In this document: positions 1 through 64,000 of the stretch, in pieces | Position numbering within the stretch: position 1 is the first letter of the stretch | How the letters are laid out: every line of letters begins with the position of its first letter | Made by a program: the position numbers and the translations under genes | Assembly: GCA_964539665.1 (NCBI GenBank) | Contig: CAZIKB010000003.1 | Location: 60,062-124,061 of the forward strand | DNA length: 64,000 nt | Direction of reading: 5' to 3' | Source: an uncultured Cytophagia bacterium | GTDB taxonomy: Bacteria > Zhuqueibacterota > Zhuqueibacteria > Oceanimicrobiales > Oceanimicrobiaceae | The notes under the pieces: generated by a model | The model's input: only the letters and a program-made list of their open reading frames with translations | The model's database searches: none | Told to the model about the DNA's origin: nothing

Positions 1-439
1 GGCGACATCATTAGAAGCACGCGTGCCTTTTCTTGATCATAGATTCGTTGAATTTACGGCTACTTTACCGAGTAAACTGAAATTAAATGGTACGAACACA
101 AAATTTATTTTAAAAGATGCAATGAAGGAATTGTTACCTCCTGAGATTTTAAAAAGAGGTAAAGAGGGATTTAGCATTCCAATTAAAAATTGGTTAAAGA
201 AAGATCTGAAGAACTTAATGCTGGATGTGCTTGATCCACAGAAAATTAAACGGGAAGGTTTTTTTAATCCAGATTACGTGCAGAGACTGACGCAAGAGCA
301 TTTAACCGGTAAAGAGAATCACAGCCATCGATTATGGGCAATTATGGTATTTGGAATTTGGCAGGATATTTATTTAGGCAGGAAAGAAAAAACCCATGAA
401 ACAACCATTAAAACATCTAATGAATTTGTAGAGATTTAG
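1..439 (+). CDS. Asparagine synthetase (AsnB family) C-terminal fragment; 5' end lies outside the window
   Basis: The ORF is open from the window edge. The C-terminal synthetase region resembles that of the ORF at 6013 (RLIEFSATIPPELKIKG there, compared with RFVEFTATLPSKLKLNG here), and it ends in the same HSHRL...LW tail motif. Confidence 0.7.
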   Translation, partial: ATSLEARVPFLDHRFVEFTATLPSKLKLNGTNTKFILKDAMKELLPPEILKRGKEGFSIPIKNWLKKDLKNLMLDVLDPQKIKREGFFNPDYVQRLTQEHLTGKENHSHRLWAIMVFGIWQDIYLGRKEKTHETTIKTSNEFVEI

Positions 440-504
440 ATTGCTCAATCCTGCTAACAACGGCGTAATAAAATATTGGACTTAAAATATAAAAGGATGC
501 ACCT

Positions 505-1311
505 GTGAATCAAATTTTAGAGGAAATTAAAAAACTTGGCATTGATAATCTTGAACCAAAACTTGAAGAAATTCGGGAATACTGGAATGCCCACATTCAT
601 GACCTGGAATTAGCCAAACATCCTGTAGGCACCATTGGTTTTTTTCAAGACCTGGACGAGTATCGATTTGATAAACTACGCTATTTACCAAAAGTAGTCA
701 ATTTCAACGGGTACAAAGACAGGAAGGTATTAGAGGTCGGTTGCGGAGTAGGTATTGATCTGGTAAGATTCGCCAGAGGAGGCGCCATTGTTACTGGCGT
801 GGATTTAGCCGAGAAATCAATTGAATTGGCAAAGCAAAATTTTCAATTGCACGGCCTTGAAGGTCAGCTTAGGCTGGGAAACGGGGAAAATTTAGATTTC
901 CCGGACAACAGCTTCGACGTGGTTTATGCTCACGGTGTGATTCAGTACACTGCAAATGCTCAAAAAATGGTAAACGAATTACAGCGGGTAGTGAAGCCCG
1001 GCGGTGAAATCATCGTTATGGTTTACAACCGCAAATCCTGGCTTAATTTAATGTCGGTAACTTTAGGCGTGGGATTAGAGCATGAAGATGCTCCTGTCTT
1101 GAAAAAGATCACCATTCGGGAGTTGAGGAATTTGCTGCAAGGATTTGCAAAAGTTACAATTATGCCTGAGAGATTCCCTGTAAAATCGAGATTGCATAAA
1201 GGCGCCAAGGCATTGTTCTTCAATGTTTTCTTTGTACCATTATTTAATTTGATTCCAAGATTTATCACGCGCAATACTGGTTGGCATCTAATGGCATTTG
1301 CTAATAAATAA
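505..1311 (+). CDS. Class I SAM-dependent methyltransferase
   Basis: It has the motif I sequence VLEVGCGVGIDL and the acidic motif II sequence VTGVDLAE. Length is 268 aa with a GTG start. The type is Methyltransf_11/25-like. Confidence 0.7.
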   Translation: MNQILEEIKKLGIDNLEPKLEEIREYWNAHIHDLELAKHPVGTIGFFQDLDEYRFDKLRYLPKVVNFNGYKDRKVLEVGCGVGIDLVRFARGGAIVTGVDLAEKSIELAKQNFQLHGLEGQLRLGNGENLDFPDNSFDVVYAHGVIQYTANAQKMVNELQRVVKPGGEIIVMVYNRKSWLNLMSVTLGVGLEHEDAPVLKKITIRELRNLLQGFAKVTIMPERFPVKSRLHKGAKALFFNVFFVPLFNLIPRFITRNTGWHLMAFANK

Positions 1312-1377
1312 ACAGAGTCATAATTAATTATGATTTTATTTAAATATAAATAAGAGAAGCGGAAAATCGTTTAGTAA

Positions 1378-3054
1378 ATGGAAAGGAATCTATCTCAATT
1401 AGGGGGGAAACAGTATGATGTTCTGATAATTGGTGGCGGTATTTACGGTGTTTATGCTGCATGGGATGCAGCTTCAAGAGGTTTATCCGTTGCACTGATT
1501 GATAAAGCCGATTTCGGCGCAGCCACATCATCCAATAGTTTGAAAATCATTCATGGTGGTCTTCGCTATTTACAGCATGCTGATTTCAAACGTATGCGTG
1601 AATCTATCGCGGAACGACGCATACTGATGCGAATTGCTCCCCATCTTGTCCACCCGCTTCCTTGTATCATGCCTACTTACGGTCATGCCATGAAAGGTAA
1701 AGAGGTTATGGCTGTGGCGCTTTTCATGAATGACCTCGTTGGATTTGATCGGAATGGTCTTGCTGATCCTCAAAAACACCTACCACGCGGTCGGGTCATT
1801 TCAAAAAAAGAATGTTTAAAGATAATTCCAGGAATTGATGAAGAAGGCCTGACAGGTGGAGCCATCTGGTATGATTGCCAGGTGAATAATTCCGAACGTA
1901 TGCTGTTGTCTATTCTTCATTCAGCCGTGAAGGCCGATGCAGTAGTGGCTAATTACGTTGAAATGCTGAGTTTTATGAGGGATAAGGAGCGGGTATCAGG
2001 CGTTGTGGCAAAAGATCACATAACAGGTGAGCAAGTAGAAATCCGGGCGAAACTAGTGATCAATAACAGCGGACCCTGGGTTGAAAATATCCTTAGCCAT
2101 TTGAATGGACACTCGATACAACCTGAGATTAAGATGTCAGCAGCGATGAATTTGGTGTTAAAGAGACAAATTATATCTGAATACGCTGCAGGCATTTGGA
2201 GTAAGGCTACATTTAAAGATACGGATGCGTTAATTAGTAAGGGGTCCCGGCTTTTTTTTATTACTCCCTGGCAAAATTATTCAATAATTGGTACAACCCA
2301 TGTTCATTATGAAGGTGATCCGGGTCAATTCAAAATACGTGAACAGGATATTCAATCGTTTGTCAACGAGGTCAATGAGGCGTATCCAGCCGCCAATATA
2401 AAAAGGGAAGATGTCTCATTTTTTTATGGCGGCCTGCTGCCGGCCGATGCAAACCAGCCTGACACGGGAGATGTAAAACTGTTGAAGAGTTACAGGATTA
2501 TTGACCATGAAATTGAAAGTGGCATTAAAGGCTTGCTTTCGGTAGTCAGTGTGAAATATACCACAGCCAGAGATGTTGCGCAAAAAACCGTAGATTATAT
2601 TTTCAATAAATTAAATATTCAATCTCCTGCGTGTCAAACTTCGAGTGTGCCGCTATTTGGCGGTGAAATTGAGTTGTTTGACGATTTTCTAAAAAAAGAA
2701 AAAGCTAAAGCTATGAAGGGATTAAGCGAAGATATAATTGAGCATTTAATTAAGAATTACGGTTCAGAATATAAAAGAATTTTAAATTATACAGATGAAA
2801 ATTCTGATTGGGCTGAAACAGTAAATGATTCGTCAAATGTTTTAAAAGCGGAAATCATTCATACAGTCCGGGAAGAAATGGCGCTAAAGCTTCGTGATGT
2901 TGTCAGGATACGCACAGAACTTGGCAGTGCAGCTTATCCGGGTCTGGAGACTCTTGAAACCTGTGCAGCTTTAATGGCGCATGAATTAGGTTGGGATGCT
3001 AAAAAAATACAAAGTGAAATTGATGAAGCTAAGGCTATTTATGTGCCAGCATAA
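1378..3054 (+). CDS. FAD-dependent oxidoreductase of the glycerol-3-phosphate dehydrogenase (GlpA/GlpD) family
   Basis: The N-terminus DVLIIGGGIYGVYAAWDAASRGLSVALIDKADFGAATSSNSLKIIHGGLRYLQ is the canonical GlpD/GlpA FAD-binding signature. Length is 558 aa. Confidence 0.7.
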   Translation: MERNLSQLGGKQYDVLIIGGGIYGVYAAWDAASRGLSVALIDKADFGAATSSNSLKIIHGGLRYLQHADFKRMRESIAERRILMRIAPHLVHPLPCIMPTYGHAMKGKEVMAVALFMNDLVGFDRNGLADPQKHLPRGRVISKKECLKIIPGIDEEGLTGGAIWYDCQVNNSERMLLSILHSAVKADAVVANYVEMLSFMRDKERVSGVVAKDHITGEQVEIRAKLVINNSGPWVENILSHLNGHSIQPEIKMSAAMNLVLKRQIISEYAAGIWSKATFKDTDALISKGSRLFFITPWQNYSIIGTTHVHYEGDPGQFKIREQDIQSFVNEVNEAYPAANIKREDVSFFYGGLLPADANQPDTGDVKLLKSYRIIDHEIESGIKGLLSVVSVKYTTARDVAQKTVDYIFNKLNIQSPACQTSSVPLFGGEIELFDDFLKKEKAKAMKGLSEDIIEHLIKNYGSEYKRILNYTDENSDWAETVNDSSNVLKAEIIHTVREEMALKLRDVVRIRTELGSAAYPGLETLETCAALMAHELGWDAKKIQSEIDEAKAIYVPA

Positions 3055-3102
3055 TTAATTTGTGATTTAGTTTTTTAATTTTTGCAGGACCGATAATTAC
3101 TT

Positions 3103-4089
3103 ATGGGCAAAGAAGCGTTTGTAACAGGGGCGAACGGTTTTACGGGTAGTCACCTTTGTAAATTATTAATTGAAAAAGGTTACTCGGTAAATGCAATGGT
3201 AAGAAATTCGAGCAAATGTGTAATTTTAGAAGAAATGGGCGCCAAAATTGTTGTAGCCGATTTGTCCGATTCATTTTCGCTCGATGGGATTTTAAAAGAT
3301 ACAGATGTCGTCTATCACATTGCGGCGGCTTACCGACAGGAAGGTATCTCGAAAGAACTTTTTTGGAAGGTAAATGTTGATGGGACTCGCAAATTACTTG
3401 AACAATCTAAAGCAAGCGGTGTTAAACGTTTTGTGCATTGCAGTACAGTTGGTGTGCAGGGTGAAATAGCCAAACCGCCGGCAAAAGAAACTGATCCGTA
3501 TAAACCAGGCGACCATTATCAGGAATCGAAAATGGAGGGGGAGAAAATAGCTCGGGGCTATTTTGAAAAATATGGTATGGAAGGAGTTATTGTTCGTCCG
3601 GTAGGCATTTATGGTCCTGGAGATACACGATTTTTAAAATTGTTTAAGTATATTAATAATGGTAAATTTAGAATGATTGGCTCGGGAGAAGTCCTTTATC
3701 ATTTGACTTTTGTGGAAGATTTAGTTAATGGTATTTCGCTGGCCGGTGAAAAACCGGCAGCTGTCGGGCATATATACACAATCGGTGGCAATGAATATTT
3801 AACTCTTAAGGAGCTTGTTGTGTTAATTGCCGAGGTTCTTGGAAAACCGGCGTCGAGAAAATATTTGCCCTTAAAACCAGTCTACTGGGCTGCAACTGTG
3901 TGCGAAGCCGTCTGCAGGCCATTAGGAATAGAACCGCCATTATATCGCCGCAGGCTTGATTTTTTTACTAAAGACAGAGCATTTGATATTTCGAAAGCTA
4001 AAAATGAATTGGGCTATCTGCCCAAAATGCCCTTAAAGGACGGCCTGGCAATTACCGCGGAATGGTACAAAAAACATGGCCTGATTTGA
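3103..4089 (+). CDS. NAD-dependent epimerase/dehydratase (SDR family)
   Basis: It has a VTGANGFTGSHL Rossmann motif and a YxxxK (YQESK) catalytic dyad. Length is 328 aa. Confidence 0.75.
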   Translation: MGKEAFVTGANGFTGSHLCKLLIEKGYSVNAMVRNSSKCVILEEMGAKIVVADLSDSFSLDGILKDTDVVYHIAAAYRQEGISKELFWKVNVDGTRKLLEQSKASGVKRFVHCSTVGVQGEIAKPPAKETDPYKPGDHYQESKMEGEKIARGYFEKYGMEGVIVRPVGIYGPGDTRFLKLFKYINNGKFRMIGSGEVLYHLTFVEDLVNGISLAGEKPAAVGHIYTIGGNEYLTLKELVVLIAEVLGKPASRKYLPLKPVYWAATVCEAVCRPLGIEPPLYRRRLDFFTKDRAFDISKAKNELGYLPKMPLKDGLAITAEWYKKHGLI

Positions 4090-4113
4090 AATTAAATAAT
4101 TGAGGAAATTGAA

Positions 4114-5124
4114 GTGAAAACTGCTGCTGTAAAAAATGTAGAACCCAATATAGAGGAAGAAGAGCAATCGCAAAAGAGAGATTCTAAAAGCTGGCTTATG
4201 ATGGCGATTAAAATCGTAATCAGCGCTTCGCTCATAATCTTTCTGGTCAATAAAACCAATCTGACAGAAATTTGGCGATCAATGAAATCCGCCAACATGC
4301 TTCTCATCTGGTTGTCGTTTTTACTGCATGGGATTGGCTATTTCTCCAGTTCCTACCGCTGGCGACTGCTGTTACTCGCTCAGGGATATGATGTGTCTGT
4401 TGGTTATTTGGTTCGATCTTATGCAGTTGCCATGTTTTTCAATAATCTTTTACCTTCCACTATCGGAGGAGATGGCTACCGCGCTTATGATACATCCAAA
4501 TGTAATATACCGAAATTAAAAGCATTGGCTATTGTGATCGTCGAAAGATTTTTAGGATTATTTGCTTTAATGGTATTTGCTATGCTGGCGCTGGCTTTGG
4601 CGACTGAACTTACCACGCAAATTGAAAATCTCTGGATCTGGTCGTTTTTAACTTTTTCAGCTATGCTGGTTGCGGTGTGGTTAATATTCTTTCACAGTGG
4701 AAAAGTACCCTGGCTGCGAAAAATTTTGAATATGCCGGGAATGAGTATTGTAAACAAACTGCTCATGAAAATCACAGACTCATTTGCGCCGTTTCGCAGA
4801 AAAACCAAAGCATTGAGTTGGGGTCTGGTTTTATCTCTTGTTTTACAAATAAATGTCATCTTCCATTATTATCTGATTTCTGAAGCCCTGGGTCTGTCAA
4901 TTCCTTTTGTGAAATTTTTGGTCATCATTCCTTTGTCTATCTTCATTCAAATGGTGCCGGTTTCGATTAACGGAATTGGCCTTCGCGAGTCGTTCTATGT
5001 GTTCTTCTTATCAACAATTTATGGCGCGCCAATCGCGGCCGCTCTGGCTTTTTCCTGGATTGCTTACGGGATGATTCTACTTTTAGGCATCTTTGGTGGA
5101 GTGATTTATGCTTTCAGAAAATAA
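4114..5124 (+). CDS. Flippase-like multi-pass membrane protein (UPF0104 / lysyl-phosphatidylglycerol-synthase TM-region family)
   Basis: The protein is 336 aa with about 8 predicted TM helices. The SYRWRLLL and GGDGYRAYD motifs are typical of UPF0104 proteins that pair with GT2 enzymes. It has a GTG start. Confidence 0.5.
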   Translation: MKTAAVKNVEPNIEEEEQSQKRDSKSWLMMAIKIVISASLIIFLVNKTNLTEIWRSMKSANMLLIWLSFLLHGIGYFSSSYRWRLLLLAQGYDVSVGYLVRSYAVAMFFNNLLPSTIGGDGYRAYDTSKCNIPKLKALAIVIVERFLGLFALMVFAMLALALATELTTQIENLWIWSFLTFSAMLVAVWLIFFHSGKVPWLRKILNMPGMSIVNKLLMKITDSFAPFRRKTKALSWGLVLSLVLQINVIFHYYLISEALGLSIPFVKFLVIIPLSIFIQMVPVSINGIGLRESFYVFFLSTIYGAPIAAALAFSWIAYGMILLLGIFGGVIYAFRK

Positions 5125-5181
5125 AGTACTGCAAGCGTCATCGTTTGCGATTTATTACAAAATCTATTTTAGGAGTTATAA

Positions 5182-5979
5182 ATGAGTGAAAATAACAATC
5201 CGAAAATCATGGATACGCAAAAAGAGCTTTTTGATGAAAAAAAGTCAAAAGCCAAGAAATACCAGGAAATTTTTATAGGGGAGCCGGGATTCTTTAAGAT
5301 GGTCAAATATGAGCTAATCATTACTTTGTTTAGCTGGGTTCCTGGTGCAATGGGGATTTTTTTACGCTCTTTTTTTTATCGTTATATTTTAGGTTCAACG
5401 GGGCGAGGAGTTGCGCTCGGAGCAAATATTGCTATTCGGCACCCAGGTAAAATCCACCTCGGAAATAATGTTGTGATAGATGATAATTGTGTTATGGATG
5501 CGAAAGGCGAAAACAACCAGGGAATCAAAATTGAAAATGGCGTTTTTGTTGGACGCGGAACCATACTGACCTGCCATAATGGAGACATTATTCTTGAGGA
5601 TAATGTGAACATCGGCTTCAATTGTGTTATCTCTTCACTCAGCCGCATCGTTATAAAAAAGAACCACCTGATGGCTGCTTTTTGTTATTTGGTCGGAGGC
5701 GATCACGACAGCGATCGCACCGATATTCCGGTTCTGCACCAGGGTCGGTCATCCAAAGGAATCACCATCGATGAAAACGTCTGGCTGGGAGCTGGTGTGG
5801 CTGTGTTGGATGGCGTCACCATCGGGCGTGATAGCATAATTGGTGCGGGCGCAGTTGTAAACAAGGATGTCCAGGAATATGCTATCGCGGCAGGATTGCC
5901 TGCCAAATTTTTGTGGGACCGTCGGAAGGGCAAAGAACATAATGAAATTTTAAAAGGCGAGGCAGTCGAACAGAAATAA
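5182..5979 (+). CDS. Hexapeptide-repeat (LbH) acyltransferase with an N-terminal membrane segment
   Basis: Repeated [LIV]G-x-x-x-x hexapeptides occur (IGRDSIIGAGAVV, LGAGVAVLDGVTIG). This resembles WcaF/NeuD-like polysaccharide O-acetyltransferases. Confidence 0.6.
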   Translation: MSENNNPKIMDTQKELFDEKKSKAKKYQEIFIGEPGFFKMVKYELIITLFSWVPGAMGIFLRSFFYRYILGSTGRGVALGANIAIRHPGKIHLGNNVVIDDNCVMDAKGENNQGIKIENGVFVGRGTILTCHNGDIILEDNVNIGFNCVISSLSRIVIKKNHLMAAFCYLVGGDHDSDRTDIPVLHQGRSSKGITIDENVWLGAGVAVLDGVTIGRDSIIGAGAVVNKDVQEYAIAAGLPAKFLWDRRKGKEHNEILKGEAVEQK

Positions 5980-6012
5980 ATTTTATATATTCGATTAAAT
6001 ACGGAGAAGTAC

Positions 6013-7893
6013 ATGATTTACGGTATTGTTAACCGCTCAAAAGAGCAGAATGTCAGTCAGGGAGGATTGATAAAACTACGGCCAGAACATTTATCAGGTA
6101 AAGCGGTCAATACTTTTATTAACCAGAATGTAGCCTTGGGAATCAGCGAAATAGGAGTTCCAACCATTGATGAACGGGTAGGAATAGCTTTTAGCTCAGA
6201 TAAGCAGATTGCAGTCGCTGCAACCGGGAATATTTTTAGAAGTAATGAAGACGTGTCTGAGAAGTCAAGCGGGACGAGGTCAACAAAGACAGATGTGGCT
6301 AAATTGATTTTAACCTGCTACCAAAAATCAGCGGATAGTGGTTTTAAAAAATTAAATGGTCAATTTGCTGCTGCTATCTGGGATGCCGCCAAAAACAGAT
6401 TTTTACTTGTGCGGGATCATCTGGGTTTTGAACCGCTGTTTTATTACTGGGATGAGAAAACCCTTGTATTTTGCTCGTCCTTGAAAGCCTTGCTGCAATT
6501 TGAGAAAATTAAAGATCAGCTTAATTACCGGGCTATACGAAACTATCTGCTTTTCAATTATAATCCGGGATTAGATACATTTATTCAGAATGTTAAAAAA
6601 GTGCAACCTGGATTTTGCTTGATTTTAGAAAATGAAAAATTAACTCCAAAAAAGTACTGGTTTTTGTCCTACCAAAATCAAAATGGTCGTCAGCTTGAAG
6701 AGTACACAGAAGAGCTTATTTTTTTAACCAAAGATTCTATTAAAATCCGGGCGAATGAAAGCAGCTCTGATCCTGGTGCGTTTCTTAGTGGTGGCATGGA
6801 TTCGAGTTCCGTGGTCGGTCTGCTAAGTGGATTGGTGGATAGACCCGTTCATACTTTTTCATTCAGGTGCCGTGAAAAATCTGTTGACGAGTCATACTAT
6901 GCCAGGGTTATGGCCGAACATTATAAAACTCAACATCATGAGGTTGAATTCACCGCAGATGAACTCATAAACCTTGAGAAAATGACGGACTGGATGGAAG
7001 AGCCGTTATGTGATATCGGTGTGGAACTGGGCTCGTACATTTTAGGAAAAGCCGCTCAAAAGGATGTGCAATATATTCTCACTGGCGATGGTGGAGATGA
7101 ACTCTATGCCGGGCATCCGGTTTATATGGCTGATAAAATTGCCAGACTGTTCGATATTGTTCCCGGCCCTTTGAGATTCGGTATCACAAAAGCTGCGCAG
7201 ATTCTGCCAGACTCCGATAAAAAGAAAAGTTTGCTGGTAAAAACTCGCCGTTTTGCTTACAGCTACAGTTTCCCAGCGGAACTCTTAAGTAACCGCTGGC
7301 GGATTTATTATAATGACCGTGAGCTTGCTAAACTCTGTACACCTGAACTGGTCTCTGGATTCGGCGATTTGAACTCGTATAAAGATATCACAGATCTTTA
7401 TTCTGATGCAGATGGAAATGATTTTCTCAGCAATTCGCTCTATGGCGATTATCAAACGCTTGTGCATTTTCATGTTGATAGATTGCGACTAACCCGCGCG
7501 TTTGGCATCGAAGCGCGATTCCCTCTGCATGATTACCGTCTTATTGAATTTTCGGCTACTATTCCCCCTGAATTGAAAATTAAGGGTTACTCACAGGTTA
7601 AATATATCCAGAAGAAAGCATTAGAAGGAATTCTACCGGATGAAATTGTGCACCGAAAGGACAAAATGGGGCACAATGTGCCCATGAAAAACTGGATGCG
7701 CGATACAACCCAATTTAGAGATTTGCTAAATGATGTTTTATCTGAATCTGCTGTTAAAAACCGCAACTTTTTTAATCCAAAAATAATTCAGGAAATGTTA
7801 GAAGCCCATTTAAAAAAGAGAAAGGACTACTCCCATCGCCTTTACGCCCTCTTGATATTAGAACTTTGGCTGCAGAAAAATCTTGATAATTAA
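6013..7893 (+). CDS. Asparagine synthetase-family amidotransferase that lacks the N-terminal Cys2 nucleophile
   Basis: The 626 aa protein has an SGGMDSS PP-loop and an AsnB synthetase domain. The first ATG follows an in-frame stop with a GGAG RBS, and translation begins MIYGIV instead of MCGI. Confidence 0.8.
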   Translation: MIYGIVNRSKEQNVSQGGLIKLRPEHLSGKAVNTFINQNVALGISEIGVPTIDERVGIAFSSDKQIAVAATGNIFRSNEDVSEKSSGTRSTKTDVAKLILTCYQKSADSGFKKLNGQFAAAIWDAAKNRFLLVRDHLGFEPLFYYWDEKTLVFCSSLKALLQFEKIKDQLNYRAIRNYLLFNYNPGLDTFIQNVKKVQPGFCLILENEKLTPKKYWFLSYQNQNGRQLEEYTEELIFLTKDSIKIRANESSSDPGAFLSGGMDSSSVVGLLSGLVDRPVHTFSFRCREKSVDESYYARVMAEHYKTQHHEVEFTADELINLEKMTDWMEEPLCDIGVELGSYILGKAAQKDVQYILTGDGGDELYAGHPVYMADKIARLFDIVPGPLRFGITKAAQILPDSDKKKSLLVKTRRFAYSYSFPAELLSNRWRIYYNDRELAKLCTPELVSGFGDLNSYKDITDLYSDADGNDFLSNSLYGDYQTLVHFHVDRLRLTRAFGIEARFPLHDYRLIEFSATIPPELKIKGYSQVKYIQKKALEGILPDEIVHRKDKMGHNVPMKNWMRDTTQFRDLLNDVLSESAVKNRNFFNPKIIQEMLEAHLKKRKDYSHRLYALLILELWLQKNLDN

Positions 7894-7908
7894 ATAATTG
7901 AATAAATT

Positions 7909-8514
7909 ATGCCTTTACCGTTTGGACATTCTTTGATGGGATATACCCTGTACGAAACTATGCCCCACAAAGCAAAGGGATTAAATTGGCGAATGTTAAT
8001 GCTATTCATTGTGATAGCAAATTTGCCGGATATTGATTTTCTCCCGGGATTTCTGGGGGGTAATCCAAACATATATCATCATCATTATTTGAGCCATAGT
8101 ATAGGATTTGCAGTGTTCATTGGTGGTATGTTTGCATGGTTTTTTTCTTTTAAGAAGGGTGGAAATTTTCTGTCGTATTTTCTGATATTTACAAGTGTTT
8201 GTTATTCACATATAATAATGGACCTGGTTACAGCCGACACTGGTGAACCTTTTGGTGTGCCGATGTTTTGGCCTTTAACAAAAACATATTATTATTCTCC
8301 TTTTTCTATATTTATGTCGTTACATAAGATTGGATTAAATAAAGAATTCATTCAAAGTTTGTTTGTATTGCACAACCTCTGGGTAGCGCTTTGGGAGATT
8401 GTAATTTTTATGCCAATTTTGACAATAATAACGGTAGTGAAAATGTGTAGAAAATCTCAAAAAAAAAGAGACCGTGTGGGAAATTTAAAGTCAGATATCG
8501 TCTCAACAACATAG
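7909..8514 (+). CDS. Membrane-bound metal-dependent hydrolase-like protein (YdjM/DUF457-like)
   Basis: The 201 aa protein is hydrophobic and has His-rich segments (HHHYLSHSIGF). Confidence 0.35.
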   Translation: MPLPFGHSLMGYTLYETMPHKAKGLNWRMLMLFIVIANLPDIDFLPGFLGGNPNIYHHHYLSHSIGFAVFIGGMFAWFFSFKKGGNFLSYFLIFTSVCYSHIIMDLVTADTGEPFGVPMFWPLTKTYYYSPFSIFMSLHKIGLNKEFIQSLFVLHNLWVALWEIVIFMPILTIITVVKMCRKSQKKRDRVGNLKSDIVSTT

Positions 8515-8581
8515 GCGAAAAAGTGCAAGGTTTTTTGAAACTTTTGAGTAAGAAAACATAATTCAAATATTAGAACAATAT

Positions 8582-9553
8582 ATGAATCAAATTGAATATT
8601 CGGTTGTAGTTCCTGTTATGGATGAAGAAGACAATGTGAAAATTCTTTATAACGGGATAAAAGAAGTACTGCAAAAAATGGGGAAGTCTTATGAAATAAT
8701 ATTCGTCGATGATGGCAGTACTGACCGGACATTTTCCATTATGAAATCGATTAATAATCAGGATCATGATTTTAAAGTAATTAAATTCAGACGTAATTTT
8801 GGTCAATCTGCTGCGATGGCTGCTGGATTCGATCAGGCAAAGGGTAAGATTGTCATTTCCATGGATGGTGATTTGCAGAATGATCCAAAGGATATTCCGG
8901 CCCTGGTTGAAAAGATTCATGAGGGCTATGACATTGTGGCTGGTTGGCGAAAAAACCGAAAAGATAAATTGTTAATTAGAAAAGTCCCTTCAAAGATTGC
9001 AAATAGAATTATACGATATTTAACCGGCGTCCAGTTGCATGACACTGGCTGCTCCCTGAAAGCATATCGGCTGGAGGTGATAAAGAAAATCAGACTTTAT
9101 GGAGAATTGCATCGATTTATTCCGGCGCTGGCTCGCATTGAAGGCGCCCGAATATCTGAAATGATTGTTTCGCATCACCACCGTAAATTTGGTAAATCGA
9201 AATACAACTTGACCCGCACCTTCAAGGTAGTGATGGATTTAACAACTCTGAATCTTTTCATCAAATATTTAAATAATCCAGTTCATTTTTTTGGCATGCT
9301 GGGTTTTGTGTTTAATTTTATCGGAACATTTGCATTATGTATTTGTGGCTATTTATTTTTAAGGGAAGTTTATGATTTGCCCGGATTAAATGTATTTATT
9401 TCTTTTGCGTTTTTATTGATTGCTTCAGGCTGTCAATTTTTCTTCTACGGCCTGATTGCAAACATGGTCGTAAAAACTGGTGAAGATAATAATAATAAAC
9501 TTATGGAGTACTATTCAAAAGCTAATCTTCGTGAAGGTAATAAACTGACATGA
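8582..9553 (+). CDS. GT2 glycosyltransferase, polyprenyl-phosphate sugar synthase-like (DPM1/GtrB/ArnC type)
   Basis: It has VVVPVMDEE, FVDDGSTD and MDGDLQNDP motifs plus C-terminal TM helices. Length is 323 aa. Confidence 0.75.
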   Translation: MNQIEYSVVVPVMDEEDNVKILYNGIKEVLQKMGKSYEIIFVDDGSTDRTFSIMKSINNQDHDFKVIKFRRNFGQSAAMAAGFDQAKGKIVISMDGDLQNDPKDIPALVEKIHEGYDIVAGWRKNRKDKLLIRKVPSKIANRIIRYLTGVQLHDTGCSLKAYRLEVIKKIRLYGELHRFIPALARIEGARISEMIVSHHHRKFGKSKYNLTRTFKVVMDLTTLNLFIKYLNNPVHFFGMLGFVFNFIGTFALCICGYLFLREVYDLPGLNVFISFAFLLIASGCQFFFYGLIANMVVKTGEDNNNKLMEYYSKANLREGNKLT

Positions 9554-9602
9554 TTTTTAAATGTTTAGTCACAAACTCTTAGCTCAATAGTATCAATTTA
9601 AT

Positions 9603-10616
9603 TTGGAAATAAATTCGATGGAAGAACAAATAATTACTCGTAGTACGCCACAAGATGGGGAAAGTGAGCAAGTCATGTTACCTCCAAAAGATAAAACCTC
9701 CATCATTATTACCGTAAAAAACTTTGAATCAGAGATCGGTGAAATAAATCAAACATTGCTCGCGAGTTTAGAAAAATCCAACGATGATTTTGAAGTGATC
9801 TATATCGATGATGGCAGCCTTGATAATACCTGGGAAGCGCTCAAGCAACAGGCTCTGAATGACAGGCGCATTAAATTGATTCGAATGCGCACTTCATTCG
9901 GGGAGTCTGCTGCATTCGAGGCAGGAATCAAACATGCTCAGGGCGACCGGATCGTGTTTTTTGCAACGAGGGTGCGGATCAATCCTGCTCAAATTTCAAA
10001 TTTAGTGGCAAAGTTAAAAGATGATTATGATTTAGTTATGGGTTGGCGGCATCCCCGTCGGGATTCGCTGTTAAATAGAGTTATCTCAAAAACATTTAAT
10101 ATGATGATTAAATGGATTTCTAAGATAACATTGCATGATATAAATAGCGGAGTTTTTGCCACCAGAAAAGAAGTTTTGCAGGATGTCCCAATTTATGGTA
10201 ATTTGAACATTTTCCTGCCAATTTTAGCAACCAGAAAGGGCTACCGGGTAGGGGACGAACAGATCGAACAACTTCCCGGAAAATTTCGGCAGTCGAAATA
10301 TTTCTCCGAATATATTCAAAGGCTTCTGGACATGGTCACTGTAATCTTCCTGACCAATTATTCCAAGAAACCTCTGCACTTCTTAGGCTTCTTTGGTATT
10401 ATTTTTACGATAATTGGTGCAGGAATGAATCTGTACCTGTTTATTTACAGGTTGCTGGAATTTGGCCCGATTGCTGGTCGGCCGCTCCTTCTACTTGGAG
10501 CATTGCTGTTAGTAATTGGCATCCAGATGATTTCAATCGGATTAATAGGCGAAATGATTATTTTTACCCATGCGAAAGAAATCAAAGAATATACAATTGA
10601 AGAAATTTTGGATTAA
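9603..10616 (+). CDS. GT2-like paralog lacking the catalytic DXD motif, probably degenerate
   Basis: It has a YIDDGSLDNT motif and C-terminal TM helices. The position of the DGD/DAD motif reads FFATRVRINP. Confidence 0.6.
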   Translation: MEINSMEEQIITRSTPQDGESEQVMLPPKDKTSIIITVKNFESEIGEINQTLLASLEKSNDDFEVIYIDDGSLDNTWEALKQQALNDRRIKLIRMRTSFGESAAFEAGIKHAQGDRIVFFATRVRINPAQISNLVAKLKDDYDLVMGWRHPRRDSLLNRVISKTFNMMIKWISKITLHDINSGVFATRKEVLQDVPIYGNLNIFLPILATRKGYRVGDEQIEQLPGKFRQSKYFSEYIQRLLDMVTVIFLTNYSKKPLHFLGFFGIIFTIIGAGMNLYLFIYRLLEFGPIAGRPLLLLGALLLVIGIQMISIGLIGEMIIFTHAKEIKEYTIEEILD

Positions 10617-10637
10617 AAAATATACATTGGATTTATT

Positions 10638-11624
10638 ATGAAGCTCATTATTCAAATTCCTTGTTTAAATGAAGAAAAGTCCTTACCTGAGACTTTGAAT
10701 GATTTACCAGATTCCATTGAAGGTGTGGATGAAATCGAAACCTTGATTATTGACGATGGCAGTGAAGACCGGACTATAGAAGTTGCACGCGAGTCAGGGG
10801 TGAATCATATTGTACAACACACAAATAATAAAGGGCTTGCAGAAGCATTTGTGACTGGTATTGACGCCTGCCTTAAACTCGGCGCGGACATTATTGTCAA
10901 TACTGACGGGGACAATCAATATAATGGCCGTAGCATCGTAGATTTGATTGATCCGATTCTAAAACGCAAAGCGGATATGGTTGTGGGAGATCGGCAGGTA
11001 AACGGTATTCCTCATTTTTCGTTTTTTAAAAAACGTTTGCAATCTCTGGGCAGTTGGGTTGTTCAGCATATCTCTGATACGAAGGTTCCCGATACCACCA
11101 GTGGCTTCCGAGCGTTCAGCCGCGAAGCAGCGCTTCGAATGAATGTTATTTCAAGGTTTACCTACACGCTCGAGACTATTATTCAGGCAGGGAAAAGCAA
11201 TGTCGCTATTACGCATGTTCCAGTAGAGACCAATGAGAAACTGCGGGATTCGCGTCTTTTCAAAAGCATACCTAATTATATTAAGCGCTCTGTGGCAACA
11301 ATATTTAGAATTTACACAATGTATGAACCGCTCAAGACATTTTCGATGATTGGAGGTTTTGTTTTTGGCGGCGGTATGCTCTTGTCTTTAAGATATCTAT
11401 ATTTTTATTTTACAACCGGCGGCGGAGGACATATTCAGTCTTTAATCCTTGCCGCTGTGCTCATGTTAATAGGATTTCAGGTGATTATGATTGGGCTCCT
11501 CGCTGATTTAATTCGCGGTAATCGTCGTTTAATTGAAGATACGCAATACCGGGTAAAAAAGATGGAGATAGGACATTTGTACAAAGATGTCAAATTGAAT
11601 GAAAAAAACAGAGAAGAAAGTTAA
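10638..11624 (+). CDS. GT2 glycosyltransferase, polyprenyl-phosphate sugar synthase-like
   Basis: It has IIDDGSEDRT and NTDGDNQY motifs with a C-terminal TM region. Length is 328 aa. Confidence 0.7.
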   Translation: MKLIIQIPCLNEEKSLPETLNDLPDSIEGVDEIETLIIDDGSEDRTIEVARESGVNHIVQHTNNKGLAEAFVTGIDACLKLGADIIVNTDGDNQYNGRSIVDLIDPILKRKADMVVGDRQVNGIPHFSFFKKRLQSLGSWVVQHISDTKVPDTTSGFRAFSREAALRMNVISRFTYTLETIIQAGKSNVAITHVPVETNEKLRDSRLFKSIPNYIKRSVATIFRIYTMYEPLKTFSMIGGFVFGGGMLLSLRYLYFYFTTGGGGHIQSLILAAVLMLIGFQVIMIGLLADLIRGNRRLIEDTQYRVKKMEIGHLYKDVKLNEKNREES

Positions 11625-12672
11625 AATTTGTTATATTGCAGGTCGTGAAGCCAGTTATTCGCGTACAAGAATGATGATTCACGGACTGCAGTCCGTGGGA
11701 TTTGATGTGGTAAAATGTTTGCCGCCGAATAAATCGTTTAAATATTATCCCAATATAATGTGGCAGTTTCTTCGCAAAAAACGTGGCTGCGATTTGGTAA
11801 TCGTTGGCTTTTATGGACAGCTTTTACTGCCCTTCGTCTGGTTGTTCACGACAAAACCTATTTTATTCGATGTGTACATTTCCACTTTCGGGACAATGAT
11901 TGATGATCGGGCTAAAGGACGACGGAATGGTTTCCGGGCCAGACTATACTGGCTGTCAGATTACATTTCTATGAAACTGGCAAATAGAATTATTACTGAG
12001 TCATGCCATCATATAAAACAGTATGCGAAAATGTTTCGGGTTCCGGAAAGTAAATTTAGGCATATTTTTTTAGCAACTGATCCCAATATCATTTATCCAA
12101 AATCGCTGCCGCAACCCAAGGGAAAATTCCTGGTTCATTTCCATGGAGAATATGCACCATTTCATGGCGTCAAATATATTTTCCAGGCGGCTGATATTTT
12201 AAGAAATGAGAATGTGGAATTCCAAATCGTTGGCCGCGGCATTACTCATGAACAGGACATGAAATTTGCAAAAGAGTTGAATCTGCAAAATTGTAAATTT
12301 ATTGAATGGGTGCCTTATGAAGAATTGGCCGACTACATGTCGCGTGCGCATTGCTGCCTGGGATTTTTCGGTGATAATCCCAGAACCATGCGTGTTTTTA
12401 CAAATAAAGTTGTAGAAGCCATTGCAGTCGCAAAGCCATTAATCTCCACAAAAAATGAGCCGGTTCAGGAATTGCTAAAAAATGACGAAAGCGCTTTGCT
12501 GGTTGAAAGAGCTAATCCAGCCCAGATAGCGAAAGCCATTCGTAAATTGCGGGATGACGCTGAATTGCGGCAACGAATCGGCAATGCGGGCCATGAACTG
12601 TTTTTAAAAAATTGTACTTTGGAGGTTTTTTCAAAATATATTAAAAATAATATTGAGGAGATGCTGAATTAA
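11599..12672 (+). CDS. Glycosyltransferase (GT-B fold, GT4-like)
   Basis: It is 357 aa with a Gly-rich N-domain, and its C-domain EWVPYEEL...E-x7-E is consistent with GT4. It overlaps the upstream gene by 26 nt. Confidence 0.55.
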   Translation: MKKTEKKVKICYIAGREASYSRTRMMIHGLQSVGFDVVKCLPPNKSFKYYPNIMWQFLRKKRGCDLVIVGFYGQLLLPFVWLFTTKPILFDVYISTFGTMIDDRAKGRRNGFRARLYWLSDYISMKLANRIITESCHHIKQYAKMFRVPESKFRHIFLATDPNIIYPKSLPQPKGKFLVHFHGEYAPFHGVKYIFQAADILRNENVEFQIVGRGITHEQDMKFAKELNLQNCKFIEWVPYEELADYMSRAHCCLGFFGDNPRTMRVFTNKVVEAIAVAKPLISTKNEPVQELLKNDESALLVERANPAQIAKAIRKLRDDAELRQRIGNAGHELFLKNCTLEVFSKYIKNNIEEMLN

Positions 12673-13691
12673 TGATTGCAGATTTTGATTATTCTTTATT
12701 GAAAGGGAAAAAAGTTCTGATCACCGGCGGTCTTGGATTTATCGGCAGCAGTATCGCTCATCGGTGCGTTGAGTTAGGTGCGAGCGTGATGATTTTAGAC
12801 GCCTGCTTGGAACCTTACGGCTGGAATTTTACTAATATTGAGGAGATTAAAAATAATATCGAATTTATTAAAGGCGATATTCGCGATAGAAATCTGCTGA
12901 TGAAATTAACGCCGAACCAGGATATCATTTTTCACATGGCGGCGCAGGTGGGTCGTGAAATTTCAATTGAGAGCCCGGAATTGGATGTAGAGATCAACTG
13001 TACTGGTACGATTAATCTTCTCGAAGCCTGCCGAAAAAATACGAAAGGTGTTAAAGTAGTCTTCGCTGGTTCTCGGGGGCAAATAGGCGAGCCAGTATAT
13101 TTTCCGGTTGATGAAAACCATCCACAAAATCCTACGGATATTTACGGTATCAATAAAATGGCCGCTGAACAGTATTTATTTCTTTACAGTAAAATAAGTG
13201 AATTCCCGGTTGTATCTCTGAGGCTTAATAATGTCTACGGCCCGAGATGTCAGATGCATGCCAGCTTTTATGGGATTCTTAACTGGTTTATGGCTAATGC
13301 CATGACCGGTAAAGCCATCACTGTTTACGGCGAAGGCAAACAGACCAGAGATTATGTTTATATTGACGATGTTGTGGATGCTTTTATCCGGGTGGCCATT
13401 TCTGAGCAAGCCAATGGTCAGGTCTATTTCGTTGGCTCGGCTGTGGAGACCGTCTTCCTCGAAATGGTGAATGAGATTGTGCGTGCAGTGGGCACAGGCG
13501 AAATAGTACACATCCCGTTTCCTGAGATACGTGATAAAATTGATATAAAAAGATTTGTGGTTACTTATTCGAAAATAAATGCAGCGGTAGGGTGGAAACC
13601 GAATTATGATTTACGAACCGGCGTCAGAAAAACTGTGAATTATTATCGCGGCAGATTGAACGACTATTTGCACCGAGGCGGAGAGAGCTGA
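12672..13691 (+). CDS. NAD-dependent epimerase/dehydratase (UDP-sugar 4-epimerase/decarboxylase-like)
   Basis: It has a VLITGGLGFIGSSIAH motif and a YGINK catalytic motif. Length is 339 aa. Confidence 0.75.
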   Translation: MIADFDYSLLKGKKVLITGGLGFIGSSIAHRCVELGASVMILDACLEPYGWNFTNIEEIKNNIEFIKGDIRDRNLLMKLTPNQDIIFHMAAQVGREISIESPELDVEINCTGTINLLEACRKNTKGVKVVFAGSRGQIGEPVYFPVDENHPQNPTDIYGINKMAAEQYLFLYSKISEFPVVSLRLNNVYGPRCQMHASFYGILNWFMANAMTGKAITVYGEGKQTRDYVYIDDVVDAFIRVAISEQANGQVYFVGSAVETVFLEMVNEIVRAVGTGEIVHIPFPEIRDKIDIKRFVVTYSKINAAVGWKPNYDLRTGVRKTVNYYRGRLNDYLHRGGES

Positions 13692-13692
13692 G

Positions 13693-14682
13693 ATGTCAGA
13701 TCCAGTATCAGTGAAAGATGTAAAAAACATTAATAATCTGAGTGAAAAGCAAAATATAGACCTATCCGTAATAATAGCATGCTTTAATTCCAGTAGAACA
13801 ATCCGGAATGCGCTTGAAGCTATTTCAAATCAGGTAACAAACTACAATTTTGAAATTCTTGTCGTCGATAGCTCCAAAGATGACACTCCTGAGATCGTGG
13901 CTAATGAATTTCCGCACGTCCATCTCTTCAGGTATGAACGTCAGACCTACCCTGGAACGGCACGCAACCTGGGAATAGAGAAAGCACGCGGTACTTATGT
14001 CGTTTTTACCGATTCGGATTGTGTGCCCGATTCTAACTGGGTCGAACAGATTATAAAAACAATCACCAGAGTACAAACAGACGCAGTGGGAGGATGTTTG
14101 ATTAATGGCTATCCAAAGAGTCTTACCGCCTGGGTTAGCCATTTAATTGAATTTAACGAGTGGACAGAAACAACTCCGGCAGGTATTGTGACCAATATCC
14201 CCAGCGCAAATCTGGCTTATAAAAAGGAAACGTTTACACGCTTAAAAGAATACTTCCCTGATTATCTGGGCTCAGAAGATACAATACTCAACTGGAAAAT
14301 GCAAAATAAAGGCGTCAGGATTTATTTCGATCCCAAAATCAGAATTGTCCATTTGAACCGAGTTTCTTTAATAAAACTGTTTCGCCATCAGTATAATTTA
14401 GGCAGGTGGTCAGCCGAAGCAAGACGCAATGTAGATTTGCCAGGGAGTTATTTGGTGAAGTATCGCATCTTGGTATTCGCACTCCCCATCATTCGTTGGG
14501 CCCGGGCGTTAGTCAGGCTGCTTCGTAAAGATATACCGAAATTTTTGCTATTTCTGTTCATCACACCCATTTATTTAGCAACGGCTGTTGCCTGGAGCAT
14601 TGGTTTTGTTTCTAAACAAAAGCTAACATTTTCTATTCAATCGCAGGAAAATTCCAATATTTCCTCAAACACGAGAAGTTAA
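13693..14682 (+). CDS. GT2 glycosyltransferase
   Basis: It has LSVIIACFNS, VVDSSKDDT and FTDSDCVP (DXD) motifs. Length is 329 aa. Confidence 0.7.
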   Translation: MSDPVSVKDVKNINNLSEKQNIDLSVIIACFNSSRTIRNALEAISNQVTNYNFEILVVDSSKDDTPEIVANEFPHVHLFRYERQTYPGTARNLGIEKARGTYVVFTDSDCVPDSNWVEQIIKTITRVQTDAVGGCLINGYPKSLTAWVSHLIEFNEWTETTPAGIVTNIPSANLAYKKETFTRLKEYFPDYLGSEDTILNWKMQNKGVRIYFDPKIRIVHLNRVSLIKLFRHQYNLGRWSAEARRNVDLPGSYLVKYRILVFALPIIRWARALVRLLRKDIPKFLLFLFITPIYLATAVAWSIGFVSKQKLTFSIQSQENSNISSNTRS

Positions 14683-14683
14683 C

Positions 14684-16828
14684 ATGGATGTAAAAAGTCA
14701 AGCTAAAAAAAAGATTTTTGTAACCGGGGGTTCTGGATTTTTAGGTCGAGCAATAATAAGCCATCTTTTAACTGATGGTTTTCAGATCGTTGCACTGGCG
14801 CGGCGTTCGAATGTCCCCGAACATCTGAAGAATCCTGACATTAAATTAGTAGAGGGTGATGTTCGTGATTCCAAAAGTATACAAAAAGCTATGCGGGGCG
14901 TAGATTTCGTTGTCCATGCTGCTGCAACGATGCAAGGTTCCTGGGATGATTTCTATCAAATAAATGTCGAAGCTACCAAAACGCTGCTGGATGCTGCTGT
15001 GAAGCATAAAGTGGAACGATTTATTTATATTAGTTCTGTGAGCGTTTATGCGCACGCCACGATGGAGAACGCTGCAGTGTTTACCGAAGATATGCCGTAC
15101 GAGGGTGACGCGTTCACTAATTTCTACTCCAAATCAAAAATGGAAGCGGAGAAATTAGTCTGGCAGGCTATTAGCGAGAATAAATTATCCAGTGTGATAT
15201 TGCGACCTGGTGCGATTTATGGCCCCGGAGGTAACATATTCCCGGCAACGCTTGGTTTGGGGCTCGGGGTTGACAAAATTATTTTATTCGGCGATTCCAA
15301 AACCGAGCTTCCGTTGAGTTATGTCGAAAATGTAGTTGACGCCATTGTGAAGTCAATTGAACAAAAGGAAGCTGTCGGGGAATGTTTCAATTTAGTTGAA
15401 GACCGGACACTCAGCCGGATAGATTATGCAAATGCCCTGAAATCAGAGGCCAATCCAAATCTGAAAATACTGCGTTTACCGCTCTGGTTCATGAATTTTG
15501 TAAAATTTACTCTGAAAACAGGATTCCGTCTGATAGGTAAAAAAGCGCCGTTGAGCGCATTAAATCTAAAGTTATATTGCTCTTCAATAAAATACTCAAA
15601 TGAAAAATATAAAAGAATTTTTGGTGCGAAACCTTATGTCGACTTTGATGAGAGTATTCATCGAACCATGCAATGGCATAAGAAAAAAAGGACGCCAATT
15701 AGATCTCAGGGACTTCCAGGGGGGGAAGTCCTGCTTTCTACAAAACAAAAACTGAACGTTGGGATCATCGGCTGTGGAAATATTGCTCATGTACATTTAT
15801 TATTTTTGAAGAAGTTCAAGAATGTCGGCAAAATTTACATTGCCGATCCTCAACCAGCTGCTTTGAATGCGATCAGTAAAAAATATAAAGTAGCGAAAGG
15901 CTATAATGACTACCAGGAAATGCTTACTAAAGAACAGATTGATGTGGTTCACATTCTGGCGCCGCCGCAATTTCATGCAGAAATTACCGAGTTTGCTGCA
16001 AAACAGGACTGCCATGTTCTGGTTGAAAAGCCCATGGCTCTGGATTACAGGCAAGCCAAAAAGATGCTGACAGTCGCCCAAAAAAGTAAAATAAAACTAT
16101 GTGTTGTACACAATCATCTTTATGATAAAGTCATGGTCAAAGCCAGGGATATTCTTGCCCAGGGTGTTTTAGGACGCATCACCTATATTGAAAGTTGGTA
16201 TGGAACCCAATTTGGCTCTTTTGCTCCGCCATTCGATCCGCAAAAATATTGGGGTTATTCATTGCCTGGTTCTCTTTACCAAGACTACTTACCCCACGCA
16301 TTATATGTGCTGCTTGACATATTGGGCCGTGGCGAAATCAAAAATATTACGGCTAATTATATCGGCGGCGTGCCTTCCGTTGAAACCGATGAGCTAAAGA
16401 TCATGTTTGAACACGAAAAGAAGGTGGGACTACTTTCCCTGTCTTTGTCGGTGGCGCCGCGTTATCAGTTTATGAATATCTATGGTACGAACGGAACGGT
16501 GAAAATCGACTTCTTAAATAAAGTCGTATTTTTAGACAAGGAGATCGGCGGTGTTCCGAAAACCATAAATCGGGCATTATCAGCTATGAAATATTCGAAG
16601 TTGCTGGGCACGGCCGCTATTCGAAATATCTTTACCATGCACAGGGTACAGCAAAATTTATTTGAAGGCACGGGCAGAATTATTCGGTTGTTTTATCGCA
16701 GCATTTTATTAGATGAGCCCGAACCTGTACCTGCAACCGAAGGCTTACAGGTCATGAACCTTCTGGATCAAATTTGGTCTGAAATTAATACAAAGGAATC
16801 CGCACCTCAGAAAAAAATGCCTGCGTAA
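14684..16828 (+). CDS. Bifunctional fusion of an N-terminal SDR epimerase/dehydratase and a C-terminal Gfo/Idh/MocA oxidoreductase
   Basis: Residues 1-330 carry FVTGGSGFLGRAI and YSKSK motifs. From about residue 345 the sequence reads LNVGIIGCGNIAHVHL...LVEKPMAL, a Gfo/Idh/MocA Rossmann domain with the EKP motif. Total length is 714 aa. Confidence 0.7.
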   Translation: MDVKSQAKKKIFVTGGSGFLGRAIISHLLTDGFQIVALARRSNVPEHLKNPDIKLVEGDVRDSKSIQKAMRGVDFVVHAAATMQGSWDDFYQINVEATKTLLDAAVKHKVERFIYISSVSVYAHATMENAAVFTEDMPYEGDAFTNFYSKSKMEAEKLVWQAISENKLSSVILRPGAIYGPGGNIFPATLGLGLGVDKIILFGDSKTELPLSYVENVVDAIVKSIEQKEAVGECFNLVEDRTLSRIDYANALKSEANPNLKILRLPLWFMNFVKFTLKTGFRLIGKKAPLSALNLKLYCSSIKYSNEKYKRIFGAKPYVDFDESIHRTMQWHKKKRTPIRSQGLPGGEVLLSTKQKLNVGIIGCGNIAHVHLLFLKKFKNVGKIYIADPQPAALNAISKKYKVAKGYNDYQEMLTKEQIDVVHILAPPQFHAEITEFAAKQDCHVLVEKPMALDYRQAKKMLTVAQKSKIKLCVVHNHLYDKVMVKARDILAQGVLGRITYIESWYGTQFGSFAPPFDPQKYWGYSLPGSLYQDYLPHALYVLLDILGRGEIKNITANYIGGVPSVETDELKIMFEHEKKVGLLSLSLSVAPRYQFMNIYGTNGTVKIDFLNKVVFLDKEIGGVPKTINRALSAMKYSKLLGTAAIRNIFTMHRVQQNLFEGTGRIIRLFYRSILLDEPEPVPATEGLQVMNLLDQIWSEINTKESAPQKKMPA

Positions 16829-16892
16829 TTCCTTGCTTAATTAGTAACTGGACAGACGAGCATAAATAAATTTTGAACTTACTATCGTAGCT

Positions 16893-16963
16893 GACTTCCC
16901 GAAATCTCTAAATCGGGAATCCATGTGAGTTGGGCCTGGATTCCCGCTTCAAACATGCGGGAA
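16893..16963 (+). promoter_or_regulatory. Cluster of four alternating TTCCCG / CGGGAA half-sites that can form three mutually exclusive hairpins
   Basis: The possible pairings are TTCCCGA(16897)/TCGGGAA(16913), GGGAATCCA(16915)/TGGATTCCC(16937) and TTCCCGC(16941)/GCGGGAA(16957). The cluster sits in the 343-bp gap between the fusion dehydrogenase gene and the Wzx gene. Confidence 0.35.
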
Positions 16964-17171
16964 AGACTTATTTATAGAAAGAAATGAAAAATTGTCAGGC
17001 TGACAGGATGAAGAGCTCTAAAACTGGATCAGGTAAAATAAAAAACAATTTGATTTCATTCAGGATGAATCTTTCTCATGTCTATGTAAGCTTCTGTTTA
17101 TTAAAAAGATTCTTCCAGAATGACAGTGGCCGTTTTTGTTTTAATATTCCGTGTAAAATCCGTGTCCTTCC

Positions 17172-18608
17172 GTGGTTAAAGGCTGTATGATTTCCCGGGC
17201 GACAATTTTATTGATGACCAGCCAGGTCATCTTTTTATTTTCCGGCTTTCTGATAAATTCTGGATTAGCCCGCATTTTCAAACCAATAGATTATGGCACC
17301 TTTGGACTCGTCATGTCTATTTTGGTGATTGTTGAGTTGTTTGTAATTACAGGCATTCCTGAAGCCATTCAAAAATTTGGCGGGGAACGTCCCGAGGTAA
17401 TGTCGAAGCTAATTTCCAAAACACTTCCCTGGCAAATAGTTTATGCCATAATTGTTTTTCTGATTTTTTGGTTAATTGCCCCCTTGTTGTCCAATATTTT
17501 TGGGGACTCTGAGTTAACATTTTATTTAAGAATAGCTGGAATTGACATAATCATTTATGGTTTGTATAAATATTTTTTGGGAGTGCAAAATGGCCTGCAT
17601 CGATTTTTTCACTACACGATATTAGGCATTACCTATTCTCTGGCAAAGTTAGCTGCCATTCTTGGTTTAGTCTGGTTAGGATTCTCCATATCCGGAGCGC
17701 TGGTTGGCAATATTATCGGCTCAGTGCTTGCCCTGATTTTAGCTTTTATGTTTTCACGGGTTCCTGAATCTGAAGTGGAATTAGAATCGAGATCCTATAC
17801 TTCTTTTGTAATTCAGAATGTGTTTTATTTTGTTGGTTTAAATCTGTTTTTTTCAATTGATCTTTGGTTTGTAAAATATTATATACCAGGAGCCGGGGTA
17901 GGTTTATATGTTTCTGCTTCGGTTTTAGCAAAAGTGACCTATTTGATATCGGTGGCTCTTTCGGCTGTTTTGCTGCCTTCTTTGTCCAGAACCATCAAAT
18001 TGCAACAACAGCAAAGAACCAATGCGCTTATTAAAGACTCGCTACGTTATCTCATGATTTTTTTAGTTTTAATAAATACAGTCATAATTATTAATTCAAC
18101 CGGGATCATCAAGTTGTTTTTTGGTGATGATTACATAGCGGCTGCCTCTGTTTTAAGTATTTTAATAGTAGGCCTGTCTTTCTTTACTATGATGGCAATA
18201 ATCAACACAATCATGATTGCTAACAATCAAATGCGGGCCAGTTTAGTTCTTATATTAGGCCTGCTAATTTTGGATTGCATCTTAAATCGAATATTAGTGC
18301 CTCACTATCAATTGTACGGTGCAGCTATCGCAACAGCAACAGTTGGCTTGCTTGGAACGATTTTAGGCGGATTATATGTTTTTAAAGAATTCAAATCTCT
18401 CATAATATCTTTCTCCTTGGTACGCTTAACAGCCATCACTCTATTTGTCTTTTTTATCGCAAATTTAATGAATCAAATACATATAGATGTGATATTAAAA
18501 TCGGTGCTTTTGGGGAGTATTTTTTTATTTCTATTGTGGCTAACCAGGGAAATAACTTCCGTTGATTTACGTCGATTTAAAGAGTCTCTTGGATTTTCAA
18601 ATACTTAA
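17172..18608 (+). CDS. Polysaccharide biosynthesis protein of the MOP/Wzx flippase family
   Basis: The 478 aa protein has about 12-14 TM helices. It has a GTG start at 17172; the ATG at 17187 may be the true start. Confidence 0.6.
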   Translation: MVKGCMISRATILLMTSQVIFLFSGFLINSGLARIFKPIDYGTFGLVMSILVIVELFVITGIPEAIQKFGGERPEVMSKLISKTLPWQIVYAIIVFLIFWLIAPLLSNIFGDSELTFYLRIAGIDIIIYGLYKYFLGVQNGLHRFFHYTILGITYSLAKLAAILGLVWLGFSISGALVGNIIGSVLALILAFMFSRVPESEVELESRSYTSFVIQNVFYFVGLNLFFSIDLWFVKYYIPGAGVGLYVSASVLAKVTYLISVALSAVLLPSLSRTIKLQQQQRTNALIKDSLRYLMIFLVLINTVIIINSTGIIKLFFGDDYIAAASVLSILIVGLSFFTMMAIINTIMIANNQMRASLVLILGLLILDCILNRILVPHYQLYGAAIATATVGLLGTILGGLYVFKEFKSLIISFSLVRLTAITLFVFFIANLMNQIHIDVILKSVLLGSIFLFLLWLTREITSVDLRRFKESLGFSNT

Positions 18609-18698
18609 CTTGAATTACTCCTGGCATGGCCAGGCAGAAAAAAAATATCAACTTCAAACTAAAATCATTTGAAATAATTGGGTAATTTCATTTAAAAA

Positions 18699-20384
18699 AT
18701 GATTAGTTCTAACTTTAATAATAAACTCGCGAAGAGATTAATTTATTTATGGCTGTTGGGCTGTCTGTGTATTGGTGGATTCCTACGTTTTTATCAATTG
18801 GGCGGTCCAAGTGTTTGGGTTGACGAGTTGAATCACCTTTATGCGGGACAATCATTAATAGAAAACGGCAGCCCGGAGCTCCCTTCCGGACAATTATACG
18901 ATCGCGCATTGATATACTCGAAATTAGTTTCATACTCATTCCAGGTGCTGGGTGTTAATGAATTTAGTTTGCGACTGCCCAGCGCAATAATTGGCCTGTT
19001 ATGTTTAGTTCTAATTTATTTCGTAGCAAAACGTTTTTTTGGAGTAACTCCAGCACTGTTATCTGTATTATTTTTAGCTATTTCGCCGTTTGAGATTGGT
19101 TGGTCACGAATTTCAAGAATGTACACGCTATTCCAGTTTTTATTCCTCCTGGGAATTTATACTTTTTATCTTGGTTTTGAAAGTGAAAACAAAGATACGT
19201 TTTCGAGAGTACAAACGAATATATTAAAGCGGTTCACAGCGGGGGGAATTATTAATTTCATAGAAAGTTGGAATCTCAATCTTATTTGGCTATCAATTTC
19301 AGTCATATTTCTAACGGTATCCTACTTTGTGCATCAGCTCACTGCCTTATTTTTTGTTGGAATTCTGTTTTATTTAGCGCTCATGTTTTTAGTACAATGG
19401 CGTAATGAAAGTTTTTTGCAGGCGCTAAAGGGGAAATATTTCATACTTTTGGTTTTATCGCTGGGCATGACGGGGATTATGATTTTAGTTGTTCCCGGAA
19501 TAATTGCATTTGTGCAATACGCTGTTTTATATTCGCCCAAATGGGCTGCCATGCCTAAATTCCAAAATCCCAAACTTTATCTTGATTTTATTTTTGACCA
19601 ATATAATTTTCCCATGGGAGTGTTGTTTGTATTAGGCATCTACCAGGTGATGAGCAGGTTACATCGATTTGGATATTATATTGTTTCTATTTTCATGGCT
19701 TGTCTGTTACTGTTTACATTTGTTTTTTCTTACCGGCATTTGCAGTATTTGTACAATATTTATCCAATATTAATTATAGTCAGCGCTTACGCATTTTCAA
19801 ATATTGTCAATAGTGAATCAGGAAGAATTAAAACAGCCTGGTTCAAAAAGAGTCGATTAAATGATGTGATTTTTAAGGCGCTCATTGTTTGTTGTTTTTT
19901 AGTCTGGATTCCACTGACTCCATCCTTACGGTTAGCAAGGCGTATTCCATTCTCTAAGGATGGCGGTTTCAATGGCGCTGTTTTTTTGACGGAACATCGA
20001 CAGGCTTGCAATTACATACGAGAAAATTGCAGAAATGATGATCTGATAATATCATCAGACGCATTGGGAACACTTTACTATCTGGAGCGAGTCGATTATG
20101 ATCTTAATTTTGCAGATTTTGATCTTTCAAAAGAAAAAGATTTAAAAAATAATCAGGGAGAATATTTTGATCTTTACTCTGGAAAACCGTTCTTACAAAG
20201 TGTGTCGCAGTTACAAACCTTAATGGAACAATACAACTCTATTTGGCTGGTCTCTGAAGACTATAAATTTTCCCGGGCGCCAGTTTATGTACCGACCCCT
20301 ATTCGGGAATTTGTTTTAGCTAATTTTGAAAAAGTATTCACAACAAAGAATGGTACTATTTTAGTGTTTCATTTTTCCAAATAA
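18699..20384 (+). CDS. GT-C membrane glycosyltransferase (GT39/GT83 PMT/ArnT-like)
   Basis: The 561 aa protein has multiple N-terminal TM helices with a DE motif in the first loop (VWVDELNH) and a large C-terminal soluble domain. Confidence 0.5.
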   Translation: MISSNFNNKLAKRLIYLWLLGCLCIGGFLRFYQLGGPSVWVDELNHLYAGQSLIENGSPELPSGQLYDRALIYSKLVSYSFQVLGVNEFSLRLPSAIIGLLCLVLIYFVAKRFFGVTPALLSVLFLAISPFEIGWSRISRMYTLFQFLFLLGIYTFYLGFESENKDTFSRVQTNILKRFTAGGIINFIESWNLNLIWLSISVIFLTVSYFVHQLTALFFVGILFYLALMFLVQWRNESFLQALKGKYFILLVLSLGMTGIMILVVPGIIAFVQYAVLYSPKWAAMPKFQNPKLYLDFIFDQYNFPMGVLFVLGIYQVMSRLHRFGYYIVSIFMACLLLFTFVFSYRHLQYLYNIYPILIIVSAYAFSNIVNSESGRIKTAWFKKSRLNDVIFKALIVCCFLVWIPLTPSLRLARRIPFSKDGGFNGAVFLTEHRQACNYIRENCRNDDLIISSDALGTLYYLERVDYDLNFADFDLSKEKDLKNNQGEYFDLYSGKPFLQSVSQLQTLMEQYNSIWLVSEDYKFSRAPVYVPTPIREFVLANFEKVFTTKNGTILVFHFSK

Positions 20385-20435
20385 TTAACTATATTTTTGT
20401 ATTAATTTATTGAAAAATAATGGTCAGGTAAAAAA

Positions 20436-21548
20436 TTGAGCGAATCGAAATTGAAAATTGCAATTATGGGTATTCGGGGTATTCCTGCAAATTATGGCGG
20501 CTTTGAAACTTTCGCGGAACAACTTGCTCCCCTATTAGTTCAACGCGGGCATGATGTTACGGTTTATGGGCGCTCCAATTGTATTAAATATGAAAATCAG
20601 TATTATAAGGGAGTGCGATTGGTCATCCTGCCGACTATTTCCCATAAATATCTTGATACGGTTGCTCACACATTATTCTGTGCCATCCATGCCTTAAAAG
20701 AACGATTTGATGTGATTTTAATGTGTAACAGTGCAAATGCCTACTGTGCATTCATACCGCGCCTTGTTGGCACGCCGGTAGCGCTCAATGTCGACGGCCT
20801 GGAATGGAAACGCTCAAAATGGAATAAACTCGGACAATGGTTCTACCTCATTTCTGAAAGGCTGGCCACATTTACAGCGACAGAATTGGTTTCCGACGCC
20901 CGTGAAATCGAAAAATATTATCAGGATAAATTTAACAAATCTTCGACATTTATTCCTTATGGCGCTCCCACAGATAAAGTCGAGTCCCTGGAGGTTTTAA
21001 AGCAATTCGATTTACAGCCTCAACAGTATGTGCTTTATGTCAGCAGATTGGAACCGGAAAATAATGCACACCTGGTCGTAAAAGCTTTTGAAAATGTTAA
21101 AACGGATTTGAAATGTGTGATAGTAGGCGACGCGCCTTATAATGGGGAGTATATTCAAAATTTAAAAAAGACCAAGGATCCGCGGATCATTTTTACAGGC
21201 TATGTGTTTGGTAAAGGTTATCGGGAATTGCAGTCAAATGCCTATTTTTATGTACAGGGAACAGAAGTAGGCGGAACTCATCCGGCTCTGCTCGAGGGTA
21301 TGGGACACGGCAATTGTGTCTTAGCCAATGATGTTCCGGAACATCGGGAGGTTTTAGGAGATTCAGGAGTATATTTCAGCTCCAGGGAAAATGGCGGGCT
21401 TTCTGAAAAAATGCAGTACCTCCTTGATCATCCTGAATTAGTGAATGAATATGGTCAAAAAGCAGTTTCGAGAATTAAGAAATATTATTCATGGGATAAA
21501 GTCACAGAGGAGTATGAGAACTTATTTTATCAATTATCAAAGAAATAA
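20436..21548 (+). CDS. GT4 glycosyltransferase with an N-terminal DUF1972-type domain
   Basis: The N-terminus KIAIMGIRGIPANYGGFETF is characteristic of DUF1972-GT4 proteins. Length is 370 aa with a TTG start. Confidence 0.7.
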   Translation: MSESKLKIAIMGIRGIPANYGGFETFAEQLAPLLVQRGHDVTVYGRSNCIKYENQYYKGVRLVILPTISHKYLDTVAHTLFCAIHALKERFDVILMCNSANAYCAFIPRLVGTPVALNVDGLEWKRSKWNKLGQWFYLISERLATFTATELVSDAREIEKYYQDKFNKSSTFIPYGAPTDKVESLEVLKQFDLQPQQYVLYVSRLEPENNAHLVVKAFENVKTDLKCVIVGDAPYNGEYIQNLKKTKDPRIIFTGYVFGKGYRELQSNAYFYVQGTEVGGTHPALLEGMGHGNCVLANDVPEHREVLGDSGVYFSSRENGGLSEKMQYLLDHPELVNEYGQKAVSRIKKYYSWDKVTEEYENLFYQLSKK

Positions 21549-21551
21549 ATT

Positions 21552-22610
21552 ATGATTTCTAAATTAGTTTTAGAAGATGGTTCGGTATATACTGGTGAGG
21601 CTTTTGGCGATCTCAAATCTGTGGCGGGCGAAGTCGTGTTCAACACTGGAATGGTGGGATACCCTGAGTGCATGACAGATCCTTCCTATGAAGGTCAAAT
21701 TCTTATTTTCACCTATCCGCTTATCGGCAACTATGGTGTTCCATCTGCTCAGGGTGGAAATGGTTTGTTGGAACAAAATTTTGAATCAGATAGAATCCAT
21801 ATTGCCGGTTTGGTTGTGTCTGAACATTCCAGAGATTTTAGCCACTGGAAAGGCCAATCAAATTTAGACACCTGGCTTAAGTCAAATCAAGTCCCGGGGA
21901 TAAGCGGCATAGACAGCCGTTTATTGACTCAAAAGTTGCGAGAAAAAGGCTCAATGCTGGGTAAGTTGGTTACTCACCATCATGATGTTGATTTTAAAGA
22001 TCCAAATCTGGAAAATTTAGTGGCGAGAGTTTCTCCAAATAAACCCATTGAATATGGCAATGGTAGTAAGAGAGTGCTGGTTGTCCATTGTGGATGTAAA
22101 TTAAATATCATCCGCTGCCTTTTAAAAAGAAATGTTTCTGTTTTAGCAGTGCCATGGGATTGGGAAATCGGCAAAGAACAGTTTGATGGAGTGGTAATTT
22201 CTAATGGACCTGGCGATCCAAAGATGTGTGATGTTACCATAAGAAACATCCGGAAATTATTTGATCGAGACCTGCCAGTTTTCGGTATCTGTTTAGGTAA
22301 TCAGATTCTTGCTTTAGCTGCAGGGGCGGATACATATAAGCTAAAATATGGACACAGAAGCCAGAATCAACCCTGTATACTTGTAGGAAGTAAACGTTGT
22401 TATATTACTTCGCAGAATCATGGCTATGCGGTTGATGAAAAGTCTTTGACAGCAGATTGGGAACCCTGGTTTTTTAACGCCAATGATGGCACTAATGAAG
22501 GCATCCGAAATCGCACCAAGCCGTTTTTTGGAGTACAATTTCATCCAGAGGCTTCACCCGGCCCTCTCGATACCAGTTATCTTTTTGATGAATATATAAA
22601 ATTGTTATAA
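21552..22610 (+). CDS. carA: Carbamoyl-phosphate synthase small subunit (glutamine amidotransferase)
   Basis: It has the CarA N-domain and a class-I GATase domain with GICLGNQ and HPE motifs. Length is 352 aa. Confidence 0.85.
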   Translation: MISKLVLEDGSVYTGEAFGDLKSVAGEVVFNTGMVGYPECMTDPSYEGQILIFTYPLIGNYGVPSAQGGNGLLEQNFESDRIHIAGLVVSEHSRDFSHWKGQSNLDTWLKSNQVPGISGIDSRLLTQKLREKGSMLGKLVTHHHDVDFKDPNLENLVARVSPNKPIEYGNGSKRVLVVHCGCKLNIIRCLLKRNVSVLAVPWDWEIGKEQFDGVVISNGPGDPKMCDVTIRNIRKLFDRDLPVFGICLGNQILALAAGADTYKLKYGHRSQNQPCILVGSKRCYITSQNHGYAVDEKSLTADWEPWFFNANDGTNEGIRNRTKPFFGVQFHPEASPGPLDTSYLFDEYIKLL

Positions 22611-22611
22611 T

Positions 22612-25600
22612 ATGGAAAATCTCCCCAAAAAAGTTATCGTATTAGGAAGCTCTGCGCTCAAAATTGGTGAAGCTGGAGAATTCGATTATTCTGGCAGCCA
22701 GGCTATTAAAGCTTTAAAGGAAACCGGAATCCAAACCGTTTTGGTGAATCCAAATATTGCTACAATTCAAACCTCGGAACATTTAGCAGATCAGGTGTAC
22801 TTTTTACCTGTGAATGCATATTTTACTGAGAAGATTATTGAGAAAGAAAAACCAGATGGGATTTTGCTTGCTTTCGGTGGTCAAACAGCGCTCAACTGTG
22901 GGCTTGAATTGTCAAAGAATGGCGTATTTGAAAAGCATAATCTAAGAATATTAGGTAGTCCTCTGAAAGCCATTCAAGAAACAGAAGATCGTGGTCTATT
23001 TGTAAAACGCTTACGGGAAATTGAAGTTGATGTACCTCGAAGCGTGGCGGTTAATTCTACTGAGGAAGCTTTAGCAACGGCTCGAAAAATCGGCTACCCT
23101 GTGATGATTCGAATTGCTTTTGCTTTGGGCGGGCTTGGTTCAGGGATTTGTGTCTCTGAAAACGAGATCAGGGAATTGGCGGATAAGGCTTTTTCATTTA
23201 CCAACCAGATACTTATTGAGGAATACCTGCAGGGCTGGAAAGAAGTCGAATACGAAGTTGTTCGTGATGTTTATAATAATTGCATCACTGTTTGTAATAT
23301 GGAGAATTTTGATCCCTTGGGCATACATACTGGCGAAAGTATTGTAGTTGCACCGAGCCAAACCTTGAATAACCATGAATATCATCGACTCCGTGAAATC
23401 TCTATTCGGGTTGTTCGACACATTGGAATTGTCGGAGAATGTAATGTGCAGTTTGCATTAAATCCTCTGACCGGGGATTACCAGGTCATAGAAGTGAATG
23501 CACGTTTGTCACGAAGCTCTGCCCTGGCCTCAAAAGCAACGGGCTATCCATTGGCATTCATTGCAGCAAAACTGGCCTTAGGATTTGGTTTGACTGATTT
23601 AAAGAATTCGATTACCCAAACAACCATGGCCTGTTTTGAACCAGCTTTAGATTATGTTGTGGTGAAAATTCCTCGCTGGGATTTAAAGAAGTTTCACCGG
23701 GTTTCCACAAGGATTGGCTCTGGCATGAAATCTGTGGGCGAAGTCATGGCCATCGGGCGGTCGTTTGAAGAGGCATTGCAAAAAGCTTTAAGAATGCTGG
23801 ACATTGGGGTTTCAGGTCTGACCGGTAATGACCATCTGGAATTTGAAGATGTGAAAACCGAATTAACTCATCCCACGGACGAGCGCATTTTCGCGATTGT
23901 AAGTGCGTTCAAAGCGGGTATCTCAATTGAAGAAGTCCATAAATTAACCAACATTGACAACTGGTTTCTTTATAAGATCCAACATATACTTCAAGTTGAG
24001 AAGTTGCTTAATGGATATAAAAGTGGTATTTGTCCAAGAGGCACATTATTAGAGGCTAAACGCGCTGGCTTTTCTGATTGTCAGATTGCAAAAAATTTAG
24101 ATTGCCATGATGACGATGTTCGGCGTATGCGCAAGAATTATGGTATCAAGCCTTGCGTGAAACAAATCGACACCCTGGCTGCTGAATATCCGGCACAAAC
24201 AAATTATCTCTACCTAACCTACAATGGCGAGTCTGATGATATCGATTTTCAAATAACAAATTCTGTGATTGTACTGGGTTCCGGAGTGTACCGAATCGGC
24301 AGCTCTGTCGAGTTTGATTGGTGCTGCGTTAACGCAGTTATGACTTTAAGAGAACTGGGCTACAAAACCATTCTTATAAATTATAATCCGGAAACTGTAA
24401 GTACGGACTATGATGAATGTGACCGATTGTATTTTGATGAACTTAGCTTTGAAACCATTTTTGATATTTATGAAAAAGAAAAACCACATGGAGTGATCAT
24501 TTCCATGGGAGGGCAAATTCCAAACAATTTAGCCATGAAATTTCATCAGGCAGGCATGAATGTTTTGGGAACGACCTCTCAAAATATTGATAATGCAGAG
24601 GACCGACACAAATTTTCAACTTTATTAGATACGCTAAAAATTGATCAGCCTGAATGGAACGAACTGGTTTCGACAGAGGAGGCAAAAGCGTTTGCCAAAA
24701 AAGTTAATTACCCGGTATTGGTTCGTCCTTCTTATGTTTTAAGCGGCGCTGCTATGGGAGTGGCCTCGACTGATGTGGAGCTTACCAAGCTGTTAGAAAG
24801 AGCCGCGGAAATTTCCTCTGAATTTCCTGTCGTTATCAGTAAATTTTTGGAGAACGCCAAAGAAATTGAATTTGATGGAGTGGCTCAAAAAGGTGAGTTA
24901 ATTGTTTATGCAATTTCAGAACATGTGGAGAACGCCGGGGTGCATTCCGGCGATGCTACATTGGTTTTACCGCCTCAAAGAACTTACATCGAAACCATTC
25001 GACAGGTGCGCAGCATTTCCAGAAAAATAGCCCAGGCTCTGCAAATAACCGGCCCGTTTAATATGCAATTCATCGCTAAAAATAACGATGTGAAAGTAAT
25101 AGAATGCAATTTAAGAGCTTCACGAAGTTTTCCTTTCGTTTCAAAGGTTGTTAAGGTTAATTTTATTGATATCGCCACTCGTGTTCTTTTAGGTGAAATC
25201 GTGCCTAAAAGTGATAAATCATTTATGGAGCTCGAATATGTTGGAGTTAAAGCTCCGCATTTTTCCTTTACCCGTCTACAGGGTGCGGATCCTACCCTGG
25301 GCGTTGAAATGGCCTCAACAGGCGAAGTAGGCTGCCTGGGAGATGACTTTGAAGAAGCGTTTCTTAAAGCGTTAATTTCAGTTGGATTTAAATTACCTGT
25401 CCGTTCAATTTTAATTTCGACTGGTCCCCTTGAAAACAAAGCCGAATTTATTTCCAGCGCAAAAATACTCATGGATTTAGGTGTAAGAATATATTCCACT
25501 AAAGGAACTTCAGAATTTATGAAGCAATACGGAATAGACACCGATATTCTATATTGGCCTCTGGAGAAAAAGAGCCCGAATGTTTTAGAATATTTAAGTA

Positions 25601-25806
25601 ATAATAAAATTGATTTGGTAATTAATATTCCAAAAAATTATCAGGAAGAAGAACTGACTAACGATTATATCATTCGTCGCCATGCAGTAGATTATGGCAT
25701 TCCATTGATTACTAATTTGCAGCTTGCCAGACGATTCGTTGAGGCTATGTCAAGAAAAGCGCCATCTGAATTACAAATCAAAAGTTGGGGGGATTACGAG
25801 TTATGA
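22612..25806 (+). CDS. carB: Carbamoyl-phosphate synthase large subunit
   Basis: The 1064 aa protein has duplicated ATP-grasp halves, an oligomerisation domain and an MGS-like domain. It begins 1 nt after the carA stop. Confidence 0.9.
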   Translation: MENLPKKVIVLGSSALKIGEAGEFDYSGSQAIKALKETGIQTVLVNPNIATIQTSEHLADQVYFLPVNAYFTEKIIEKEKPDGILLAFGGQTALNCGLELSKNGVFEKHNLRILGSPLKAIQETEDRGLFVKRLREIEVDVPRSVAVNSTEEALATARKIGYPVMIRIAFALGGLGSGICVSENEIRELADKAFSFTNQILIEEYLQGWKEVEYEVVRDVYNNCITVCNMENFDPLGIHTGESIVVAPSQTLNNHEYHRLREISIRVVRHIGIVGECNVQFALNPLTGDYQVIEVNARLSRSSALASKATGYPLAFIAAKLALGFGLTDLKNSITQTTMACFEPALDYVVVKIPRWDLKKFHRVSTRIGSGMKSVGEVMAIGRSFEEALQKALRMLDIGVSGLTGNDHLEFEDVKTELTHPTDERIFAIVSAFKAGISIEEVHKLTNIDNWFLYKIQHILQVEKLLNGYKSGICPRGTLLEAKRAGFSDCQIAKNLDCHDDDVRRMRKNYGIKPCVKQIDTLAAEYPAQTNYLYLTYNGESDDIDFQITNSVIVLGSGVYRIGSSVEFDWCCVNAVMTLRELGYKTILINYNPETVSTDYDECDRLYFDELSFETIFDIYEKEKPHGVIISMGGQIPNNLAMKFHQAGMNVLGTTSQNIDNAEDRHKFSTLLDTLKIDQPEWNELVSTEEAKAFAKKVNYPVLVRPSYVLSGAAMGVASTDVELTKLLERAAEISSEFPVVISKFLENAKEIEFDGVAQKGELIVYAISEHVENAGVHSGDATLVLPPQRTYIETIRQVRSISRKIAQALQITGPFNMQFIAKNNDVKVIECNLRASRSFPFVSKVVKVNFIDIATRVLLGEIVPKSDKSFMELEYVGVKAPHFSFTRLQGADPTLGVEMASTGEVGCLGDDFEEAFLKALISVGFKLPVRSILISTGPLENKAEFISSAKILMDLGVRIYSTKGTSEFMKQYGIDTDILYWPLEKKSPNVLEYLSNNKIDLVINIPKNYQEEELTNDYIIRRHAVDYGIPLITNLQLARRFVEAMSRKAPSELQIKSWGDYEL

Positions 25807-27620
25807 ACATATTAGGTATATCTTGTTTTTATCATGACAGCGCCGCCTGTTTAGTGCAGGATGGTGAAATTGTTGCCGCAGCACAGGAAGAAAGGTTTAC
25901 CCGTAAAAAGCATGATCAGGAGTTTCCCCAAAATGCCATTAATTTTTGTCTGGATTATGCAAAAATCGATGTCAAGGATTTAGATTTTGTAGCTTTCTAT
26001 GATAAACCTTTCTTGAAATTCGAGCGAATATTAGAGACCTATCTTGCCTTTACTCCAAAAGGAATTACGTCATTTTTAATGGCCATCCAATTATGGATTA
26101 AGCGAAAGCTCTGGATCCCTGACTTAATTCGCAAAGAACTTGGGTATGATGGGAAAATAATTTATCCGGAACATCATGAATCACATGCTGCGTCGGCATT
26201 TTTCCCCTCTCCATATCAAGAGGCTGCGTTTATAACCATGGACGGCGTCGGCGAATGGACCACCACATCTTACGGTGTTGGCAAAGACAATAAAGTAAGT
26301 ATTCTTGCTGATTTACAATTCCCGCATTCATTAGGATTGTTGTATTCGGCATTCACATACTTTACTGGATTTAGGGTCAATTCAGGGGAATATAAAGTAA
26401 TGGGTTTGGCTCCCTATGGAGAACCAAAGTATGTCCAGGCTATTCGGGACAATTTAATCGATATTAAAGAAGACGGTTCCTATAAAATGAACATGGAATA
26501 TTTCGATTACTGTTCCGGATTAAAGATGACAAATGGCAAGTTTGATAAAATATTTGGCGGACCGCCAAGAAAGCGAGAGTCGAAACTGGCGCAGCGAGAG
26601 ATGGACCTGGCGCGTTCGGTGCAGGAAATTACTGAAGAAATTATGCTTAAAACTGCGCGTCATGTTCATGACGAAACCGGGCAGAAGTATTTGTGCCTGG
26701 CTGGCGGGGTGGCCCTCAATTGTGTTGGCAACGGAAGAATTCTACGAGAAGGTCCATTTGAGGATATCTGGATTCAGCCCGCCGCTGGAGACGCCGGGGG
26801 GGCTCTGGGAGCTGCACTGTTTACCTGGCACCAATATTTAGACAATAATCGACAAAGCAATGGCAGAGATGAGTTACAAAAAGGATCGTATTTAGGCCCT
26901 GAATATAGCGATAATGACATCCAAAGCTTTTTAGACGAACATAAAATACCCTATCAAAAAATAAACTCTGAAGAGTTACCCACAATAATCGCTGATGTAA
27001 TTATTAATGAAAAAGTTGTCGGCTGGTTTCAAGGCAGGATGGAGTTTGGTCCGAGAGCGCTCGGCAGCCGTTCAATTATTGGCGATGCACGTTCGTCTGA
27101 GATGCAAAAAGTTATGAATCTTAAAATCAAATTCAGAGAAAGTTTCAGGCCATTTGCTCCATCGGTTTTAGAAGAGCGGGTGTCCGATTATTTTGAGATT
27201 GACAGAGCAAGCCCATATATGCTTTTGGTTGCGCCTGTAAATAAAAATATACGGCGCAACATGACCGAAGAAGAACAAAATTTATTTGGCATTGATAAAC
27301 TTAATATAGCCCGTTCAGAAATACCGGCCATTACGCACGTTGATTATTCGGCGCGAATTCAGACTGTTGATTGTCGTACCAATCCACTTTATCATAAACT
27401 GATTTCAGCAGTGGAGTCTAAAACTGGATGTCCTGTTATCATCAATACCTCTTTTAATGTGCGTGGCGAACCCATCGTGTGTACACCTTTAGACGCCTAT
27501 AAATGTTTTATGCGCACAGAAATGGATTATCTTTGTATGGGTAATTTTCTTTTGGATAAAAAACAACAGCCAGAGTTTCATGATGATATTAACTGGCAAG
27601 AAAAATATGAGTTAGATTAA
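25785..27620 (+). CDS. NodU/CmcH-family carbamoyltransferase
   Basis: The probable true start is the ATG at 25803, which overlaps the carB stop as ATGA. The protein begins MNILGISCFYHDSAA, has a Kae1/HypF-like N-domain and a carbamoyltransferase C-domain, and is 611 aa long. Confidence 0.85.
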   Translation: MGGLRVMNILGISCFYHDSAACLVQDGEIVAAAQEERFTRKKHDQEFPQNAINFCLDYAKIDVKDLDFVAFYDKPFLKFERILETYLAFTPKGITSFLMAIQLWIKRKLWIPDLIRKELGYDGKIIYPEHHESHAASAFFPSPYQEAAFITMDGVGEWTTTSYGVGKDNKVSILADLQFPHSLGLLYSAFTYFTGFRVNSGEYKVMGLAPYGEPKYVQAIRDNLIDIKEDGSYKMNMEYFDYCSGLKMTNGKFDKIFGGPPRKRESKLAQREMDLARSVQEITEEIMLKTARHVHDETGQKYLCLAGGVALNCVGNGRILREGPFEDIWIQPAAGDAGGALGAALFTWHQYLDNNRQSNGRDELQKGSYLGPEYSDNDIQSFLDEHKIPYQKINSEELPTIIADVIINEKVVGWFQGRMEFGPRALGSRSIIGDARSSEMQKVMNLKIKFRESFRPFAPSVLEERVSDYFEIDRASPYMLLVAPVNKNIRRNMTEEEQNLFGIDKLNIARSEIPAITHVDYSARIQTVDCRTNPLYHKLISAVESKTGCPVIINTSFNVRGEPIVCTPLDAYKCFMRTEMDYLCMGNFLLDKKQQPEFHDDINWQEKYELD

Positions 27621-27621
27621 T

Positions 27622-28059
27622 ATGAATTTAATCGATGACATAAAGTTTGAAATAACAAAGTTAAAAGAAGATAAGAGCACCTTAAGAAAATTTGCAATTA
27701 CCATAGCATCCGCACTTTGCATTATAGGTGCTTTAGTATTCTTTCTTGGAAGCAGGGCAGAGACCGCATTCTGGTTATGGGGATTTGGATCATCCATTTT
27801 AATATTAGGTATCACGGTTCCCAATGTCTTAAAGCCATTTCACCTATTGTGGATGACATTGGCCTTTGTTTTAGGTTGGTTTGTATCACGCTTAATTCTA
27901 AGCATAGTTTTTTATTTAGTGATGACACCCATCGGATTAGTAATGAAAATCATCGGAAAAGATCTGATAAATCAAAAGCTTGAAAAGAATAATTTATCTT
28001 ACTGGATAAAACGTGACCCGGTAAATAGGAATCCTGAAAGTTATGAAAAATTATTCTAA
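27622..28059 (+). CDS. SxtJ-like small membrane protein
   Basis: The 145 aa protein has 3-4 TM segments and lies immediately downstream of the carbamoyltransferase. Confidence 0.45.
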   Translation: MNLIDDIKFEITKLKEDKSTLRKFAITIASALCIIGALVFFLGSRAETAFWLWGFGSSILILGITVPNVLKPFHLLWMTLAFVLGWFVSRLILSIVFYLVMTPIGLVMKIIGKDLINQKLEKNNLSYWIKRDPVNRNPESYEKLF

Positions 28060-28068
28060 GAGGTTGAC

Positions 28069-28227
28069 ATGAGCAAAATCTCAATAATAAAAGAATTTAG
28101 TCAATTTCTTATTTATAGAAAAAAATGGTGGTTAACTCCAATTGTAATTGTATTATTGCTGCTTGGTGCTTTAATCATTTTGACTGAAGGCAGTGCATTG
28201 GCACCGTTCATTTACACCTTATTTTAG
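28069..28227 (+). CDS. DUF5989/SxtK-like small membrane protein (52 aa); absent from the ORF track because it is under 60 aa
   Basis: Translation is MSKISIIKEFSQFLIYRKKWWLTPIVIVLLLLGALIILTEGSALAPFIYTLF, which matches the RKKWW...APFIYTLF family signature. Confidence 0.55.
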   Translation: MSKISIIKEFSQFLIYRKKWWLTPIVIVLLLLGALIILTEGSALAPFIYTLF

Positions 28228-28380
28228 TTGAAGAGATTGATTCAACATTATGACAGTCAACAAGATTTATAAAGATGTGTAAGCTTTTTAAGGATACGAA
28301 AAGCAGGTGTATTTAAATCAATTAGTCACAAGCAAGAATAAACTCGCCTCTTCATCCACCCACCCGAAAGGAACGCGCCA

Positions 28381-29628
28381 ATGAAAGTTCTCATGATAGA
28401 TAAGTATTTTTTTATTAAAGGTGGCGCAGAACGTTATTTCTTTGAATTGAAGGATATATTAGAGGATAAAGGACATAAAGTGATCCCGTTTTCCATGAAG
28501 CATCCCGACAACTTTGAAACTCCTTATGAAAAATATTTTGTGAATAACATAGACTATGAATTCACTTCAGTCTTTAAAAAAGCGCTCGCTTTTCCACAGA
28601 TTACTGCGCGCATGCTTTATTCATTCCATGCGAAAAATCGACTAGAGAAATTGTTGTCAGACGAAAGGCCAGATATTGCCCACCTTCATATGATTGATCA
28701 TCAGTTGTCTCCATCGATATTACATACGCTTAAAAAGCATAAAATCCCTGTAATACAGACTATTCATCAGTATAAACTTGTATGTCCAAACTATCGTCTG
28801 TATAACCCCACGACAAATAAAATTTGTGAAAAATGCCTGGATGGAAATCTGTTTCATCCAATTATTGAAAAATGTCATAAGAATTCGCAATTGGCCAGCG
28901 CTTTAATTGCGATAGAAAGTTATTTTCATCGATTTATCCGTATTTATGAAAAGAACATTGACATATTTCATACGCCAAGTCGATTCATGGGGGATAAACT
29001 TAAATGCGCCAATATTGGCAATGGAAAAATTCGACATCTTTTTTATTCTTTGAATTTAGATAATTATCAACCCCATATCGAGTTCGATGATTATATCGTC
29101 TATTTTGGGAGATTAGCAATTGAAAAAGGTGTCCTGACGCTTCTCAAAGCTATGCAAAAGCTCAGTCATGTAAAATTGCGGGTTGTTGGTGACGGCCCGG
29201 AACGTAAAACATTGGAAGAGTATGCAAATCTTAATAATTTATCTAATGTTGTTTTTGTTGGTAATAAAGACGGTGACGAATTAAAGTCGATAATTCAAAA
29301 TAGTAAGTTCGTGATTATACCATCAGAATGGTATGATAACTCGCCTCTGGTCATTTATGAAGCATTTGCTTACGGTAAACCTGTTATTGGGGCCCGGATG
29401 GGTGGAATTCCAGAGTTAATTGATCATAAAATAAACGGATTCCATTATGAAGCTGGAAATGATGAAGAATTAGCTGAACACATCAAATATCTCTCTAGCC
29501 AACCATATCTTATTGCTGAATTTGGTAATCAAGCTCGAGCAAAAGCGGAAAGAGAATTTGAACCGGAACATCATTACAAGCAAATGTATGCCTGGTATGA
29601 AGAATTACTTGTTGGTAATGAAAAATAA
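28381..29628 (+). CDS. GT4 glycosyltransferase
   Basis: It is 415 aa with a GT-B fold and the C-domain sequence EWYDNSPLVIYEAFAYGKPVIG. Confidence 0.7.
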   Translation: MKVLMIDKYFFIKGGAERYFFELKDILEDKGHKVIPFSMKHPDNFETPYEKYFVNNIDYEFTSVFKKALAFPQITARMLYSFHAKNRLEKLLSDERPDIAHLHMIDHQLSPSILHTLKKHKIPVIQTIHQYKLVCPNYRLYNPTTNKICEKCLDGNLFHPIIEKCHKNSQLASALIAIESYFHRFIRIYEKNIDIFHTPSRFMGDKLKCANIGNGKIRHLFYSLNLDNYQPHIEFDDYIVYFGRLAIEKGVLTLLKAMQKLSHVKLRVVGDGPERKTLEEYANLNNLSNVVFVGNKDGDELKSIIQNSKFVIIPSEWYDNSPLVIYEAFAYGKPVIGARMGGIPELIDHKINGFHYEAGNDEELAEHIKYLSSQPYLIAEFGNQARAKAEREFEPEHHYKQMYAWYEELLVGNEK

Positions 29629-30785
29629 CCTGTGCAAATCAATCGATTTACATGTTAGGGGTCGCTCAAAAATATAGTTGCTTTCTCGGATTCAAATATC
29701 GCGATAGTAAAATTTCTAATTACAAAAATGCTAAGTGCATAGAGCCGAGGGCAAAGCCGCAAGTTTCACTCTGCGCCACGCGAAAGGTAATGTAATTGCG
29801 TTCAACATGATATTACAATTTATCTACATCACATACGGAATAATGCCGCTGGCTCTTCAACTGTACAGGATCATTTAGTTATATGATGCTAATCTTATAA
29901 ACTTTCCATTTGTTGTAATTACTAAGCTTACTGTTGAGGCTGTCAAAAAAGTTTTCGTTTTCAGCTAACTTCATGCTGAATCCCGAAGGTTTTGAAGTAA
30001 ATTGGGCACTGTTTCAAGCCTTTTGTTGCATTTAAAAGTTGAATTTAGATATCGAATCAAACCTTCGGGAGGTTAGGTTGACGCCAATGCGAAGTGAATT
30101 CAGGAAAGCATATTGATAATTAGTGACTTAGGTGTCTTTCTGATCCGCTCATGATGAAGCCAAATTAATTTATCAACAATCTCGTTAGGCGTATATTGTT
30201 AGTTGACCAATATGTTTTATTCTAAATATTCAACTGCTGCGAACTTAAAGCTAATTTGGCGCAGCATTTGCAACAGTGCTGGTGATTTATTTTGCATTCG
30301 CTTGTAACCTTACTTCATTGTATGCTTTTTAAAAGTTACTTTATTTTTGACCGGTATTATGAAACACATCCTGAACCAGTCGATTCGGTTATTTAAGTTG
30401 TTAATAGTTGAATTTATAAAGTTTAGGATAATACTACAGAGTGTACCTGTGAATTAAAGATATACTATATTTATTGATAGTAAATAATTTTGAAATGCAA
30501 TAAATAATAAGTATTATACAGCATATTATGAGTAAATTGCTCAATATACAACACATGTACATTATTGAAACACTGATCAATTGTCGGGACGTGTTTCAAA
30601 GCTAATTTATTATTAACAAGAAATAATTTATAAGGTGATTTAACACAATATTATTTAGAAAGTAACACCATTGCCGATATATTTCATGAGAAGCGTTCTG
30701 GGTCACATATAAAACAGGTAAATCCTCTACCTTTGCAGAGTGCATTATTTCCAACTGGGCTGAAGATAAAAATACAAAATTTGAA

Positions 30786-32477
30786 ATGCTTCAATTAAAT
30801 AAATATCTAAATTTGAAAAAAAATAATAAAAATAAATCAGTGCAATTAGTGCTTTTTATTACAGTCGTGGGTATAATCTTTCGATTATTTCTAATGCGCT
30901 ATAGATTTGCTGTTGGATTTGATGAAGTTAATTATTTAAAACTTGGAGTGAGCGGTCACTTGAACGGATTATCCGATATTCTACATACTTACTGGTCACC
31001 GCTTCTACCGATGCTAATTTCATTCTCGAGTGGAATTTTTGATAATTATGAATTTGCTGGTCGTATTATATCAATTTTAGCCGGAACATTATTAGTAATT
31101 CCGGTTTATAGCCTGGGCAAATATGTTTATGATGAGAAAATCGGACTGATTGCGGCTGGATTTGTTGCTATTTATCCACCATTGGCTTTTCAAGCAACGA
31201 ATGTCAAGACAGAACCTGTTTATATGCTTTTCGCAATCATTGCAATTATTTTTGGCCTGCGAATGTTAAATCGAGAATCAAAGGGATTTGCCTTTCTTGC
31301 CGGATTATTTTCAGGTTTAGCTTATCTTACCCATCCCCAGGGTATGGGCTTTTGTATTGTGATTGCGTTTTGGATTTTATTTAGTACCTTGTTCAGGCTC
31401 TATGCATTTCGATTTCGACGAATGATTGTGCTGTTCGCTATTTTGAGTTTTGGTTTTATCATTATTGCTGCTCCTTATTTAATTTATTTGAAAAAGGCAA
31501 CCGGAGGCTGGACTTTAAGCGCCAAAGGCGCTGCAAATCAGCAAATGGAGGCTCACGTGAGTGAAGAAGGGCAAGATGCGTTTCGAGCGCTGGATGCAAG
31601 TAACAAAAACGTGCTCTTCGATCAAATTTTTCATAAAGGTGATTTCTTGGATGCAACCAATGATGGAACGGATCCTGTGACAGTAGTCAGGCTCGGCCCG
31701 CTCTTTTTCAAGTATATTGAGAACCTGGCAAACATGTTAAAAGGTACAATTCCGGAATTTTTTACTACCCTGCCGATGATTCTTTTGGGAATCGGTTTGT
31801 TTGGAGAAAGATGGCAATCCCAACAAGGCAAAATCATCCTGTATCTTGTAAGCTTCATTGTGTTTTTTTGGTTAATATTAATTCCATTGTTTCATCTCAA
31901 TTTAAGGTACCTTTCACCACTCTGGCCGCTCTGTGCAATATGGATTGCAAAAGGCGCCAGCCACATATATGGTTGGTTAGCATCTTATATGCCGTTGGTA
32001 AACTTTTCGAAGAGATTTGATAACAAATTAAATTCTAATACTGTTGCAGTGGTTATTATTCTTGCAGTTTTTTTTAGTTTGACTTTTCTGCCGGAATTGG
32101 GACGTGTTATATCAAGACGTTCAGATACGAGAGAATACTGGGGTGATGCTGTAGATCAAAAAAAAGCAGGCCTTTGGATAAAAGAAAAAATGCCTGGAGA
32201 TAAGTCAATTATGAGTTATAATCATGCGGTAAGTTTTTATGCCGGCAGCTATGATATTAGCCAATCTATTGAAATTCCTGATAATGGGATAGAACGCATT
32301 TTGAAATACGCAAAGTATAGAAAAGTAAATTTACTTGTTCTAAATGAAAGATATAAAATAGTTTTTCCCAGAATCAATTATTTATTAAGTTCTGAAAATG
32401 TCCCGGATGGACTTGAATTAGTTTATCAGGATATGGATCGTTCAGGACTAAAAACCGTGATATATAAAATATTGTAA
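30786..32477 (+). CDS. GT-C membrane glycosyltransferase (PMT/ArnT-like, second copy)
   Basis: The 563 aa protein has a DE motif in its first loop (GFDEVNYL), more than 10 TM helices and a C-terminal soluble domain. Confidence 0.5.
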   Translation: MLQLNKYLNLKKNNKNKSVQLVLFITVVGIIFRLFLMRYRFAVGFDEVNYLKLGVSGHLNGLSDILHTYWSPLLPMLISFSSGIFDNYEFAGRIISILAGTLLVIPVYSLGKYVYDEKIGLIAAGFVAIYPPLAFQATNVKTEPVYMLFAIIAIIFGLRMLNRESKGFAFLAGLFSGLAYLTHPQGMGFCIVIAFWILFSTLFRLYAFRFRRMIVLFAILSFGFIIIAAPYLIYLKKATGGWTLSAKGAANQQMEAHVSEEGQDAFRALDASNKNVLFDQIFHKGDFLDATNDGTDPVTVVRLGPLFFKYIENLANMLKGTIPEFFTTLPMILLGIGLFGERWQSQQGKIILYLVSFIVFFWLILIPLFHLNLRYLSPLWPLCAIWIAKGASHIYGWLASYMPLVNFSKRFDNKLNSNTVAVVIILAVFFSLTFLPELGRVISRRSDTREYWGDAVDQKKAGLWIKEKMPGDKSIMSYNHAVSFYAGSYDISQSIEIPDNGIERILKYAKYRKVNLLVLNERYKIVFPRINYLLSSENVPDGLELVYQDMDRSGLKTVIYKIL

Positions 32478-32484
32478 ATTAAAA

Positions 32485-33882
32485 ATGACAGGTTTAATAT
32501 TTAATTCAGAAATTGTTTATTTTGGGCTCGTAGTGGTCATTTTTACCCTGGGATTTATAATGTTCTCTAATCACGCTTATTTTCTTTTGGCGGCAGGCAC
32601 AATATCAGCGGCCTTTCAGGGTGGTCTGTGGATTCCGTCATTCAATACAGATTTCTATTTGAGCTTTATTATCTTCAGCATTCTTTTAGTCTATTCCTAT
32701 GTAAATCCTAAAAGCAATAATGGAATACGGTATAATAACAAAGTTATGATCTTTGCCTGGCTTGGTGTATTTCTTTTTTCGATATTTGCCATCACAAAGG
32801 CACTGGATGTAAGCAAGGCACGCCAGGCAATTATCTTGTTTTCTATCGATTTAGTGATATTTTTTGCAATATGGCGAACTGTTCGAACTCCCAAGGATGT
32901 TCAATTTTTTATTGCCTGCCTAATAGCAGCTTTAATTGTTCAGAGTATGATTGGTATGCTGCAATACAAAATCCCACTTTTTAAAATTGGCATTATTGAT
33001 CAGGTTCTGGCAGAGGGTAAAACAAAATGGTACCGCGCTAAAGGTACGTTTTATCATCCCAATGGATTTGGAATGTATATAATGATTATGCTGCCCATTG
33101 CGTACCGTGGCTTAATTAACGCATACATGCAAAAAAATATAAAGTGGCGTTTTTATTGTATCGTGGGATTGACATTTGGAATTGTTGCGCTGCTGGCCTC
33201 ATTTAATCGTGGTTCCTGGGCGGGTTTATTTGTTGGATTCTTTATAATGTGTATGGTAGATTTTTTTCGTCGAAAGAAAAAAATTACCAAAGTACTTTCA
33301 AATTTAATTGTTGCTGCCTTTATCTTTGGTACCATAATTTCGATTAAATTTGCCCCGGTTGTGTTAGAACGAATATATGGGGCCGATGCTGATGAACAAG
33401 TTGAAAACAGATCTTCTCAGATGGTTGAGGCAACTGAATTGATTAAGCAAAATCCATTTATAGGAGTAGGGTATGGCAATGATCTATTTTATGCCGCACA
33501 GATATTTGTGCATAACCTTTATTTATTGATCGCTGCTGAAGCTGGCATTCCTGGATTGATCTTTTTCTTATGGTTTTTGATTGAATTATTTAGGGAAACC
33601 TGGAGGACAAGCGGATCGCAAATTATCTATTGTGCTAATTACTCTCGTGGTTTTATCGCATCACTAATAGGTTTTTGTATTTCTTCCTGGGTAGGTCCCG
33701 ATTTTTGGATACATTATGGAGTTCAATCATATTTCTGGCTTTTAGTTAGTCTTGTGTTTGTTGTAGGGCGGTTAGATCGAAATTTAATATATAAACAAAA
33801 AATGATGCAAAAGCGACAAAGAGAGACGGTTGCACACAATAACATACCAGTTTTGATGAGTACAAGCGGATATCCTAAATAA
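32485..33882 (+). CDS. O-antigen ligase/polymerase-like membrane protein (Wzy_C domain)
   Basis: The 465 aa protein has 10-12 TM helices and a large periplasmic loop with SFNRGSWAG and H...R motifs typical of WaaL/Wzy. Confidence 0.55.
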   Translation: MTGLIFNSEIVYFGLVVVIFTLGFIMFSNHAYFLLAAGTISAAFQGGLWIPSFNTDFYLSFIIFSILLVYSYVNPKSNNGIRYNNKVMIFAWLGVFLFSIFAITKALDVSKARQAIILFSIDLVIFFAIWRTVRTPKDVQFFIACLIAALIVQSMIGMLQYKIPLFKIGIIDQVLAEGKTKWYRAKGTFYHPNGFGMYIMIMLPIAYRGLINAYMQKNIKWRFYCIVGLTFGIVALLASFNRGSWAGLFVGFFIMCMVDFFRRKKKITKVLSNLIVAAFIFGTIISIKFAPVVLERIYGADADEQVENRSSQMVEATELIKQNPFIGVGYGNDLFYAAQIFVHNLYLLIAAEAGIPGLIFFLWFLIELFRETWRTSGSQIIYCANYSRGFIASLIGFCISSWVGPDFWIHYGVQSYFWLLVSLVFVVGRLDRNLIYKQKMMQKRQRETVAHNNIPVLMSTSGYPK

Positions 33883-33946
33883 GTGGATTTTGTGCAATGC
33901 GTTATTCTCAAATTTATTTTCACATTTTTAGACGGTTAATACACGA

Positions 33947-35746
33947 ATGAAGGAGTACAGTATGGCAATTCTCTCTTTTAGTAATGAGCATGAAGCTGGT
34001 GCGGCAATTATCAGGCATGGTAAAATTGTTGCCGCGATTAATGAGGAACGACTTACCCGGGTAAAAAATCAAGATGGATTCCCAAATCTATCAATTGCTT
34101 ACGTACTTCAGAAATCTAACTTGCGACCAAATGATATTAATCATGTTATTATACCTGAAATTAGTAAAATACGCGATATTTTTACGAATGTTCTTGTGCA
34201 ATATCCACTAAATGTATTCTATAAATCACCTGGAATGCAGTGCAGTTTTACAGATTATCTACGTCAATTACTATTATCAGGTTATATTTTAGTTAGAACC
34301 TATGCGCGAGTTCTACTTGACCATCGAAGAGATGAAAAACTGCTGCGAAAGATGTTCCCGAGGGCTGAATTTCACCGATTGAACCATCATCTATCTCATG
34401 CCGCTTCAACTTTTTTCACCAGTGGTTTTGAAAAAGCAATGATTATTACAGCCGATTATTGGGGAGACTTTACAACAACTATGGTTTCAATTGGCGAAGG
34501 TAAGAAAATTCGTCCTGTGGAACAAAGCTATTATCCGCATTCGTTAGGACATTACTACGCCAGTTTAACTAATTGGCTTGGCTTTCGTCCGAACCGGCAT
34601 GAAGGTAAAATCCTTGGTCTGGCAGCAATGGGCGATCCTGAATCTCCGGTTTATGATATGATCAAGGATTTATTGATTTGTGATGGACTTAAAATAAAAG
34701 CGCCCTTCATGATTGGTAAAATGTGGCATAAAAATGTTCGATGGTTCAAGAACTGTTTAATGCGCCAAATGGTTGATAATTATTCACGTGAAGATATATC
34801 TGCTGCATTCCAGCGCAGGTTTGAGGAAGTATTTGTTGAATTGGTTAAAAATGCGGTGAAGCAGTTTGGTCTGAAAAATATAGCATTAGCTGGTGGTGCG
34901 TTTGCAAATGTTAAGCTTAACCAAAATATTTTAGAAGTTGACGGAATAGAAAATATTTATATTTATCCGAACATGAGCGATGGCGGTATTTCTCAAGGCG
35001 CAGCATTATACTATGATATTCAATCAAATGGCAGTATGCCGTCGTTACTGACTAATGTTTATTTCGGTCCAAGTTATACCGACGATCAAATCGAGGCGGA
35101 GCTCAAGGAAAGGAATATAAAATATCACAGACATGAAAACATCGAAAAAGAAATAGCTAAATTAATTGCTGAAAGCAATGTGGTGGCACGATTCGCCGGG
35201 GCTATGGAACTCGGTCCACGAGCATTAGGCAATCGTTCCATTCTATACTCCGCGACGGATCCGAAAGTTAATAAATGGCTCAATGCCCGATTGAAGCGAA
35301 CTGAATTTATGCCATTTGCACCCGTGACCCTCGAAGAATATGCTGATAAATGCTACAAAAATTTCAATGGCGCTAAAATAGCATCCAAGTTTATGGTGAT
35401 TACCTTTGACTGCACCGATTTTATGAAAGAAAAATCTCCGGCAACAGTTCATGTGGATGGCACAGCAAGACCGCAAGTTATAAATGAAAAAGACAATCCT
35501 AGCTATTATAATATTCTAAAAGAGTATCATAAACTTACCGGCATTCCAACCCTGGTGAATACCAGTTTTAATATGCACGAAGAACCGATAGTATGTACTC
35601 CTCAGGATGCAATTCGCTCATTTTTACAGGGTACTCTGGATTACCTGGCAATTGGAAATTTCTTAGTGAAAAATAAGGATAAGGAATCACCTGAGAAAGG
35701 ACATGTTGATGAATTAAAGGAAGTCCCTTTCAAAGAATTAGTCTGA
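33947..35746 (+). CDS. NodU/CmcH-family carbamoyltransferase (second copy)
   Basis: It begins MAILSFSNEHEAGAAIIRHGKIV, has the same two-domain architecture as the ORF at 25803, and is 599 aa long. Confidence 0.85.
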   Translation: MKEYSMAILSFSNEHEAGAAIIRHGKIVAAINEERLTRVKNQDGFPNLSIAYVLQKSNLRPNDINHVIIPEISKIRDIFTNVLVQYPLNVFYKSPGMQCSFTDYLRQLLLSGYILVRTYARVLLDHRRDEKLLRKMFPRAEFHRLNHHLSHAASTFFTSGFEKAMIITADYWGDFTTTMVSIGEGKKIRPVEQSYYPHSLGHYYASLTNWLGFRPNRHEGKILGLAAMGDPESPVYDMIKDLLICDGLKIKAPFMIGKMWHKNVRWFKNCLMRQMVDNYSREDISAAFQRRFEEVFVELVKNAVKQFGLKNIALAGGAFANVKLNQNILEVDGIENIYIYPNMSDGGISQGAALYYDIQSNGSMPSLLTNVYFGPSYTDDQIEAELKERNIKYHRHENIEKEIAKLIAESNVVARFAGAMELGPRALGNRSILYSATDPKVNKWLNARLKRTEFMPFAPVTLEEYADKCYKNFNGAKIASKFMVITFDCTDFMKEKSPATVHVDGTARPQVINEKDNPSYYNILKEYHKLTGIPTLVNTSFNMHEEPIVCTPQDAIRSFLQGTLDYLAIGNFLVKNKDKESPEKGHVDELKEVPFKELV

Positions 35747-35761
35747 GAGATTTCGATTCGA

Positions 35762-37219
35762 TTGTGTGACTTTATTATGAGCCGAGAGAACAAGTTTTTT
35801 AAAAATACACTCGCAATTTCGTTAGCACATGGACTGCAACCTTTTCTTTCTTTAGTATTATCGCTGGCAATAGCTCGACTGCTGGGCAAGGAAAGTTTTG
35901 GAGTCTATGCAACTATATTTTATTTGATTGCGATTTTCGAGATGATAAGTTCTTTAGGGGTGAAAACGGTTTTAACTCGCGAAGTAGCAAAAGATAAATC
36001 ATCTGCTTCAAATTACATCACAAGCAGTGTCATAGTTACGTTCGCGTTATCCATACTGGCCATTATTTTACTACATATTACTGTTCGGTCTATCAAGTAT
36101 GATGATATAATTTTGCAACCAGTTTACATCCTGGCCTGGTCTCTGATTGCTTCTGGAATTGCAGATTCTTTAGAAGGAATACTGCAAGGTTTGGAGAAAA
36201 TTCAAGCCATCGCGAGCGCCTGGATGATTGAGCAGATACTACGTGTGGCCGTAAGTCTCTTTATTATCTACAATGGATATGGCATAATTGAATTGGCGCT
36301 GGTTTATGCTGTGATACGCTATGTTTACCCTGTGCTTCTTTATTGGATGTTAATGAGGACGACAAAAAAAATAAGGTGGCAGCCGGACTTAAATTTAGTA
36401 AAAAAATTATTTTCAGCAACAAGAGTTTTTGGCCCAATAATGATTTTTGTTTCTGTATACTGGCGAATAGATTCTATTATATTAGCTAAGGTTTTAGATC
36501 TTAAGGATGTAGGCATTTATAATGCCGGCAATAAACTTTTTTGGTTTTTTATTATTCTGGTACGAAGTTTCTTTGCATCTTTTTATCCACTTGTTTCTGA
36601 TATATTTGCTAATCGAGCTTCACGGTTTGAAATTGTATGCAAGAAATCTATATTCTATTTATTGGCCTTACTGGTACCGATTGCTGTATCTATTACACTG
36701 TTTTCCGAACAAATTATAACAACATTGTGGGGCCAACAATACATTGGAGCGGGCACTGTTTTACAAATATTAATTTGGTGTACATTGCCATACGCTGTGT
36801 CCAAAGTGTTCGCGTATGCCTTTATCTCGAGCAATTTGCAGCGTTTTGATCTTTGGGTAAACATTATAGGGGTGGCTTTTAAAGTTACAATATTTACAAT
36901 AATGATAAATTTATATGGAGTTGTAGGTGGAGCCTGGGCAAATTTGATTGGCATGTTTTTTGTAGTGGTGATACAGTTGCCATTTGTTATGAATTATTTA
37001 TTTAAGTTTGAACTCAGTTCTATGTTAATGCCTTGTGTAAAACTTTTAATTGCTGTTTTTTCGATGTTTGTAATAGGAAAATTGTTCCCACATGTTAATT
37101 TCATTTTGATGGGAGTCGTAATAAATGTTATTTATTTTGCAACTTTATTTCTAATAAAAGTATTCAATGATGAAGATAAGTTACTTTTTCGTAAGTTATT
37201 ACATCTTAGCAGGACATAG
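35762..37219 (+). CDS. MOP/Wzx-family polysaccharide flippase (second copy)
   Basis: The 485 aa protein has about 14 TM helices. Confidence 0.6.
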   Translation: MCDFIMSRENKFFKNTLAISLAHGLQPFLSLVLSLAIARLLGKESFGVYATIFYLIAIFEMISSLGVKTVLTREVAKDKSSASNYITSSVIVTFALSILAIILLHITVRSIKYDDIILQPVYILAWSLIASGIADSLEGILQGLEKIQAIASAWMIEQILRVAVSLFIIYNGYGIIELALVYAVIRYVYPVLLYWMLMRTTKKIRWQPDLNLVKKLFSATRVFGPIMIFVSVYWRIDSIILAKVLDLKDVGIYNAGNKLFWFFIILVRSFFASFYPLVSDIFANRASRFEIVCKKSIFYLLALLVPIAVSITLFSEQIITTLWGQQYIGAGTVLQILIWCTLPYAVSKVFAYAFISSNLQRFDLWVNIIGVAFKVTIFTIMINLYGVVGGAWANLIGMFFVVVIQLPFVMNYLFKFELSSMLMPCVKLLIAVFSMFVIGKLFPHVNFILMGVVINVIYFATLFLIKVFNDEDKLLFRKLLHLSRT

Positions 37220-37248
37220 TAAATAAATATTGCAGGCAGGGAACGTAA

Positions 37249-38628
37249 ATGTCTTTTAAAAAACCAAATATAATTTTAATTATGATAGATTGCGGGCGGG
37301 CTGATCATTTTTCTATTTATAATGATAGTAAAAATACGACTCCAAATTTAAAAAAAATAGCTGCGGAAAGCATGGTTTACAATAATGCTATCTCACCTGC
37401 CGGTTGGACCTTGCCAACCCATTCATCAATATTTACTGGTGTTTATCCCTCGCAACACGGCGCCCACAATGAAAATCATCAACTCTCAAATGAATACCCA
37501 ACGCTTGCAGAATTGCTTGTTGAACAAGGGTACAAGACTTTTGGAATCTGTACTATAGATTGGCTAAGTCAGGCTACCGGAGTAATTAGAGGATTCCAGG
37601 AATTTGATAACTTACATTTTAGTAAGTCAAAATTAATATTGAAAAGAATGTTACAATACCCCATAATTGGCGGGAAGGACTGCTGGGGATATGAAACCAA
37701 CAGAAAAGCGAAAAAATGGCTAAAACAAAATGATTCAGGCAATCCATTTTTTATGTATCTCCATTATAATGAATTGCATCTGCCTTACAACATACCTGAA
37801 AAAATATTGAAGAATTTTTTACCGGAAGATGTGACGGTTGCTAAGGCATTAAAAATTAATCAAGATGCCAAAAAATATTATGCCGGTATTGCAAAAATGA
37901 GTGCAGAGGATTTTAAAATACATAAAGCATTGTATGACGCCGGATTGAAATACACTGACGATTTAATAGGGCAATTGATTGATTTCTTAAGAAAGCAAGA
38001 TATTCTTGATAACACAATTCTTGTCATCACAAGTGACCACGGTGAAAGCTTAGGCGAACACGGACATTTTGACCATTATTACGTCCTTTATGAATCCCTG
38101 CTCCATGTGCCTTTAATGGTTAGATATTTCCCTGTTTTTGGCTCGGGAAAGTCAGATGCGCTTGTGCAAACTATTGATCTATATCCAACTTTATTACAAT
38201 TAGCCGGTGTACCAATTGAAAAATATGAACATCACGCTGCGTTAACCCTTCCCCCGGTTGGAAAAAATAAAGGGCGAGAATATGCGTATGCTGAACGCTT
38301 TCAGGATTTAAAAGGTTTAAAGGAAAGCTTCAAAAATCATGATTTATCACATTTGGAAAAATATGAGCAGGAACGTCTGACTGTTATTAGAGGCGAGCGA
38401 TATAAGCTTATTTATTCTATGCAAGGTCGTCATGAATTGTTCGATTTACACAATGATCCCCGCGAAGAAGAAAATATATTATTAAAAGAACCGGGAATAG
38501 CAGAAATCATGATGGATAAACTAAAAGAGTGGCAATCATCATTTCCATTAAAACAAACAGAAGGAGAAGAAGCATATTTTGATAAAGAGGCTGTTGAACG
38601 TCTAAAAGCATTGGGATATCTTGGTTAA
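37249..38628 (+). CDS. Sulfatase-family (alkaline phosphatase superfamily) protein with Thr at the nucleophile position and a C-terminal ...ERLKALGYLG tail
   Basis: It has a metal-binding IDCGRADH motif, a nucleophile region AGWTLPTHSSIFTGVYP (T-x-P-T-H instead of C-x-P-S-R) and a SDHGESLGEHGH motif. The C-terminus reads VERLKALGYLG. Confidence 0.65.
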   Translation: MSFKKPNIILIMIDCGRADHFSIYNDSKNTTPNLKKIAAESMVYNNAISPAGWTLPTHSSIFTGVYPSQHGAHNENHQLSNEYPTLAELLVEQGYKTFGICTIDWLSQATGVIRGFQEFDNLHFSKSKLILKRMLQYPIIGGKDCWGYETNRKAKKWLKQNDSGNPFFMYLHYNELHLPYNIPEKILKNFLPEDVTVAKALKINQDAKKYYAGIAKMSAEDFKIHKALYDAGLKYTDDLIGQLIDFLRKQDILDNTILVITSDHGESLGEHGHFDHYYVLYESLLHVPLMVRYFPVFGSGKSDALVQTIDLYPTLLQLAGVPIEKYEHHAALTLPPVGKNKGREYAYAERFQDLKGLKESFKNHDLSHLEKYEQERLTVIRGERYKLIYSMQGRHELFDLHNDPREEENILLKEPGIAEIMMDKLKEWQSSFPLKQTEGEEAYFDKEAVERLKALGYLG

Positions 38629-38684
38629 TTAATTATTACTTATCGACTAATCGATCCATGTATTAAAATTTAGCGAAGGTTAAA

Positions 38685-40538
38685 ATGTTTAATTACAATT
38701 CTGATAAAGTTAAATTACCTTATACATTTGCTAAAATGTGCAAAATTAAGGTACAATATTGTTTGGCGATAATGCCATTGTTTATTTTGTTTAATACGTC
38801 TTTTGCTCAAAGCCCGAAGCACAACTATCCTTTAATTGGATGGCAGACTTTTGGTGGAGCGGTCGATGATTTCTATGCTCGATTTGATCTTTTAGTAACA
38901 AAATCTTCAAGTAATGGTTTTGTAAAAAGATTAAAAGGCATAAATCCTGATATGTTAATCGTCTCGACTACAGACTGGAATACCGGGCGAGACATTGATA
39001 ACATGCCAGAGGAATGGTGGTTACGTGATTCAAATGGAAACGTGAAAATAATTTATGGCGGCTTTAAAATGGCGAACCTATCCGATCTTTGCCCAAAAGC
39101 TACACGGGGTGCATTTAGTGGGATGACCTATTCTGAGTATTTGCCTGTATTTTTGTCTAGTAGAATAGATTTAACCTATTTTGATGGAGTCGGTACTAAT
39201 GGCGTCTGGGGAAAGGATGGAATGGAATGGAATTGGAATCGTAATGAATGGTCTGATATTGACATTGATAATAACGGTGTCAATGATCATGATGAACACT
39301 CAAAAGATTGGTTCTTGACTCATTGGCAAGGTGGATTAGATGTCCTCATGTCAAAATTGCGTCAAATGATTGGACCGAATAAACTCCTACTGATAAATAG
39401 CGGGACCTCGCACTCCTGGGGCTGGGAGGAGTCCAATGGCATTATTGATGAAAAATTAACATCGTACTCTGACACTAAATTTAATTTAAATTATTATAAA
39501 GCCATTAAAAATGTGTCACAAAAACCTTTCATTACAGTTGCAGACGGTTTACCTTTTTATGGTAATCCAAATGTGCCGGATGAATCAAAAAATGATTATA
39601 TTGGTATGCGTTTTGGACTTGTAACCTGTATGTTTAATGATATATATTTCAGTTTTCAGAATATCCGGGCCAATGAACATTACTGGAGTTATTGGTATGA
39701 TGAATTTGATGTTAATCTCGGCAAACCAATTGGCCGCCCTTCTAAAATAAGAGAAGGACTTTGGGTGCGATTTTTTGATAACGGTGTTGCAATAGCGAGT
39801 ACAGATGGCTATTCTCAGGTTGTAACTGATTCTGATTTAAAAGGATTCTCTGAATATAGCGGACCTTATTATAGGTTCCTGGGAAGCCAAAATCCATCTT
39901 TCAACAACGGTCAAATATTCGATAGAGTAGAACTTGATGGACACATTCAGAGCTCAAGTAGAATTTTTGGTGATGGCATTTTATTGTTAAAAGAGCCAAC
40001 AGTTGTTGTTGCTGATATTATCATTGATAACAGTGATGCCGGTACTTCCCCATCAAGTTCTAAGGCTAAATTGAAAAATGGTTTTGTTCTTCAAACAGAC
40101 TGTAAATCTGGCTATGATTTTTACAAGTTACGCTGCTCAAGCTGGCAGGAAGTATACGGCTATGCCTATGCCCCGTCAGGAAACGGCGAAGCAATTTATC
40201 GCCCCAATATCGGCGTGGCGGGCGAGTATGAAGTATTCGAGTGGCATGGTAAAATGGATGGCGTTAATATGGCCACAAATGCAGTGTACAATATACTGCA
40301 TTCGAATGGACAGGATAGCAAACGAGTTAATCAATCTAATAACACCGGCCACTGGAATAGCCTGGGAGTTTATCAATTCAGAAAGGGCAGCGACCTTAAT
40401 GTGACAATAAAGGCACAAGGCGCGGATGGTTATGTAATGGCAGACGCTATTAAGTTTGTTAATCTTAGTTCAAAAGTAGAGCCTCCAGCGAATCTGTTGC
40501 CTCCGATTGGTGTTCGTGTGCAACAAAATAATAACTAA
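38685..40538 (+). CDS. Secreted glycoside-hydrolase-like protein with a C-terminal beta-sandwich (carbohydrate-binding-like) domain
   Basis: The protein is 617 aa with a signal peptide (MPLFILFNTSFAQS). The C-terminal domain contains ADAIKFV. Confidence 0.35.
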   Translation: MFNYNSDKVKLPYTFAKMCKIKVQYCLAIMPLFILFNTSFAQSPKHNYPLIGWQTFGGAVDDFYARFDLLVTKSSSNGFVKRLKGINPDMLIVSTTDWNTGRDIDNMPEEWWLRDSNGNVKIIYGGFKMANLSDLCPKATRGAFSGMTYSEYLPVFLSSRIDLTYFDGVGTNGVWGKDGMEWNWNRNEWSDIDIDNNGVNDHDEHSKDWFLTHWQGGLDVLMSKLRQMIGPNKLLLINSGTSHSWGWEESNGIIDEKLTSYSDTKFNLNYYKAIKNVSQKPFITVADGLPFYGNPNVPDESKNDYIGMRFGLVTCMFNDIYFSFQNIRANEHYWSYWYDEFDVNLGKPIGRPSKIREGLWVRFFDNGVAIASTDGYSQVVTDSDLKGFSEYSGPYYRFLGSQNPSFNNGQIFDRVELDGHIQSSSRIFGDGILLLKEPTVVVADIIIDNSDAGTSPSSSKAKLKNGFVLQTDCKSGYDFYKLRCSSWQEVYGYAYAPSGNGEAIYRPNIGVAGEYEVFEWHGKMDGVNMATNAVYNILHSNGQDSKRVNQSNNTGHWNSLGVYQFRKGSDLNVTIKAQGADGYVMADAIKFVNLSSKVEPPANLLPPIGVRVQQNNN

Positions 40539-41766
40539 TACCTCAAAAGGCAGAGCAATCAATTTGGTAATTAGCTACTTCAGTTATGCCTGGGATATAA
40601 ACGGTATTTCAGCCGGTGCGGCCATTAAAGCAAAAGAGTTTATCAACGCGATCGAAAAACACGGTCATACCGTCCATCTTGAATGGCGCATGCAACAACC
40701 AGGAAATGAACCGGATATTTCCACCAAAATTAAAGAAAGAATTAAACCATATTTGCAGAAGTATCTGCGTGAATCTCGTGTGCTGTTAAGTAATTTGGGA
40801 CACCTGAAAAATGAACACAAGATTCTTAAACAGCAAAAACCTGATATTTTTTTTCCACGTCTTGAATACGGAAATATCTCTTGTTTTTTACTATCTAAAT
40901 GGTTGAATATTCCAACAGTTGTAGAGGTTGATTGTCCGCCAACTCATGAATGGGAAACATTTTATGCTCAGGATGCACTAAAATTTGGTGATTTGTCGTT
41001 AAAATTGGAAATAGTAACTTTGAAGCAGGCTGATGCTGTTATAGTTCAATCTAATCAGTTGATGAGTTACTATGAGTCGCTGGGCGTGTCAAAAGAGAAA
41101 ATATATGTGATTCCGAATGCGGCTGATATAAAAAAATTTCAACCGCGTGAGAAGTATGAGTCTGTTGTTTCTGAATATAAGTTGCAGGATAAAATAGTAA
41201 TTGGTTGGATAGGCGCCGGCTATGCCTGGACCGGCATTGATGTTGTCATAGATATGGCTAAAAAATTAATGCGAAATTACCCTTCAGTGCGATTTTTAAT
41301 GGTAGGCAGTAAACACAATATGGACGTTTTTCAGACACATTTTAATTCCAAAGATTTTGAGGACAGAGTAATTTTACCTGGCTTTGTACCGCATGAAAAA
41401 ATGCCTGATTATCTTTCATGTATGGATATTGTGTTGGCGCCGTATCCAAAACTTGACTTTTTCTACGCATCATCCATGAAACTTTTTGAATATATGGCAG
41501 CCGGAAAAGCAATTGTAGCTACCCGCATCGGTCAGATGGCAGAGGTAATTCAGGATGGAATAAATGGATTCTTATTTGAGCCTGATTTGTCCAGTGAGTT
41601 GTATGAAAAGGTGGAATTATTAGTCACATCCGAAGCGCTGCGTAAGAAGATATCTCAAAATGCACGGTACGATGCTGAACGAAAGTGGAATTGGGACCAA
41701 GTCGGAAATAAAATGATTCAGGTATTTGAAGAGGTTTTAACTAAGCGAAATGCACATCGCTGTTGA
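40507..41766 (+). CDS. GT4 glycosyltransferase
   Basis: It has a TTG start that overlaps the upstream gene, so the true start is uncertain. The C-domain has FVPHEKMPDYL...FEYMAAGKAIVAT and an E-x7-E motif. Length is 419 aa. Confidence 0.65.
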   Translation: MVFVCNKIITNTSKGRAINLVISYFSYAWDINGISAGAAIKAKEFINAIEKHGHTVHLEWRMQQPGNEPDISTKIKERIKPYLQKYLRESRVLLSNLGHLKNEHKILKQQKPDIFFPRLEYGNISCFLLSKWLNIPTVVEVDCPPTHEWETFYAQDALKFGDLSLKLEIVTLKQADAVIVQSNQLMSYYESLGVSKEKIYVIPNAADIKKFQPREKYESVVSEYKLQDKIVIGWIGAGYAWTGIDVVIDMAKKLMRNYPSVRFLMVGSKHNMDVFQTHFNSKDFEDRVILPGFVPHEKMPDYLSCMDIVLAPYPKLDFFYASSMKLFEYMAAGKAIVATRIGQMAEVIQDGINGFLFEPDLSSELYEKVELLVTSEALRKKISQNARYDAERKWNWDQVGNKMIQVFEEVLTKRNAHRC

Positions 41767-41922
41767 AGAAGTAACCTTCCGATGGTTTATTAATATATAA
41801 ATTCCTGTATGTTGAGTTTAATTGATTTACACACTACATACAGTAAGTCAATAATCCTTCTGAAGGTTTTCAGCACTTAATCAACAAAGTCATGCACGTT
41901 TGAAAATTACCAGTAAAATTCT

Positions 41923-43731
41923 ATGATTAAAAAAATATTAATCTTTGTAGCAGTTACAAGTATCCTTTTAGCCGTGGTTTTATGGTTTGGTCAAAGACCT
42001 ATTTTAGAGTGGGTCAAAAAGAATCCGGATCTTTATAGGGTACTTCAAAAGGGAAATGCGAAATTTAAATCAATCACGAATCAAACTAATAGCTTGGGCG
42101 ATTTAAATAAAAATGAAAGCATGACTGAAGCACATTTGGTGATAGACTACAATAAGTCACTCGGCCAATTTAACAAATTTTGGCGTGGATTTGGAATAGA
42201 TTCTTTTAATAATGGAATTTTGTTACCGTTCAATTATGAATTTTTAAAAACAGCCGGCCAATCAAAGGATGACAGTCAACTTTTCACTCACGTTAATGTC
42301 AAAGGAATATTTGCTGACCCTCCAAATAACAAAGTCAATGATATTGGAGGTCATGTCTACAAAGAAAATGCCGATGGAAAAGTAGAATATAATTGGAAAA
42401 TTGTTGACAAAGTTTTTGATAGTATATTAGAAAACAATTTAAAACCAGTGATTTCTTTAAGCTACATGCCCGAGGACCTGGCTTCAAATGTGAATAAAAA
42501 AAATCCATGGAATCATGCTGTAGTTTCACCGCCAACAGACTACAATAAGTGGCGGGACCTGGTTTATGCCACGATTGAACATTTACAGGATAGGTACGGT
42601 ACGGATGAGATAAAGGATTGGTATTTTGAAGTTTGGAACGAACCAGACATGCCTCAATTTTTTTGGAAAAAACATCCTGATCGCAAACGATATCCCAAAA
42701 GAGGGGATAATTTAGAATATTTTAAACTGTATGATTATACTATCGATGGTGCCATTGACGCCGAACCTGATTTACAAATTGGCGGGCCTGCAATAGCCGG
42801 TGATATTTTTTTATTTATTAATGAATGGTTTTCGCATTGCCTGAATGCAAAAAATTACAAAACCGGCAAAACAGGTACAAGGATTGATTTTTTATCACGC
42901 CATTGTTACGGTAATATTGAAAATAGAATTTTACCCGGTATTATGCAATTTGTGGGTAAGTCTAAAGAAAACGGTCTGGAGATTTTTAATAGATCAAAAT
43001 TTCTGATTTCTGAAGCAGGGCCGAGTACCGTGCCTAAAAAATGGCTAAATACTCGCTATGTCGCTGCCTGGATTGTAAAATTGATTGACGGTATTTGTTA
43101 TCTGGGCGACCAGAAAGGGGAAGACTATATTCCTGATTTGCTGTTATTCTGGACAAAACCGATCCCAGCGAATTTTGATACCCATTTTGGTTTGATGACT
43201 GCTCTGGGTAATAAATGGCACCCATCATCAAACGCGTTGATTAAAAGACCCGCATTCAACGCTTTTGATTCTTTAAATAAAATGGGACCGGTTAGATTGG
43301 TAGTAGAAGGTACACAATTTGGCGACCCAATTCATGCTTTGGCAGCAAAAAGTCAAAACGAGTCAGTTCAGATATTATTATATCATTTAAGGGAAGATGA
43401 TTATTTTAATGAAAACTCACGCAACTACCCGGCTTATTTAAAAATAAATAATTTACCCGAAGGGAAATACAGATCTGATATGTATGTAATTGATGAATCC
43501 CGCAGCAACGGCTTTACACTTTGGAAGAGCCTTGGCAGACCAGCTAAGCCAGGCAAAGCACAATTGCGACAACTACAACAAAACGATGATTTAGAGCTGG
43601 TCGAAACCAAATTTGAATCCATCAATAATGAAAGAAAATATGAAAAATTGATTAATTTGCAAAATAATAGTGTAGCTTTATTAATTTTATCAAAGGTCAA
43701 TTCTGTTGGTAACCTTAATGCAGCAAATTAA
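41923..43731 (+). CDS. Membrane-anchored GH39-like glycoside hydrolase (PslG-like)
   Basis: It has an N-terminal TM anchor, and the WYFEVWNEPD motif is the GH39/GH-A catalytic acid-base NEP signature. Length is 602 aa. Confidence 0.6.
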   Translation: MIKKILIFVAVTSILLAVVLWFGQRPILEWVKKNPDLYRVLQKGNAKFKSITNQTNSLGDLNKNESMTEAHLVIDYNKSLGQFNKFWRGFGIDSFNNGILLPFNYEFLKTAGQSKDDSQLFTHVNVKGIFADPPNNKVNDIGGHVYKENADGKVEYNWKIVDKVFDSILENNLKPVISLSYMPEDLASNVNKKNPWNHAVVSPPTDYNKWRDLVYATIEHLQDRYGTDEIKDWYFEVWNEPDMPQFFWKKHPDRKRYPKRGDNLEYFKLYDYTIDGAIDAEPDLQIGGPAIAGDIFLFINEWFSHCLNAKNYKTGKTGTRIDFLSRHCYGNIENRILPGIMQFVGKSKENGLEIFNRSKFLISEAGPSTVPKKWLNTRYVAAWIVKLIDGICYLGDQKGEDYIPDLLLFWTKPIPANFDTHFGLMTALGNKWHPSSNALIKRPAFNAFDSLNKMGPVRLVVEGTQFGDPIHALAAKSQNESVQILLYHLREDDYFNENSRNYPAYLKINNLPEGKYRSDMYVIDESRSNGFTLWKSLGRPAKPGKAQLRQLQQNDDLELVETKFESINNERKYEKLINLQNNSVALLILSKVNSVGNLNAAN

Positions 43732-43767
43732 GTTCAATAATTTGAATATTTAAAAGGAGATAACATA

Positions 43768-45645
43768 TTGAATTCAAATTATTCCAAACAAAATAGCGTA
43801 ATTCATCAAATTAAGATTAGCTTTTTGGGGGGACTTTTGACCGGTATAATTATCGGTGGCTCTCTGGCAATTTATAACACCTGGTTTTTAAATTACTATA
43901 TTCAGAAAGGGCTAACTCATTTTGTCATTGAAATATTCAGTGAATATATCATTCAAGCCACTTTGGCTGCAACTTTGATCTTTTTATTTTTATTACCTTT
44001 TGTGGCTTTTTTTAGTCAAACCATTTCAGAAATTAGGGCCATTCGTCTGGCAAGATTCACATTAATGCTGGTCGGAATAATCTGGGTAATTGGCGGCTAT
44101 CAAATAAACAAATCTATCTGGTTCCCACCGATAGCTTCTGCGAAAGGCATTTTAGGAAACATGTTTTACAGTTTCATCTGTCTGGGATTGGCTTTTCTTT
44201 TATACAAAATAATGATGGCATTTCGTTTAAAACTGCCTTTGCCATTTGCTGGATTATTGCATAAATTATACAATGGCAAATTATTGAGTGCAATTGCGTC
44301 AATTTTTATTGTTGCGAATGGATGTACCATTTATCATCTCGCAAACCATAAACCTAATAGTCCCAATGTTGTAATTCTTTCGATTGATACGTTACGTGCT
44401 GATCATCTTGGTTGTTATGGTTATGAAAGGAATACGAGCCCAACTATTGATAAATTAGCCAGCGAGGGCGTTCAATTCTCTAATTGTTATGCTCAACGTG
44501 GTCTAACCTGGCCGTCACTAACATCAATAATGACTGCCATGTATCCGAAAACTCATGGAGTCAGACGCAATCAGGTTCCGCTTGACGGCAAAAATATTAC
44601 CATCGCCGAAATTCTTAAAAATGAAGGGTACAAGACCGGTGCATTTCTTGCAAATTATTATTTTTCACCAAATCGTGGTTTCGACACCAAAATGGGTGGT
44701 GAAATTGGCGATCTGGATTATGCCATCACGGGGCAAGCTTTAGGTTGGCTGAATGGGATTAATCCTCAGGAAGACAATTTTTTCTTGTGGATTCACTATA
44801 AAAATCCTCATTTACCTTATGAACCGCCTGAACCGTTTACAAATATGTTTGACTCAACTTATACCGGCCAGTACGATGGTTCAAGGAAGTCAGTCAATTC
44901 GATTTATGTGAATAAAACAGAACTCGAAGAAAGAGATCTTGACCACATTGTTGCACTTTATGATGCTGAGATAAGATCTACAGACAGCTATATTGAACTT
45001 ATCCTGCAAAAGCTCAAAGCCATGAATGTGTATGATAATACAATTATTGTCTTCATCTCTGACCATGGTGAAGAGCTTTATGAGCGTAATTATTATTTTG
45101 ATCATGCTTGCTCAATCTACGATGGTGTTTTGCGAATTCCTTTGGTCATAAAATATTCGGATGTTATTCCGGCTGGGAAAATAATGGAAAATCAGATTGA
45201 AAGTATTGATATCACCCCAACCATCCTCAATATTTTAAAAGTTCCTTTACGTGATGAATTTGAAGGTCGCAGTATATTTGGAATGATATTAGATGATTCT
45301 TCTGATGTATGGTTTCCTTCTTTTGCTGACCGCTCAATTGTCATAAATTCCATTCGAACACCGCAGTGGAAATATATTTATAATCCGGAAGATTACCATG
45401 CAGTGTGTGTAACTGGCGCCGTAGAGGATGATGGAGAAGGTTATGATGTTGAAATTGAAGAACTTTATAATATACAAACCGATCCGTCTGAGCAAGTAAA
45501 TCTGGCTGAGCAATTTCCGAATATTGCTAAAGAATTACGCGCAGAGATCATAAACTGGCTCAATACCAACAAGAAAGTACATAAAGAATATACACTGTCC
45601 AAAGAAGCAGAAAAAAGACTGCGTGCCCTGGGATACGTCAAATGA
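43768..45645 (+). CDS. Polytopic membrane protein with a sulfatase-family (LtaS/EptA-like) domain, Thr nucleophile and a C-terminal ...KRLRALGYVK tail
   Basis: It has about 5 N-terminal TM helices. The sulfatase domain has a VVILSIDTLRADH motif, a nucleophile region GLTWPSLTSIMTAMYP (T-W-P-S-L instead of C-x-P-S-R) and an ISDHGEEL motif. Length is 625 aa with a TTG start. Confidence 0.65.
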   Translation: MNSNYSKQNSVIHQIKISFLGGLLTGIIIGGSLAIYNTWFLNYYIQKGLTHFVIEIFSEYIIQATLAATLIFLFLLPFVAFFSQTISEIRAIRLARFTLMLVGIIWVIGGYQINKSIWFPPIASAKGILGNMFYSFICLGLAFLLYKIMMAFRLKLPLPFAGLLHKLYNGKLLSAIASIFIVANGCTIYHLANHKPNSPNVVILSIDTLRADHLGCYGYERNTSPTIDKLASEGVQFSNCYAQRGLTWPSLTSIMTAMYPKTHGVRRNQVPLDGKNITIAEILKNEGYKTGAFLANYYFSPNRGFDTKMGGEIGDLDYAITGQALGWLNGINPQEDNFFLWIHYKNPHLPYEPPEPFTNMFDSTYTGQYDGSRKSVNSIYVNKTELEERDLDHIVALYDAEIRSTDSYIELILQKLKAMNVYDNTIIVFISDHGEELYERNYYFDHACSIYDGVLRIPLVIKYSDVIPAGKIMENQIESIDITPTILNILKVPLRDEFEGRSIFGMILDDSSDVWFPSFADRSIVINSIRTPQWKYIYNPEDYHAVCVTGAVEDDGEGYDVEIEELYNIQTDPSEQVNLAEQFPNIAKELRAEIINWLNTNKKVHKEYTLSKEAEKRLRALGYVK

Positions 45646-45854
45646 AATCCTTATCCGAATTATCTCAGCATCGAGCATAAAATTGTCATACCGAATCCGT
45701 TTTAGCGAGTGAGTAATCTGAGTTCTTACAAGATTTAGCTTTGTAGTAGTGTTTGAACCGGAAATAAATGGATAACCTGCAATAATGGACTAAAGATAGT
45801 ATTATAATTTGTTGACCTTACTATATCCAAAATTTAAGTGAAGGATGATTTGAG

Positions 45855-47513
45855 ATGAACAAAACAAATCATAGAGGAATTTTATTCTTTTTGAAGATAG
45901 GTATAATATCCGGTTTAATGTATGGCTTAATTTTAGGCTTGGTGAGATTATTAAGTCATGACGCTGTAAGAGCCTACTATTCAGCAAATTTTACAGATGT
46001 CCTGTTTTCATATACACAGGATTTTCTTAATCAAACCGTCATAATAACTTTGCTCGTATTTATTGTAATTGAAATGACTTTCTATTTTTTAAACAAATTA
46101 TTTGCAACCGCAGATAATAAGATAGTAAAATATTCAAGAATGATCGCGATTAATGGATTTTTCTTTTTATTAATTTTCTATTATTTAAATATTCAACACT
46201 GGTTTCCATCGATGTTGTCTAATAGCGCTTTATTGTACTACATAATTATTCTCGCGGGCAATGCTTTATTACTGTTATTATTCAATCGAATCAGAAACAA
46301 AATAGTTGTTCATGATTCTTTTAAATCCATTAAATTGCCAGTAATTACTGTTATCGTTTTATTATTGTTTAGCAATGTATTTAGTTATTTTCAAAAGAGT
46401 AAATTAAAAGCTGAAACACCGATAAATGTCATAATGATTGTGATTGATGCCCTGCGCGCCGGGCAGTTAGGTTGTTACGGATATGATCTGCCTACAACTC
46501 CGAACATCGATGCATTTGCTCAAGAAAGCCTTAGATTCACGAGCAGCTTTTCACCGAGCAACCATACTAAACCTTCCACAGCATCGCTTTTTACTTCGCT
46601 CTATCCTTCGCAACATAACGTTATTCTAGGAAATAGGTCAAATAATTCCGGGGAGTATTTCTCAGATGTTTTAGATGAATCATTCAAAACGATTGCAGAA
46701 TATTTGTATGAAGCAGATTATAACACGGCCGGGTTTCTAAACCAGGGTCAATTGCGTAAATATTTGGGATTTGCACAGGGATTTATCTATTATAATTCCC
46801 GGTTAGGAAGGGCGCCGCAAATTAATCGTGAATTTTTGCGTTGGCTGCCCATGAATAAACATAGAAAATTTTTTGCATACATACATTATTTGGATGTACA
46901 CGGCCCTTATGATCCGCCTGAGAAATATCGAAAAATATTTAATGTGAATGAGCTGACCAGCGAAATTCCGGAGCGTGCTAAAAATTGGCGAAAATTTAAA
47001 AAAGACTTTGAGAGCGGTGCTTTAGAATTTACGCCTGAGGACCTGGAAAATTTGAAAGCGCTTTACAATGCTGAACTTAAATCCGTTGATGATCAGCTTG
47101 GAATACTTTTTCAGGAATTGAAAAGGCAAGGAGTATATGAAAACAGTCTAATCATAATCACGGCTGACCACGGTGAGTCGTTTGTTGAACATGGCGAAAT
47201 AGATCATGGCTCCACTTTGTTCGATGAAGTTTTACGCGTACCTTTAATAATCCATTATCCTAACCAGGAAAAAACCGGCGTAGTAGATGCAAATGTGCAA
47301 ACTCTTGATTTACTGCCGACCATTTTAGATTATTTAAATATTACGCCTTCAAAAGACTTGATGGGACAAAGTATTTTAAAGTATTCAAATGGCAGCATTG
47401 AGCACGATGAATATCCTATTTTCTGTGAAAGAAATAATCTGGTCTCATTGATCTTTGGTAAAGATAAATATATTTTTGATAAAATAGCCAGACGGGGGAA
47501 CTCTATAACTTAG
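45855..47513 (+). CDS. Membrane-anchored sulfatase-family protein (third copy); the reading frame is interrupted at a GGGGG run and the ORF continues to 47691 in another frame
   Basis: It has a VIMIVIDALRAG motif, a nucleophile region NHTKPSTASLFTSLYP (Thr, no CxPxR) and an ITADHGESF motif. The annotated frame stops at 47513 after ...ARRGNSIT. The +2 frame from the G-run encodes GELYNLEIDPGERN...IEKLKSLGYIK*, ending at 47691. Confidence 0.55.
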   Translation: MNKTNHRGILFFLKIGIISGLMYGLILGLVRLLSHDAVRAYYSANFTDVLFSYTQDFLNQTVIITLLVFIVIEMTFYFLNKLFATADNKIVKYSRMIAINGFFFLLIFYYLNIQHWFPSMLSNSALLYYIIILAGNALLLLLFNRIRNKIVVHDSFKSIKLPVITVIVLLLFSNVFSYFQKSKLKAETPINVIMIVIDALRAGQLGCYGYDLPTTPNIDAFAQESLRFTSSFSPSNHTKPSTASLFTSLYPSQHNVILGNRSNNSGEYFSDVLDESFKTIAEYLYEADYNTAGFLNQGQLRKYLGFAQGFIYYNSRLGRAPQINREFLRWLPMNKHRKFFAYIHYLDVHGPYDPPEKYRKIFNVNELTSEIPERAKNWRKFKKDFESGALEFTPEDLENLKALYNAELKSVDDQLGILFQELKRQGVYENSLIIITADHGESFVEHGEIDHGSTLFDEVLRVPLIIHYPNQEKTGVVDANVQTLDLLPTILDYLNITPSKDLMGQSILKYSNGSIEHDEYPIFCERNNLVSLIFGKDKYIFDKIARRGNSIT

Positions 47514-47833
47514 AAATAGATCCGGGAGAGCGGAATAAAATTAATTCCCGGAATAGTGAATTAGAGCAGAAAATGAAAGCTATGGTTTTAGAATGGAGTG
47601 AGGCCATGAAACTCGTTAGTAAAAAGTCAGAAGGTACTAAATTAGATAAAGAAACCATCGAAAAACTTAAAAGTCTGGGATATATCAAATAAGACTGTTG
47701 AATTAAGGTCAAGTGCCATCTAATATTCTCAGTCGGGCGAATTCCATGGTTGGAAAAACGCATTCACTTCATTATTAGCCACGTGGCAGAGTGATTCCAA
47801 ATCAACGTACACTTCAGAATAAACCTAAATGAA

Positions 47834-47962
47834 TTGTCAAATTATGATTATAAGCTGTCATTTGGTTGTCATTAAGTCATCTGTTGTCATTGATTTAATG
47901 ACCTAATGACCATGAATGACATTGTGACTGAAACAGTAGTTCAGGTATACTGTTTGTCATTG
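47834..47962. promoter_or_regulatory. Dense array of TTGTCAT(T) / AATGAC repeats (at least 8 copies in both orientations within about 130 bp) upstream of the sulfation module
   Basis: Copies were read directly: ttgtcaa 47834, ctgtcatt 47856, ttgtcatt 47866, ttgtcatt 47884, aatgacc 47898 and 47905, aatgacatt 47915 and ttgtcatt 47954. Confidence 0.4.
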
Positions 47963-48290
47963 AATATTGCAATGATAATCAGTAATCATTCCACTATAAT
48001 TGTTGCTCCCTTAATATTTTCCTCAGAAGTTAATATATCAGGCATTAAGCAAAAAATTATGAGAAGCTTTTGTTATACATTGTTTCATACTGTAACACAA
48101 AAAAATGTTGATCCGTTTTAAGACAATTATTTTTATGCCGATATTAATTTTGTAGTCGGTCTTTTTAAGTAAGTTCGTATTAATAAAGCACTAAATGTTT
48201 ATAATTTACATTGGTATAAATTTTGCTAAAGTATTGCGACTGACTTCAAAAATGTTCATTATACGTGATATTAAGACGTGAGGAAAATAT

Positions 48291-48590
48291 ATGTCGGAAC
48301 AGAACCGAAAAAGAGTAATTGGTAAGGCAATTACTTATAGAGGACTTGGCACATTAGTTACTATATCAGTAATATATATTTTCACTGGAAAATTGGCGCT
48401 TTCATTTGGTGTCGGACTTGTTGAGGTCGTTGCTAAAATGCTTTTTTATTACCTGCATGAACGACTTTGGGAGAAAATATCATGGGGTAAAGATAAACAT
48501 CCTCTTGCTGGAATCCCTGTTAAAAAGGAGCTTGAACCTGAAGACAAAGTATTGCTTGAAGAGAGATTAAAAGAGCTTGGATATTTATAA
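48291..48590 (+). CDS. DUF2061-family small membrane protein with a C-terminal ...EERLKELGYL tail
   Basis: It has the RVIGKAITYRGLGT...YYLHERLW motif (DUF2061). Length is 99 aa, with an AGGAAA RBS. Confidence 0.6.
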   Translation: MSEQNRKRVIGKAITYRGLGTLVTISVIYIFTGKLALSFGVGLVEVVAKMLFYYLHERLWEKISWGKDKHPLAGIPVKKELEPEDKVLLEERLKELGYL

Positions 48591-48611
48591 AAATCGAATT
48601 ATTGGGAGCAA

Positions 48612-50795
48612 ATGATGAATCGAAAATACTCGTTAATTACTTTACTCATTTTATTGGTATTCTTAATTATCGATGCACAGCCTGCTTTTGCATATATCGG
48701 CCCCGGCGCCGGTTTTGCATTTTTAACTTCATTTGCAATGCTATTTGCCAGTTTCTTTATGGCTTTTTTTACATTGCTAACCTGGCCTTTCCGGGTTTTT
48801 TTACGGTTTTTCAAAAGAAGAAAAGCTTTAGCCAGAGCTAAAACAGATCGGGTTGTGATTCTGGGCCTTGACGGTCTTGACCCAACTATCACAGAACGCA
48901 TGCTACAGGAAGGTAAATTACCAAATTTGAAAAAACTTAAAGAGCAAGGTTCTTACAAACATTTACAGACCACTTATCCAGCTCTCTCGCCAGTTGCCTG
49001 GTCAGCCTTTGCAACTGGAGTTAATCCTGGTCGACATAACATTTTTGATTTTCTTTCACGCAATCGATTCAACTATTTACCCGAATTATCCTCTTCAAAA
49101 GTTGGGTCTCCAAATCGAAAAATATCCCTGGGAAAATTCGAAATCCCGCTTGGCAAACCGATTGTTCGATTATTACGTCGCAGCAAAAGCTTCTGGACAA
49201 TATTGGGAGAGAACGGTATTTTCAGTCATGTACTTCGTGTACCAATCACTTTCCCACCTGAAAAATTTAACGGAGCGTTACTTTCAGCGATGTGTACTCC
49301 GGACCTCTGGGGAACGCAAGGCACTTTTTCCTACTTCACGACTGATACAACTAATAAAAAATTTAAAGAGGGAGGAGAGACTGCAGTTGTGAAATGGGTA
49401 GGCGATAGAATTGAGGGATTTATTAAAGGCCCTGAGAACTCCATTACTAAAAAGCATGAGTCGATGAAGCTCCCTTTTGAAGTAAAGATTTTGAGTGATG
49501 ACGAAATAGAACTGATAATAGAAAAAAAGAAATACAACCTAAAAAAGAAAAAATACACCGATTGGATTGAATTGAAATTTAAAGCCGGAATGGGGATCAA
49601 AGTACATGGTATTGCACGATTTTACCTGCTTGAAACCAATCCAGTTTTTAGATTGTATATGACGCCCATCAATATCGATCCGGAAAAGCCAGCGCTGCCA
49701 ATTTCTTACCCTTATTTCTATTCCGTTTATCTTTCTAAGTTATTCGGGAAATTCGCGACATTGGGTTTAGCGGAAGATACCTGGGCTTTGAACGAGGGCG
49801 TTCTTGATGAGGAAGCTTTTTTAGAGCAGGCATATCTAATTCATGAAGAACGTGAAAAACAATTTTTTCATACTTTAAGCAAAACCAGAAAAGGTTTGTG
49901 TTCAGTGGTATTTGATGCCAGTGATCGAATTCAGCACATGTTTTTCCGAACGCTTGAAGATGACCATCCTGCCAACCGAGGCAAAGAAACTGAAAAATAT
50001 AAAAATGTTATTGCCGATATGTATGAGCAAATGGATGACCTCGTTGGTAGAACCATGGCTAAAATAAATAAAGATGAGGTTTTTATTGTGCTCTCTGATC
50101 ATGGTTTTAAATCATTCAGACGCGGTATAAACCTGAATTCCTGGTTAAAAGCTAATGGTTATCTAAAGCTGAAAGACGGTAGGGAAGAGAGTGGGGAATT
50201 TTTTCAGGGTGTTGATTGGGAAAATACAAAAGCCTATGCATTCGGACTGACGGGTATTTACATCAATGTTAAAGGCCGGGAAAAGAACGGCATTGTCGCA
50301 CCAGGTGAAGAATTAAAAACACTCAAAGATGAGTTGATTGCTAAACTTTCCGGGATGTTAGATCCTGAAACCGGGGAAGTTGCCATTATCGAGATGTTTG
50401 ATAATAGTGAAATTTACAAGGGACCTTATACTAACAATGGACCCGACTTGATTAGTGGCTACAATAGCGGCTATCGAATTTCATGGAATGGCGCAACCGG
50501 GAATGTCAATGAGCAAATTTTTGAAGACAACGTTAAAGCCTGGAGCGGCGATCATTGTGTTGACCCGAGGCTTGTCCCCGGGGTGATTTTTAGCAACCAA
50601 AAAATTATGGCCGCTAAACCAGGTTTGATGGATATAGCGCCAACAGTTCTTGAATTATTTGGAATAACTAAACCAGGCTATATGGAAGGCCAGGATATCT
50701 TAAGTAGTGAACCAGAAGAGACAGCAAAAGATGAAGATATTCCCACCATAGTGCCAACAGTAAAAAAAACGGAGGTGGCTTCGGTCAATGAATAA
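48612..50795 (+). CDS. Membrane-anchored alkaline-phosphatase-superfamily protein (type I phosphodiesterase/nucleotide pyrophosphatase-like)
   Basis: It has two N-terminal hydrophobic segments followed by a KRRK cluster. Motifs include LGLDGLDP, a nucleophile region ALSPVAWSAFATGVNPGRHNIFDF and a later LSDHGF. Length is 727 aa. Confidence 0.6.
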   Translation: MMNRKYSLITLLILLVFLIIDAQPAFAYIGPGAGFAFLTSFAMLFASFFMAFFTLLTWPFRVFLRFFKRRKALARAKTDRVVILGLDGLDPTITERMLQEGKLPNLKKLKEQGSYKHLQTTYPALSPVAWSAFATGVNPGRHNIFDFLSRNRFNYLPELSSSKVGSPNRKISLGKFEIPLGKPIVRLLRRSKSFWTILGENGIFSHVLRVPITFPPEKFNGALLSAMCTPDLWGTQGTFSYFTTDTTNKKFKEGGETAVVKWVGDRIEGFIKGPENSITKKHESMKLPFEVKILSDDEIELIIEKKKYNLKKKKYTDWIELKFKAGMGIKVHGIARFYLLETNPVFRLYMTPINIDPEKPALPISYPYFYSVYLSKLFGKFATLGLAEDTWALNEGVLDEEAFLEQAYLIHEEREKQFFHTLSKTRKGLCSVVFDASDRIQHMFFRTLEDDHPANRGKETEKYKNVIADMYEQMDDLVGRTMAKINKDEVFIVLSDHGFKSFRRGINLNSWLKANGYLKLKDGREESGEFFQGVDWENTKAYAFGLTGIYINVKGREKNGIVAPGEELKTLKDELIAKLSGMLDPETGEVAIIEMFDNSEIYKGPYTNNGPDLISGYNSGYRISWNGATGNVNEQIFEDNVKAWSGDHCVDPRLVPGVIFSNQKIMAAKPGLMDIAPTVLELFGITKPGYMEGQDILSSEPEETAKDEDIPTIVPTVKKTEVASVNE

Positions 50796-52782
50796 GATTA
50801 AAGTTGTATTTGGTATAATAGCTATCCTATTTTTAGTGTCATTGATTAGCTTATCTGTTTTCTGGGGATGCAAAAAAAGCAATGCAAGCGCAATTGAAAA
50901 AAAAGTGATTGTTATTGGCTTTGATGGTATGGATCCAAGACTTTTGTCAAAATATATGAGTGAGGATCGACTTCCAAATTTTACTAAATTAGCTGAAACG
51001 GGCGATTATAAACCGCTTGGTACAAGTATTCCTCCACAGAGTCCGGTTGCCTGGTCAAATTTCATAACAGGTATGAATCCTGGCGGACATGGCATATTTG
51101 ATTTCCTTCATCGTGATCCAAATACAATGCTGCCACTCTCATCTACATCAAAAACGGAAGAGTCTGGCAAATCAATAAAGATCGGCAAATGGGTAATTCC
51201 ATTATCGGGAGGGAAAGTAGTGAATCTACGTAAAGGGCAGGCCTTCTGGGAGAAACTTGAAGATTCAGGCGTCCCAACGACAATTTTCAAAATACCATCA
51301 AATTTTCCACCGGTAAAAACAGACGGCAAAGCTTTGAGTGGTATGGGTACTCCTGATTTACAGGGTACATTTGGTACGTTTTCTTATTATACGGACGACC
51401 CTCCGCCAAATCGCGACGATATTTCCGGCGGTGTGGTTTATCCCGTCAAAATACTAAACAATGAAGTAGAAGCTCAATTAACAGGTCCAGCAAATACATT
51501 TTTAGAAGATGCCCCGAATGCTACTATTCCGTTTAAAGTGTGGAGTGATCCCGAAAATCCTGTAGTAAAAATATCAGTGCAGGATCACCAGATTTTGTTG
51601 AAAGAGAAAGAGTGGAGTGACTGGATTCAGGTGAAATTTGATATTATTCCTGTTCTGGAATCTGTAACTGGCATCTGTAGATTCTATCTGAAAGAAGTAC
51701 GACCGCATTTCAAATTATATGTTACTCCGATAAACATTGATCCTTCAAATCCAGCATTACCCATTTCAACACCTGATGATTATGCAAAAGAACTGTACGA
51801 CCACTGCGGATACTTTTATACGCAAGGCATGCCTGAGGATACAAAAGCGTTGTCCTGGAATGTATTTGATCATGATGATTTCCTGAAACAAGGCTTGAAT
51901 GTACTTGATGAACGATTACGTCTTTTCAATTATGTGTTTGACACGTTTGAGCAAGGTCTGCTGTTTTTTTATTTTTCAACTACCGATTTAAATGGACACA
52001 TGTATTATAATATGATTGATCCTGAACATCCGGGGTATGATGCAAAACAAGCGCAAAAATATGGTGACGTTATGAGTAAGTTATACGAAAGCGCTGATAA
52101 AGCAGTTGGCCACGTACTCGAGCGAATAGATGAAAACACTACACTTATAGTCATGTCAGATCATGGATTTGCACCGTTCAGACGCGCTGTGCATTTAAAT
52201 ACCTGGCTAAAAAATGAAGGATACATTACTTTAATTGATGAATCAAAGCAAGCCGAAAATGAATACTTTCAGAATGTCAATTGGAGCCGAACGCAAGCTT
52301 ATGGATTAGGTTTCAATGGGCTTTATGTAAATTTAAGAGGTCGGGAATCTTATGGTTTTGTTGCTCGACGGGAAAAGAAAGCCCTTTTGAATGAAATTTC
52401 CGAGAAGCTTTTAGCTCTACGCGATCCCAAAGATAATACAAGAATTATCGAACGGGTTTATCTGGCTGAAGAAATTTATTCTGAGCAATATTTAGAAAAT
52501 GCACCTGATCTCATTGTCGGTTACAACCGTGGATACAGAGCTTCATGGGAAACGACAATTGGTAACTTTCCACTGGAATGGATTTCGGACAATATGGATC
52601 CCTGGAGCGGTGATCATTGTATGGCAGCAGAGCTTGTACCTGGTGTAATTTTATCAAATAAAAAAATAGACGCTCAAAATCCTAAACTTTATGATATGGC
52701 CCCTACAATTCTTAACGAATTTAACGTTGAAAAGAGTGACGACATGGTGGGGCAAGTGATATTCAACAACATAGTAAATTAA
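50788..52782 (+). CDS. Alkaline-phosphatase-superfamily PDE/NPP-like protein (paralog 2)
   Basis: It has IGFDGMDP, PQSPVAWSNFITGMNPGGHGIFDF and MSDHGF motifs, with an N-terminal TM or lipobox-like FWGC. Length is 664 aa, and it overlaps the upstream gene by 8 nt. Confidence 0.6.
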   Translation: MNKIKVVFGIIAILFLVSLISLSVFWGCKKSNASAIEKKVIVIGFDGMDPRLLSKYMSEDRLPNFTKLAETGDYKPLGTSIPPQSPVAWSNFITGMNPGGHGIFDFLHRDPNTMLPLSSTSKTEESGKSIKIGKWVIPLSGGKVVNLRKGQAFWEKLEDSGVPTTIFKIPSNFPPVKTDGKALSGMGTPDLQGTFGTFSYYTDDPPPNRDDISGGVVYPVKILNNEVEAQLTGPANTFLEDAPNATIPFKVWSDPENPVVKISVQDHQILLKEKEWSDWIQVKFDIIPVLESVTGICRFYLKEVRPHFKLYVTPINIDPSNPALPISTPDDYAKELYDHCGYFYTQGMPEDTKALSWNVFDHDDFLKQGLNVLDERLRLFNYVFDTFEQGLLFFYFSTTDLNGHMYYNMIDPEHPGYDAKQAQKYGDVMSKLYESADKAVGHVLERIDENTTLIVMSDHGFAPFRRAVHLNTWLKNEGYITLIDESKQAENEYFQNVNWSRTQAYGLGFNGLYVNLRGRESYGFVARREKKALLNEISEKLLALRDPKDNTRIIERVYLAEEIYSEQYLENAPDLIVGYNRGYRASWETTIGNFPLEWISDNMDPWSGDHCMAAELVPGVILSNKKIDAQNPKLYDMAPTILNEFNVEKSDDMVGQVIFNNIVN

Positions 52783-52795
52783 AAAGGAGTTTTAT

Positions 52796-52987
52796 ATGTT
52801 AGGTCCCAAAATTAAATTAGAAAAAGAATTATATGATCGAATTAAAAAATTTTCTGAAATCGCTGGTTATTCTTCTGTTGAAGAATTTGTAACTCATGTG
52901 CTGGAAAAAGAACTGTCGACAATAGATGACTCTGAATCAGAAGAAGAAGTGAAAAAACGATTACAGGGATTGGGATATTTGTCTTAA
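52796..52987 (+). CDS. Small protein (63 aa) with a ribbon-helix-helix-like N-terminus, an acidic linker and a C-terminal ...KKRLQGLGYLS tail
   Basis: It has a strong AGGAG RBS. The N-terminal sequence KIKLEKELYDRIKKFSEIAGYSSVEEFVTHVLEKEL resembles CopG/Arc RHH proteins. Confidence 0.45.
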   Translation: MLGPKIKLEKELYDRIKKFSEIAGYSSVEEFVTHVLEKELSTIDDSESEEEVKKRLQGLGYLS

Positions 52988-53038
52988 AATATTTCATAAT
53001 TCCAATAATACCATAAATCCACGGAGTTAGTATAAAAT

Positions 53039-53869
53039 ATGTTGAATATATTGAACTATTTTTTTAATATAATTTTTAATGTTATATTTTTTCCATTTAA
53101 AAATATGGATCCGATCTGGGGCATGTTAGTGGTTTCGTTTGTTACAGGGATTGTGATGTTATTTGTTTTTAAGGCAACTTCCGATCAGATTGGTATTAAA
53201 AAAGCAAAAAATTTGGTAAAGGGCCATTTCCTGGCCATTCGACTCTATCGGGACGATATCACACTTATGTTTGTTACCATGAAAAATATTATCATGAGTA
53301 ACCTGCTTTACATGAAAAAATCTTTTCGCCCCATGCTTTTTCTAATAATTCCTGTGGGTGTCATTTTAATTCACCTTGGCACCAGGTATGAATTCCGGCC
53401 ATTCAAAGTTGGGGAGACAATTATTGTTTCCATACGTCTGGATGACAAAATTCAGGATCTGAATCTCAACAATGTTGTTTTTGAACTTCCAGATGGTTTA
53501 ACCTCCGACATGCCGCCCGTTCGAATTCAGCAATTACGGGAAATTAACTGGCGTATCAAAGCTGAAAAGCCAGGCATCTATGATCTGATTTTTAAATACA
53601 ACAACAGTAATGTAACAAAGCGACTTGAAGTCAGAGATTCATTGATACCGCTTTCGAAAGAAATTGCCCAGAACAGTTTATCTGTGACTCTAATGAATCC
53701 CGGGGAATCGAGTTTGCCCGGATCTTCATTCGCTTCTCACATTGCAATCGGTTACCCCAAAAGAGATTTCAAATTCTTAGGATTCAGTTTCCATTGGTTA
53801 ATTGCTTTCTTTGTTTTTAGTCTAATTGCGGCATTTTCATTTAAAGGCGTGCTTGGCGTTGAAGTTTAG
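53039..53869 (+). CDS. Hypothetical membrane protein
   Basis: The 276 aa protein has 3-4 predicted TM segments at the N- and C-termini and a central soluble region. Confidence 0.35.
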   Translation: MLNILNYFFNIIFNVIFFPFKNMDPIWGMLVVSFVTGIVMLFVFKATSDQIGIKKAKNLVKGHFLAIRLYRDDITLMFVTMKNIIMSNLLYMKKSFRPMLFLIIPVGVILIHLGTRYEFRPFKVGETIIVSIRLDDKIQDLNLNNVVFELPDGLTSDMPPVRIQQLREINWRIKAEKPGIYDLIFKYNNSNVTKRLEVRDSLIPLSKEIAQNSLSVTLMNPGESSLPGSSFASHIAIGYPKRDFKFLGFSFHWLIAFFVFSLIAAFSFKGVLGVEV

Positions 53870-53938
53870 GAGATAATTATTTTAAAAAAACAATTTGCAT
53901 GTGATAGAAATCTTTTTTAATATGCCGGTTAAAAAGCG

Positions 53939-54775
53939 ATGAGTTATAAATTTTTATCTACTAAAACAAGTCAGGAACATGATTTAGACCAGTGGCAAAA
54001 TCGTAGCCTCGAAGGTGAAATAAAAAGTTTTGAAGGCCGTACATTAGTTCGTATTTTTAATAAATATTTAAACGGAAAAGAAGCGAAAATCCTTGAAGGA
54101 GGTTGCGGATTTGGTGCTTGGTGTGAGTGGTTCCAAAAACAGGGTTATCAAATATTAGGTATTGAATACGATAATAATATAGTAAAAAGAGCCAAAAAAT
54201 ATAAGCCAGATGTAGCCGTTGAATTAGGCGATATCACCGAAATAAAGTACCCGTCCGATAGCTTTGACGCTTATGTATCATTGGGAGTGATTGAACATTT
54301 TGAACATGGTCCAGAGTCTGCCCTGAGAGAAGCCCATCGAATTCTTAAACCAGATGGCATAGCCTTTGTAACTACGCCTTATTTAACAGTAATCCGAAGG
54401 TTTGTTGCTCATCCGGTTCGCAGCTTGTATTTTTTAATTCGAGAGTTTCGTGGAAAATCAAATTATTTTTGGGAATATCGGTTTACAAAAAATGAATTAC
54501 GTTCTTTTCTTGAGAATACTGGCTTTGAAATTATACATGCGGATATCGACGATTATGAGCATAGGATTAAGAATCGCCACATAGGTCTGTGGGCGGATTG
54601 GTTTTTTTTAAGAAGAAAAAATGGTGCAATCTGGGAGTTAAATGGTTTAGGAAAATTTGTGCTCAGAGTTGTCAATCTTTTTCCTGATTCCTGGTACTGC
54701 TCGGGTTTGCATCTGGTTGCAAGGGCAAAAAAGAACGATATCACTGAAAATAGTGAAATTACTAAATCCAAATAA
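53939..54775 (+). CDS. Class I SAM-dependent methyltransferase
   Basis: It has [11 protein letters not shown] (motif I), ILGIEYD and LKPDGIAFV motifs. Length is 278 aa. Confidence 0.7.
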
Positions 54776-54798
54776 TTATAAAATATGAAAGGAATTAC

Positions 54799-57435
54799 AT
54801 GGAATTAATCGCACCTCACGGTGGCAAACTTGTTGATCAGGTTTTACGTGGCGAAGAACGTGAAGCAGCTTTGAACAAAGCTAAGCATCTAAAAAAAATT
54901 GCAATCAACGCAACAGCAATTTCTGATGTAGAACTCATTGCAGTTGGTGCATTCAGCCCATTAACGGGATTTATGAAACAGGCTGATTATGAAAATGTAG
55001 TTACGAATATACGTTTAGCAAATGGCGTGGTCTGGTCGATACCAATAACTTTGTCAGTTACCAGTGAAATTGCTGATGAAGTTAAAATTGACGAAGAAAT
55101 TGTATTAACCAATGATGCCGGATTGCAATTAGCATTATTAAAAGTTGAGGAAAAGTTTACTTACGATAAAACCCGGGAAGCGGAATTTGTATATAAAACA
55201 ACCGAAGAAGCCCATCCTGGCGTTGCCCGGCTTTACAAGCAGGATGATGTGTTATTAGGTGGTGAGATTAGGCTAATCAATCGGGTGCCGGATCAACCAT
55301 TTCCGGATTTTCGACACGATCCTGTTCAGAGTCGGCGTATGTTTGCCAGTCGCGGTTGGAAAAAAATTGTAGGATTTCAAACTCGCAATCCAATACATCG
55401 TGCGCATGAATACATACAGAAATGTGCATTGGAAATTGTCGATGGTTTATTTTTACATCCATTAGTTGGGGAGACTAAAAAGGATGATATTCCCGCGGAT
55501 ATTCGCATGCAAAGTTATGAGAGCCTGCTGCGAGATTATTATCCGCCAAACCGTACACTTTTAGGGGTATATCCGGCCGCCATGCGCTATGCCGGTCCAA
55601 GAGAGGCTATTTTTCATGCGATTGCGCGAAAGAATTATGGCTGCAGCCATTTTATAGTCGGTCGAGACCATGCCGGGGTTGGTAATTATTATGGAACGTA
55701 TGATGCTCAAAAAATATTCGATGATTTCAAAAAGGAAGAAATAGATATCACACCTTTATTTTTTGATCATACATTTTATTGCAAAAAATGCGGTGCTATT
55801 GTTTCTGACAAAACCTGTCCGCATGATCAATCTGAGCGTTTGATATTAAGTGGCACTCAGGTTCGTGAAATGCTCACTCGCGGGGAAGCGCCACCACCAG
55901 AATTAACCCGCCCGGAAGTGGCGAGTATACTGATCGAAGGTTATCGCAAAGAAGGCAAATCAGTTCAACCAGAAAAAAAACCGGAAGCCAAAAGAGCACC
56001 AGCTAAATCCGAACCAAAGGCAGCGGTTGCAAGGGCGTCTAAAAATGGCAAGCGGAAAGTATTTGTCATCGGCCTTGATTGTGCCACACCCGAATTGATT
56101 TTTGACCAGTACAAATCGGAGCTTCCAAACTTTCGGAAATTAATGGAAAGCGGTCTTTACGGAGAATTAGAAAGCAGCATTCCGCCAATTACCGTTCCAG
56201 CCTGGTCGTCCATGATGAGCAGTAAAGATCCGGGGCAGTTGGGCTTTTACGACTTTCGTAATCGTGCAGATTACTCCTATGAAAGCATGTATATTGCCTC
56301 ATCCAGGTCAGTAAAAACGGATCGGGTCTGGGATATTCTCTCTCGTTCAGGAAAACAGGTATCGGTTGTGGGAGTGCCTCAAACCTATCCTATCCAGCCC
56401 GTTAAAGGAAACATGATTTCTTGCTTTCTGACTCCTTCTACTGAAAGCCAGTACACCTATCCTGAAGAACTTAAATCTGAAATCCAGGAGTTGGTGGGAG
56501 ACTACATGATTGATGTGCCTAATTTTAGAACCGAGAACAAGGATTTGCTTTTGCGGCAAATTTATGAAATGACCGAAAAGCGTTTTCGGCTTGTTCGCTA
56601 TCTAATGCGGAAAAAACCGTGGGACTTTTTTATGTTTGTCGAAATGGGTACAGATCGCATTCATCACGGATTCTGGAAGTATATGGATACCGGCCATAAA
56701 AAATATGAACCCGGTAATCCTTATGAAAACTCAATAAAGGAATATTATAAATATCTGGATCGGGAAATCGGCGAGGTACTTGATAACCTTGACGACGATA
56801 CATCCGTTTTGGTGGTTTCAGACCATGGCGCCAAAAAAATGGATGGCGGTATATGCATTAATGAATGGCTCATTGAAAATGGCTATCTTATTTTAAAAGA
56901 GAAACCGGCTTCACTTATGCCACTGGAGAAAGCAGAAATAGACTGGCCCAAAACGAAAGCATGGGGCGCTGGCGGATATTTTGGCCGAATTTTTCTTAAT
57001 GTCCGCGGCCGCGAACCTGAAGGCGCGGTTGCACCTGAAGAGTATGAAACCATTCGGAATGAATTGATTCATAAGCTGGAAAATATAAAGGACGAAAAAG
57101 GCCAGCCATTAACTACCAGAGTTATAAAGCCAAATGAGGTTTATAAGGAAGTAAACAATATTCCTCCGGATTTAATGGTCTATTTTGGTGATTTGAATTG
57201 GCGGTCGGTTGGCAGTGTCGGATTAAATCGAATACACACTTTTGATAAAGAGCTGGGACCTGATGATGCTAACCATTCTCAGCACGGTATTTTTGTCATG
57301 CATGATCCACAAAATCCTGCAAATGGCAAGAGAATTCACGGCATGCAATTGGTTGATGTTGCGCCAACTATTTTAGATTTATTTGGTGACGAAATTCCAA
57401 ATGATATGATCGGTAAAGTTATCAGGAACAAATAA
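54799..57435 (+). CDS. sat: Fusion protein: N-terminal sulfate adenylyltransferase (ATP sulfurylase) and C-terminal alkaline-phosphatase-superfamily PDE/NPP-like domain
   Basis: Residues 1-390 carry the [13 protein letters not shown] and [15 protein letters not shown]-sulfurylase signatures. A Lys/Pro/Ala-rich linker follows. Residues from about 420 have [17 protein letters not shown] and VSDHGAKK motifs homologous to the ORFs at 48612, 50788 and 58183. Total length is 878 aa. Confidence 0.75.
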
Positions 57436-57451
57436 GGCGTTAGAGGAAACA

Positions 57452-57492
57452 CGCTGAGGATATTTGCCACACACTTCCAGGGTGTGTGGCAA
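57452..57492 (+). terminator. Perfect 13-bp stem hairpin (ATTTGCCACACAC / GTGTGTGGCAAAT, 7-nt loop) followed by an AT-rich TTTTAAATT tract; intrinsic terminator or attenuator between the sat fusion and cysC
   Basis: The inverted repeat was read directly at 57452-57484. It starts 17 nt after the stop at 57435. Confidence 0.5.
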
Positions 57493-57559
57493 ATCCAATT
57501 TTAAATTAAAATCAATTAATTAGTTGTAATGATATAAATTTTATGGAGGTTTCAATTTT

Positions 57560-58183
57560 ATGAAGACATCTAAAAAAGCATGTACAATTTGGTTCACGGG
57601 TTTACCTTCCTCTGGAAAATCTACTTTGGCGGAGATGCTGGAAAAGGAGTTAAAAAACCGCGGAGAAAGGGTCGAAATTTTAGATGGCGATGTAGTCCGT
57701 ACGAATTTAAGCAAAGGCTTGACCTTTAGTAAGGAAGATCGGGACATCAATATCCGGAGAATAGGATTTGTTTGTCATTTGTTGACAAGAAATGGTGTGT
57801 TCGCAATTTCTGCAGCAATATCTCCTTATAGAAATATACGAGATGAAAACCGTGCACTCATAGGCAACTTTGTCGAGGTTTTTGTTGATTGTCCACTGGA
57901 TGAATGTATTAAAAGAGATGTAAAAGGTCTTTATAAAAAAGCATTGGCCGGCGAAATAAAGGAATTTACCGGCGTTTCTGATCCTTATGAAGAACCTCTC
58001 AAACCTGAAATTGTGATTGACGCCCACGGAGAAGAACCCAAAGATAGCCTTCAAAAAATACTGGCGAGATTAGTAGAATTAGGTTACTTATCCAATAACG
58101 GTCTTGATACATCTGACAAAGCATATTCTGATGAAGAAGAAGAGGTAGTGAGAAAGCGGCTGAGTGATCTGGGCTATATTTAA
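57560..58183 (+). CDS. cysC: Adenylylsulfate (APS) kinase with a roughly 50-aa C-terminal extension carrying two LGY[IL] tail motifs
   Basis: It has the P-loop [14 protein letters not shown] and the APS-kinase core. The extension reads ...[40 protein letters not shown]. Confidence 0.85.
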
Positions 58184-59529
58184 TGTTAAATATTTTTAAG
58201 AAAAATAAGGGATCAAAAGTATTTGTTCTGTCTATCGACGGTGTTCCCTTTTCATTTATGCAGGAAAACATAGAAAAGGGTCATTTTCCTAACTTCAAAC
58301 GTTTTTTGAATATGGGTGATTTTAAAAGGATGAATTCAGTGCAACCGGTGATATCATCGGTTGCCTGGTCCTCTTTTATGACAGGCAAGAATCCGGCTAA
58401 GCATAATATTTATGGATTTGTGGATCAAATGCCGGGTTCAAATAATGTATATATTCCTACTTCGCTCAACATGACCAGTAAAACCATTTGGGATATCATG
58501 AGTGAGGCTGGGAAAAAAGTGTTTGTGATGAATGTTCCTGTAACCTATCCACCACGCGCGGTAAATGGAATTATGATTGGCTGTTTCCTTTGCACTCAAA
58601 TTGAGAAAATAGCTTCCCCGCCTGCTATTTCTGCTGAATTAAAAAATATGGGCTATAAGATTGATGCAGACGCCTGGATCGCCCGTGAAAATTTAGACAA
58701 ATTCCTGGAGGAAGTAAATACTACCCTGGAAAAGCGAACCGAGGCTATGTTTCATTTTTTGGCAAAGGAAGATTGGGATTATTTTCACACCCACATCATG
58801 GAAACAGACCGGATAAATCACTTTTTATGGGAGCACATGGAACTCGATGAGCCGAAATATGCTAAAGCTTTTTTCCAATTTTATAAAAGGTTGGATGATA
58901 TTTTAGGTGAAGTTGAACAAAAAATCGGCGAAGACGCGGAATTTATAGTTCTGTCTGATCACGGTTTTTGTACTATTAAGAAAGAAATCTATCTCAATAA
59001 TTATTTGGAAGAAGCCGGTATATTGAAATTTAATAACTCTCAGCCGGAAAGTATCGCGGACATGCATGAAGATTCCACGGCCTACAGCTTGATTCCAGGC
59101 AGGGTATTTGTGAATCTAAATGGGCGCGAGCCGAACGGTTCGATATCGCCGGGGAATTATGAAAAGACCCGGGAAAAACTCACTGAGACGCTTCTTAATT
59201 TAAAGGAAAAAGACACCGGCGAATTTATTATCAAGGAAGTTATCAGGCGCGAAAATATCTACGAAGGTCAAAATATTGGCTCCGCAGCGGACTTAATTGC
59301 TGTTCCACATGATGGTTATGACTTGAAAGGGAACGTGAATAAAGAAGTGTTTGGTGAAAAGGGGGCGCTGGTCGGAATGCATACATTCGAAGATTCACTT
59401 TTATTTGTTCGAAATAAATCTTTGTTAAAACAGAATAATCAATTTTGGATCGGAGATTTGGCTCCAACTATTTTAAATATGATGAATATACCCATCCCAA
59501 ACGATATGGATGGAGTGGCATTAGTTTGA
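58183..59529 (+). CDS. Alkaline-phosphatase-superfamily PDE/NPP-like protein (soluble paralog)
   Basis: Its ATG overlaps the cysC stop by 1 nt. It has LSIDGVP, PVISSVAWSSFMTGKNPAKHNIYGF and LSDHGF motifs. Length is 448 aa. Confidence 0.6.
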   Translation: MLNIFKKNKGSKVFVLSIDGVPFSFMQENIEKGHFPNFKRFLNMGDFKRMNSVQPVISSVAWSSFMTGKNPAKHNIYGFVDQMPGSNNVYIPTSLNMTSKTIWDIMSEAGKKVFVMNVPVTYPPRAVNGIMIGCFLCTQIEKIASPPAISAELKNMGYKIDADAWIARENLDKFLEEVNTTLEKRTEAMFHFLAKEDWDYFHTHIMETDRINHFLWEHMELDEPKYAKAFFQFYKRLDDILGEVEQKIGEDAEFIVLSDHGFCTIKKEIYLNNYLEEAGILKFNNSQPESIADMHEDSTAYSLIPGRVFVNLNGREPNGSISPGNYEKTREKLTETLLNLKEKDTGEFIIKEVIRRENIYEGQNIGSAADLIAVPHDGYDLKGNVNKEVFGEKGALVGMHTFEDSLLFVRNKSLLKQNNQFWIGDLAPTILNMMNIPIPNDMDGVALV

Positions 59530-59536
59530 GTAATCT

Positions 59537-60682
59537 TTGCAGGAAAAAATGACCCAGAAATCACAAATCAATGTTCTTCAGGTTGTAGAGGGACTCAATT
59601 TAGGCGGGGCTGAAATTAAGCTTTTGGAGCTCATCGCCAACATGGATCGCAGCAGATTTAGAACGGTTGTGTGTAGTCTTGGAATGGGTGAAAGAATTAA
59701 AGAAAAAGTAACAGAATTAGATGTTAAATTTGTTAGTCTCGCGAGGAAAAGACGATTTGATCCAATGTTGATATGGAAAGTGGCCAAATTGATTCGTCAG
59801 GAAAATATTGATGTCGTGATGACTACGCTTTTTTATGCTGATGTTGTTGGCGCTTTTGCCCGGCTCTTCAGCCCGACTAAAGCTGTATTCTCCTGGGAAA
59901 CCATATCTGCTCCGGAATGGCTGCTAAAACACAGGCTTTTTGCTTATCGCTTTGCCATGCGATATTGCGATAATATCATTTCAGTTTCACAAGCAACGGC
60001 AAATTGGCTGGTCGAAAAACGCGGTGTCTCAAATGATAAAATAATAGTCATACCGTACGGCGTTAACCTTGATTTGTATCGACAGGGAAAAAATCATGAG
60101 TTGAAACAGAGTTTAGGAATTCATCCTGATACATTTGTAGCTGGGGTAGTGGCGCGACTCCATCCTCAGAAAGGGCACAAATATTTAATTGAGGCGGCTA
60201 AAACAATTGTCCAAAAACATGCAAATATTAAATTTGTATTTGCTGGCGATGGAGAATTAAGAAGTGAATTAGAAAGCCTGGTGCAATCCGCGAATCTTCA
60301 GGATTATTTTCTGTTCTTAGGCTTCAGAAATGATGTGAAAGAACTATTAGGGACGTTTGATGCTTTTGTGCTTCCCTCTTTGTACGAGGGGCTGCCAAAT
60401 GTTATTTTGGAAGCAATGGCAACCGGCCTTCCTGTTGTTGCGACTGCAGTTGATGGCACAGTCGAATTAATTGAAGATGGTGAAACCGGGTTTCTTGTAC
60501 CGCCGAAAGATCCACAGGCTTTAGTGGAAAAAATCTATCAACTAATTCAAGACAAAGACCGAATCTGTAGATTTGGCAAACAAGGGCGTAAACGAGTTGA
60601 GTTAAAATATTCTCTACAGATGCAGGTGAGCAATTTCCAGAATCTATATGAAAAATATGTTTTTAATGGAATTAAAAAATAA
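59537..60682 (+). CDS. GT4 glycosyltransferase
   Basis: It has a GGAE N-motif and the C-domain sequence LPSLYEGLPNVILEAMATGLPVVAT with E-x7-E. Length is 381 aa. Confidence 0.75.
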   Translation: MQEKMTQKSQINVLQVVEGLNLGGAEIKLLELIANMDRSRFRTVVCSLGMGERIKEKVTELDVKFVSLARKRRFDPMLIWKVAKLIRQENIDVVMTTLFYADVVGAFARLFSPTKAVFSWETISAPEWLLKHRLFAYRFAMRYCDNIISVSQATANWLVEKRGVSNDKIIVIPYGVNLDLYRQGKNHELKQSLGIHPDTFVAGVVARLHPQKGHKYLIEAAKTIVQKHANIKFVFAGDGELRSELESLVQSANLQDYFLFLGFRNDVKELLGTFDAFVLPSLYEGLPNVILEAMATGLPVVATAVDGTVELIEDGETGFLVPPKDPQALVEKIYQLIQDKDRICRFGKQGRKRVELKYSLQMQVSNFQNLYEKYVFNGIKK

Positions 60683-60720
60683 ACTGTTACGAATATAAAT
60701 AAAAAATTGATGTATTAAAT

Positions 60721-60752
60721 GGGCGCGATATTTATGGCGCCTTTTTTATTTC
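60721..60752 (+). terminator. Rho-independent terminator candidate (GGCGC stem, 10-nt loop, GCGCC, then TTTTTTATTT)
   Basis: A GC-rich hairpin plus T-tract lies about 40 nt after the stop at 60682, and a 590-bp intergenic gap follows. Confidence 0.5.
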
Positions 60753-61275
60753 ATAGAAATTTATCAAATTAATGCTAACCTGAAAGATATCACAAGCCAC
60801 GCGATTGTTTTATTTGGAAGAAAGGCTATCGCAATCGAGACGATTGTGTGGCTACAACCGAGCGCTTCCTGAATGCCTGCATGAAACTGACCTTTTTACA
60901 AAAGGTTAGTTTCTTTTTTAACTAAACACACACAAACCTTTTTCAAGAAGGTCTGCGTTTCCTTATAGTAATATGTTTAACAATGAAACAATTGTACAAA
61001 ATAAATACATGGAAAATCAGAAAAATTAATTCATTTGATAAAATCATATTTTAAAATTTAGATAATACTTTATAAATTAAGGAGTTGAAAATAGCACAAA
61101 ATAATGCCACTCTGGCATAAATATTGCCATTTTTCTTTGGAATAAAAATAAATTCAATATAAGGTAGTTAGTTCCTGTTTTTTAAAAATTGAATTAAGTT
61201 AGTGCTTTAATTTCCGATACTTAACATATCACAAGCATTTAAAAAGTGTTGCTATTTTGGGTTGGATAAGATACT

Positions 61276-62013
61276 ATGAAAAACGGATTTAAGGTAGCGA
61301 TTTTAGTTCCGGCATTGAACGAAGCGGATACTATCGAAAATGTTATAAAAGGGATAAAAAAAAACAATCCTGACTTTGACGTTGTTGTAATTGATGATGG
61401 CTCAACCGATAAAACAGCCGAACTGGCTGAACGTGCAGGAGCTGCCGTTCTTTCGCTTACTGTAAATTTAGGTTATGGTGCAGCCCTTCAAACGGGGTAT
61501 AAATATGCATTATTGAATGGATATGATTACACTGTGCAAATTGATGGGGACGGCCAGCACGACCCTAAATATATTAATAATTTAATCGAAACGGTGCAAA
61601 ATGGCACTGATGTAGCCATTGGCTCGAGATTTCTTGATAACCTTGGTAATTACAATCATCCAACCCTTCGCCAGATTGGAATGATGTTTTTCCGATTTTT
61701 AATTTATCTGTTTATCAATCAAAAAATATCAGATCCAACTTCAGGCTTTCAAGCCTTGAATAAAAATGTTATTTCCTATTTCGCGAAGAGCAAACAGTAT
61801 CCTTCGGATTTTCCGGATGCAGATATCATTATCCTGCTGCATTATGCCGGATTTCGAATTTCTGAGGTTCCGGTTGTCATGTTTAGAAACGAAACTGGCA
61901 AATCTATGCATAGTGGATTCAAGCCAATCTATTATATTATTAAAATGCTATTATCCATTTATGCAGTTCTTTTTGGCAACCAAAAACTTACATATACTAA
62001 AAATGCCACTTAA
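61276..62013 (+). CDS. GT2 polyprenyl-phosphate sugar synthase (GtrB/DPM1-like)
   Basis: It has VAILVPALNE, VIDDGSTDKT and QIDGDGQHDP motifs. Length is 245 aa. Confidence 0.75.
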   Translation: MKNGFKVAILVPALNEADTIENVIKGIKKNNPDFDVVVIDDGSTDKTAELAERAGAAVLSLTVNLGYGAALQTGYKYALLNGYDYTVQIDGDGQHDPKYINNLIETVQNGTDVAIGSRFLDNLGNYNHPTLRQIGMMFFRFLIYLFINQKISDPTSGFQALNKNVISYFAKSKQYPSDFPDADIIILLHYAGFRISEVPVVMFRNETGKSMHSGFKPIYYIIKMLLSIYAVLFGNQKLTYTKNAT

Positions 62014-62389
62014 AGCACAAATTATAATAATCGTTTTAAGTTTATCTCTTTTTCTTTTTGTTTTAAATTTAATTCGAAAACGACAACTAAATATTGAGCA
62101 TTCTATCCTGTGGTTAGTGGTAAGTGTGACGATTTTAATTGCTTCAATCTGGCATAATTTAGCGGACCAGGTTGCATTATTTTTAGGCATTGAATATCCT
62201 CCAGCTTTATTTTTATCCGTTGCTATTTTCTTTTCTCTCGCAATACTTATGCACTTTTCAATTGAACTTTCAAAATTAAAAGATCAAAACAAAACTTTAA
62301 TACAGGAACTGGCAATTTACAAGAACTTAATTAAAAAACTTGAAAAAAAGATAACGGAAGTTGATGAGAGTCTTAACAGTAACCCATGA
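62003..62389 (+). CDS. DUF2304-family small membrane protein (partner of GtrB-like GT2)
   Basis: Read manually from the ATG at 62003, it begins MPLKAQIIIIVLSLSLFLFVLNLIRKRQLNIEHSILW... and has 2-3 TM segments plus a C-terminal coiled segment. The ORF-track call at 61766 is an in-frame upstream extension. Confidence 0.5.
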   Translation: MPLKAQIIIIVLSLSLFLFVLNLIRKRQLNIEHSILWLVVSVTILIASIWHNLADQVALFLGIEYPPALFLSVAIFFSLAILMHFSIELSKLKDQNKTLIQELAIYKNLIKKLEKKITEVDESLNSNP

Positions 62390-63401
62390 TAAAGAGCAAA
62401 TTTGGGATAATTTTGCATTAAATCATCCTGATGCAACCATGTATCATTTGTTTGGGTGGAAAAATGTCTTTGAATCTGTATTTGGATATAAGCCATTTTA
62501 CCTGATGGCTGTGAACTCAATGGATGAGCCTGAGGGTATCCTCCCCATGTTTAGCATGATGGACATGTTTCGTCGCAAATATTTAATTTCTAATCCTTTT
62601 TCCAATTTTGCAGGCATCTGCGCTAATTGCCGGGAAGCGGAGGAAAGTCTGTTAAATAAAGCAATCGAAATAGCTGCAAATTCAGGGGCACGTTACGTGG
62701 AGCTGAGGCAGTTGAATAAAAAGATATCGTCTGACCTGCCGACTAAAGAATCCTTTGTAACATTAATGCTAAACCTCCCTTCAAACTCAGAATTTGTTTG
62801 GGATTCCATTTCTTCAAGAAATAGAAATAAAATTAGAAAAGCTGAAAAAAATGGTTTGGAAGTGGATTTTGGAATGCAATTTCTGAATCAATTTTATGCC
62901 ATTTACGCAAGAAATATGAAGTTCTTAGGCACGCCTGTTTTTCCCTTGCAAATGTTTGAAGCGGTTGCGAAAATTTTCGCTGATCGGGTAGAACTGCTTG
63001 TTTTAAAAAAGAATAGCGAGCCAGTTTCCGGAATGTTTCTATTTAAGTTCAAAAAAGTTATATCCGAACCCTGGGTGGCTTCTTTAAGAATATTAAATAA
63101 AATTTATGTTAATAATTATTTGTATTGGCAGGCAATTAAATATGCGTGTAACCAGGAGTTTATTGTATTTGATTTTGGGCGTTCAACGGTTGATACTGGG
63201 ACTTATGATTTTAAAAAACAATGGGGCGCTGAACCTGTTCCGCTGCAATATCAATATTATTTAAACAAGGCCAGGGAAATTCCTGTAGTAGATGCCATTA
63301 ATAATAAGTATCAAAAGATAATTGATATTTGGAAGAAATTACCGCTTGGACTTACAAATTTTGTGGGACCCAAAGTGGTACAATATTTGCCTGAACTTTG
63401 A
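62361..63401 (+). CDS. FemAB-family/GNAT-fold acyl or aminoacyl transferase (as found in exosortase/PEP-CTERM EPS loci)
   Basis: The 346 aa protein has a two-lobed architecture with YHLFGW and ARNMKFLGTPVFP motifs. Confidence 0.45.
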   Translation: MMRVLTVTHDKEQIWDNFALNHPDATMYHLFGWKNVFESVFGYKPFYLMAVNSMDEPEGILPMFSMMDMFRRKYLISNPFSNFAGICANCREAEESLLNKAIEIAANSGARYVELRQLNKKISSDLPTKESFVTLMLNLPSNSEFVWDSISSRNRNKIRKAEKNGLEVDFGMQFLNQFYAIYARNMKFLGTPVFPLQMFEAVAKIFADRVELLVLKKNSEPVSGMFLFKFKKVISEPWVASLRILNKIYVNNYLYWQAIKYACNQEFIVFDFGRSTVDTGTYDFKKQWGAEPVPLQYQYYLNKAREIPVVDAINNKYQKIIDIWKKLPLGLTNFVGPKVVQYLPEL

Positions 63402-63418
63402 CAGGGAAAGAATATCAA

Positions 63419-64000
63419 ATGATGAATTTATTAACATTTGACATTGAAGATTGGTACCATCCGAATCTTGTATCTCATGATTCTATGGACATCTCAAAAT
63501 ATGAAGATAGGGTTGTAGAACCTACATTAAGAATAATCAATATGTTAGCTGAAACTAATAATAAGGCTACTTTTTTTGTTTTGGGTGAAGTTGCAATGAA
63601 ATTTCCAGAACTCATTCAGGAAATTGTTAAAAAAGGTCATGAAGTGGGTTCACACGGGTACCGCCATAATTTGATCTATAATTATACAAAATACCAATTT
63701 GAAACAGATATTAATAAGTCAGTTAAACTACTTGAGAATACCATTAATCAAAAAATCCTGGGGTATCGCGCTCCTTCATGGTCATTAAATGAAAAAACAC
63801 CCTGGGTGTGGGAAGTTCTCAACGCATTTGGTTTCGAATATGATTCAAGTATGTATCCCTACAAAACTTTCTTGTTTGGCAACAACAATTCACCAAGGTT
63901 TGAATATGATATCGAACTACAAAATGGCAGTAAGATTAAAGAAATTCCTCCCTCAGCAGCAGAGATAATGAAAAAACGAGTGCCATTTGCCGGCGGATTT
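63419..64000 (+). CDS. Polysaccharide deacetylase family protein (carbohydrate esterase 4-like), 3' end outside the window
   Basis: It begins MMNLLTFDIEDWYHP, has an ATFFVLGEVA...GHEVGSHGYRH motif, and is open to the window end. Confidence 0.6.
   Translation, partial: MMNLLTFDIEDWYHPNLVSHDSMDISKYEDRVVEPTLRIINMLAETNNKATFFVLGEVAMKFPELIQEIVKKGHEVGSHGYRHNLIYNYTKYQFETDINKSVKLLENTINQKILGYRAPSWSLNEKTPWVWEVLNAFGFEYDSSMYPYKTFLFGNNNSPRFEYDIELQNGSKIKEIPPSAAEIMKKRVPFAGGF

Follow-up and report, generated by a model that had tools for sequence, protein, structure and literature searches.

What does a polyprenyl-phosphate glycosyltransferase homologue do when its metal motif is absent? Enzymes of this family, including ArnC, GtrB, and DPMS, start all extracytoplasmic glycosylation. 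Recent structural work has described them as homotetramers in which the DxD motif is universally conserved; among the tetrameric members, ArnC is an Und-P 4-deoxy-4-formamido-L-arabinose transferase and GtrB an Und-P glucosyltransferase. Three consecutive genes of this type (P1, P2, and P3) lie in the 64,000-nucleotide stretch of DNA analysed here (the window), and the middle one encodes a protein without the motif. We find that the family also holds a large multi-phylum clade without DxD, whose genes are found almost exclusively downstream of a dedicated canonical partner.

Three tandem synthase-like genes

All three genes are on the forward strand: P1 at 8582–9553 (323 aa, motif DGDLQN), P2 at 9618–10616 (332 aa from an ATG), and P3 at 10638–11624 (328 aa, motif DGDNQY). 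An alternative TTG start at 9603 would extend P2 to 337 aa (9603–10616); the ATG form matches database protein P0001. The original prediction called the three ORFs DPM1/GtrB/ArnC-like, and profile searches bear this out. Each scores well above the Pfam PF00535 cutoff of 23.3 bits (P1, 114.7 bits, E 5e-33; P2, 80.9 bits, E 1e-22; P3, 74.2 bits, E 2e-20), and HMMER comparison with solved polyprenyl-phosphate glycosyltransferases gave full-length matches that include the transmembrane (TM) region: P1 to ArnC (1e-51) and GtrB (1e-34), P2 to ArnC (5e-32), and P3, as its best PDB match, to PfDPMS (6e-16). The NCBIfam ArnC equivalog NF007986 (cutoff 529) scored all three below cutoff, at 200.3 bits for P1, 124.9 for P2, and 52.8 for P3. 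The genes were also described as tandem paralogs. They are tandem and share an architecture, but they are not recent duplicates: pairwise identities are 32% (P1–P2), 22% (P1–P3), and 26% (P2–P3), and the proteins fall in three separate old clades.

The stretch FFATRVRINP, translated from window positions 9957–9986, had been read as a catalytic site devoid of its DXD, and that reading stands. Codons 9963–9977 (forward strand) specify A-T-R-V-R in place of the D-x-D-x-Q metal/base motif (ArnC D100–Q104). In the HMMER alignment, P2 GDRIVFFATRVRINP pairs with ArnC GDLIITLDADLQNPP without a gap, so the motif is substituted rather than shifted: D-A-D-L-Q of ArnC corresponds to A-T-R-V-R of P2, with D100 replaced by Ala, D102 by Arg, and Q104 by Arg. 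A shifted DXD was rejected, as both HMMER and MAFFT run gapless over the motif with the flanking “GD” and “NP” in register. The fold is nevertheless that of the family. An AF2 model of P2 (pLDDT 76.7) comprises a GT-A domain, a juxtamembrane helix, two TM helices, and a C-terminal strand (H229–248, H252–279, H287–322, E327–331), and its best Foldseek matches are ArnC (8e-21) and GtrB, both at probability 1.0 over about 305–319 columns. P1 and P2 thus share with ArnC and GtrB the GT-A domain, juxtamembrane helices, two TM helices, and C-terminal strand, and P1 also keeps every published functional residue. Because DxDxQ is absent, P2 is best regarded as a structural homologue and not as a canonical enzymatic member of the family.

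P3 is an independent third, canonical synthase. Its D100, D102, and Q104 are conserved in 70/70 orthologues, it branches outside the P1 and P2 clades in a neighbor-joining tree, and the pair occurs without it outside KSB1. It resembles PfDPMS and archaeal AglJ, its best structural and NCBIfam matches, in its canonical DxDxQ and its membrane anchor at the C terminus; it differs from AglJ in its bacterial host and in a score (121 bits) below the AglJ cutoff of 325. P3 would act as a separate DPMS/AglJ-like synthase making a second lipid-linked sugar. The P1–P2 pair is the unit that matters, and P3 stands apart from it.

The DXD-less clade and its canonical partner

Across 82 full-length P2 orthologues of KSB1/Calditrichota type (50–80% identity), the metal-Asp position 102 is Arg in every sequence (82/82). 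Position 100 is occupied by T (65), A (12), or S (5) and position 104 mainly by R (68), with N (7), H (3), and K (2) as minor states; acidic residues are absent from positions 100 and 102 in all 82. The family nonetheless carries 61 positions conserved at 98% or more, so that purifying selection coincides with replacement of the catalytic DxDxQ triad, and P2 evolves about as slowly as P1. By these alignments, the motif loss in P2 is old and conserved, and not a matter of local decay.

The first search gave P2 at least 655 homologues with E ≤ 1e-10, and a profile search returned roughly 1,800 clusters at the 90% identity level, a count unscreened for motif state. The DXD-less homologues, P2 included, formed one exclusive clade (72/72) in a neighbor-joining tree without bootstrap support, which indicates an ancient loss of the motif. 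Most of the clade reads P-A-Y-x-Q at this site, and besides KSB1 its hosts span several phyla, among them Proteobacteria, Planctomycetota, and Nitrospirales. The word “lost” in the original prediction is therefore right about absence and wrong about a local event, given an old and widespread DXD-less clade distinct from that of P1. P2 as a local decay product or pseudogene was discarded on the conservation of its orthologues, and P2 as a recent P1 duplicate because the two belong to different old clades. No relevant account of a GtrB/ArnC paralog that is inactive or lacks DXD emerged from the literature searches, and the clade, although large, is apparently undescribed so far. Neither the three window proteins nor ten DXD-less representatives fit an NCBIfam equivalog. 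Because the DXD-less proteins are at present labelled merely “glycosyltransferase,” the distinction matters for annotation.

DXD-less genes rarely stand alone. A canonical synthase lies directly upstream of the DXD-less gene in 77/77 KSB1 loci and in 53/55 other assessable loci of the clade, the representatives having been chosen by similarity to P2, a choice that may miss close solo relatives of P1. Four loci were flagged “unpaired” by the script; two of these (L083 and L147) are ORF-start artefacts with a canonical gene upstream. The two genes overlap or are separated by short gaps, and the pair spacers contain no terminator-like site; Rfam and promoter/terminator scans added nothing. The P1-type partners form their own exclusive clade (32/32; same type of tree, likewise without bootstrap support), and partner and DXD-less clades co-diversify (mirror-tree r = 0.916). 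A solo DGDLQN enzyme, P0210, falls outside the partner clade and has no DXD-less neighbor. Two apparent P1–P2 fusions were rejected: in L019 the two ORFs share a frame and are separated by one stop codon, and P0121 (633 aa) joins two canonical modules.

Constraint is distributed differently in the two partners. Over TM1–TM2, P2 scores 0.81 for conservation and the wider DXD-less set 0.66, versus 0.49 for P1 and 0.39 for the wider partners; over the nucleotide-side half the values are 0.55 and 0.54, versus 0.69 and 0.65. The C-terminal tail scores 0.83 in P2 versus 0.44 in P1. DXD-less proteins are thus most conserved in their TM helices and C-terminal tail, and their partners show the reverse. 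A near-invariant C-terminal motif of P2, GEMIIFTHAKEIKEYTIEEILD (10548–10613, forward strand), spans the end of TM2 and the tail strand and is a hallmark of the DXD-less clade: the pattern GE###[FY]TH occurs in 72/82 P2 orthologues and 26/49 wider DXD-less proteins, and in 0/49 partners and 0/70 P3 orthologues. A lone P1 match to this pattern is an ORF artefact of L019.

Lipid site, donor site, and the role of P2

Published work assigns D100 as the proposed base, D102 and Q104 as metal ligands, R128/R131/R137 to the Und-P phosphate, and D48/N77/R205/S210/K211 to UDP; the GtrB basic residues for polyprenyl phosphate are R122 and R125 (ArnC R128 and R131). All ArnC functional residues are kept in 78–79 of 79 P1 orthologues, the lone outlier being the ORF-calling artefact in L019. 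On the acceptor side, R128 is present in 82/82 P2 and 49/49 wider DXD-less proteins and R131 in 82/82 P2; both are present in 79/79 P1, and P3 has R128 (70/70) without R131. Like ArnC, P2 keeps R128 and R131 plus D133, and the DXD-less proteins at large retain R131, D133, and D158 besides R128. The equivalent of GtrB D157 lies in a loop where MAFFT and HMMER disagree. The donor side differs: D47, N77, D100, D102, R205, S210, and K211, all kept by the partners, are replaced or variable in DXD-less proteins. P2 lacks D100, D102, and Q104, and its family retains D47/D48 and S210, with N77, R205, and K211 not conserved. Sister DXD-less groups carry a different but likewise conserved pocket, P-A-Y-x-Q (Tyr102 and Gln104) with Arg210. 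Read from residue conservation, the P2 site is remodelled and not simply degenerated. Such a conserved, remodelled pocket leaves room for metal-independent chemistry or another anionic ligand.

We favor, at roughly even odds (about 0.5), a reading in which P2 binds lipid and partners P1 without being catalytic itself, probably within a mixed tetramer. P1 and P2 make up a conserved two-gene unit. P1 is predicted to be catalytic and metal-dependent, loading the sugar of an NDP-sugar onto the lipid carrier. P2, with P1's fold, would be incapable of the canonical DxD/M2+ reaction; it retains the polyprenyl-phosphate site and a strongly constrained TM/C-terminal module. A mixed P1/P2 tetramer is the most likely arrangement because ArnC and GtrB assemble as homotetramers through a TM bundle and a swapped C-terminal hairpin. 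Within such a complex, P2 may take care of the lipid, either substrate or product: it could, for instance, deliver Und-P, or it could capture Und-P-sugar and pass it to the translocation and GT-C steps. The hairpin that bridges protomers in ArnC and GtrB, together with the absence of the DXD-less C-terminal hallmark from the partners, counts for a partner role. Counting against it are the conservation of the remodelled pocket itself (Arg102/104 in P2; Tyr102, Gln104, and Arg210 in the sister groups), the retention of D48, and the fact that linkage and co-diversification would also be expected of two consecutive-step enzymes. The original prediction of an “inactive subunit or regulatory pseudo-enzyme” comes through as the best reading on pairing, co-diversification, loss of UDP and metal contacts, and retention of the lipid site; any element of simple degeneration in it does not fit the invariant Arg102.

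Two readings keep P2 active or place it after P1. P2 could be a metal-independent polyprenyl-phosphate glycosyltransferase in which Arg102/104 neutralise the diphosphate leaving group, making its own lipid-linked sugar, possibly from another nucleotide donor. The invariance of Arg102, the predominance of Arg104, the retention of D47/D48, S210, R128, R131, and D158 in the P2 family, and its slow evolution all suit such an enzyme. Precedent exists in the metal-independent GT-A enzymes GT14 C2GnT-L and bacterial GT6, which have lost DxD yet act through cationic side chains, as P2 might at the diphosphate; however, their compensating Arg/Lys come from the C-terminal region and the GT6 motif is NXN, whereas in P2 the Arg stands exactly where the metal ligand used to be, and the clade does not conserve nucleotide contacts. 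Sister groups have Tyr, Phe, or Ser at 102 and a hydrophobic residue at D47, with S210, K211, N77, and R205 replaced or variable, so no common donor-binding solution is conserved clade-wide. Where the proposed base D100 would be, residues are small or variable (T/A/S or Pro); conservation along the protein is lowest in the nucleotide-side half; and an independent enzyme would need no strict adjacency to one dedicated partner clade. We consider this reading unlikely, although it retains real weight; should the DXD-less proteins prove active, the family would have its first metal-independent members.

P2 may instead act on the product of P1 and not on free Und-P, either as a second-step enzyme or as an Und-P-sugar binder serving translocation or hand-off to a flippase and GT-C. 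A lipid-phosphate site kept beside a rebuilt donor site and strongly conserved TM helices would suit that role, as would a PMT_2 GT-C gene directly after the pair in at least eight loci and the lack of a GtrA-type (PF04138) protein from the window and from six annotated distant loci. It is made doubtful by other encoded flippase candidates (a TIGR00374 protein and two Wzx-like proteins) and by pairs that GT-C does not follow; moreover, we know of no GT-A-fold protein that translocates lipids. It also overlaps the lipid-binding partner model, and sequence analysis cannot separate the two. A functionless, decaying P1 duplicate accounts for the missing DXD and nothing else; set against the full-length orthologues with their near-invariant positions, the hundreds of homologues, an ancient clade over several phyla, and a P2 that is not nested in P1's clade, it is scarcely credible.

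Among known systems, a precedent for a non-catalytic partner is COSMC (GT31), a GT-A paralog without DxD that serves as scaffold/chaperone for its active paralog, T-synthase. P2 is likewise a DxD-less GT-A paralog kept beside a catalytically intact relative. COSMC differs as a eukaryotic ER chaperone that has lost the xED motif too; in P2, a membrane protein of bacteria, the lipid-phosphate site is intact and the rebuilt pocket conserved, and P2's association with P1 is a prediction. ArnC and GtrB are single-gene homotetramers, unlike the two co-evolving, paired genes described here. If a mixed complex does form, glycan biosynthesis would have an example of an enzyme/pseudo-enzyme pair in a bacterial membrane, and the pair could bear on how a synthase passes its lipid-linked monosaccharides to flippases and GT-C transferases. 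Extended to the whole clade, the idea becomes a long shot: DXD-less proteins would be dedicated lipid-handling subunits of heteromeric polyprenyl-phosphate sugar synthases, ex-glycosyltransferases recruited for translocation or hand-off that, in GtrA-less modules of synthase, DXD-less protein, and GT-C, perform or gate Und-P-sugar transfer towards the periplasmic GT-C.

The surrounding locus

The wider locus had been read as a lipid-linked-monosaccharide route beside a Wzx/Wzy pathway, and the context assignments support this overall logic. The gene at 4114–5124 (forward strand) encodes the expected flippase-like membrane protein (LPG_synthase_TM; PF03706, 142.5 bits; TIGR00374, 88.6 bits against a cutoff of 43.2). 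It is syntenic in many KSB1 loci and is a candidate translocase for the lipid-linked sugar. Both proposed GT-C enzymes are PMT_2 glycosyltransferases on the forward strand, at 18699–20384 (PF13231, 49.4 bits, cutoff 26.1) and 30786–32477 (46.8 bits). The first, a candidate periplasmic user of polyprenyl-P-sugar, has orthologues that follow the triad in many KSB1 loci; outside KSB1, a PMT_2 gene often follows the pair directly, though not universally. Pfam and NCBIfam assign Wzx-like proteins at 17172 and 35762 and a Wzy_C protein at 32485, consistent with the Wzx/Wzy pathway.

A GtrABC-like route is only partly borne out. As in GtrA/GtrB/GtrC and ArnC/ArnE-F/ArnT, a cytoplasmic-face polyprenyl-phosphate glycosyltransferase and a periplasmic GT-C are encoded together. 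The window differs in that a DXD-less synthase paralog holds the second position, the GT-C genes follow at distances of 7 and 20 kb, and the TIGR00374 protein stands in place of GtrA, no GtrA-type protein being found among the window ORFs (at least 50 aa in gaps) or listed in the six distant loci.

A YdjM-family inner-membrane protein gene (7909–8514, forward strand; PF04307, 64.5 bits) immediately precedes P1 across the KSB1-type lineage (67 loci, median gap −4 nt) and was not seen beside the pair in other phyla. At the far end of the window, 61276–62389 (forward strand) holds the predicted fourth GtrB-like gene (61276, 245 aa; PF00535, 94.6 bits) and its DUF2304 small membrane protein (61766; PF10066, 93.4 bits). 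The GT2 shows no TM segment by hydropathy, and its best NCBIfam match is PpgS, at 105 bits below a cutoff of 370; we take the two genes to resemble the mycobacterial PpgS/Rv3632 pair.

P1, P2 and P3 and the substituted motif in P2

The 64-kb window forms a one-strand cluster (G+C ~38%) in which all ORFs of at least 150 aa lie on the + strand, bar one internal overlap. The three tandem genes of the original prediction were recovered where it placed them: P1 (8582-9553, +), the DXD-less middle gene P2 (9603/9618-10616, +), and P3 (10638-11624, +), each matching Pfam Glycos_transf_2. Full-length alignments link P1 to ArnC (1e-51) and GtrB (1e-34), P2 to ArnC (5e-32) and GtrB (4e-20), and P3 to Pyrococcus DPMS (6e-16); these alignments to solved polyprenyl-phosphate glycosyltransferases (Pren-P GTs) take in the membrane region. 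As modelled by AlphaFold2 (pLDDT 76.7; GT-A core ~90), P2 shows every element of the family architecture, with ArnC, GtrB, and DPMS as top structural matches. P3 stands apart as a canonical synthase of DPMS/AglJ type.

Cryo-EM work on ArnC and GtrB assigns the relevant residues (ArnC numbering): D100, the first Asp of DxDxQ, is proposed to act as catalytic base, with D102 and Q104 coordinating the metal; the Und-P phosphate is bound by R128, R131, and R137, and UDP by D48, N77, R205, S210, and K211 (PMC12690121, PMC12698845). Both enzymes are homotetramers with an eight-helix TM bundle and a protomer-bridging C-terminal hairpin (PMC12690121, PMC12698845), and the ArnC structure paper describes DxD as conserved family-wide.

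The proposed loss of this motif in the middle paralog was borne out. Positions 9957-9986 encode FFATRVRINP, which pairs gap-free with ArnC TLDADLQNPP; this alignment rules out a shifted-but-present DXD, and all three DxDxQ residues are replaced (D100, D102, and Q104 become A, R, and R). All 82 P2 orthologues compared carry Arg at the metal-Asp position; most also have Arg at the Gln position (68; Asn 7, His 3, Lys 2), T, A, or S stands in for the base, and R128, R131, and D133 are each kept in 82/82. P1 orthologues are canonical at all functional positions, the lone apparent exception being an ORF-calling artefact, and P3 orthologues are canonical at the DxDxQ triad and R128. A search with P2 returned no fewer than 655 homologues (E<=1e-10), of which the best 120 are 54-100% identical and ~330 aa long; among species-representative genomes, 154 carry relatives, and almost all of these are KSB1/Calditrichota-type MAGs. 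Local decay of P2 was rejected because of these homologues and because the substitution is conserved across the 82 orthologues.

A DXD-less clade and its canonical partners

When 1.84 billion cluster representatives were searched, the whole P2 family fell into one 50%-identity cluster. DxD was also absent from ~42 of the 150 nearest representatives, which mostly read P-A-Y-x-Q-V (the PAY group). In neighbor-joining trees, built without support values from representatives sampled around P2 and not P1, all DXD-less sequences formed one exclusive clade (72/72); P1 groups in a separate clade of canonical enzymes, with P3 well outside the two. A profile of non-KSB1 DXD-less sequences matched 1,817 clusters at E<=1e-30, counted irrespective of motif state, with Salinisphaera, Ectothiorhodospiraceae, Planctomycetota, and Nitrospirales among the named organisms and some matches on complete chromosomes; the data come mostly from MAGs and metagenome contigs. 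A metagenome scan gave a lower bound of >600 matches. None of the curated NCBIfam models fits the DXD-less proteins, their source records give no specific names, and neither DXD-less ArnC/GtrB-type proteins nor canonical/DXD-less pairs were found described in the searchable literature.

Gene order was essentially invariant in KSB1-type loci, running from a YdjM-family gene through P1, P2, and P3 with median gaps of -4, 19, and 4 nt. A P1 orthologue accompanies P2 in 77/77 of these loci where both are callable, and a scan of the P1-P2 and P2-P3 spacers found no terminator-like site. Often syntenic upstream are genes for a GlpD-like FAD oxidoreductase, an SDR, a flippase-like protein, a hexapeptide transferase, and an AsnB-like protein; GT4, SDR, GT2, and PMT_2 genes often follow downstream.

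Pairing extended beyond this lineage. A canonical GT2 gene lies directly 5' of the DXD-less gene in six distant loci inspected singly, and among 83 further loci (L083-L165) a canonical D[GA]D[LM]QN gene is immediately upstream of 53 of the 55 assessable DXD-less genes; two of four loci first scored as exceptions were artefacts. The canonical enzymes that accompany DXD-less genes, among them KSB1 P1, group exclusively in a clade of their own (32/32), from which all solo canonical representatives are absent; a solo DGDLQN-type enzyme, P0210, lacks a DXD-less neighbour. Within-clade pairwise distances of partners and DXD-less proteins correlate at r = 0.916. A PMT_2 GT-C gene directly follows the pair in at least eight loci, though not in all.

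Retained residues and the proposed role of P2

In 49 non-identical pairs, the partner keeps all functional residues, and its DXD-less companion keeps R128 (49), R131 (48), D133 (48), D158 (49), and D48 (46). In the DXD-less members D47 becomes hydrophobic, D100 Pro, D102 Tyr, S210 Arg, and K211 hydrophobic, with N77 and R205 variable. Retention of R128/R131/D133 alongside replaced donor and metal residues indicates that the lipid-phosphate side is preserved. The nucleotide and metal side is rebuilt into a different, itself conserved pocket, which a cationic residue reaches by separate routes, through R210 in PAY-group proteins and through R102/R104 in P2.

Regional conservation was inverted between the two proteins in both the KSB1 and the wider datasets. 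TM1-TM2 scored 0.49 in P1 and 0.39 in wider partners, versus 0.81 in P2 and 0.66 in wider DXD-less proteins, whereas the nucleotide-side half scored 0.69 and 0.65 versus 0.55 and 0.54; the C-terminal tail scored 0.44 in P1 versus 0.83 in P2. A GE###[FY]TH motif is specific to the DXD-less clade.

The most economical model would make P1 the enzyme and P2 a non-catalytic lipid-binding partner, for which COSMC offers a precedent as a dead partner paralog. P2 would probably join P1 in a mixed tetramer of ArnC/GtrB type, and its function may center on the membrane part, e.g., in handling lipid substrate or product. We infer three steps here: the P1-P2 complex, the inactivity of P2, and its role. 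The main rival would have P2 act as a metal-independent catalyst with Arg substituting for the metal; activity without DxD is known from GT14 and bacterial GT6, and the conserved rebuilt pocket keeps this reading alive, but the clade shares no common nucleotide-binding solution and its nucleotide-side half is weakly conserved, both of which favor the partner model. Possibly P2 instead acts on the P1 product or hands it on, a role that overlaps with that of a lipid-binding partner.

Pathway context and other cluster features

A GT2 + DUF2304 pair (61276-62389, +) is counted among the predicted lipid-sugar synthases. The locus thus totals three predicted active synthases, two PMT_2 GT-C enzymes, and Wzx/Wzy components, which together support the overall picture, put forward originally, of a lipid-linked-sugar route beside Wzx/Wzy. 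Flippase candidates in the window are a TIGR00374 flippase-like protein and two Wzx-like proteins; it has no GtrA-type flippase.

Upstream of P1-P2-P3, 1378-7893 holds a conserved block (also in L001, L002, and L085) of GlpD-like FAD oxidoreductase, SDR epimerase, flippase-like, hexapeptide transferase, and AsnB-like amidotransferase genes; in L001 a single 610-aa fusion protein combines the flippase-like and hexapeptide domains. The oxidoreductase and SDR recall, by analogy, the DprE1/DprE2 two-step epimerization of a lipid-linked sugar. The YdjM-family (PF04307) inner-membrane protein (7909-8514) is encoded directly 5' of P1 in 67 KSB1-type loci (among L001-L082), often with a 4-nt overlap, and is not beside the pair in other phyla; speculatively, it might be an ArnD-like membrane hydrolase acting on lipid-linked sugar. 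Elsewhere, the 633-aa P0121 consists of two tandem Pren-P GT modules, each complete and canonical (DADLQD), so covalently linked dimers of this fold exist.

A carbamoyl block (21552-28227) opens with genes for the two carbamoyl-phosphate synthase subunits (21552, 22612). A carbamoyltransferase gene comes next (25785), then genes for a small membrane protein of the SxtJ family (27622-28059) and for a DUF5989 protein (28069-28227); another carbamoyltransferase is encoded at 33947. These genes suggest O-carbamoylated sugars with a dedicated carbamoyl-phosphate supply. The carbamoyltransferase/SxtJ-family/DUF5989 set is reminiscent of SxtI/SxtJ/SxtK, a trio from saxitoxin clusters, but sits in a polysaccharide locus.

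The stretch 37249-59529 is dense in alkaline-phosphatase-superfamily (Sulfatase/Phosphodiest) proteins (37249, 43768, 45855, 48612, 50788, 58183), with an APS kinase among them (57560) and an 878-aa fusion of ATP sulfurylase with a Phosphodiest/sulfatase-like domain (54799-57435), a fusion that is not known to have been described before. Together with the paralog number, it suggests glycan sulfation or phospho-modification.

Two ORF-poor gaps of ~1.1 kb each (29629-30785 and 47514-48611) interrupt the otherwise tightly packed cluster, the second holding a sole ORF, a 99-aa DUF2061 protein at 48291; an Rfam scan of the whole window gave no match. A FemAB-like/Acetyltransf_6 protein of ~345 aa (62361-63401) follows the GT2 + DUF2304 pair, and in other phyla (L166, L168, and several metagenome loci) a FemAB-like ORF (~346 aa) comes immediately after the canonical/DXD-less pair. 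Clusters with the FemAB-like protein repeatedly contain AsnB-like amidotransferases as well, and the recurrence of both hints at aminoacyl or amide decoration tied to lipid-sugar modules. Within the biosynthetic cluster, 38685-43731 encodes a GHL15/Golvesin_C protein (38685) and a GH39 glycoside hydrolase (41923), which may trim or process the polymer.

Follow-up and report, generated by a model that had tools for sequence, protein, structure and literature searches.

Results

Gene content of the locus

The window, the whole 64 kb stretch of DNA that was analysed, is a one-strand glycan locus. It contains GT2 and GT4 glycosyltransferases, two Wzx proteins (Polysacc_synt), Wzy_C, two PMT_2 proteins, epimerases, AsnB-like genes and PAPS synthesis genes. 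Pfam scans were carried out on 48 ORFs, nearly every non-overlapping ORF of at least 100 aa in the window, and only glycan, sulfation and phosphotransfer families were found. With flippases, Wzy_C and several glycosyltransferases predicted on one strand, the locus is of the Wzx/Wzy type; an initiating phosphoglycosyl transferase was not identified in the window. A promoter and terminator consensus scan gave matches no better than those in shuffled sequence. All the genes named in the initial annotation are present at the coordinates given there, on the + strand. The features considered here are the following.

20436..21548, + strand: GT4 glycosyltransferase with DUF1972 N-domain, Cps2T-like (Pfam)
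21552..22610, + strand: carA, glutamine-hydrolysing carbamoyl-phosphate synthase small subunit, 352 aa (PF00988 and PF00117)
22612..25806, + strand: carB, carbamoyl-phosphate synthase large subunit, 1064 aa (Pfam)
25803..27620, + strand: CT1, predicted O-carbamoyltransferase of the TobZ/NovN/GdmN/NodU superfamily, 605 aa (Pfam)
27622..28059, + strand: SxtJ-family small membrane protein, 145 aa (PF19588, 1.3e-12)
28069..28227, + strand: DUF5989 peptide, 52 aa, one TM helix by hydropathy (PF19451, 2.7e-24)
28381..29628, + strand: GT4 glycosyltransferase of the conserved core block (Pfam)
30786..32477, + strand: PMT_2 (GT-C type) membrane glycosyltransferase (Pfam)
32485..33882, + strand: Wzy_C polymerase/ligase-type membrane protein (Pfam)
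33947..35746, + strand: CT2, second predicted carbamoyltransferase, 599 aa (Pfam)
35762..37219, + strand: Wzx-type flippase, closing the conserved core block (Pfam)

The genes from the upstream GT4 to DUF5989 are separated, in order, by 3, 1, -4, 1 and 9 nt. The GT4 stop and the carA start are thus 3 nt apart, and 1 nt separates CT1 from the SxtJ-family gene. The negative value corresponds to the ATGA overlap described initially, in which the carB stop TGA (25804-25806) overlaps the CT1 ATG (25803). The mechanical ORF of CT1 starts at TTG 25785; the ATG at 25803 gives a product of 605 aa, the length of most CT1 homologues among the 120 listed. The upstream GT4 scores below equivalog level (193 bits with NCBIfam NF046071, whose cut-off is 500). 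A non-coding gap of 1157 nt directly follows the second GT4 (28381..29628).

CarA and CarB are a canonical carbamoyl-phosphate synthase by sequence

CarA has the CPSase_sm_chain and GATase domains (Pfam), scores above equivalog level with TIGR01368 (447 bits, cut-off 307) and carries the Cys-His-Glu triad of a class-I amidotransferase, in the catalytic Cys motif GICLGNQ and in HPE. The domain set of CarB is full, with both ATP-grasp halves, the oligomerisation domain and the MGS-like allosteric domain. Its scores are 1522 bits with TIGR01369 (cut-off 1027) and 1301 bits with NF003671 (cut-off 599), and residues 6-1049 align end to end with the CPS1 and E. coli CarB structures. A database protein, P0001, is 100% identical to it. 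By these scores and motifs, the predicted products are a canonical glutamine-hydrolysing carbamoyl-phosphate synthase (CPSase).

The two carbamoyltransferases

CT1 contains Carbam_trans_N (7e-101) and Carbam_trans_C (2.5e-73) domains (Pfam), and no TM segment was predicted in it. It matches 7xb6, NovN, GdmN and TobZ over the full length (E 7e-93 to 1e-73). The alignment spans the two domains of the solved members, Kae1-like at the N-terminus and YrdC-like at the C-terminus, an architecture that CT1 shares. TobZ acts in two steps through carbamoyl-AMP; from the full-length alignment, the same mechanism is the expected chemistry of CT1. TobZ, NovN, GdmN and 7xb6 are soluble, stand-alone enzymes of antibiotic tailoring, and we know of no small membrane partner or linked CPSase described for them. 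Among the 120 homologues listed, identities to CT1 are 72-82% and many phyla are represented; the relatives at 72-74% come from Brocadia, Nitrospirota, Nitrospinota, KSB1, Omnitrophota and CPR.

The second carbamoyltransferase reported at 33947 was found to extend to 35746. CT2 is 30% identical to CT1, has Carbam_trans_N (3.5e-53) and Carbam_trans_C (7.9e-60) domains (Pfam), and is not accompanied by SxtJ or DUF5989 in the adjoining genes. The related locus L172 carries a 73% identical orthologue in the same PMT_2-Wzy-CT2 position. The initial description of these enzymes as NodU-type holds only at the level of the superfamily. Neither reaches the equivalog level of NodU proper (NF041651, NCBIfam, cut-off 1000), CT1 scoring 141 bits and CT2 154 bits.

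SxtJ-like and DUF5989 partners of CT1

The SxtJ-family protein has three long hydrophobic helices by hydropathy, a SYWIKR motif conserved at the C-terminus in the alignment, and an AlphaFold model with a pLDDT of 81. At CT1-relative metagenomic loci with room downstream, SxtJ was found in 59 of 63 and DUF5989 in 50 of 63. The CT-SxtJ-DUF5989 triad is thus, by predicted gene content, a widespread module. No mention of DUF5989 was found in the literature searched.

The parallel drawn earlier with sxtI-sxtJ-sxtK of saxitoxin clusters is real in gene order, in sizes (612, 134 and 54 aa as given for sxt; 605, 145 and 52 aa here) and in the Pfam SxtJ match. It reflects the widespread module, which sxt clusters share, rather than a relation to saxitoxin. 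The published sxtK is 165 bp (PMC2679770), and the likeness of the DUF5989 peptide to SxtK is one of size (52 versus 54 aa) and position only. Carbamoyl phosphate was proposed as the donor from which SxtI, with SxtJ and SxtK, transfers the carbamoyl group (PMC2679770). At two related loci (L092, L170), a GDSL lipase, like SxtL of the sxt block, adjoins the triad. The sxt gene tables consulted do not include carAB, whereas the window does, and the likely acceptor in the window is a glycan, in contrast to the non-glycan acceptor reported for saxitoxin clusters (PMC2679770). Saxitoxin core genes (such as the polyketide-synthase-like SxtA and the amidinotransferase SxtG) did not appear in the Pfam scans of the 48 window ORFs, and the window was rejected as a saxitoxin cluster.

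Conservation of carAB in the glycan locus of relatives

All CarB matches of 76-85% identity come from uncultured bacteria and form a clade that is monophyletic in 100/100 NJ bootstraps, with KSB1 CarBs as the sister group. The identities within it are star-like and there is no long branch. Of the 11 clade contexts that were read, 10 have carAB among glycan genes, and 7 have a carbamoyltransferase within 7 kb of it. The exception to the glycan setting is P0004, whose CarB is 85% identical and whose carAB lies away from glycan genes.

The commonest order is GT4(DUF1972)-carA-carB-PMT_2-Wzy-GT4-...-Wzx. Orthologues of the first GT4, 72-84% identical, lie immediately 5′ of carA in L001, L165, L167-L170 and L172. 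PMT_2 orthologues (47-57% identical) are the first gene after carB in most relatives, the position of Wzy_C is kept, and orthologues of the second GT4 (57-72% identical) usually follow Wzy. Wzx follows the carbamoyltransferase module also in L001 and L167-L170. The stretches read of L165, L166 and L171 show no carbamoyltransferase. The glycan locus nevertheless retains carAB in L165 and carB in L166, where carA is absent from the 8 kb read upstream.

The triad lies directly after carB in the subclade of the window and L001; in four relatives it lies 4-5 kb downstream. In L001, carB and CT1 are 490 bp apart, and the gap contains a hairpin. Among the clade contexts compared, the ATGA overlap is confined to the window; relatives do not share it.

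Outside the clade the linkage of carAB to a carbamoyltransferase is rare. A carbamoyltransferase within 10 kb was found at 0 of 80 GTDB CarB loci among the matches listed, a set that does not include the window's clade, and carAB was found at 1 of 80 CT1-relative loci. On the contig L106 (59% GC) the same genes are arranged differently, as PGT-like-CT-SxtJ-DUF5989-carA-carB. Its CarB fragment falls outside the window's CarB clade, and by this placement L106 is an independent recurrence of the linkage in an unrelated lineage.

Discussion

Origin and role of carAB

The initial annotation had proposed that carAB supplies carbamoyl phosphate for glycan carbamoylation within the locus, as a dedicated enzyme rather than the housekeeping one. 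Clade synteny and L106 lend comparative support to the supply, and carAB is physically linked to genes of the pathway that would consume its product. The claim of a dedicated enzyme finds no support in the equivalog scores, in the lack of a long branch or in the allosteric domain, which is 82% identical to that of P0004 (non-glycan) and 76% to that of P0003 (glycan) and shows no relaxation. The CarB phylogeny that had been called for gave no divergent branch, and the clade it recovered includes P0004. Divergence of CarB from the housekeeping enzyme of the lineage is not seen in the sequences compared, and CarAB is apparently the vertically inherited, canonical enzyme of the clade.

The reading we favour, in which our confidence is about even, is that carAB, very probably the normal enzyme of the lineage, is in this clade a fixed resident of a large envelope-glycan operon of the Wzx/Wzy type and would feed glycan carbamoylation. 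It starts from what is directly observed: the gene identities, the tight packing, the ATGA overlap, the clade synteny and the canonical CarAB sequence. carAB would be single-copy in the genome, would very probably also feed arginine and pyrimidine synthesis, and is probably co-transcribed with the glycosyltransferases. CarAB would convert glutamine, bicarbonate and 2 ATP into carbamoyl phosphate, which would flow to the carbamoyltransferases. By analogy with TobZ, CT1 and CT2, as predicted soluble two-domain enzymes, would react carbamoyl phosphate with ATP to give carbamoyl-AMP. The carbamoyl group may then pass to a hydroxyl on a sugar of the repeat unit as it grows, probably on a lipid carrier. 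The SxtJ-like and DUF5989/SxtK-like proteins probably anchor CT1 at the cytoplasmic membrane face. Against this reading, a glycan operon is an unusual place for a lone housekeeping carAB, here 3 nt behind a glycosyltransferase, and relatives do not share the ATGA coupling. The acceptor of CT1 may also be something other than the glycan of the window, and the genome may contain a divergent second CPSase of less than 70% identity.

A comparable supply has been described in P. aeruginosa, where the ordinary CarB (PA4756) is thought to serve WapO (PA5005) in carbamoylation of LPS core heptose, and where deletion of carB gives the same phenotype as deletion of wapO (PMC13552734). There too an ordinary CPSase would serve a NodU/CmcH-superfamily carbamoyltransferase decorating an envelope glycan. 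The P. aeruginosa genes are, as reported there, about 250 gene numbers apart and in different operons, whereas carAB of the window lies inside the glycan operon and overlaps the carbamoyltransferase gene; SxtJ or DUF5989 partners of WapO, unlike those of CT1, are not mentioned in that account (PMC13552734).

Alternative explanations

An extra CPSase serving glycan carbamoylation only, with another CPSase or a carbamate kinase serving arginine and pyrimidine synthesis, appears unlikely. It would fit the operon-tight embedding with the ATGA overlap, the retention of carAB inside the glycan locus clade-wide and the independent triad-carAB linkage in L106. The PAPS synthesis genes of the window also favour it, as they provide a parallel for locus-encoded donor supply. 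Pathway-specific duplicates are known: Bacillus subtilis and Lactobacillus plantarum have arginine-specific CarAB and pyrimidine-specific PyrAA/AB, two copies under different regulation, each located in and co-regulated with the operon consuming its product. The window resembles them in having CPSase genes inside the operon of the consuming pathway. Two copies are demonstrated in those species, whereas CarAB of the window bears no sign of specialisation in its sequence. CarB occupies the expected organismal neighbourhood (sister KSB1) with neither a long branch nor a relaxed allosteric domain, P0004 of the same clade has a non-glycan context at 85% identity, and carAB (L165) or carB (L166) persists with no carbamoyltransferase in view. 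Further, of the checked named matches of at least 70% identity, none was a second CarB of the annotated relative GCA_046757025.1.

It seems equally improbable that position was simply inherited and has no functional meaning, a glycan locus having expanded next to a housekeeping carAB, or around it, in an ancestor of the clade while the carbamoyltransferases draw on the general carbamoyl-phosphate pool. The rarity of the linkage (79 of 80 CT1-relative loci without linked carAB, 0 of 80 listed CarB loci with a carbamoyltransferase) and the unlinked WapO and CarB of P. aeruginosa (PMC13552734) would agree with this. So would the varying position of the carbamoyltransferase, its absence from view in L165, L166 and L171, and the restriction of the ATGA overlap to the window. 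Against it, the triad has moved to directly after carB in the subclade of the window and L001, and L106 shows the linkage independently. The GT4-carA-carB-PMT_2 order, moreover, is kept down to 76% CarB identity despite changed neighbours (L171, L172), longer than unselected synteny usually lasts. The acceptor itself may be questioned. The CT1-SxtJ-DUF5989 triad could be self-contained and horizontally mobile, with a conserved acceptor of its own, for instance a common envelope lipid or a small molecule, so that only CT2 or neither enzyme decorates the glycan and the carAB link concerns that other product. CT1 relatives 72-74% identical, almost all of 605 aa, range from Brocadia to CPR, and SxtJ and DUF5989 are present at most of the 63 CT1-relative loci with room downstream. 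Moreover, 13 of 33 long loci show no detected similarity to the glycan genes of the window; in five of them the neighbouring genes were read and proved unrelated, among them HisRS, ThiD, BshC, adenine deaminase and a transposase. With relatives this similar across phyla and 13 such loci, the acceptor of CT1 may not be the glycan of the window. In saxitoxin clusters, the same module has been recruited to serve an acceptor that is not a glycan (PMC2679770). We nevertheless regard this explanation as the least probable, and quite remote, as the triad in this clade always lies between glycosyltransferase and flippase genes, 20 of the 33 long loci elsewhere have glycan genes, and in L106 a phosphoglycosyl-transferase-like gene is immediately 5′ of the triad.

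In the favoured reading, the carAB of the glycan locus is the normal enzyme of the lineage. If it is the sole carAB, nucleotide and arginine supply would be tied to transcription of the glycan operon.

Gene content of the carAB region

Gene calls were made from an ORF listing with Pfam and NCBIfam searches. They confirmed the genes named in the initial annotation, including the ATGA by which the carB stop overlaps the start of the first carbamoyltransferase (CT1), and a second carbamoyltransferase (CT2) at 33947.

Features of the carAB region (window coordinates, strand)
21552-22610, +, carA: 352 aa; TIGR01368 447 bits (cut-off 307); GICLGNQ Cys motif and HPE
22612-25806, +, carB: 1064 aa; TIGR01369 1522 bits (cut-off 1027)
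25803-27620, +, CT1: 605 aa; Carbam_trans_N and Carbam_trans_C
27622-28059, +, SxtJ-like: 145 aa; PF19588, 1.3e-12
28069-28227, +, DUF5989: 52 aa; PF19451, 2.7e-24
33947-35746, +, CT2: 599 aa; 30% identity to CT1

CarB has two ATP-grasp halves, an oligomerisation domain and an MGS-like allosteric domain (Pfam). The intergenic distances from the upstream GT4 gene to DUF5989 are 3, 1, -4, 1 and 9 nt. The ATG start of CT1 is considered correct because most of the homologues listed (120) share a length of 605 aa. CT1 could be aligned over its full length to the solved O-carbamoyltransferases 7xb6, NovN, GdmN and TobZ. The earlier label 'NodU-type' holds for the superfamily and fails for the NodU equivalog, where CT1 and CT2 score 141 and 154 bits against a cut-off of 1000. 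No TM segment was predicted in CT1 or CT2; three long hydrophobic helices are present in the SxtJ-like protein and one in DUF5989.

The remainder of the window is a glycan locus on one strand, as seen from the same searches. It encodes GT2 and GT4 glycosyltransferases, two Wzx, Wzy_C, two PMT_2, epimerases/dehydratases, AsnB-like amidotransferases, methyltransferases, ATP sulfurylase and APS kinase, and several alkaline-phosphatase-superfamily proteins. The locus is otherwise tightly packed around a 1157-nt non-coding AT-rich gap (29629-30785, 33% GC) between GT4 and PMT_2, which may be a boundary separating transcription units. An Rfam search of the entire window gave no match, and a scan for consensus promoters and terminators performed no better on the real sequence than on shuffles.

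Several other features of the locus were recorded. The ATP sulfurylase (54799-57435; PUA_2 and ATP-sulfurylase, NF003166 584 bits) carries a C-terminal fusion to a 'Phosphodiest' domain of the alkaline-phosphatase superfamily and is followed by APS kinase (57560-58183), so that the locus has its own genes for PAPS synthesis. This unusual fusion points to a sulfated glycan. Six alkaline-phosphatase-superfamily proteins (Sulfatase or Phosphodiest in Pfam) are encoded at 37249-38628, 43768-45645, 45855-47513, 48612-50795, 50788-52782 and 58183-59529. Those at 43768 and 45855 have 4-5 N-terminal TM helices ahead of the catalytic domain, a layout which we take to be closer to LtaS/EptA-type transferases than to soluble sulfatases. 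After the Phosphodiest genes and before a methyltransferase lies a 276-aa ORF (53039-53869) that matched no Pfam family and is predicted to span the membrane three times. A GHL15 and Golvesin_C protein recurs in glycan loci of the clade (window 38685-40538; L171 6193-7917; L172 18860-20716, where it adjoins CT2), and a GH39 protein is encoded at 41923-43731. Glycoside hydrolases encoded alongside biosynthetic genes in this way may serve in trimming or remodelling of the polymer.

Contexts of carAB in the clade

The carAB contexts of the window and ten relatives were compared, and gene content was checked by tblastn.

Contexts of carAB (n=11; CarB identity to the window)
Window, 100%: GT4(DUF1972)-carA-carB-CT1-SxtJ-DUF5989-GT4-//-PMT_2-Wzy-CT2-Wzx
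L001, 85%: GT4-carA-carB-(490 bp with hairpin)-CT1-SxtJ-DUF5989-PMT_2-Wzy-GT4-Wzx
L167, 83%: GT4-carA-carB-PMT_2-Wzy-GT4-CT1-SxtJ-DUF5989-Wzx
L168, L169, L170, 78%, 76%, 77%: gene order as L167
L172, 78%: GT4-GDSL-carA-carB-PMT_2-Wzy-CT2 (73% to window CT2)-GHL15/Golvesin-GT4
L165, 82%: core order as L167; no carbamoyltransferase from GT4 to Wzx
L166, 81%: carB (no carA upstream)-DUF559-PMT_2-Wzy-GT4-Wzx; no carbamoyltransferase
L171, 78%: GT2-Wzx-3xGT4-Golvesin_C-two hypotheticals-carA-carB-SLBB
L004, 85%: giant adhesin-carA-carB-Usp-CitMHS-nuoJKLMN; non-glycan

carAB has glycan genes as neighbours in 10 contexts out of 11, with a carbamoyltransferase within 7 kb in seven; the ATGA overlap of carB and CT1 was found in the window only. 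L001, the closest relative with the gene order of the window, has between carB and CT1 a non-coding spacer of 490 nt (13199-13688, 34% GC) with a near-perfect hairpin, AAACCTTCCAGGTTTTTAAAACCTGGAAGGTTT; it may represent the insertion of a small element, or else a terminator. No coding remnants were detected by tblastx against related loci in this spacer or in the 1157-nt gap of the window. At L166 (1-11640, GCA_037446635.1) carA was absent from the 8 kb read upstream of carB. The genes preceding carB there (HerA_C/DUF87 ATPase, NTP_transf_2 and Unstab_antitox in Pfam) suggest defence or toxin-antitoxin functions, and DUF559 follows. Replacement of the glycan locus over its upstream half seems to have occurred there.

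The linkage was then sought outside the clade. None of 80 GTDB CarB loci had a gene resembling CT1 or CT2 within 10 kb; these loci, drawn from the matches listed at 60-75% identity, served as a background set and do not include the CarB clade of the window. Conversely, carAB was present in one of 80 metagenomic loci with CT1 relatives (58-73% identity). This locus, L106, belongs to a 59%-GC organism, its CarB fragment falls outside the clade, and its order is CoA_binding_3 (phosphoglycosyl-transferase-like)-CT-SxtJ-DUF5989-carA-carB. By these comparisons the linkage of carAB with a carbamoyltransferase is rare, with at least two origins in differing gene orders, which argues for a functional reason behind it. 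In the literature searched, no direct precedent was found for glycan or natural-product clusters in which a carbamoyl-phosphate synthase (CPSase) gene accompanies a carbamoyltransferase.

The CT1-SxtJ-DUF5989 module

SxtJ accompanies CT1 relatives in 59 of 63 loci with room downstream, and DUF5989 in 50. CT1 relatives of 72-74% identity, nearly all 605 aa, occur in Brocadia, Nitrospirota, Nitrospinota, KSB1, Omnitrophota and CPR. Such striking conservation and the near-constant partners imply that the triad is a strongly constrained module, and one that has probably spread horizontally. The likeness to sxtI-sxtJ-sxtK noted in the initial annotation is real (PMC2679770, PMC2885083) and reflects this widespread module. 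A saxitoxin-like cluster was rejected, as no core sxt genes are present in the window. For the SxtJ-like protein, a Foldseek search of the PDB with an AlphaFold model (pLDDT 81) gave nothing below E = 1, and no direct precedent for DUF5989 was found in the literature. To our knowledge, SxtJ and SxtK/DUF5989 have been uncharacterised ever since the saxitoxin cluster was described.

A GDSL/SGNH lipase-family gene lies inside the triad of L170 (19570-20688) and adjoins that of the metagenomic locus L092 (5508-6695), like sxtL beside sxtI-J-K in sxt clusters; in L172 (7751-8932) such a gene is directly upstream of carA. By analogy, the pairing of lipase and carbamoyltransferase hints at carbamoylation and decarbamoylation.

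Dedicated or housekeeping carAB

The window CarB has a 100% identical match in a protein of an unannotated NCBI assembly. Its closest further relatives (76-85%) are from unclassified and 'Caldithrix sp.' MAGs, and the next tier among the matches listed (70-75%) is from KSB1 and Calditrichota. It scores higher with human mitochondrial CPS1 (1245 bits) than with E. coli CarB (857 bits), a likeness that may be general among related CarBs. Two 'Caldithrix sp.' CarBs (P0030, TDI92973.1; P0034, TDI92391.1) show 2 differences over 1064 residues, and their accessions are separated by 582; neighbouring MAG submissions, redundant strains within a single bin and a genuine recent duplication are all possible readings.

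The initial annotation had read carAB as locus-intrinsic rather than housekeeping and had proposed a CarB phylogeny as a check. The outcome spoke against a dedicated second copy, which is now considered unlikely. In neighbour-joining trees the 44 closest CarBs were monophyletic in 100/100 bootstraps and sister to KSB1 CarBs, with star-like identities and no long branch. The group of P0004, a CarB from a non-glycan context, was nested in this clade (100/100), beside the window and P0003, a CarB from a glycan locus, in 56/100; the P0004 context (Usp, CitMHS, nuoJ-N) is not common to outgroups. The allosteric domain of the window CarB is nearer to P0004 (82%) than to P0003 (76%), and both CarA and CarB reach equivalog-level scores. 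Further, carAB in L165 and carB in L166 stay in the locus where no carbamoyltransferase was seen in the region read. In GCA_046757025.1, a PGAP-annotated relative, the accessions of CarB and the carbamoyltransferase are consecutive (MFQ5601692 and MFQ5601693, at L001), and no further CarB fell in its accession range among the checked named matches of at least 70% identity. Accession proximity serves here as a proxy for a shared genome and covers annotated assemblies.

The proposed tie of carAB to glycan carbamoylation thus stands in part: gene packing, synteny and L106 favour it, and there is no sign of a specialised extra copy. That carAB merely inherited its position, without function, is also improbable. 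In favour of a genuine link, the packing is operon-tight, synteny holds down to 76% CarB identity, the triad has moved to a position directly after carB in the subclade of the window and L001, and L106 is an independent case. Gene order free of selection would normally be expected to break up sooner. An acceptor for CT1 other than the glycan of the window is less probable still. Genes similar to the glycan genes of the window were found in 20 of 33 long CT1-relative loci; for the remaining 13, neighbours were read at five loci and include HisRS, ThiD, BshC, adenine deaminase and a transposase.

There is about an even chance that carAB encodes the canonical CPSase of the clade, probably the sole one, which resides within the glycan operon, is expressed together with it and feeds CT1, CT2 and general metabolism. 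Here the acceptor, co-transcription and what SxtJ and DUF5989 do are inferences. A precedent comes from P. aeruginosa, in which an ordinary CarB is reported to supply the glycan carbamoyltransferase WapO from an unlinked gene (PMC13552734).

Implications

A stronger and rather doubtful proposal is that a CPSase has been recruited as a true part of an envelope-glycan pathway, either as a dedicated enzyme or as the only CPSase of the cell under glycan-operon control. A dedicated enzyme would hand carbamoyl phosphate directly to a membrane-tethered CT1-SxtJ-DUF5989 complex, and the carB/CT1 overlap would keep the amounts matched. With an only CPSase, glycan carbamoylation would consume a large share of the carbamoyl phosphate. 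Either variant, if true, would be the first example of a polysaccharide locus with a CPSase gene as an integral part and would give a route to the function of SxtJ and SxtK proteins. Loci in which the triad adjoins carB, lies 4-5 kb off or is absent, and loci with CT2 alone, are natural comparison sets for the function of SxtJ and SxtK/DUF5989.

If carAB is the housekeeping copy, the lesson is one of annotation: for any primary-metabolism gene within a glycan cluster, the label 'dedicated' needs a copy-number check first. The carbamoyl donor for glycans is usually assumed to come from the general pool. Carbamoylation of envelope glycans affects charge, antimicrobial-peptide resistance and recognition, as in P. 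aeruginosa colistin resistance (PMC13552734). That a clade retains carAB in such an operon suggests that the availability of carbamoyl phosphate can limit glycan decoration and be regulated together with it.

What the first reader, a model, noticed from the sequence alone, without database searches (positions are those of the whole stretch)
29629..30785. 1.16-kb non-coding island with multiple inverted repeats splitting the locus
Genes elsewhere in the locus overlap or sit less than 60 bp apart, yet no ORF of 60 aa or more exists on either strand here. The island is AT-rich. It contains an 11 to 14-bp long-range inverted repeat (TCCCGAAGGTTTTGA at 29981 and TCAAACCTTCGGGA at 30057) enclosing about 66 nt. 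Other inverted repeats are TGCTGCG at 30233 with CGCAGCA at 30262, and TTGAAACAC at 30567 with GTGTTTCAA at 30592. It could hold the promoter or leader of the downstream GT-C-Wzy-carbamoyltransferase-Wzx operon, a structured ncRNA, or the scar of an excised mobile element or decayed gene.
Basis: seen in the sequence. Interest (0 to 1): 0.5.

Follow-up and report, generated by a model that had tools for sequence, protein, structure and literature searches.

The report
Decayed flippase gene in spacer
The 1.16-kb "non-coding island" holds the eroded leftover of an old Wzx flippase gene, stranded where part of a polysaccharide gene cluster was swapped for a different cassette, followed by an ordinary AT-rich upstream region; it is a familiar kind of evolutionary scar, not a new RNA or regulatory device.

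Summary
The gap is real. No ORF of 60 aa or more lies in 29629-30785 on either strand. The metagenome contig L002 carries it with no differences. It is not unique in the window, it is only mildly AT-rich (33% vs 38% GC), and only the 12-bp inverted repeat is unusual (about 2% of shuffles).

Rfam, tRNA, coding-potential, six-frame Pfam and six-frame big-database searches were all negative. The decisive evidence is comparative. In KSB1/Calditrichota relatives the orthologous GT4 gene is usually followed directly by a Wzx flippase gene. A DNA profile of eight of those Wzx genes, scanned over the whole window, has its best hit in the island (30217-30285, + strand, E 1.5e-5, 14.8 bits). 2000 shuffles reached at most 1.9 bits.

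The hit encodes the conserved GAAFAT motif and is interrupted by stop codons. A collinear extension follows it (p 0.009). Genes left of the island are 72-85% identical to relative L010. Wzy and Wzx to the right are only 23-29% identical, so they are replacements.

Verdict: a Wzx pseudogene relic at a cassette-swap junction, plus about 230 nt of AT-rich upstream region for GT-C. The first 570 nt remain unassigned. Ordinary; low interest.

The parts
28381..29628 (+). GT4 glycosyltransferase gene, the upstream flank. It is the orthologue of the GT4 gene that precedes Wzx in relatives.
   Evidence: Pfam Glycos_transf_1/Glyco_transf_4. 72% aa identity to L010 GT4 and 60-62% to L001, L007 and L009. 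The DNA profile of relatives' GT4 covers 28381-29609, E 1.9e-248.
29629..30785 (.). The island: 1157 nt with no ORF of 60 aa or more.
   Evidence: No differences from L002 within the island.
29629..30200 (+). Unassigned 5' part, near coding-level GC (36-37%). It is possibly the further-decayed middle of the same Wzx relic, but this is not demonstrated.
   Evidence: No coding signal. No Pfam or big-database hit. A weak collinear nhmmer hit pairs 29956-30016 with model 812-863, E 0.2. The band test gives p 0.14.
29981..30070 (.). 12-bp perfect inverted repeat (TCCCGAAGGTTT / AAACCTTCGGGA) around 66 nt. No function is assigned.
   Evidence: 2.3% of shuffles; z -2.2 / -1.75; no other copy in the window.
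30201..30338 (+). Detectable core of the Wzx (MOP-family flippase) pseudogene relic. It reads ..CFILNIQLLRT*S*FGAAFATVLVIYFAFA.. and matches the conserved GAA(F/I)AT region, residues ~364-407 of ~480.
   Evidence: nhmmer with relatives-only Wzx DNA profile: 30217-30285, 14.8 bits, E 1.5e-5 over the whole window. 2000 shuffles reached at most 1.9 bits. Protein HMMs scored 8.5 bits (0/1000 shuffles as high) and 7.8 bits (1/1000). tblastx hits fall at the same Wzx position in L001, L003, L004, L009, L010 and L011. Alignment shown.
30400..30459 (+). Collinear 3' continuation of the relic (model ~1293-1352). By extrapolation the old stop codon would fall near 30554.
   Evidence: Diagonal scan: third-best 60-nt window of ~2500 diagonals, 4 nt off the main diagonal. 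Band test with the main hit excluded gives p 0.009.
30555..30785 (+). Residual AT-rich (~27% GC) intergenic DNA upstream of GT-C. A promoter or leader for the downstream cassette is inferred, not shown.
   Evidence: Composition. The Calditrichaceae relative L001 has a 470-nt, 29% GC gap before its GT-C. The best sigma-70-like site, 30490-30517 (10/12), is not above shuffle expectation.
30786..32477 (+). GT-C (PMT_2/ArnT-like) glycosyltransferase gene, first gene right of the island.
   Evidence: Pfam PF13231. 54-59% identity to KSB1/Calditrichota homologues.
35762..37219 (+). Wzx2, the intact but non-orthologous flippase that presumably took over the relic's role.
   Evidence: Pfam Polysacc_synt. 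Only 22-24% identical to relatives' Wzx, which are 49-66% identical to each other. The relatives' DNA profile hits it more weakly (E 0.2) than it hits the island.

Best explanation
The island is a recombination scar in a mosaic polysaccharide-biosynthesis cluster of an uncultured KSB1/Calditrichota-like bacterium.

Its detectable content is the heavily decayed relic of the ancestral Wzx flippase gene that used to follow the GT4 gene, as it still does in most relatives. The traceable 3' part runs from about 30200 to about 30550 on the + strand. A different processing cassette (a Wzy, a second carbamoyltransferase and a new Wzx, with a GT-C in front) now sits to the right. That made the old flippase redundant, and it eroded through stops, frameshifts and deletions of roughly 500 nt or more at its 5' side.

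The last ~230 nt (27% GC) are ordinary upstream DNA of GT-C. Because 1.1 kb of untranslated RNA would expose read-through transcripts to Rho termination, the downstream cassette most likely has its own promoter there.

Shown: the gap, the Wzx homology, the synteny and the identity break. Inferred: the order of events, that 29629-30200 belongs to the same relic, and the promoter. The inverted repeats need no function.
For: 1. In six of the eight distinct relatives where the position can be read (L001, L005, L006, L007, L010, L011), GT4 is followed directly by Wzx on the same strand. L009 has GT4-cbmT-SxtJ-DUF5989-Wzx, and L003/L004 have a GT4 homologue followed by cbmT-GDSL-SxtJ-DUF5989-Wzx.
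2. A DNA profile of eight relatives' Wzx genes, with no window sequence in it, was scanned over all 64 kb on both strands. Its top hit is in the island: 30217-30285, +, model 1106-1175 of 1443, 14.8 bits, E 1.5e-5. That beats its hits to the window's two intact flippases (5.0 and 1.1 bits). The next non-flippase hit scores -2.3 bits.
3. Empirical nulls: 2000 dinucleotide shuffles of the island reached at most 1.9 bits. In about 150 kb of relatives' loci only true flippase paralogues exceed 5 bits.
4. Protein HMMs hit the same place and frame, with 0/1000 and 1/1000 shuffles scoring as high. The motif FGAAFATV sits right after two in-frame stops.
5. A collinear extension, independent of the main hit, gives p 0.009.
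6. Identity break, window vs L010: carB 85, cbmT1 78, DUF5989 79, GT4 72 on the left; GT-C 54, Wzy 27, Wzx2 23, cbmT2 30 on the right. L010 vs the more distant L001 still gives Wzy 43 and Wzx 49.
7. DNA profiles or single-sequence models of ten other gene families from relatives leave no significant trace in the island.
8. No RNA family, tRNA, coding signal, Pfam domain or protein homologue was found.
9. Precedent: non-functional wzy remnants lie in apparent intergenic gaps of Salmonella O-antigen clusters after functional replacement (PMC3715488).
Against: - Only about 70-130 nt give a significant match. Identity to single relatives over the 84-nt core is 51-68%, so the case rests on profile statistics and synteny.
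- The first ~570 nt show no significant Wzx similarity (p 0.14) and could have another origin.
- The hypothesis arose after seeing weak BLAST hits, although the relatives-only whole-window scan and the shuffles are independent checks.
- Bacteria usually delete dead DNA, so 1.1 kb of old junk is somewhat surprising.
- No close relative (over 60% aa identity for GT-C) is available to show an intact gene at this site.
- L002 may come from the same sample, so it is not independent support.
- No expression data exist for the promoter inference.
Confidence: 0.75

Rival explanations
1. The island is purely a regulatory spacer, holding the terminator of the upstream unit plus the promoter and a long 5' leader of the GT-C-Wzy-carbamoyltransferase-Wzx operon. 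On this view the Wzx-like stretch is coincidental.
For: The 3' ~480 nt are 27% GC. L001 has a 470-nt, 29% GC gap before its GT-C. One 10/12 sigma-70-like site lies at 30490-30517 and one weak terminator-like hairpin at 30262-30281.
Against: Counts of promoter-like and terminator-like sites equal shuffle expectation. There is no ops/JUMPStart element and no enrichment of TAnnTTTG. In other relatives the GT-C upstream gap is 0-265 nt, and 58 nt in L010, the relative whose gene order is closest, so a long leader is not conserved. This view does not account for the E 1.5e-5 Wzx match. A promoter in the last part is compatible with the best explanation.
Confidence: 0.1
2. The island encodes a structured non-coding RNA or cis-regulatory RNA, for example one built on the 12-bp stem at 29981-30070.
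For: A 12-bp perfect stem occurs in only 2.3% of shuffles. The 120-nt window around it folds with z -2.8 / -3.6.
Against: Rfam gave no hit at gathering score in the whole window and only chance hits (E of 2 or more) in the region. All other windows fold no better than shuffles, and coding flanks reach similar z-scores. About one such repeat is expected per 64 kb. No homologous non-coding sequence exists in any relative, so there is no covariation support.
Confidence: 0.04
3. The island is the scar of an excised or decayed mobile element (IS or MITE), with the inverted repeats as terminal repeats.
For: It sits at a junction where gene order differs from relatives. Inverted repeats are present. 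In L007 a DUF559 endonuclease-like gene sits at the analogous carB-to-GT-C junction.
Against: No transposase, integrase or recombinase similarity appears in any frame or among the 50 predicted genes of the window scanned against Pfam. There is no match in the plasmid or phage collections. The repeat arm is unique in the window, and no target-site duplication flanks 29981-30070. The weak offsets of the Wzx hits imply a net deletion, not an insertion, across the repeat.
Confidence: 0.04
4. The island is structureless junk of unknown origin, and the Wzx match is a statistical accident.
For: The match is short, and most of the island has no detectable similarity to anything.
Against: E 1.5e-5 over the whole window, with 0 of 2000 shuffles above 1.9 bits. 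The strand is right and the position is right after GT4. There is an independent collinear extension and protein-level agreement.
Confidence: 0.07

Closest known systems
Non-functional wzy remnants between wbaV and wbaU in Salmonella enterica group B1/D1 O-antigen gene clusters (Reeves et al. 2013, PMC3715488)
   Same: A polysaccharide-processing gene is reduced to an unannotated remnant inside an apparent intergenic gap of a co-directional cluster after another gene took over its function. The remnants differ in extent through serial deletions. Junctions between blocks of different divergence mark past recombination.
   Different: Here the relic is a wzx-type flippase, not wzy. The replacing gene lies within the same cluster. 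Decay is much deeper, with only ~70-130 nt significantly recognisable. No IS or H-repeat remnant was found. The host is an uncultured KSB1/Calditrichota-like bacterium known only from metagenomes.
Wzx / MOP-superfamily O-unit flippases (Pfam Polysacc_synt PF01943, Polysacc_synt_3 PF13440)
   Same: The relic matches the conserved C-terminal GAA(F/I)AT region of the orthologous group found next to GT4 in relatives.
   Different: It is not a gene. The relic frame 30213-30554 has 12 stops, every frame of the island has 25-31 stops, there is no Pfam hit, and the 5' third or more is missing.
JUMPStart/ops-containing leaders of long polysaccharide operons (RfaH-dependent antitermination), from general knowledge
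   Same: A long untranslated stretch lies upstream of a long polysaccharide operon.
   Different: No ops (GGCGGTAG) element is present, and no conserved leader exists in relatives.
Invertible promoters of Bacteroides capsule loci, from general knowledge
   Same: Inverted repeats bracket a short segment upstream of a polysaccharide operon in an FCB-group-related bacterium.
   Different: The arms are only 12 bp around 66 nt. No recombinase gene is in the window. Only one orientation was seen in the two assemblies.

Membership tests
Wzx (MOP-superfamily, Polysacc_synt) flippase gene, as a pseudogene relic | Significant sequence similarity to the family or orthologous group | tested here: met
   nhmmer E 1.5e-5, 14.8 bits at 30217-30285, against a shuffle maximum of 1.9 bits. 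Protein HMMs scored 7.8-8.5 bits, with at most 1 of 1000 shuffles as high.
Wzx (MOP-superfamily, Polysacc_synt) flippase gene, as a pseudogene relic | Conserved genomic position and strand relative to orthologous neighbours | tested here: met
   It lies downstream of GT4 on the + strand, as in L001, L005, L006, L007, L010 and L011.
Wzx (MOP-superfamily, Polysacc_synt) flippase gene, as a pseudogene relic | Loss of reading-frame integrity, which makes it a pseudogene rather than a gene | tested here: met
   Two stops lie inside the matched stretch and 12 stops in 30213-30554. There is no coding-potential signal.
Wzx (MOP-superfamily, Polysacc_synt) flippase gene, as a pseudogene relic | Collinear similarity over most of the gene length | tested here: inconclusive
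   The 3' extension is significant (p 0.009). The 5' part is not (p 0.14). About 500 nt of the gene cannot be accommodated at all.
Wzx (MOP-superfamily, Polysacc_synt) flippase gene, as a pseudogene relic | Match to the curated Pfam model at gathering score | tested here: not met
   A six-frame Pfam scan at E up to 10 returned no Polysacc_synt hit. This is expected for a short, stop-riddled fragment.
Any described RNA family (Rfam 15) | Covariance-model score at or above the gathering threshold | tested here: not met
   0 hits in the whole window. The best sub-threshold hits have E of 2 or more.
Insertion sequence / MITE | Terminal inverted repeats with target-site duplication, a transposase (for IS), and multiple copies | tested here: not met
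   No transposase homology. The arm is single-copy in the window. No target-site duplication is visible. Copy number in the whole genome could not be tested.
JUMPStart/ops antitermination leader | ops element GGCGGTAG in the leader | tested here: not met
   The pattern is absent on both strands of 29500-30900.
Invertible promoter (site-specific recombinase controlled) | Both orientations present in the population, and a cognate recombinase | tested here: inconclusive
   The two assemblies show the same orientation, and they may not be independent. No recombinase domain was found among the 50 predicted window genes scanned against Pfam. Read-level data are not available.
Sigma-70-type promoter / intrinsic terminator | Consensus matches in excess of chance | tested here: not met
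   11 promoter-like sites against 8.8 +/- 2.5 in shuffles, and 1 terminator-like site against 0.9. The promoter type of this phylum is unknown.

The most novel reading that the evidence does not exclude
The unassigned 5' ~570 nt have been co-opted from dead gene material into a cis-acting RNA element. This part includes the 12-bp-stem, 66-nt-loop hairpin at 29981-30070. The element could be a processing or stability site, or a Rho-utilisation/antitermination leader. It would couple or insulate expression of the ancestral left block and the newly acquired right cassette.
Probability: 0.05. Interest if true: 0.35.

Novelty: new member of a known kind. Interest (0 to 1): 0.12.

Why it matters
The main value is annotation hygiene and locus history.
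- The island shows that this large carbamoylation- and sulfation-associated polysaccharide cluster is a mosaic. Its processing cassette (Wzy, Wzx and a second carbamoyltransferase, with a GT-C in front) was replaced, and the stranded original flippase marks the junction.
- That fits the long-standing picture of serotype-like diversification by cassette exchange, and suggests it also operates in an uncultured KSB1/Calditrichota-like lineage.
- It warns against reading long ORF-free gaps with inverted repeats as ncRNAs.
- It opens no new mechanistic question.

Tried and rejected
- Rfam, at gathering score on the whole window and at E up to 10 on the region: only chance hits.
- tRNA/tmRNA scan: none.
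- blastn against the plasmid and phage collections: no match.
- Self-similarity within the window and direct repeats: nothing beyond chance.
- Hexamer coding potential trained on the window's genes: no frame scores as coding.
- blastx against all ORFs of the window and of L001: no remnant of a local gene, only the weak Wzx lead.
- Six-frame Pfam scan: nothing.
- Six-frame concatenate against 5.8 billion proteins: nothing at E up to 10. The word index limits sensitivity for a decayed fragment.
- Exact-protein look-ups of the two flanking genes: not on record.
- ops/JUMPStart and Bacteroidetes-type TAnnTTTG motifs: absent or not enriched.
- Comparison of the GT-C upstream regions of seven loci: no shared motif with the island.
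- An apparent resemblance of the peptide just after the GT4 stop (PVQINRFTC*GS...) to Wzx N-termini (MQISRVTSNS...) was checked by DNA alignment and by HMM. It was not supported and was dropped.
- DNA profiles or single-sequence models of GT-C, Wzy, AsnB, FrhB, carbamoyltransferase, GDSL and four unnamed neighbour genes: nothing significant in the island. The best was AsnB on the minus strand, 0.7 bits, E 0.008, before correction for 11 families.
- MITE reading of the 12-bp repeat: single copy, no target-site duplication, and offsets argue against an insertion.

Full report
**1. The observation**

The interval 29629-30785 lies between a GT4 glycosyltransferase gene (28381-29628) and a GT-C/PMT_2 glycosyltransferase gene (30786-32477). 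No ORF of 60 aa or more exists on either strand; the longest is 50 aa.

Two arms are exactly where stated and four are 1-2 nt off. The best repeat has a perfect 12-bp core at 29981-29992 / 30059-30070 with 66 nt between the arms.

Metagenome contig VAPA010775240.1 (L002) is 99.95% identical over 29193-33063. Both differences fall inside GT-C, so the island itself shows none. It is unlikely to be an assembly artefact, though L002 may come from the same sample.

**2. How unusual is it?** Less than claimed.

- The window has other sizeable gaps of 343, 209, 256, 156, 124 and 593 nt, plus one of 1098 nt.
- GC is 33.2% against 38.0% for the window. Only the last ~480 nt are strongly AT-rich (~27%). 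The first ~670 nt sit at 36-37%, close to coding DNA and above the 15-30% of the short true spacers.
- A perfect inverted repeat of 9 nt or more with a loop of 100 nt or less occurs in 59% of dinucleotide shuffles of the island. One of 12 nt or more occurs in 2.3%, roughly one expected per 64 kb.
- Sliding-window folding (120 nt, both strands) gives z-scores indistinguishable from the flanking genes, apart from the window that holds the 12-bp stem.

**3. Negative searches**

- Rfam: nothing at gathering score in the whole window, and only E of 2 or more in the region.
- No tRNA or tmRNA.
- No similarity to plasmids or phages.
- No repeated copy of any part of the island in the window.
- A hexamer coding score trained on the window's own genes stays at background in all six frames.
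- Six-frame translations hit no Pfam family. A six-frame concatenate found nothing at E up to 10 among 5.8 billion proteins.
- No ops element and no enrichment of Bacteroidetes-type -7 motifs.
- Promoter-like and terminator-like sites are at shuffle level.

**4. Context**

The whole window is one co-directional polysaccharide cluster. It carries its own carAB, two carbamoyltransferases, SxtJ/DUF5989, several GT2, GT4 and GT-C enzymes, two intact Wzx-type flippases, a Wzy, PAPS-synthesis genes and many sulfatase/phosphodiesterase-family genes. No recombinase or transposase is present.

The nearest homologues of GT-C are 54-59% identical. They come from candidate division KSB1 and Calditrichaceae metagenome-assembled genomes.

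Ten related loci were fetched.
- The recurring order is carA-carB-(gap)-GT-C-Wzy-GT4-Wzx.
- GT4 is followed directly by Wzx in six of the eight distinct loci where this can be read.
- L010 is the most similar arrangement: GT-carA-carB-carbamoyltransferase-SxtJ-DUF5989-[58 nt]-GT-C-Wzy-GT4-Wzx.
- The window instead reads ...carbamoyltransferase-SxtJ-DUF5989-[153 nt]-GT4-[island]-GT-C-Wzy-carbamoyltransferase2-Wzx2.
- The gap before GT-C in relatives ranges from an overlap to 470 nt, so a 1.16-kb spacer is lineage-specific. None of these loci shares sequence with the island's non-coding DNA.

**5. The lead and its test**

Several very weak BLAST hits converged on one spot. Island nt 591-683 matched the Wzx genes of L001, L003, L004 and L006 at the same relative position, residues ~360-400. 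L009, L010 and L011 matched at the same position later. I tested this in ways that do not depend on those hits.

a. A DNA profile was built only from eight relatives' Wzx genes and scanned over the full window on both strands.
- Its best hit is in the island: 30217-30285, +, model 1106-1175 of 1443, 14.8 bits, E 1.5e-5.
- That is stronger than its hits to the window's own intact flippases (5.0 and 1.1 bits).
- The next non-flippase hit scores -2.3 bits.

b. 2000 dinucleotide shuffles of the island never exceeded 1.9 bits. In about 150 kb of the relatives' loci only genuine flippase paralogues exceeded 5 bits.

c. Two protein HMMs (10 sequences, then 62 orthologues collected) place their best hit at the same site and frame.
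- They scored 8.5 and 7.8 bits, with 0/1000 and 1/1000 shuffles as high.
- The stretch reads CFILNIQLLRT*S*FGAAFATVLVIYFAFA. It aligns with the conserved ...YslvGaAiAtl... segment, with two in-frame stops just before the motif.

d. With the main hit masked, the best ungapped 60-nt match within 40 nt either side of the main diagonal, downstream of the hit, is better than 99.1% of shuffles. It pairs island 772 with model 1293. Upstream of the hit the same test gives p 0.14.

e. DNA profiles or single-sequence models of ten other gene families from the relatives leave no significant trace.

I conclude that the island contains a relic of a Wzx gene in the orientation and position expected from synteny. 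Extrapolating the diagonal, the old stop codon would fall near 30554. The island's first base would correspond to about nt 500 of the gene, so at least ~500 nt of the 5' end have been deleted.

**6. Why the gene died**

| Gene | Side of island | Window vs L010 (aa %) | L010 vs L001 (aa %) |
|---|---|---|---|
| carB | left | 85 | 77 |
| carbamoyltransferase 1 | left | 78 | not compared |
| DUF5989 | left | 79 | not compared |
| GT4 | left | 72 | 60 |
| GT-C | right | 54 | 54 |
| Wzy | right | 27 | 43 |
| Wzx (window Wzx2) | right | 23 | 49 |
| carbamoyltransferase 2 | right | 30 | not compared |

L001 is the more distant relative, and L010 still shares 43% (Wzy) and 49% (Wzx) with it. The window's Wzy and Wzx2 are therefore non-orthologous replacements. 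GT-C is ambiguous. The island sits exactly at the break.

The simplest history is that a different processing cassette was recombined in to the right of GT4-Wzx. The original flippase became redundant and decayed. The exact sequence of rearrangements, including the loss of an ancestral GT-C-Wzy between DUF5989 and GT4, is inferred and not reconstructed.

**7. What the rest does**

The last ~230 nt (27% GC) resemble the AT-rich 470-nt gap before GT-C in the Calditrichaceae relative L001 in composition only. Long untranslated stretches inside operons generally provoke Rho-dependent polarity; this is established general knowledge. I therefore infer an independent promoter for the downstream cassette in this part. 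Nothing here demonstrates it.

The first ~570 nt (29629-30200) remain unassigned. They may be more of the same relic, since a weak collinear hit appears at E 0.2, or other debris.

The 12-bp repeat needs no function at its observed rarity. The TGCTGCG/CGCAGCA repeat overlaps the Gly-Ala-Ala codons of the relic.

**8. Comparison with what is known**

Remnants of O-unit processing genes in apparent intergenic gaps of polysaccharide clusters are well documented. One example is the wzy remnants between wbaV and wbaU in Salmonella groups B1 and D1, functionally replaced by another wzy and differing by serial deletions (PMC3715488).

The present case is a further example in an uncultured lineage. 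It involves wzx rather than wzy, and decay is much deeper. It fails membership tests for Rfam families, IS/MITE, ops leaders and invertible promoters.

**9. Verdict**

- Novelty is a new member of a known kind.
- Interest is low (0.12).
- Confidence that the island contains a Wzx relic is about 0.85.
- Confidence that relic plus ordinary upstream DNA explains the whole island is about 0.75.

Noticed in passing
window 28069-28227 (+): A 52-aa ORF is a DUF5989 gene (Pfam E 2.7e-24; 79% identical to the L010 homologue that follows SxtJ). The apparent 321-nt gap after SxtJ is therefore only 153 nt. A 60-aa ORF cut-off misses this gene.
   Followed up: yes
window 47514-48611: This is a second ~1.1-kb gap. 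48291-48590 is a DUF2061 membrane-protein gene. 47519-47689 reads, in another frame, like the C-terminal ~56 aa of the window's sulfatases (blastx E 1.4e-4 against 37249-38625). The sulfatase gene 45855-47513 may therefore be frameshifted or truncated, which would be another decaying gene in this cluster.
   Followed up: partly
window 20436-28227 and 33947-35746: The polysaccharide cluster carries its own carbamoyl-phosphate synthase (carA, carB), two only 32%-identical carbamoyltransferases, and SxtJ/DUF5989 genes. This gene set recurs in KSB1/Calditrichota relatives and suggests a carbamoylated polysaccharide.
   Followed up: partly
window 54799-59529: An ATP-sulfurylase is fused to a type I phosphodiesterase/sulfatase-like domain (878 aa). 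It is followed by an APS kinase and another phosphodiesterase-family protein. Several more sulfatase/phosphodiesterase-family genes lie at 37249-52782. Together these suggest sulfation chemistry linked to the same cluster.
   Followed up: no
L002 position ~2547, window 31739: The otherwise identical metagenome contig lacks one A in an A-run inside GT-C. That explains why its gene was called as a 330-aa fragment (P0005). It is either a sequencing error or a strain-level frameshift.
   Followed up: partly
L005 7736-8000, L006 569-778, L007 7787-8000: In higher-GC relatives the gap before GT-C holds G/C-rich palindromes (CCCCCTT..AAGGGGG, GTTCCCAA..TTGGGAAC) that look like REP-type or terminator hairpins. 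L007 also has a DUF559 endonuclease-like gene inserted between carB and GT-C. This junction appears to be a recurrent site of change.
   Followed up: no
window 61276-62389: Two ORFs overlap by 248 nt: a GT2 at 61276-62013 and a DUF2304 at 61766-62389. The Pfam match of the second begins at residue 84, so its real start is probably further downstream.
   Followed up: no
window 17172-20384: A second Wzx-like flippase (17172-18608) is followed by a second GT-C/PMT_2 gene (18699-20384), just upstream of the GT(DUF1972)-carAB block. The same Polysacc_synt-PMT_2-GT-carAB order occurs in L004.
   Followed up: no

What the first reader, a model, noticed from the sequence alone, without database searches (positions are those of the whole stretch)
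37249..47691. Three sulfatase-family proteins have Thr in place of the formylglycine Cys/Ser and lack the C-x-P-x-R maturation motif
Where classical sulfatases carry C/S-x-P-S-R-x-x-x-x-T-G, these proteins read GWTLPTHSSIFTG (37249), GLTWPSLTSIMTA (43768) and NHTKPSTASLFTS (45855). The nucleophile position is Thr, and the Arg required for fGly generation is replaced by H, L or T. This is the signature of AP-superfamily transferases such as LtaS, EptA/MCR or OpgB, not of sulfate-ester hydrolases. Two copies have N-terminal polytopic membrane domains like LtaS/EptA. They are therefore more likely to add a substituent to the polymer (phosphoglycerol, phosphoethanolamine or possibly sulfate) than to act as sulfatases. 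Automatic annotation as sulfatase would be misleading.
Basis: partly seen in the sequence, partly recalled or inferred. Interest (0 to 1): 0.7.

Follow-up and report, generated by a model that had tools for sequence, protein, structure and literature searches.

The report
Sulfatase look-alikes that likely add sulfate
Three genes that look like sulfate-removing enzymes carry a threonine where such enzymes need a modified cysteine; they sit in a sugar-polymer gene cluster next to the genes that make activated sulfate, and most likely decorate the polymer, probably with sulfate, rather than strip sulfate off.

Summary
All three PF00884 proteins have Thr exactly where S1 sulfatases have the formylglycine Cys/Ser, and Arg of CxPxR is replaced by H, L or T. 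The Thr is invariant in both protein families. The third gene is broken by a one-base deficit in a G5 run.

These are not fGly sulfatases. They are also not LtaS/EptA/OpgB family members, because by sequence and fold they sit closest to S1 sulfatases. Only the catalytic residue set (Asp/Thr/Asp-His plus a His 12 residues after DHG) is EptA-like.

The context changes the reading. The genes lie in a conserved polysaccharide block with an ATP sulfurylase, an APS kinase and four NPP-type enzymes, and no canonical sulfotransferase occurs in 64 kb.

Six proteins here share an unusual C-terminal tail, "RLxxLGY": the three sulfatase-like proteins, APS kinase, DUF2061 and a 63-aa ORF. Decoding published cloning primers shows the same tail on Halobacterium Agl30 and Agl31. 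These are sulfatase-fold proteins shown genetically in 2025 to be N-glycan sulfotransferases.

Best reading (about 0.45): they are bacterial Agl30/31-type polysaccharide sulfotransferases. The main rival is LtaS/EptA-like phospho-group transfer, especially for the two copies with a 5-TM domain and a predicted outward-facing catalytic domain.

The parts
37249..38628 (+). W1: soluble (no TM, no signal peptide) Thr-type sulfatase-fold protein, 459 aa. Thr54 is the nucleophile position. Ends ...AVERLKALGYLG.
43768..45645 (+). W2: 5-TM N-terminal domain plus a Thr-type sulfatase-fold domain, 625 aa. Thr247 is the nucleophile position. Ends ...AEKRLRALGYVK.
45855..47692 (+). W3: 5-TM domain plus a Thr-type sulfatase-fold domain. 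Thr238 is the nucleophile position. The reading frame is broken by a 1-nt deficit in the G5 run at 47494-47498; the repaired protein is 612 aa and ends ...KLKSLGYIK.
48291..48590 (+). DUF2061 small membrane protein (99 aa) carrying the same LGY tail (...EERLKELGYL). Conserved at this position in relatives.
48612..52782 (+). Two membrane-anchored NPP-type (PF01663) AP-superfamily proteins, 727 and 664 aa. Conserved next to the sulfatase-like genes.
52796..52987 (+). 63-aa ORF with an LGY tail (...KKRLQGLGYLS). Conserved as a 61-63 aa ORF in L085, L095 and L096.
54799..57435 (+). ATP sulfurylase (PUA_2 + PF01747) fused to a PF01663 AP-superfamily domain, 878 aa.
57560..58183 (+). APS kinase CysC, 207 aa, ending in the LGY tail (...[11 protein letters not shown]).
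58183..59529 (+). Soluble NPP-type (PF01663) protein, 448 aa, conserved after CysC.
33947..37219 (+). Carbamoyltransferase and Wzx flippase immediately upstream of W1. The carbamoyltransferase-W1 pairing is conserved in orthologous clusters.

Best explanation
W1, W2 and W3 are catalytically active, metal-dependent alkaline-phosphatase-superfamily enzymes built on the S1-sulfatase scaffold. The formylglycine machinery has been replaced by a Thr nucleophile and histidines. They most likely act as O-sulfotransferases that decorate the polysaccharide made by this cluster, as bacterial counterparts of the Halobacterium N-glycan sulfotransferases Agl30 (membrane-bound) and Agl31 (soluble). The sulfuryl group would come from PAPS (or APS) made by the ATP sulfurylase and APS kinase encoded in the same block. 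Proposed chemistry (inferred, not shown): the metal-bound Thr alkoxide attacks the sulfur of the phosphosulfate donor, giving a sulfo-Thr enzyme plus PAP; a sugar hydroxyl then takes the sulfuryl group. Without the geminal diol of fGly, the intermediate cannot collapse by elimination, so transfer is favoured over hydrolysis. W1 would act in the cytoplasm on the lipid-linked repeat unit before the adjacent Wzx flips it. Shown: the sequence anatomy, conservation, synteny and the shared tail. Inferred: the activity, the donor and the mechanism.
Against: (1) I could not obtain the Agl30 or Agl31 sequences. Direct homology, and whether they carry Thr, remain untested; the link rests on the tail, the annotation and haloarchaeal relatives. 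(2) Agl30/31 activity is known only from genetics. No donor, mechanism or in-vitro assay has been published. (3) The residue set is that of phosphoryl transferases: Asp/Thr/Asp-His plus a His that aligns with the EptA 'YLHG' His. The sulfate-binding Arg and Lys of sulfatases are lost. A covalent Thr-sulfate intermediate has no precedent I know of. (4) For W2 and W3, five TM helices and the positive-inside rule (8.1 vs 4.2 K+R across 34 sequences) put the catalytic domain outside the cell, away from PAPS. (5) None of 80 genome loci holding more distant family members has Sat or CysC within 10 kb, and their direct neighbours are heterogeneous. (6) The four NPP-type proteins could be the PAPS-using enzymes instead.
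Confidence: 0.45

Rival explanations
1. They are LtaS/EptA/OpgB/BcsG-like phospho-substituent transferases. The Thr forms a phospho-(glycerol or ethanolamine) enzyme intermediate from a membrane phospholipid and passes it to the polysaccharide at the outer face of the membrane. This fits W2 and W3 best.
For: The Thr aligns with the catalytic Thr of EptA, and the invariant His 12 residues after the DHG His aligns with the EptA His. The D/T/D-H ligand set matches. W2 and W3 have five TM helices and a predicted extracytoplasmic catalytic domain, the LtaS/EptA architecture. Phospho-Thr chemistry is well established for this superfamily (own knowledge).
Against: The proteins are not family members by sequence or fold. 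W1 has no membrane domain and is cytoplasmic, so a lipid donor is unlikely for it. This reading does not explain the conserved linkage to Sat and CysC, or why CysC shares their C-terminal tail. It also does not explain the tail shared with Agl30/31, which are tied to sulfation.
Confidence: 0.25
2. They are hydrolases rather than transferases. They could be phosphodiesterases or phosphatases that trim or release the polymer or its lipid carrier, or that clear PAP, PAPS or APS.
For: The fold and metal site are compatible with hydrolysis. The window has no CysQ-type PAP phosphatase. The cluster also encodes other polymer-processing hydrolases, GH39 and GHL15.
Against: Three to four paralogs per cluster suggest site-specific decoration rather than housekeeping. 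The four NPP-type proteins are better candidates for nucleotide handling. The Agl30/31 gain-of-function result points to a transferase.
Confidence: 0.12
3. They are non-catalytic pseudo-sulfatases that bind or chaperone the polymer, or true sulfatases that work without fGly.
For: Loss of the canonical nucleophile is typical of pseudoenzymes. W3 carries a frameshift.
Against: The substituted Thr, the metal ligands and two His residues are invariant or nearly so across thousands of 50% sequence clusters in several phyla and in archaea. The sulfate-binding Arg and Lys are missing, which argues against sulfatase activity. W3 orthologs are intact.
Confidence: 0.06

Closest known systems
Agl30 (VNG1056C) and Agl31 (VNG1057C), Halobacterium salinarum N-glycan sulfotransferases (Zaretsky et al. 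2025, PMC11980604)
   Same: Both are sulfatase/AP-fold proteins annotated as sulfatases, with nearest solved structures 5G2U and 6HHM. They are encoded in a glycan-assembly cluster as a membrane-bound plus a soluble paralog. They end in the same L-x-x-L-G-Y tail, as decoded from the published primers.
   Different: They are archaeal and act on a DolP-linked N-glycan. Agl30 is predicted to have one TM segment, not five. No PAPS genes are reported beside them.
S1 formylglycine sulfatases and phosphonate monoester hydrolases (e.g. choline sulfatase 6G5Z/7PTH, SpAS1 4UPI, FA22070 6HHM, BT4656 5G2V)
   Same: These are the best sequence and fold matches (E 1e-30, TM 0.65-0.73). They share the N-terminal AP core and the C-terminal SGSH_C-type subdomain, the DxxR..D, HxPH/Y and DHG motifs, and the LYDLxxDPxE motif.
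   Different: Cys/Ser-x-P-x-R is replaced by Thr-x-P-x-[H/L/T]. The Lys after DHG is replaced by His. The GKWH Lys/His pair is absent. No maturase gene is nearby. The LGY tail is present.
EptA/MCR-1, EptB, LtaS, OpgB and BcsG phospho-group transferases
   Same: They share the Thr nucleophile, the acidic/Thr/Asp-His metal ligands and a His about 12 residues after DHG. W2 and W3 share the 5-TM N-terminal domain with a predicted outward-facing catalytic domain.
   Different: Profile scores are much weaker than to sulfatases, and none reaches an NCBIfam cut-off. The TM domain is unrelated to PF08019. W1-W3 have an extra C-terminal subdomain. W1 is soluble. The genes are linked to PAPS synthesis.
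Canonical PAPS-dependent sulfotransferases (PF00685, PF03567, PF13469 and others) of sulfated CPS/EPS clusters
   Same: The proposed role and the genomic logic are the same: PAPS genes sit inside a polysaccharide cluster.
   Different: The fold is unrelated (P-loop-like, metal-independent, direct in-line transfer). None is encoded in this window.

Membership tests
S1 formylglycine-dependent sulfatases | PF00884 core plus a C-terminal subdomain, with overall sequence and fold similarity | tested here: met
   PF00884 E<=3e-47 and PF16347. All of the top 50 Foldseek PDB hits are S1 sulfatases or PMH.
S1 formylglycine-dependent sulfatases | Cys or Ser in C/S-x-P/A-x-R that is converted to formylglycine | tested here: not met
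   Thr with H/L/T at the Arg position in residue-level alignments. No alternative motif elsewhere in the proteins. Thr is conserved family-wide.
S1 formylglycine-dependent sulfatases | Sulfate-binding Lys after the DHG/DNG motif, and the Lys/His pair (GKWH) | tested here: not met
   An invariant His (W1 H276, W2 H446) replaces the Lys. The GKWH region reads ICTIDW, FLANYY or FLNQGQ.
S1 formylglycine-dependent sulfatases | A maturase (FGE or anSME) available | tested here: inconclusive
   No maturase among ORFs of 150 aa or more in the 64-kb window. It could be encoded elsewhere in the genome.
LtaS / EptA / OpgB / BcsG phospho-group transferases | Thr (or Ser) nucleophile on a Zn/Mn site formed by an acidic residue, Asp-His and further His residues | tested here: met
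   The HMM alignment of the W1 family to E. coli EptA places Thr on Thr and H276 on the EptA His. D14 and D263-H264 are conserved.
LtaS / EptA / OpgB / BcsG phospho-group transferases | Polytopic N-terminal membrane domain with the catalytic domain outside | tested here: inconclusive
   W2 and W3 have five TM helices, and the positive-inside rule gives a 2:1 bias for the domain being outside. W1 has none. The TM domains hit no Pfam family, including PF08019.
LtaS / EptA / OpgB / BcsG phospho-group transferases | Sequence membership (NCBIfam or Pfam family models at curated cut-off) | tested here: not met
   The best EptA/MCR/LtaS model scores are 17-50 bits against cut-offs of 404-1250. Family profiles score AslA above EptA, EptB, OpgB and BcsG.
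Agl30/Agl31-type sulfatase-fold sulfotransferases | AP/sulfatase fold with nearest solved structures BT1596 (5G2U) and FA22070 (6HHM) | tested here: met
Agl30/Agl31-type sulfatase-fold sulfotransferases | Encoded in a glycan-assembly cluster as membrane-bound plus soluble paralogs | tested here: met
   paper
Agl30/Agl31-type sulfatase-fold sulfotransferases | C-terminal L-x-x-L-G-Y tail (my own criterion, derived from their primers; not a published defining feature) | tested here: met
   The primers decode to HLEDLGYL and LEELGYT. W1, W2 and W3 end in LKALGYLG, LRALGYVK and LKSLGYIK.
Agl30/Agl31-type sulfatase-fold sulfotransferases | Direct sequence homology to VNG1056C/VNG1057C, and the identity of their nucleophile residue | not testable with these tools
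   The sequences could not be retrieved. The metagenome scan with a primer gave only chance hits. The representative search did not return them.
Agl30/Agl31-type sulfatase-fold sulfotransferases | Sulfotransferase activity | not testable with these tools
   This needs biochemistry or genetics.
Canonical PAPS sulfotransferases | Sulfotransfer_1/2/3/4/5 or Stf0 domain | tested here: not met
   No such Pfam hit for W1-W3 or for any ORF of 150 aa or more in the window.

The most novel reading that the evidence does not exclude
The block encodes a sulfation relay run by alkaline-phosphatase-superfamily enzymes, part of it outside the cytoplasm. PAPS is made by Sat-AP and the LGY-tailed CysC. Membrane-anchored NPP-type enzymes load the sulfuryl (or phosphosulfate) group onto a lipid carrier, which crosses the membrane, possibly with help from DUF2061 or the 276-aa membrane protein. 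The 5-TM enzymes W2 and W3 then transfer it from that lipid donor to the polymer in the periplasm through a covalent Thr-sulfate, much as EptA uses phosphatidylethanolamine. The shared 'RLxxLGY' tail would be a docking peptide that assembles the cytoplasmic members into one complex.
Probability: 0.08. Interest if true: 0.92.

Novelty: new variant of a known kind. Interest (0 to 1): 0.62.

Why it matters
If these proteins are sulfotransferases, a very large family would be a second, structurally unrelated class of carbohydrate sulfotransferase. A haloarchaeal member retrieves about 11,000 50%-identity clusters at E<=1e-30 (a count that may include classical sulfatases). Public databases call these proteins 'sulfatase' or 'arylsulfatase A-like'. 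Counts of 'sulfatases' used to infer degradation of sulfated glycans in Planctomycetota, Acidobacteriota, Anaerolineae, KSB1 and haloarchaea would then be inflated by biosynthetic enzymes. It would also give a tractable, soluble bacterial enzyme (W1) for working out the unknown donor and mechanism of Agl30/31. The LGY tail would serve as a simple sequence flag for recognising the family and its partners. If the enzymes instead transfer phospho-groups, they are an S1-sulfatase-derived lineage that converged on EptA chemistry. That is of interest for enzyme evolution but less surprising.

Tried and rejected
1. Haloferax Agl7 (HVO_2046) as a sulfatase-like precedent. The papers show it is needed for sulfation, but none that I could read gives its family. 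I left it as an unverified memory lead.

2. Retrieving VNG1056C/57C. An exact-match metagenome scan with the 1057 3' primer returned two unrelated proteins that contain LEELGYT by chance (L089, L090). A search of 1.84 billion representatives with haloarchaeal P0075 did not return them. Short qPCR primers were uninformative, apart from VNG1063H 'VHYFQPH', which resembles the family HYxxPH motif.

3. General co-occurrence of the family with Sat/CysC. It was 0 of 80 distant genome loci, so the linkage is specific to this lineage.

4. The 'Mn-dependent arylsulfatase' NF052527 / 9KOQ as a non-fGly relative. It has Cys-x-P-x-R, so I rejected it.

5. The LGY tails as a repeated DNA element. They share only 14-18 of 27 nt and use different codons, so conservation is at the protein level.

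6. AFDB Foldseek, to look for annotated relatives. The library was not available.

7. Active-site geometry. Model coordinates are not exposed, so only alignment-based mapping was possible.

8. DUF2061 literature. Nothing functional was found.
Full report
OBSERVATION

The window is one long plus-strand polysaccharide cluster. Three ORFs match Pfam PF00884 (Sulfatase) with E-values from 3e-47 to 3.5e-54, and also match the C-terminal SGSH_C domain PF16347:
- W1, 37249-38628, 459 aa
- W2, 43768-45645, 625 aa
- W3, 45855-47513

Residue-level phmmer alignments to solved S1 sulfatases (4upi, 6hhm, 4uph, 5g2v, 6s20, 9koq) put each Thr on the formylglycine Cys/Ser column. They put H, L or T on the Arg column of CxPxR. 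No other [CS]xPxR exists in the three proteins.

The substitution is a family trait, not an error:
- Thr fills the column in 120 of 123 aligned sequences (W1-W3 plus 120 W1 homologs), with consensus W-T-L-P-S-H-A-S-[LMI]-F-T-G.
- It is invariant in the 34-sequence W2 alignment.

W3 is interrupted. Adding one G to the G5 run at 47494-47498 restores a 612-aa protein with the conserved ELYNLEIDPGER...KLKSLGYIK end. The three catalytic domains are 30-35% identical to each other.

WHAT THEY ARE NOT

They cannot be fGly sulfatases, for three reasons:
- The nucleophile is Thr.
- The Arg, the Lys after DHG and the GKWH Lys/His pair are replaced.
- No FGE or anSME is encoded by any ORF of 150 aa or more in the window.

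The SulfAtlas authors already noted that many PF00884 seed sequences have Thr and should not be called sulfatases. The bare observation is therefore not new.

They are also not members of the LtaS/EptA/OpgB/BcsG families:
- All 50 top Foldseek PDB matches of a high-confidence W1 model (pLDDT 94.5) are S1 sulfatases or phosphonate monoester hydrolases.
- NCBIfam EptA/MCR/LtaS models score 17-50 bits against cut-offs of 404-1250.
- HMMs of the W1 and W2 families score E. coli AslA at 82.7 and 69.8 bits. EptA scores 57.9 and 35.3, EptB 33.2 and 39.1, OpgB about 8, and BcsG does not match.
- The N-terminal membrane domains hit no Pfam family even at E<=1.

WHAT THE ACTIVE SITE LOOKS LIKE

Conserved positions in W1 numbering are D14, R17, T54, P56, S60, H177, D263-H264-G265 and H276; H58 is the consensus at its column. 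The W2 equivalents are T247, H348, D432-H433 and H446.

In the profile alignment to E. coli EptA, the family Thr falls on the EptA catalytic Thr. The invariant His 12 residues after the DHG His falls on the EptA 'YLHG' His, where AslA has its Lys one position away. The scaffold is therefore that of a sulfatase, while the catalytic residue set is that of an EptA/LtaS-type Thr-metal enzyme.

TOPOLOGY

W1 has no hydrophobic segment or signal peptide and should be cytoplasmic. The AlphaFold model of W2 (pLDDT 85.7) has five long TM helices at 11-41, 50-85, 92-115, 125-151 and 170-193. Hydropathy gives five for W3 as well.

Across the 34-sequence family, the N-terminus and loops 2 and 4 carry 8.1 K+R on average. 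Loops 1 and 3 and the post-TM5 stretch carry 4.2. This favours N-in with the catalytic domain out, at moderate strength.

CONTEXT

Upstream of the three genes lie carA/carB, two carbamoyltransferases, two Wzx flippases, a Wzy-like protein, two PMT_2 proteins and many GTs.

Between and after them lie, in order:
- a GHL15/Golvesin_C protein, a GT4 and a GH39
- a DUF2061 membrane protein
- two membrane-anchored NPP-type (PF01663) proteins
- a 63-aa ORF
- a 276-aa membrane protein
- a methyltransferase
- an ATP sulfurylase fused to a PF01663 domain
- the APS kinase CysC
- another NPP-type protein

No canonical sulfotransferase family hits any ORF of 150 aa or more. In characterised sulfated-capsule clusters, PAPS genes inside a polysaccharide cluster come with sulfotransferases and are treated as the hallmark of sulfation.

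The arrangement is conserved:
- W2 orthologs (51-58% identity) in three long contigs, one labelled candidate division KSB1, sit in arrays of three or four tandem sulfatase-like genes. A heparinase II/III-like gene follows the array. In two contigs an NPP gene comes next, preceded by DUF2061 in one of them.
- Two contigs found through the Sat-AP protein (76-78% identity) run from a sulfatase-like gene through the same genes to Sat-AP and CysC; one continues to two further NPP genes.
- W1 orthologs (48-50% identity) follow a carbamoyltransferase in Wzx/Wzy/GH39 clusters.

The linkage is specific to this lineage. None of 80 genome loci holding more distant family members (26-37% identity, many phyla) has Sat or CysC within 10 kb. 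Their direct neighbours are heterogeneous.

THE SHARED TAIL

Six different proteins in the window end in an acidic stretch followed by [EK][RK]L-x-x-LGY[LIV]: W1, W2, W3, DUF2061, the 63-aa ORF and CysC. Only 12 matches to L..[LIM]GY exist in all six frames of 64 kb.

Conservation is at the amino-acid level. The tails share 14-18 of 27 nt and use different codons.

In 88 fetched loci, 75 of 10,691 ORFs end this way. Of these, 65 are sulfatase-like. The rest include NPP-type proteins, DUF2061, the small ORF and the CysC of an Anaerolineae MAG. Orthologs keep the tail. L452, G456 and Y457 are invariant or nearly so in the W1 family, including archaea.

I know of no name for this motif. Its function is unexplained, and it occurs on proteins predicted to lie on both sides of the membrane.

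THE LITERATURE LINK

Zaretsky et al. 2025 (PMC11980604) studied Halobacterium salinarum VNG1056C (Agl30, membrane-bound) and VNG1057C (Agl31, soluble). Both are annotated as AP-domain or sulfatase-like, and their best structural matches are 5G2U and 6HHM.
- Each is required for one of the two sulfations of the DolP-linked N-glycan.
- Each causes sulfation of the Haloferax volcanii glycan when expressed there.
- A follow-up paper places the step on the cytoplasmic face before flipping.
- No donor, catalytic residue or mechanism is discussed.

Their cloning primers decode to the C-termini ...HLEDLGYL and ...LEELGYT, and a VNG1063H primer encodes KELGYIE. This is the same tail.

Haloarchaeal members of the W1 family that I could read carry WTLPSH or WTPPSH (one paralog has WSQPSV), DHGE..GEH...H and the tail. 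They sit among GT and flippase genes. A haloarchaeal member retrieves 10,954 50%-identity clusters at E<=1e-30. Of 141 new top hits, 121 have the tail and 111 match the Thr motif. I could not obtain the Agl30/31 sequences themselves, so the family assignment is inferred rather than shown.

MECHANISM AND RANKING

Best reading (0.45): these are Agl30/31-type polysaccharide O-sulfotransferases fed by the cluster's own PAPS pathway. W1 would act on the lipid-linked unit before the neighbouring Wzx flips it.

A plausible chemistry is attack of the metal-bound Thr alkoxide on the sulfur of PAPS, followed by transfer to a sugar hydroxyl. Loss of the fGly geminal diol would block the eliminative, hydrolytic release that sulfatases use. 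This is inference only. A covalent Thr-sulfate has no precedent I know of, and the residue set is typical of phosphoryl transfer.

Main rival (0.25): LtaS/EptA-like transfer of phosphoglycerol or phosphoethanolamine. This fits W2 and W3 best, given their 5-TM architecture and probable outward-facing domain. It does not explain W1, the Sat/CysC linkage or the tail shared with CysC and Agl30/31.

Lesser rivals: hydrolase roles (0.12), and a pseudoenzyme or fGly-independent sulfatase (0.06).

VERDICT

The bare Thr-for-fGly point is already known for PF00884. What is new and testable is the combination of four things: an S1-like scaffold with EptA-like residues, conserved linkage to PAPS synthesis, a tail shared with APS kinase, and the same tail on the only characterised sulfatase-fold sulfotransferases.

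Noticed in passing
window 38602-38628, 45619-45645, 47666-47692, 48567-48590, 52961-52987, 58160-58183: Six unrelated proteins end in the same tail, an acidic stretch plus [EK][RK]LxxLGY[LIV]: three sulfatase-like proteins, DUF2061, a 63-aa ORF and APS kinase. The tail also occurs on NPP-type proteins and CysC in other loci, and on Halobacterium Agl30/Agl31 as decoded from published primers. Its function is unknown. It appears on proteins predicted to lie on both sides of the membrane.
   Followed up: partly
window 54799-57435: ATP sulfurylase is fused to a PF01663 (NPP-type) AP-superfamily domain. At least 120 database clusters with 60% identity or more share this architecture. It lay next to an APS kinase inside a polysaccharide cluster in three of the four contigs examined; the fourth is cut off just after it. 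The role of the AP domain (pyrophosphatase, PAP or APS handling, or transfer) is unknown.
   Followed up: partly
window 47494-47498: A one-base deficit in a G5 homopolymer splits W3. Orthologs are intact. It could be an assembly error, a pseudogene or a slippage site.
   Followed up: yes
window 52796-52987: A conserved 63-aa ORF whose N-terminal half looks like a ribbon-helix-helix (only a weak DUF7557 hit, E=0.004), joined to the LGY tail. It is present as a 61-63 aa ORF in L085, L095 and L096.
   Followed up: partly
window 21552-27620 and 33947-35746: A dedicated carbamoyl-phosphate synthase (carA, carB) and two carbamoyltransferases sit inside the cluster. The polymer is probably carbamoylated as well.
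   Followed up: no
window 48612-52782 and 58183-59529: There are three further NPP-type AP-superfamily proteins. The 727-aa one has a two-helix hairpin followed by a strongly basic stretch, which suggests a cytoplasmic catalytic domain. Homologs of the two membrane-anchored ones and of the 276-aa membrane protein also follow a W1-family gene in a Planctomycetales MAG (L015).
   Followed up: partly
window 61276-62013 and 61766-62389: The GT2 ORF and the DUF2304 ORF overlap by about 250 nt in different frames. This may be a second frameshift or a mis-called start.
   Followed up: no
L084-L086, L095, L096: Relatives carry an 860-aa heparinase II/III-like gene between the sulfatase-like array and DUF2061. 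It is absent from this window, where only about 600 bp separate W3 from DUF2061. It could be a lyase or a uronate epimerase-like enzyme.
   Followed up: no
L060 13456-14871 (-): One haloarchaeal paralog has Ser (WSQPSV) instead of Thr at the nucleophile position but keeps DHG and the LGY tail. The family therefore tolerates Ser.
   Followed up: no
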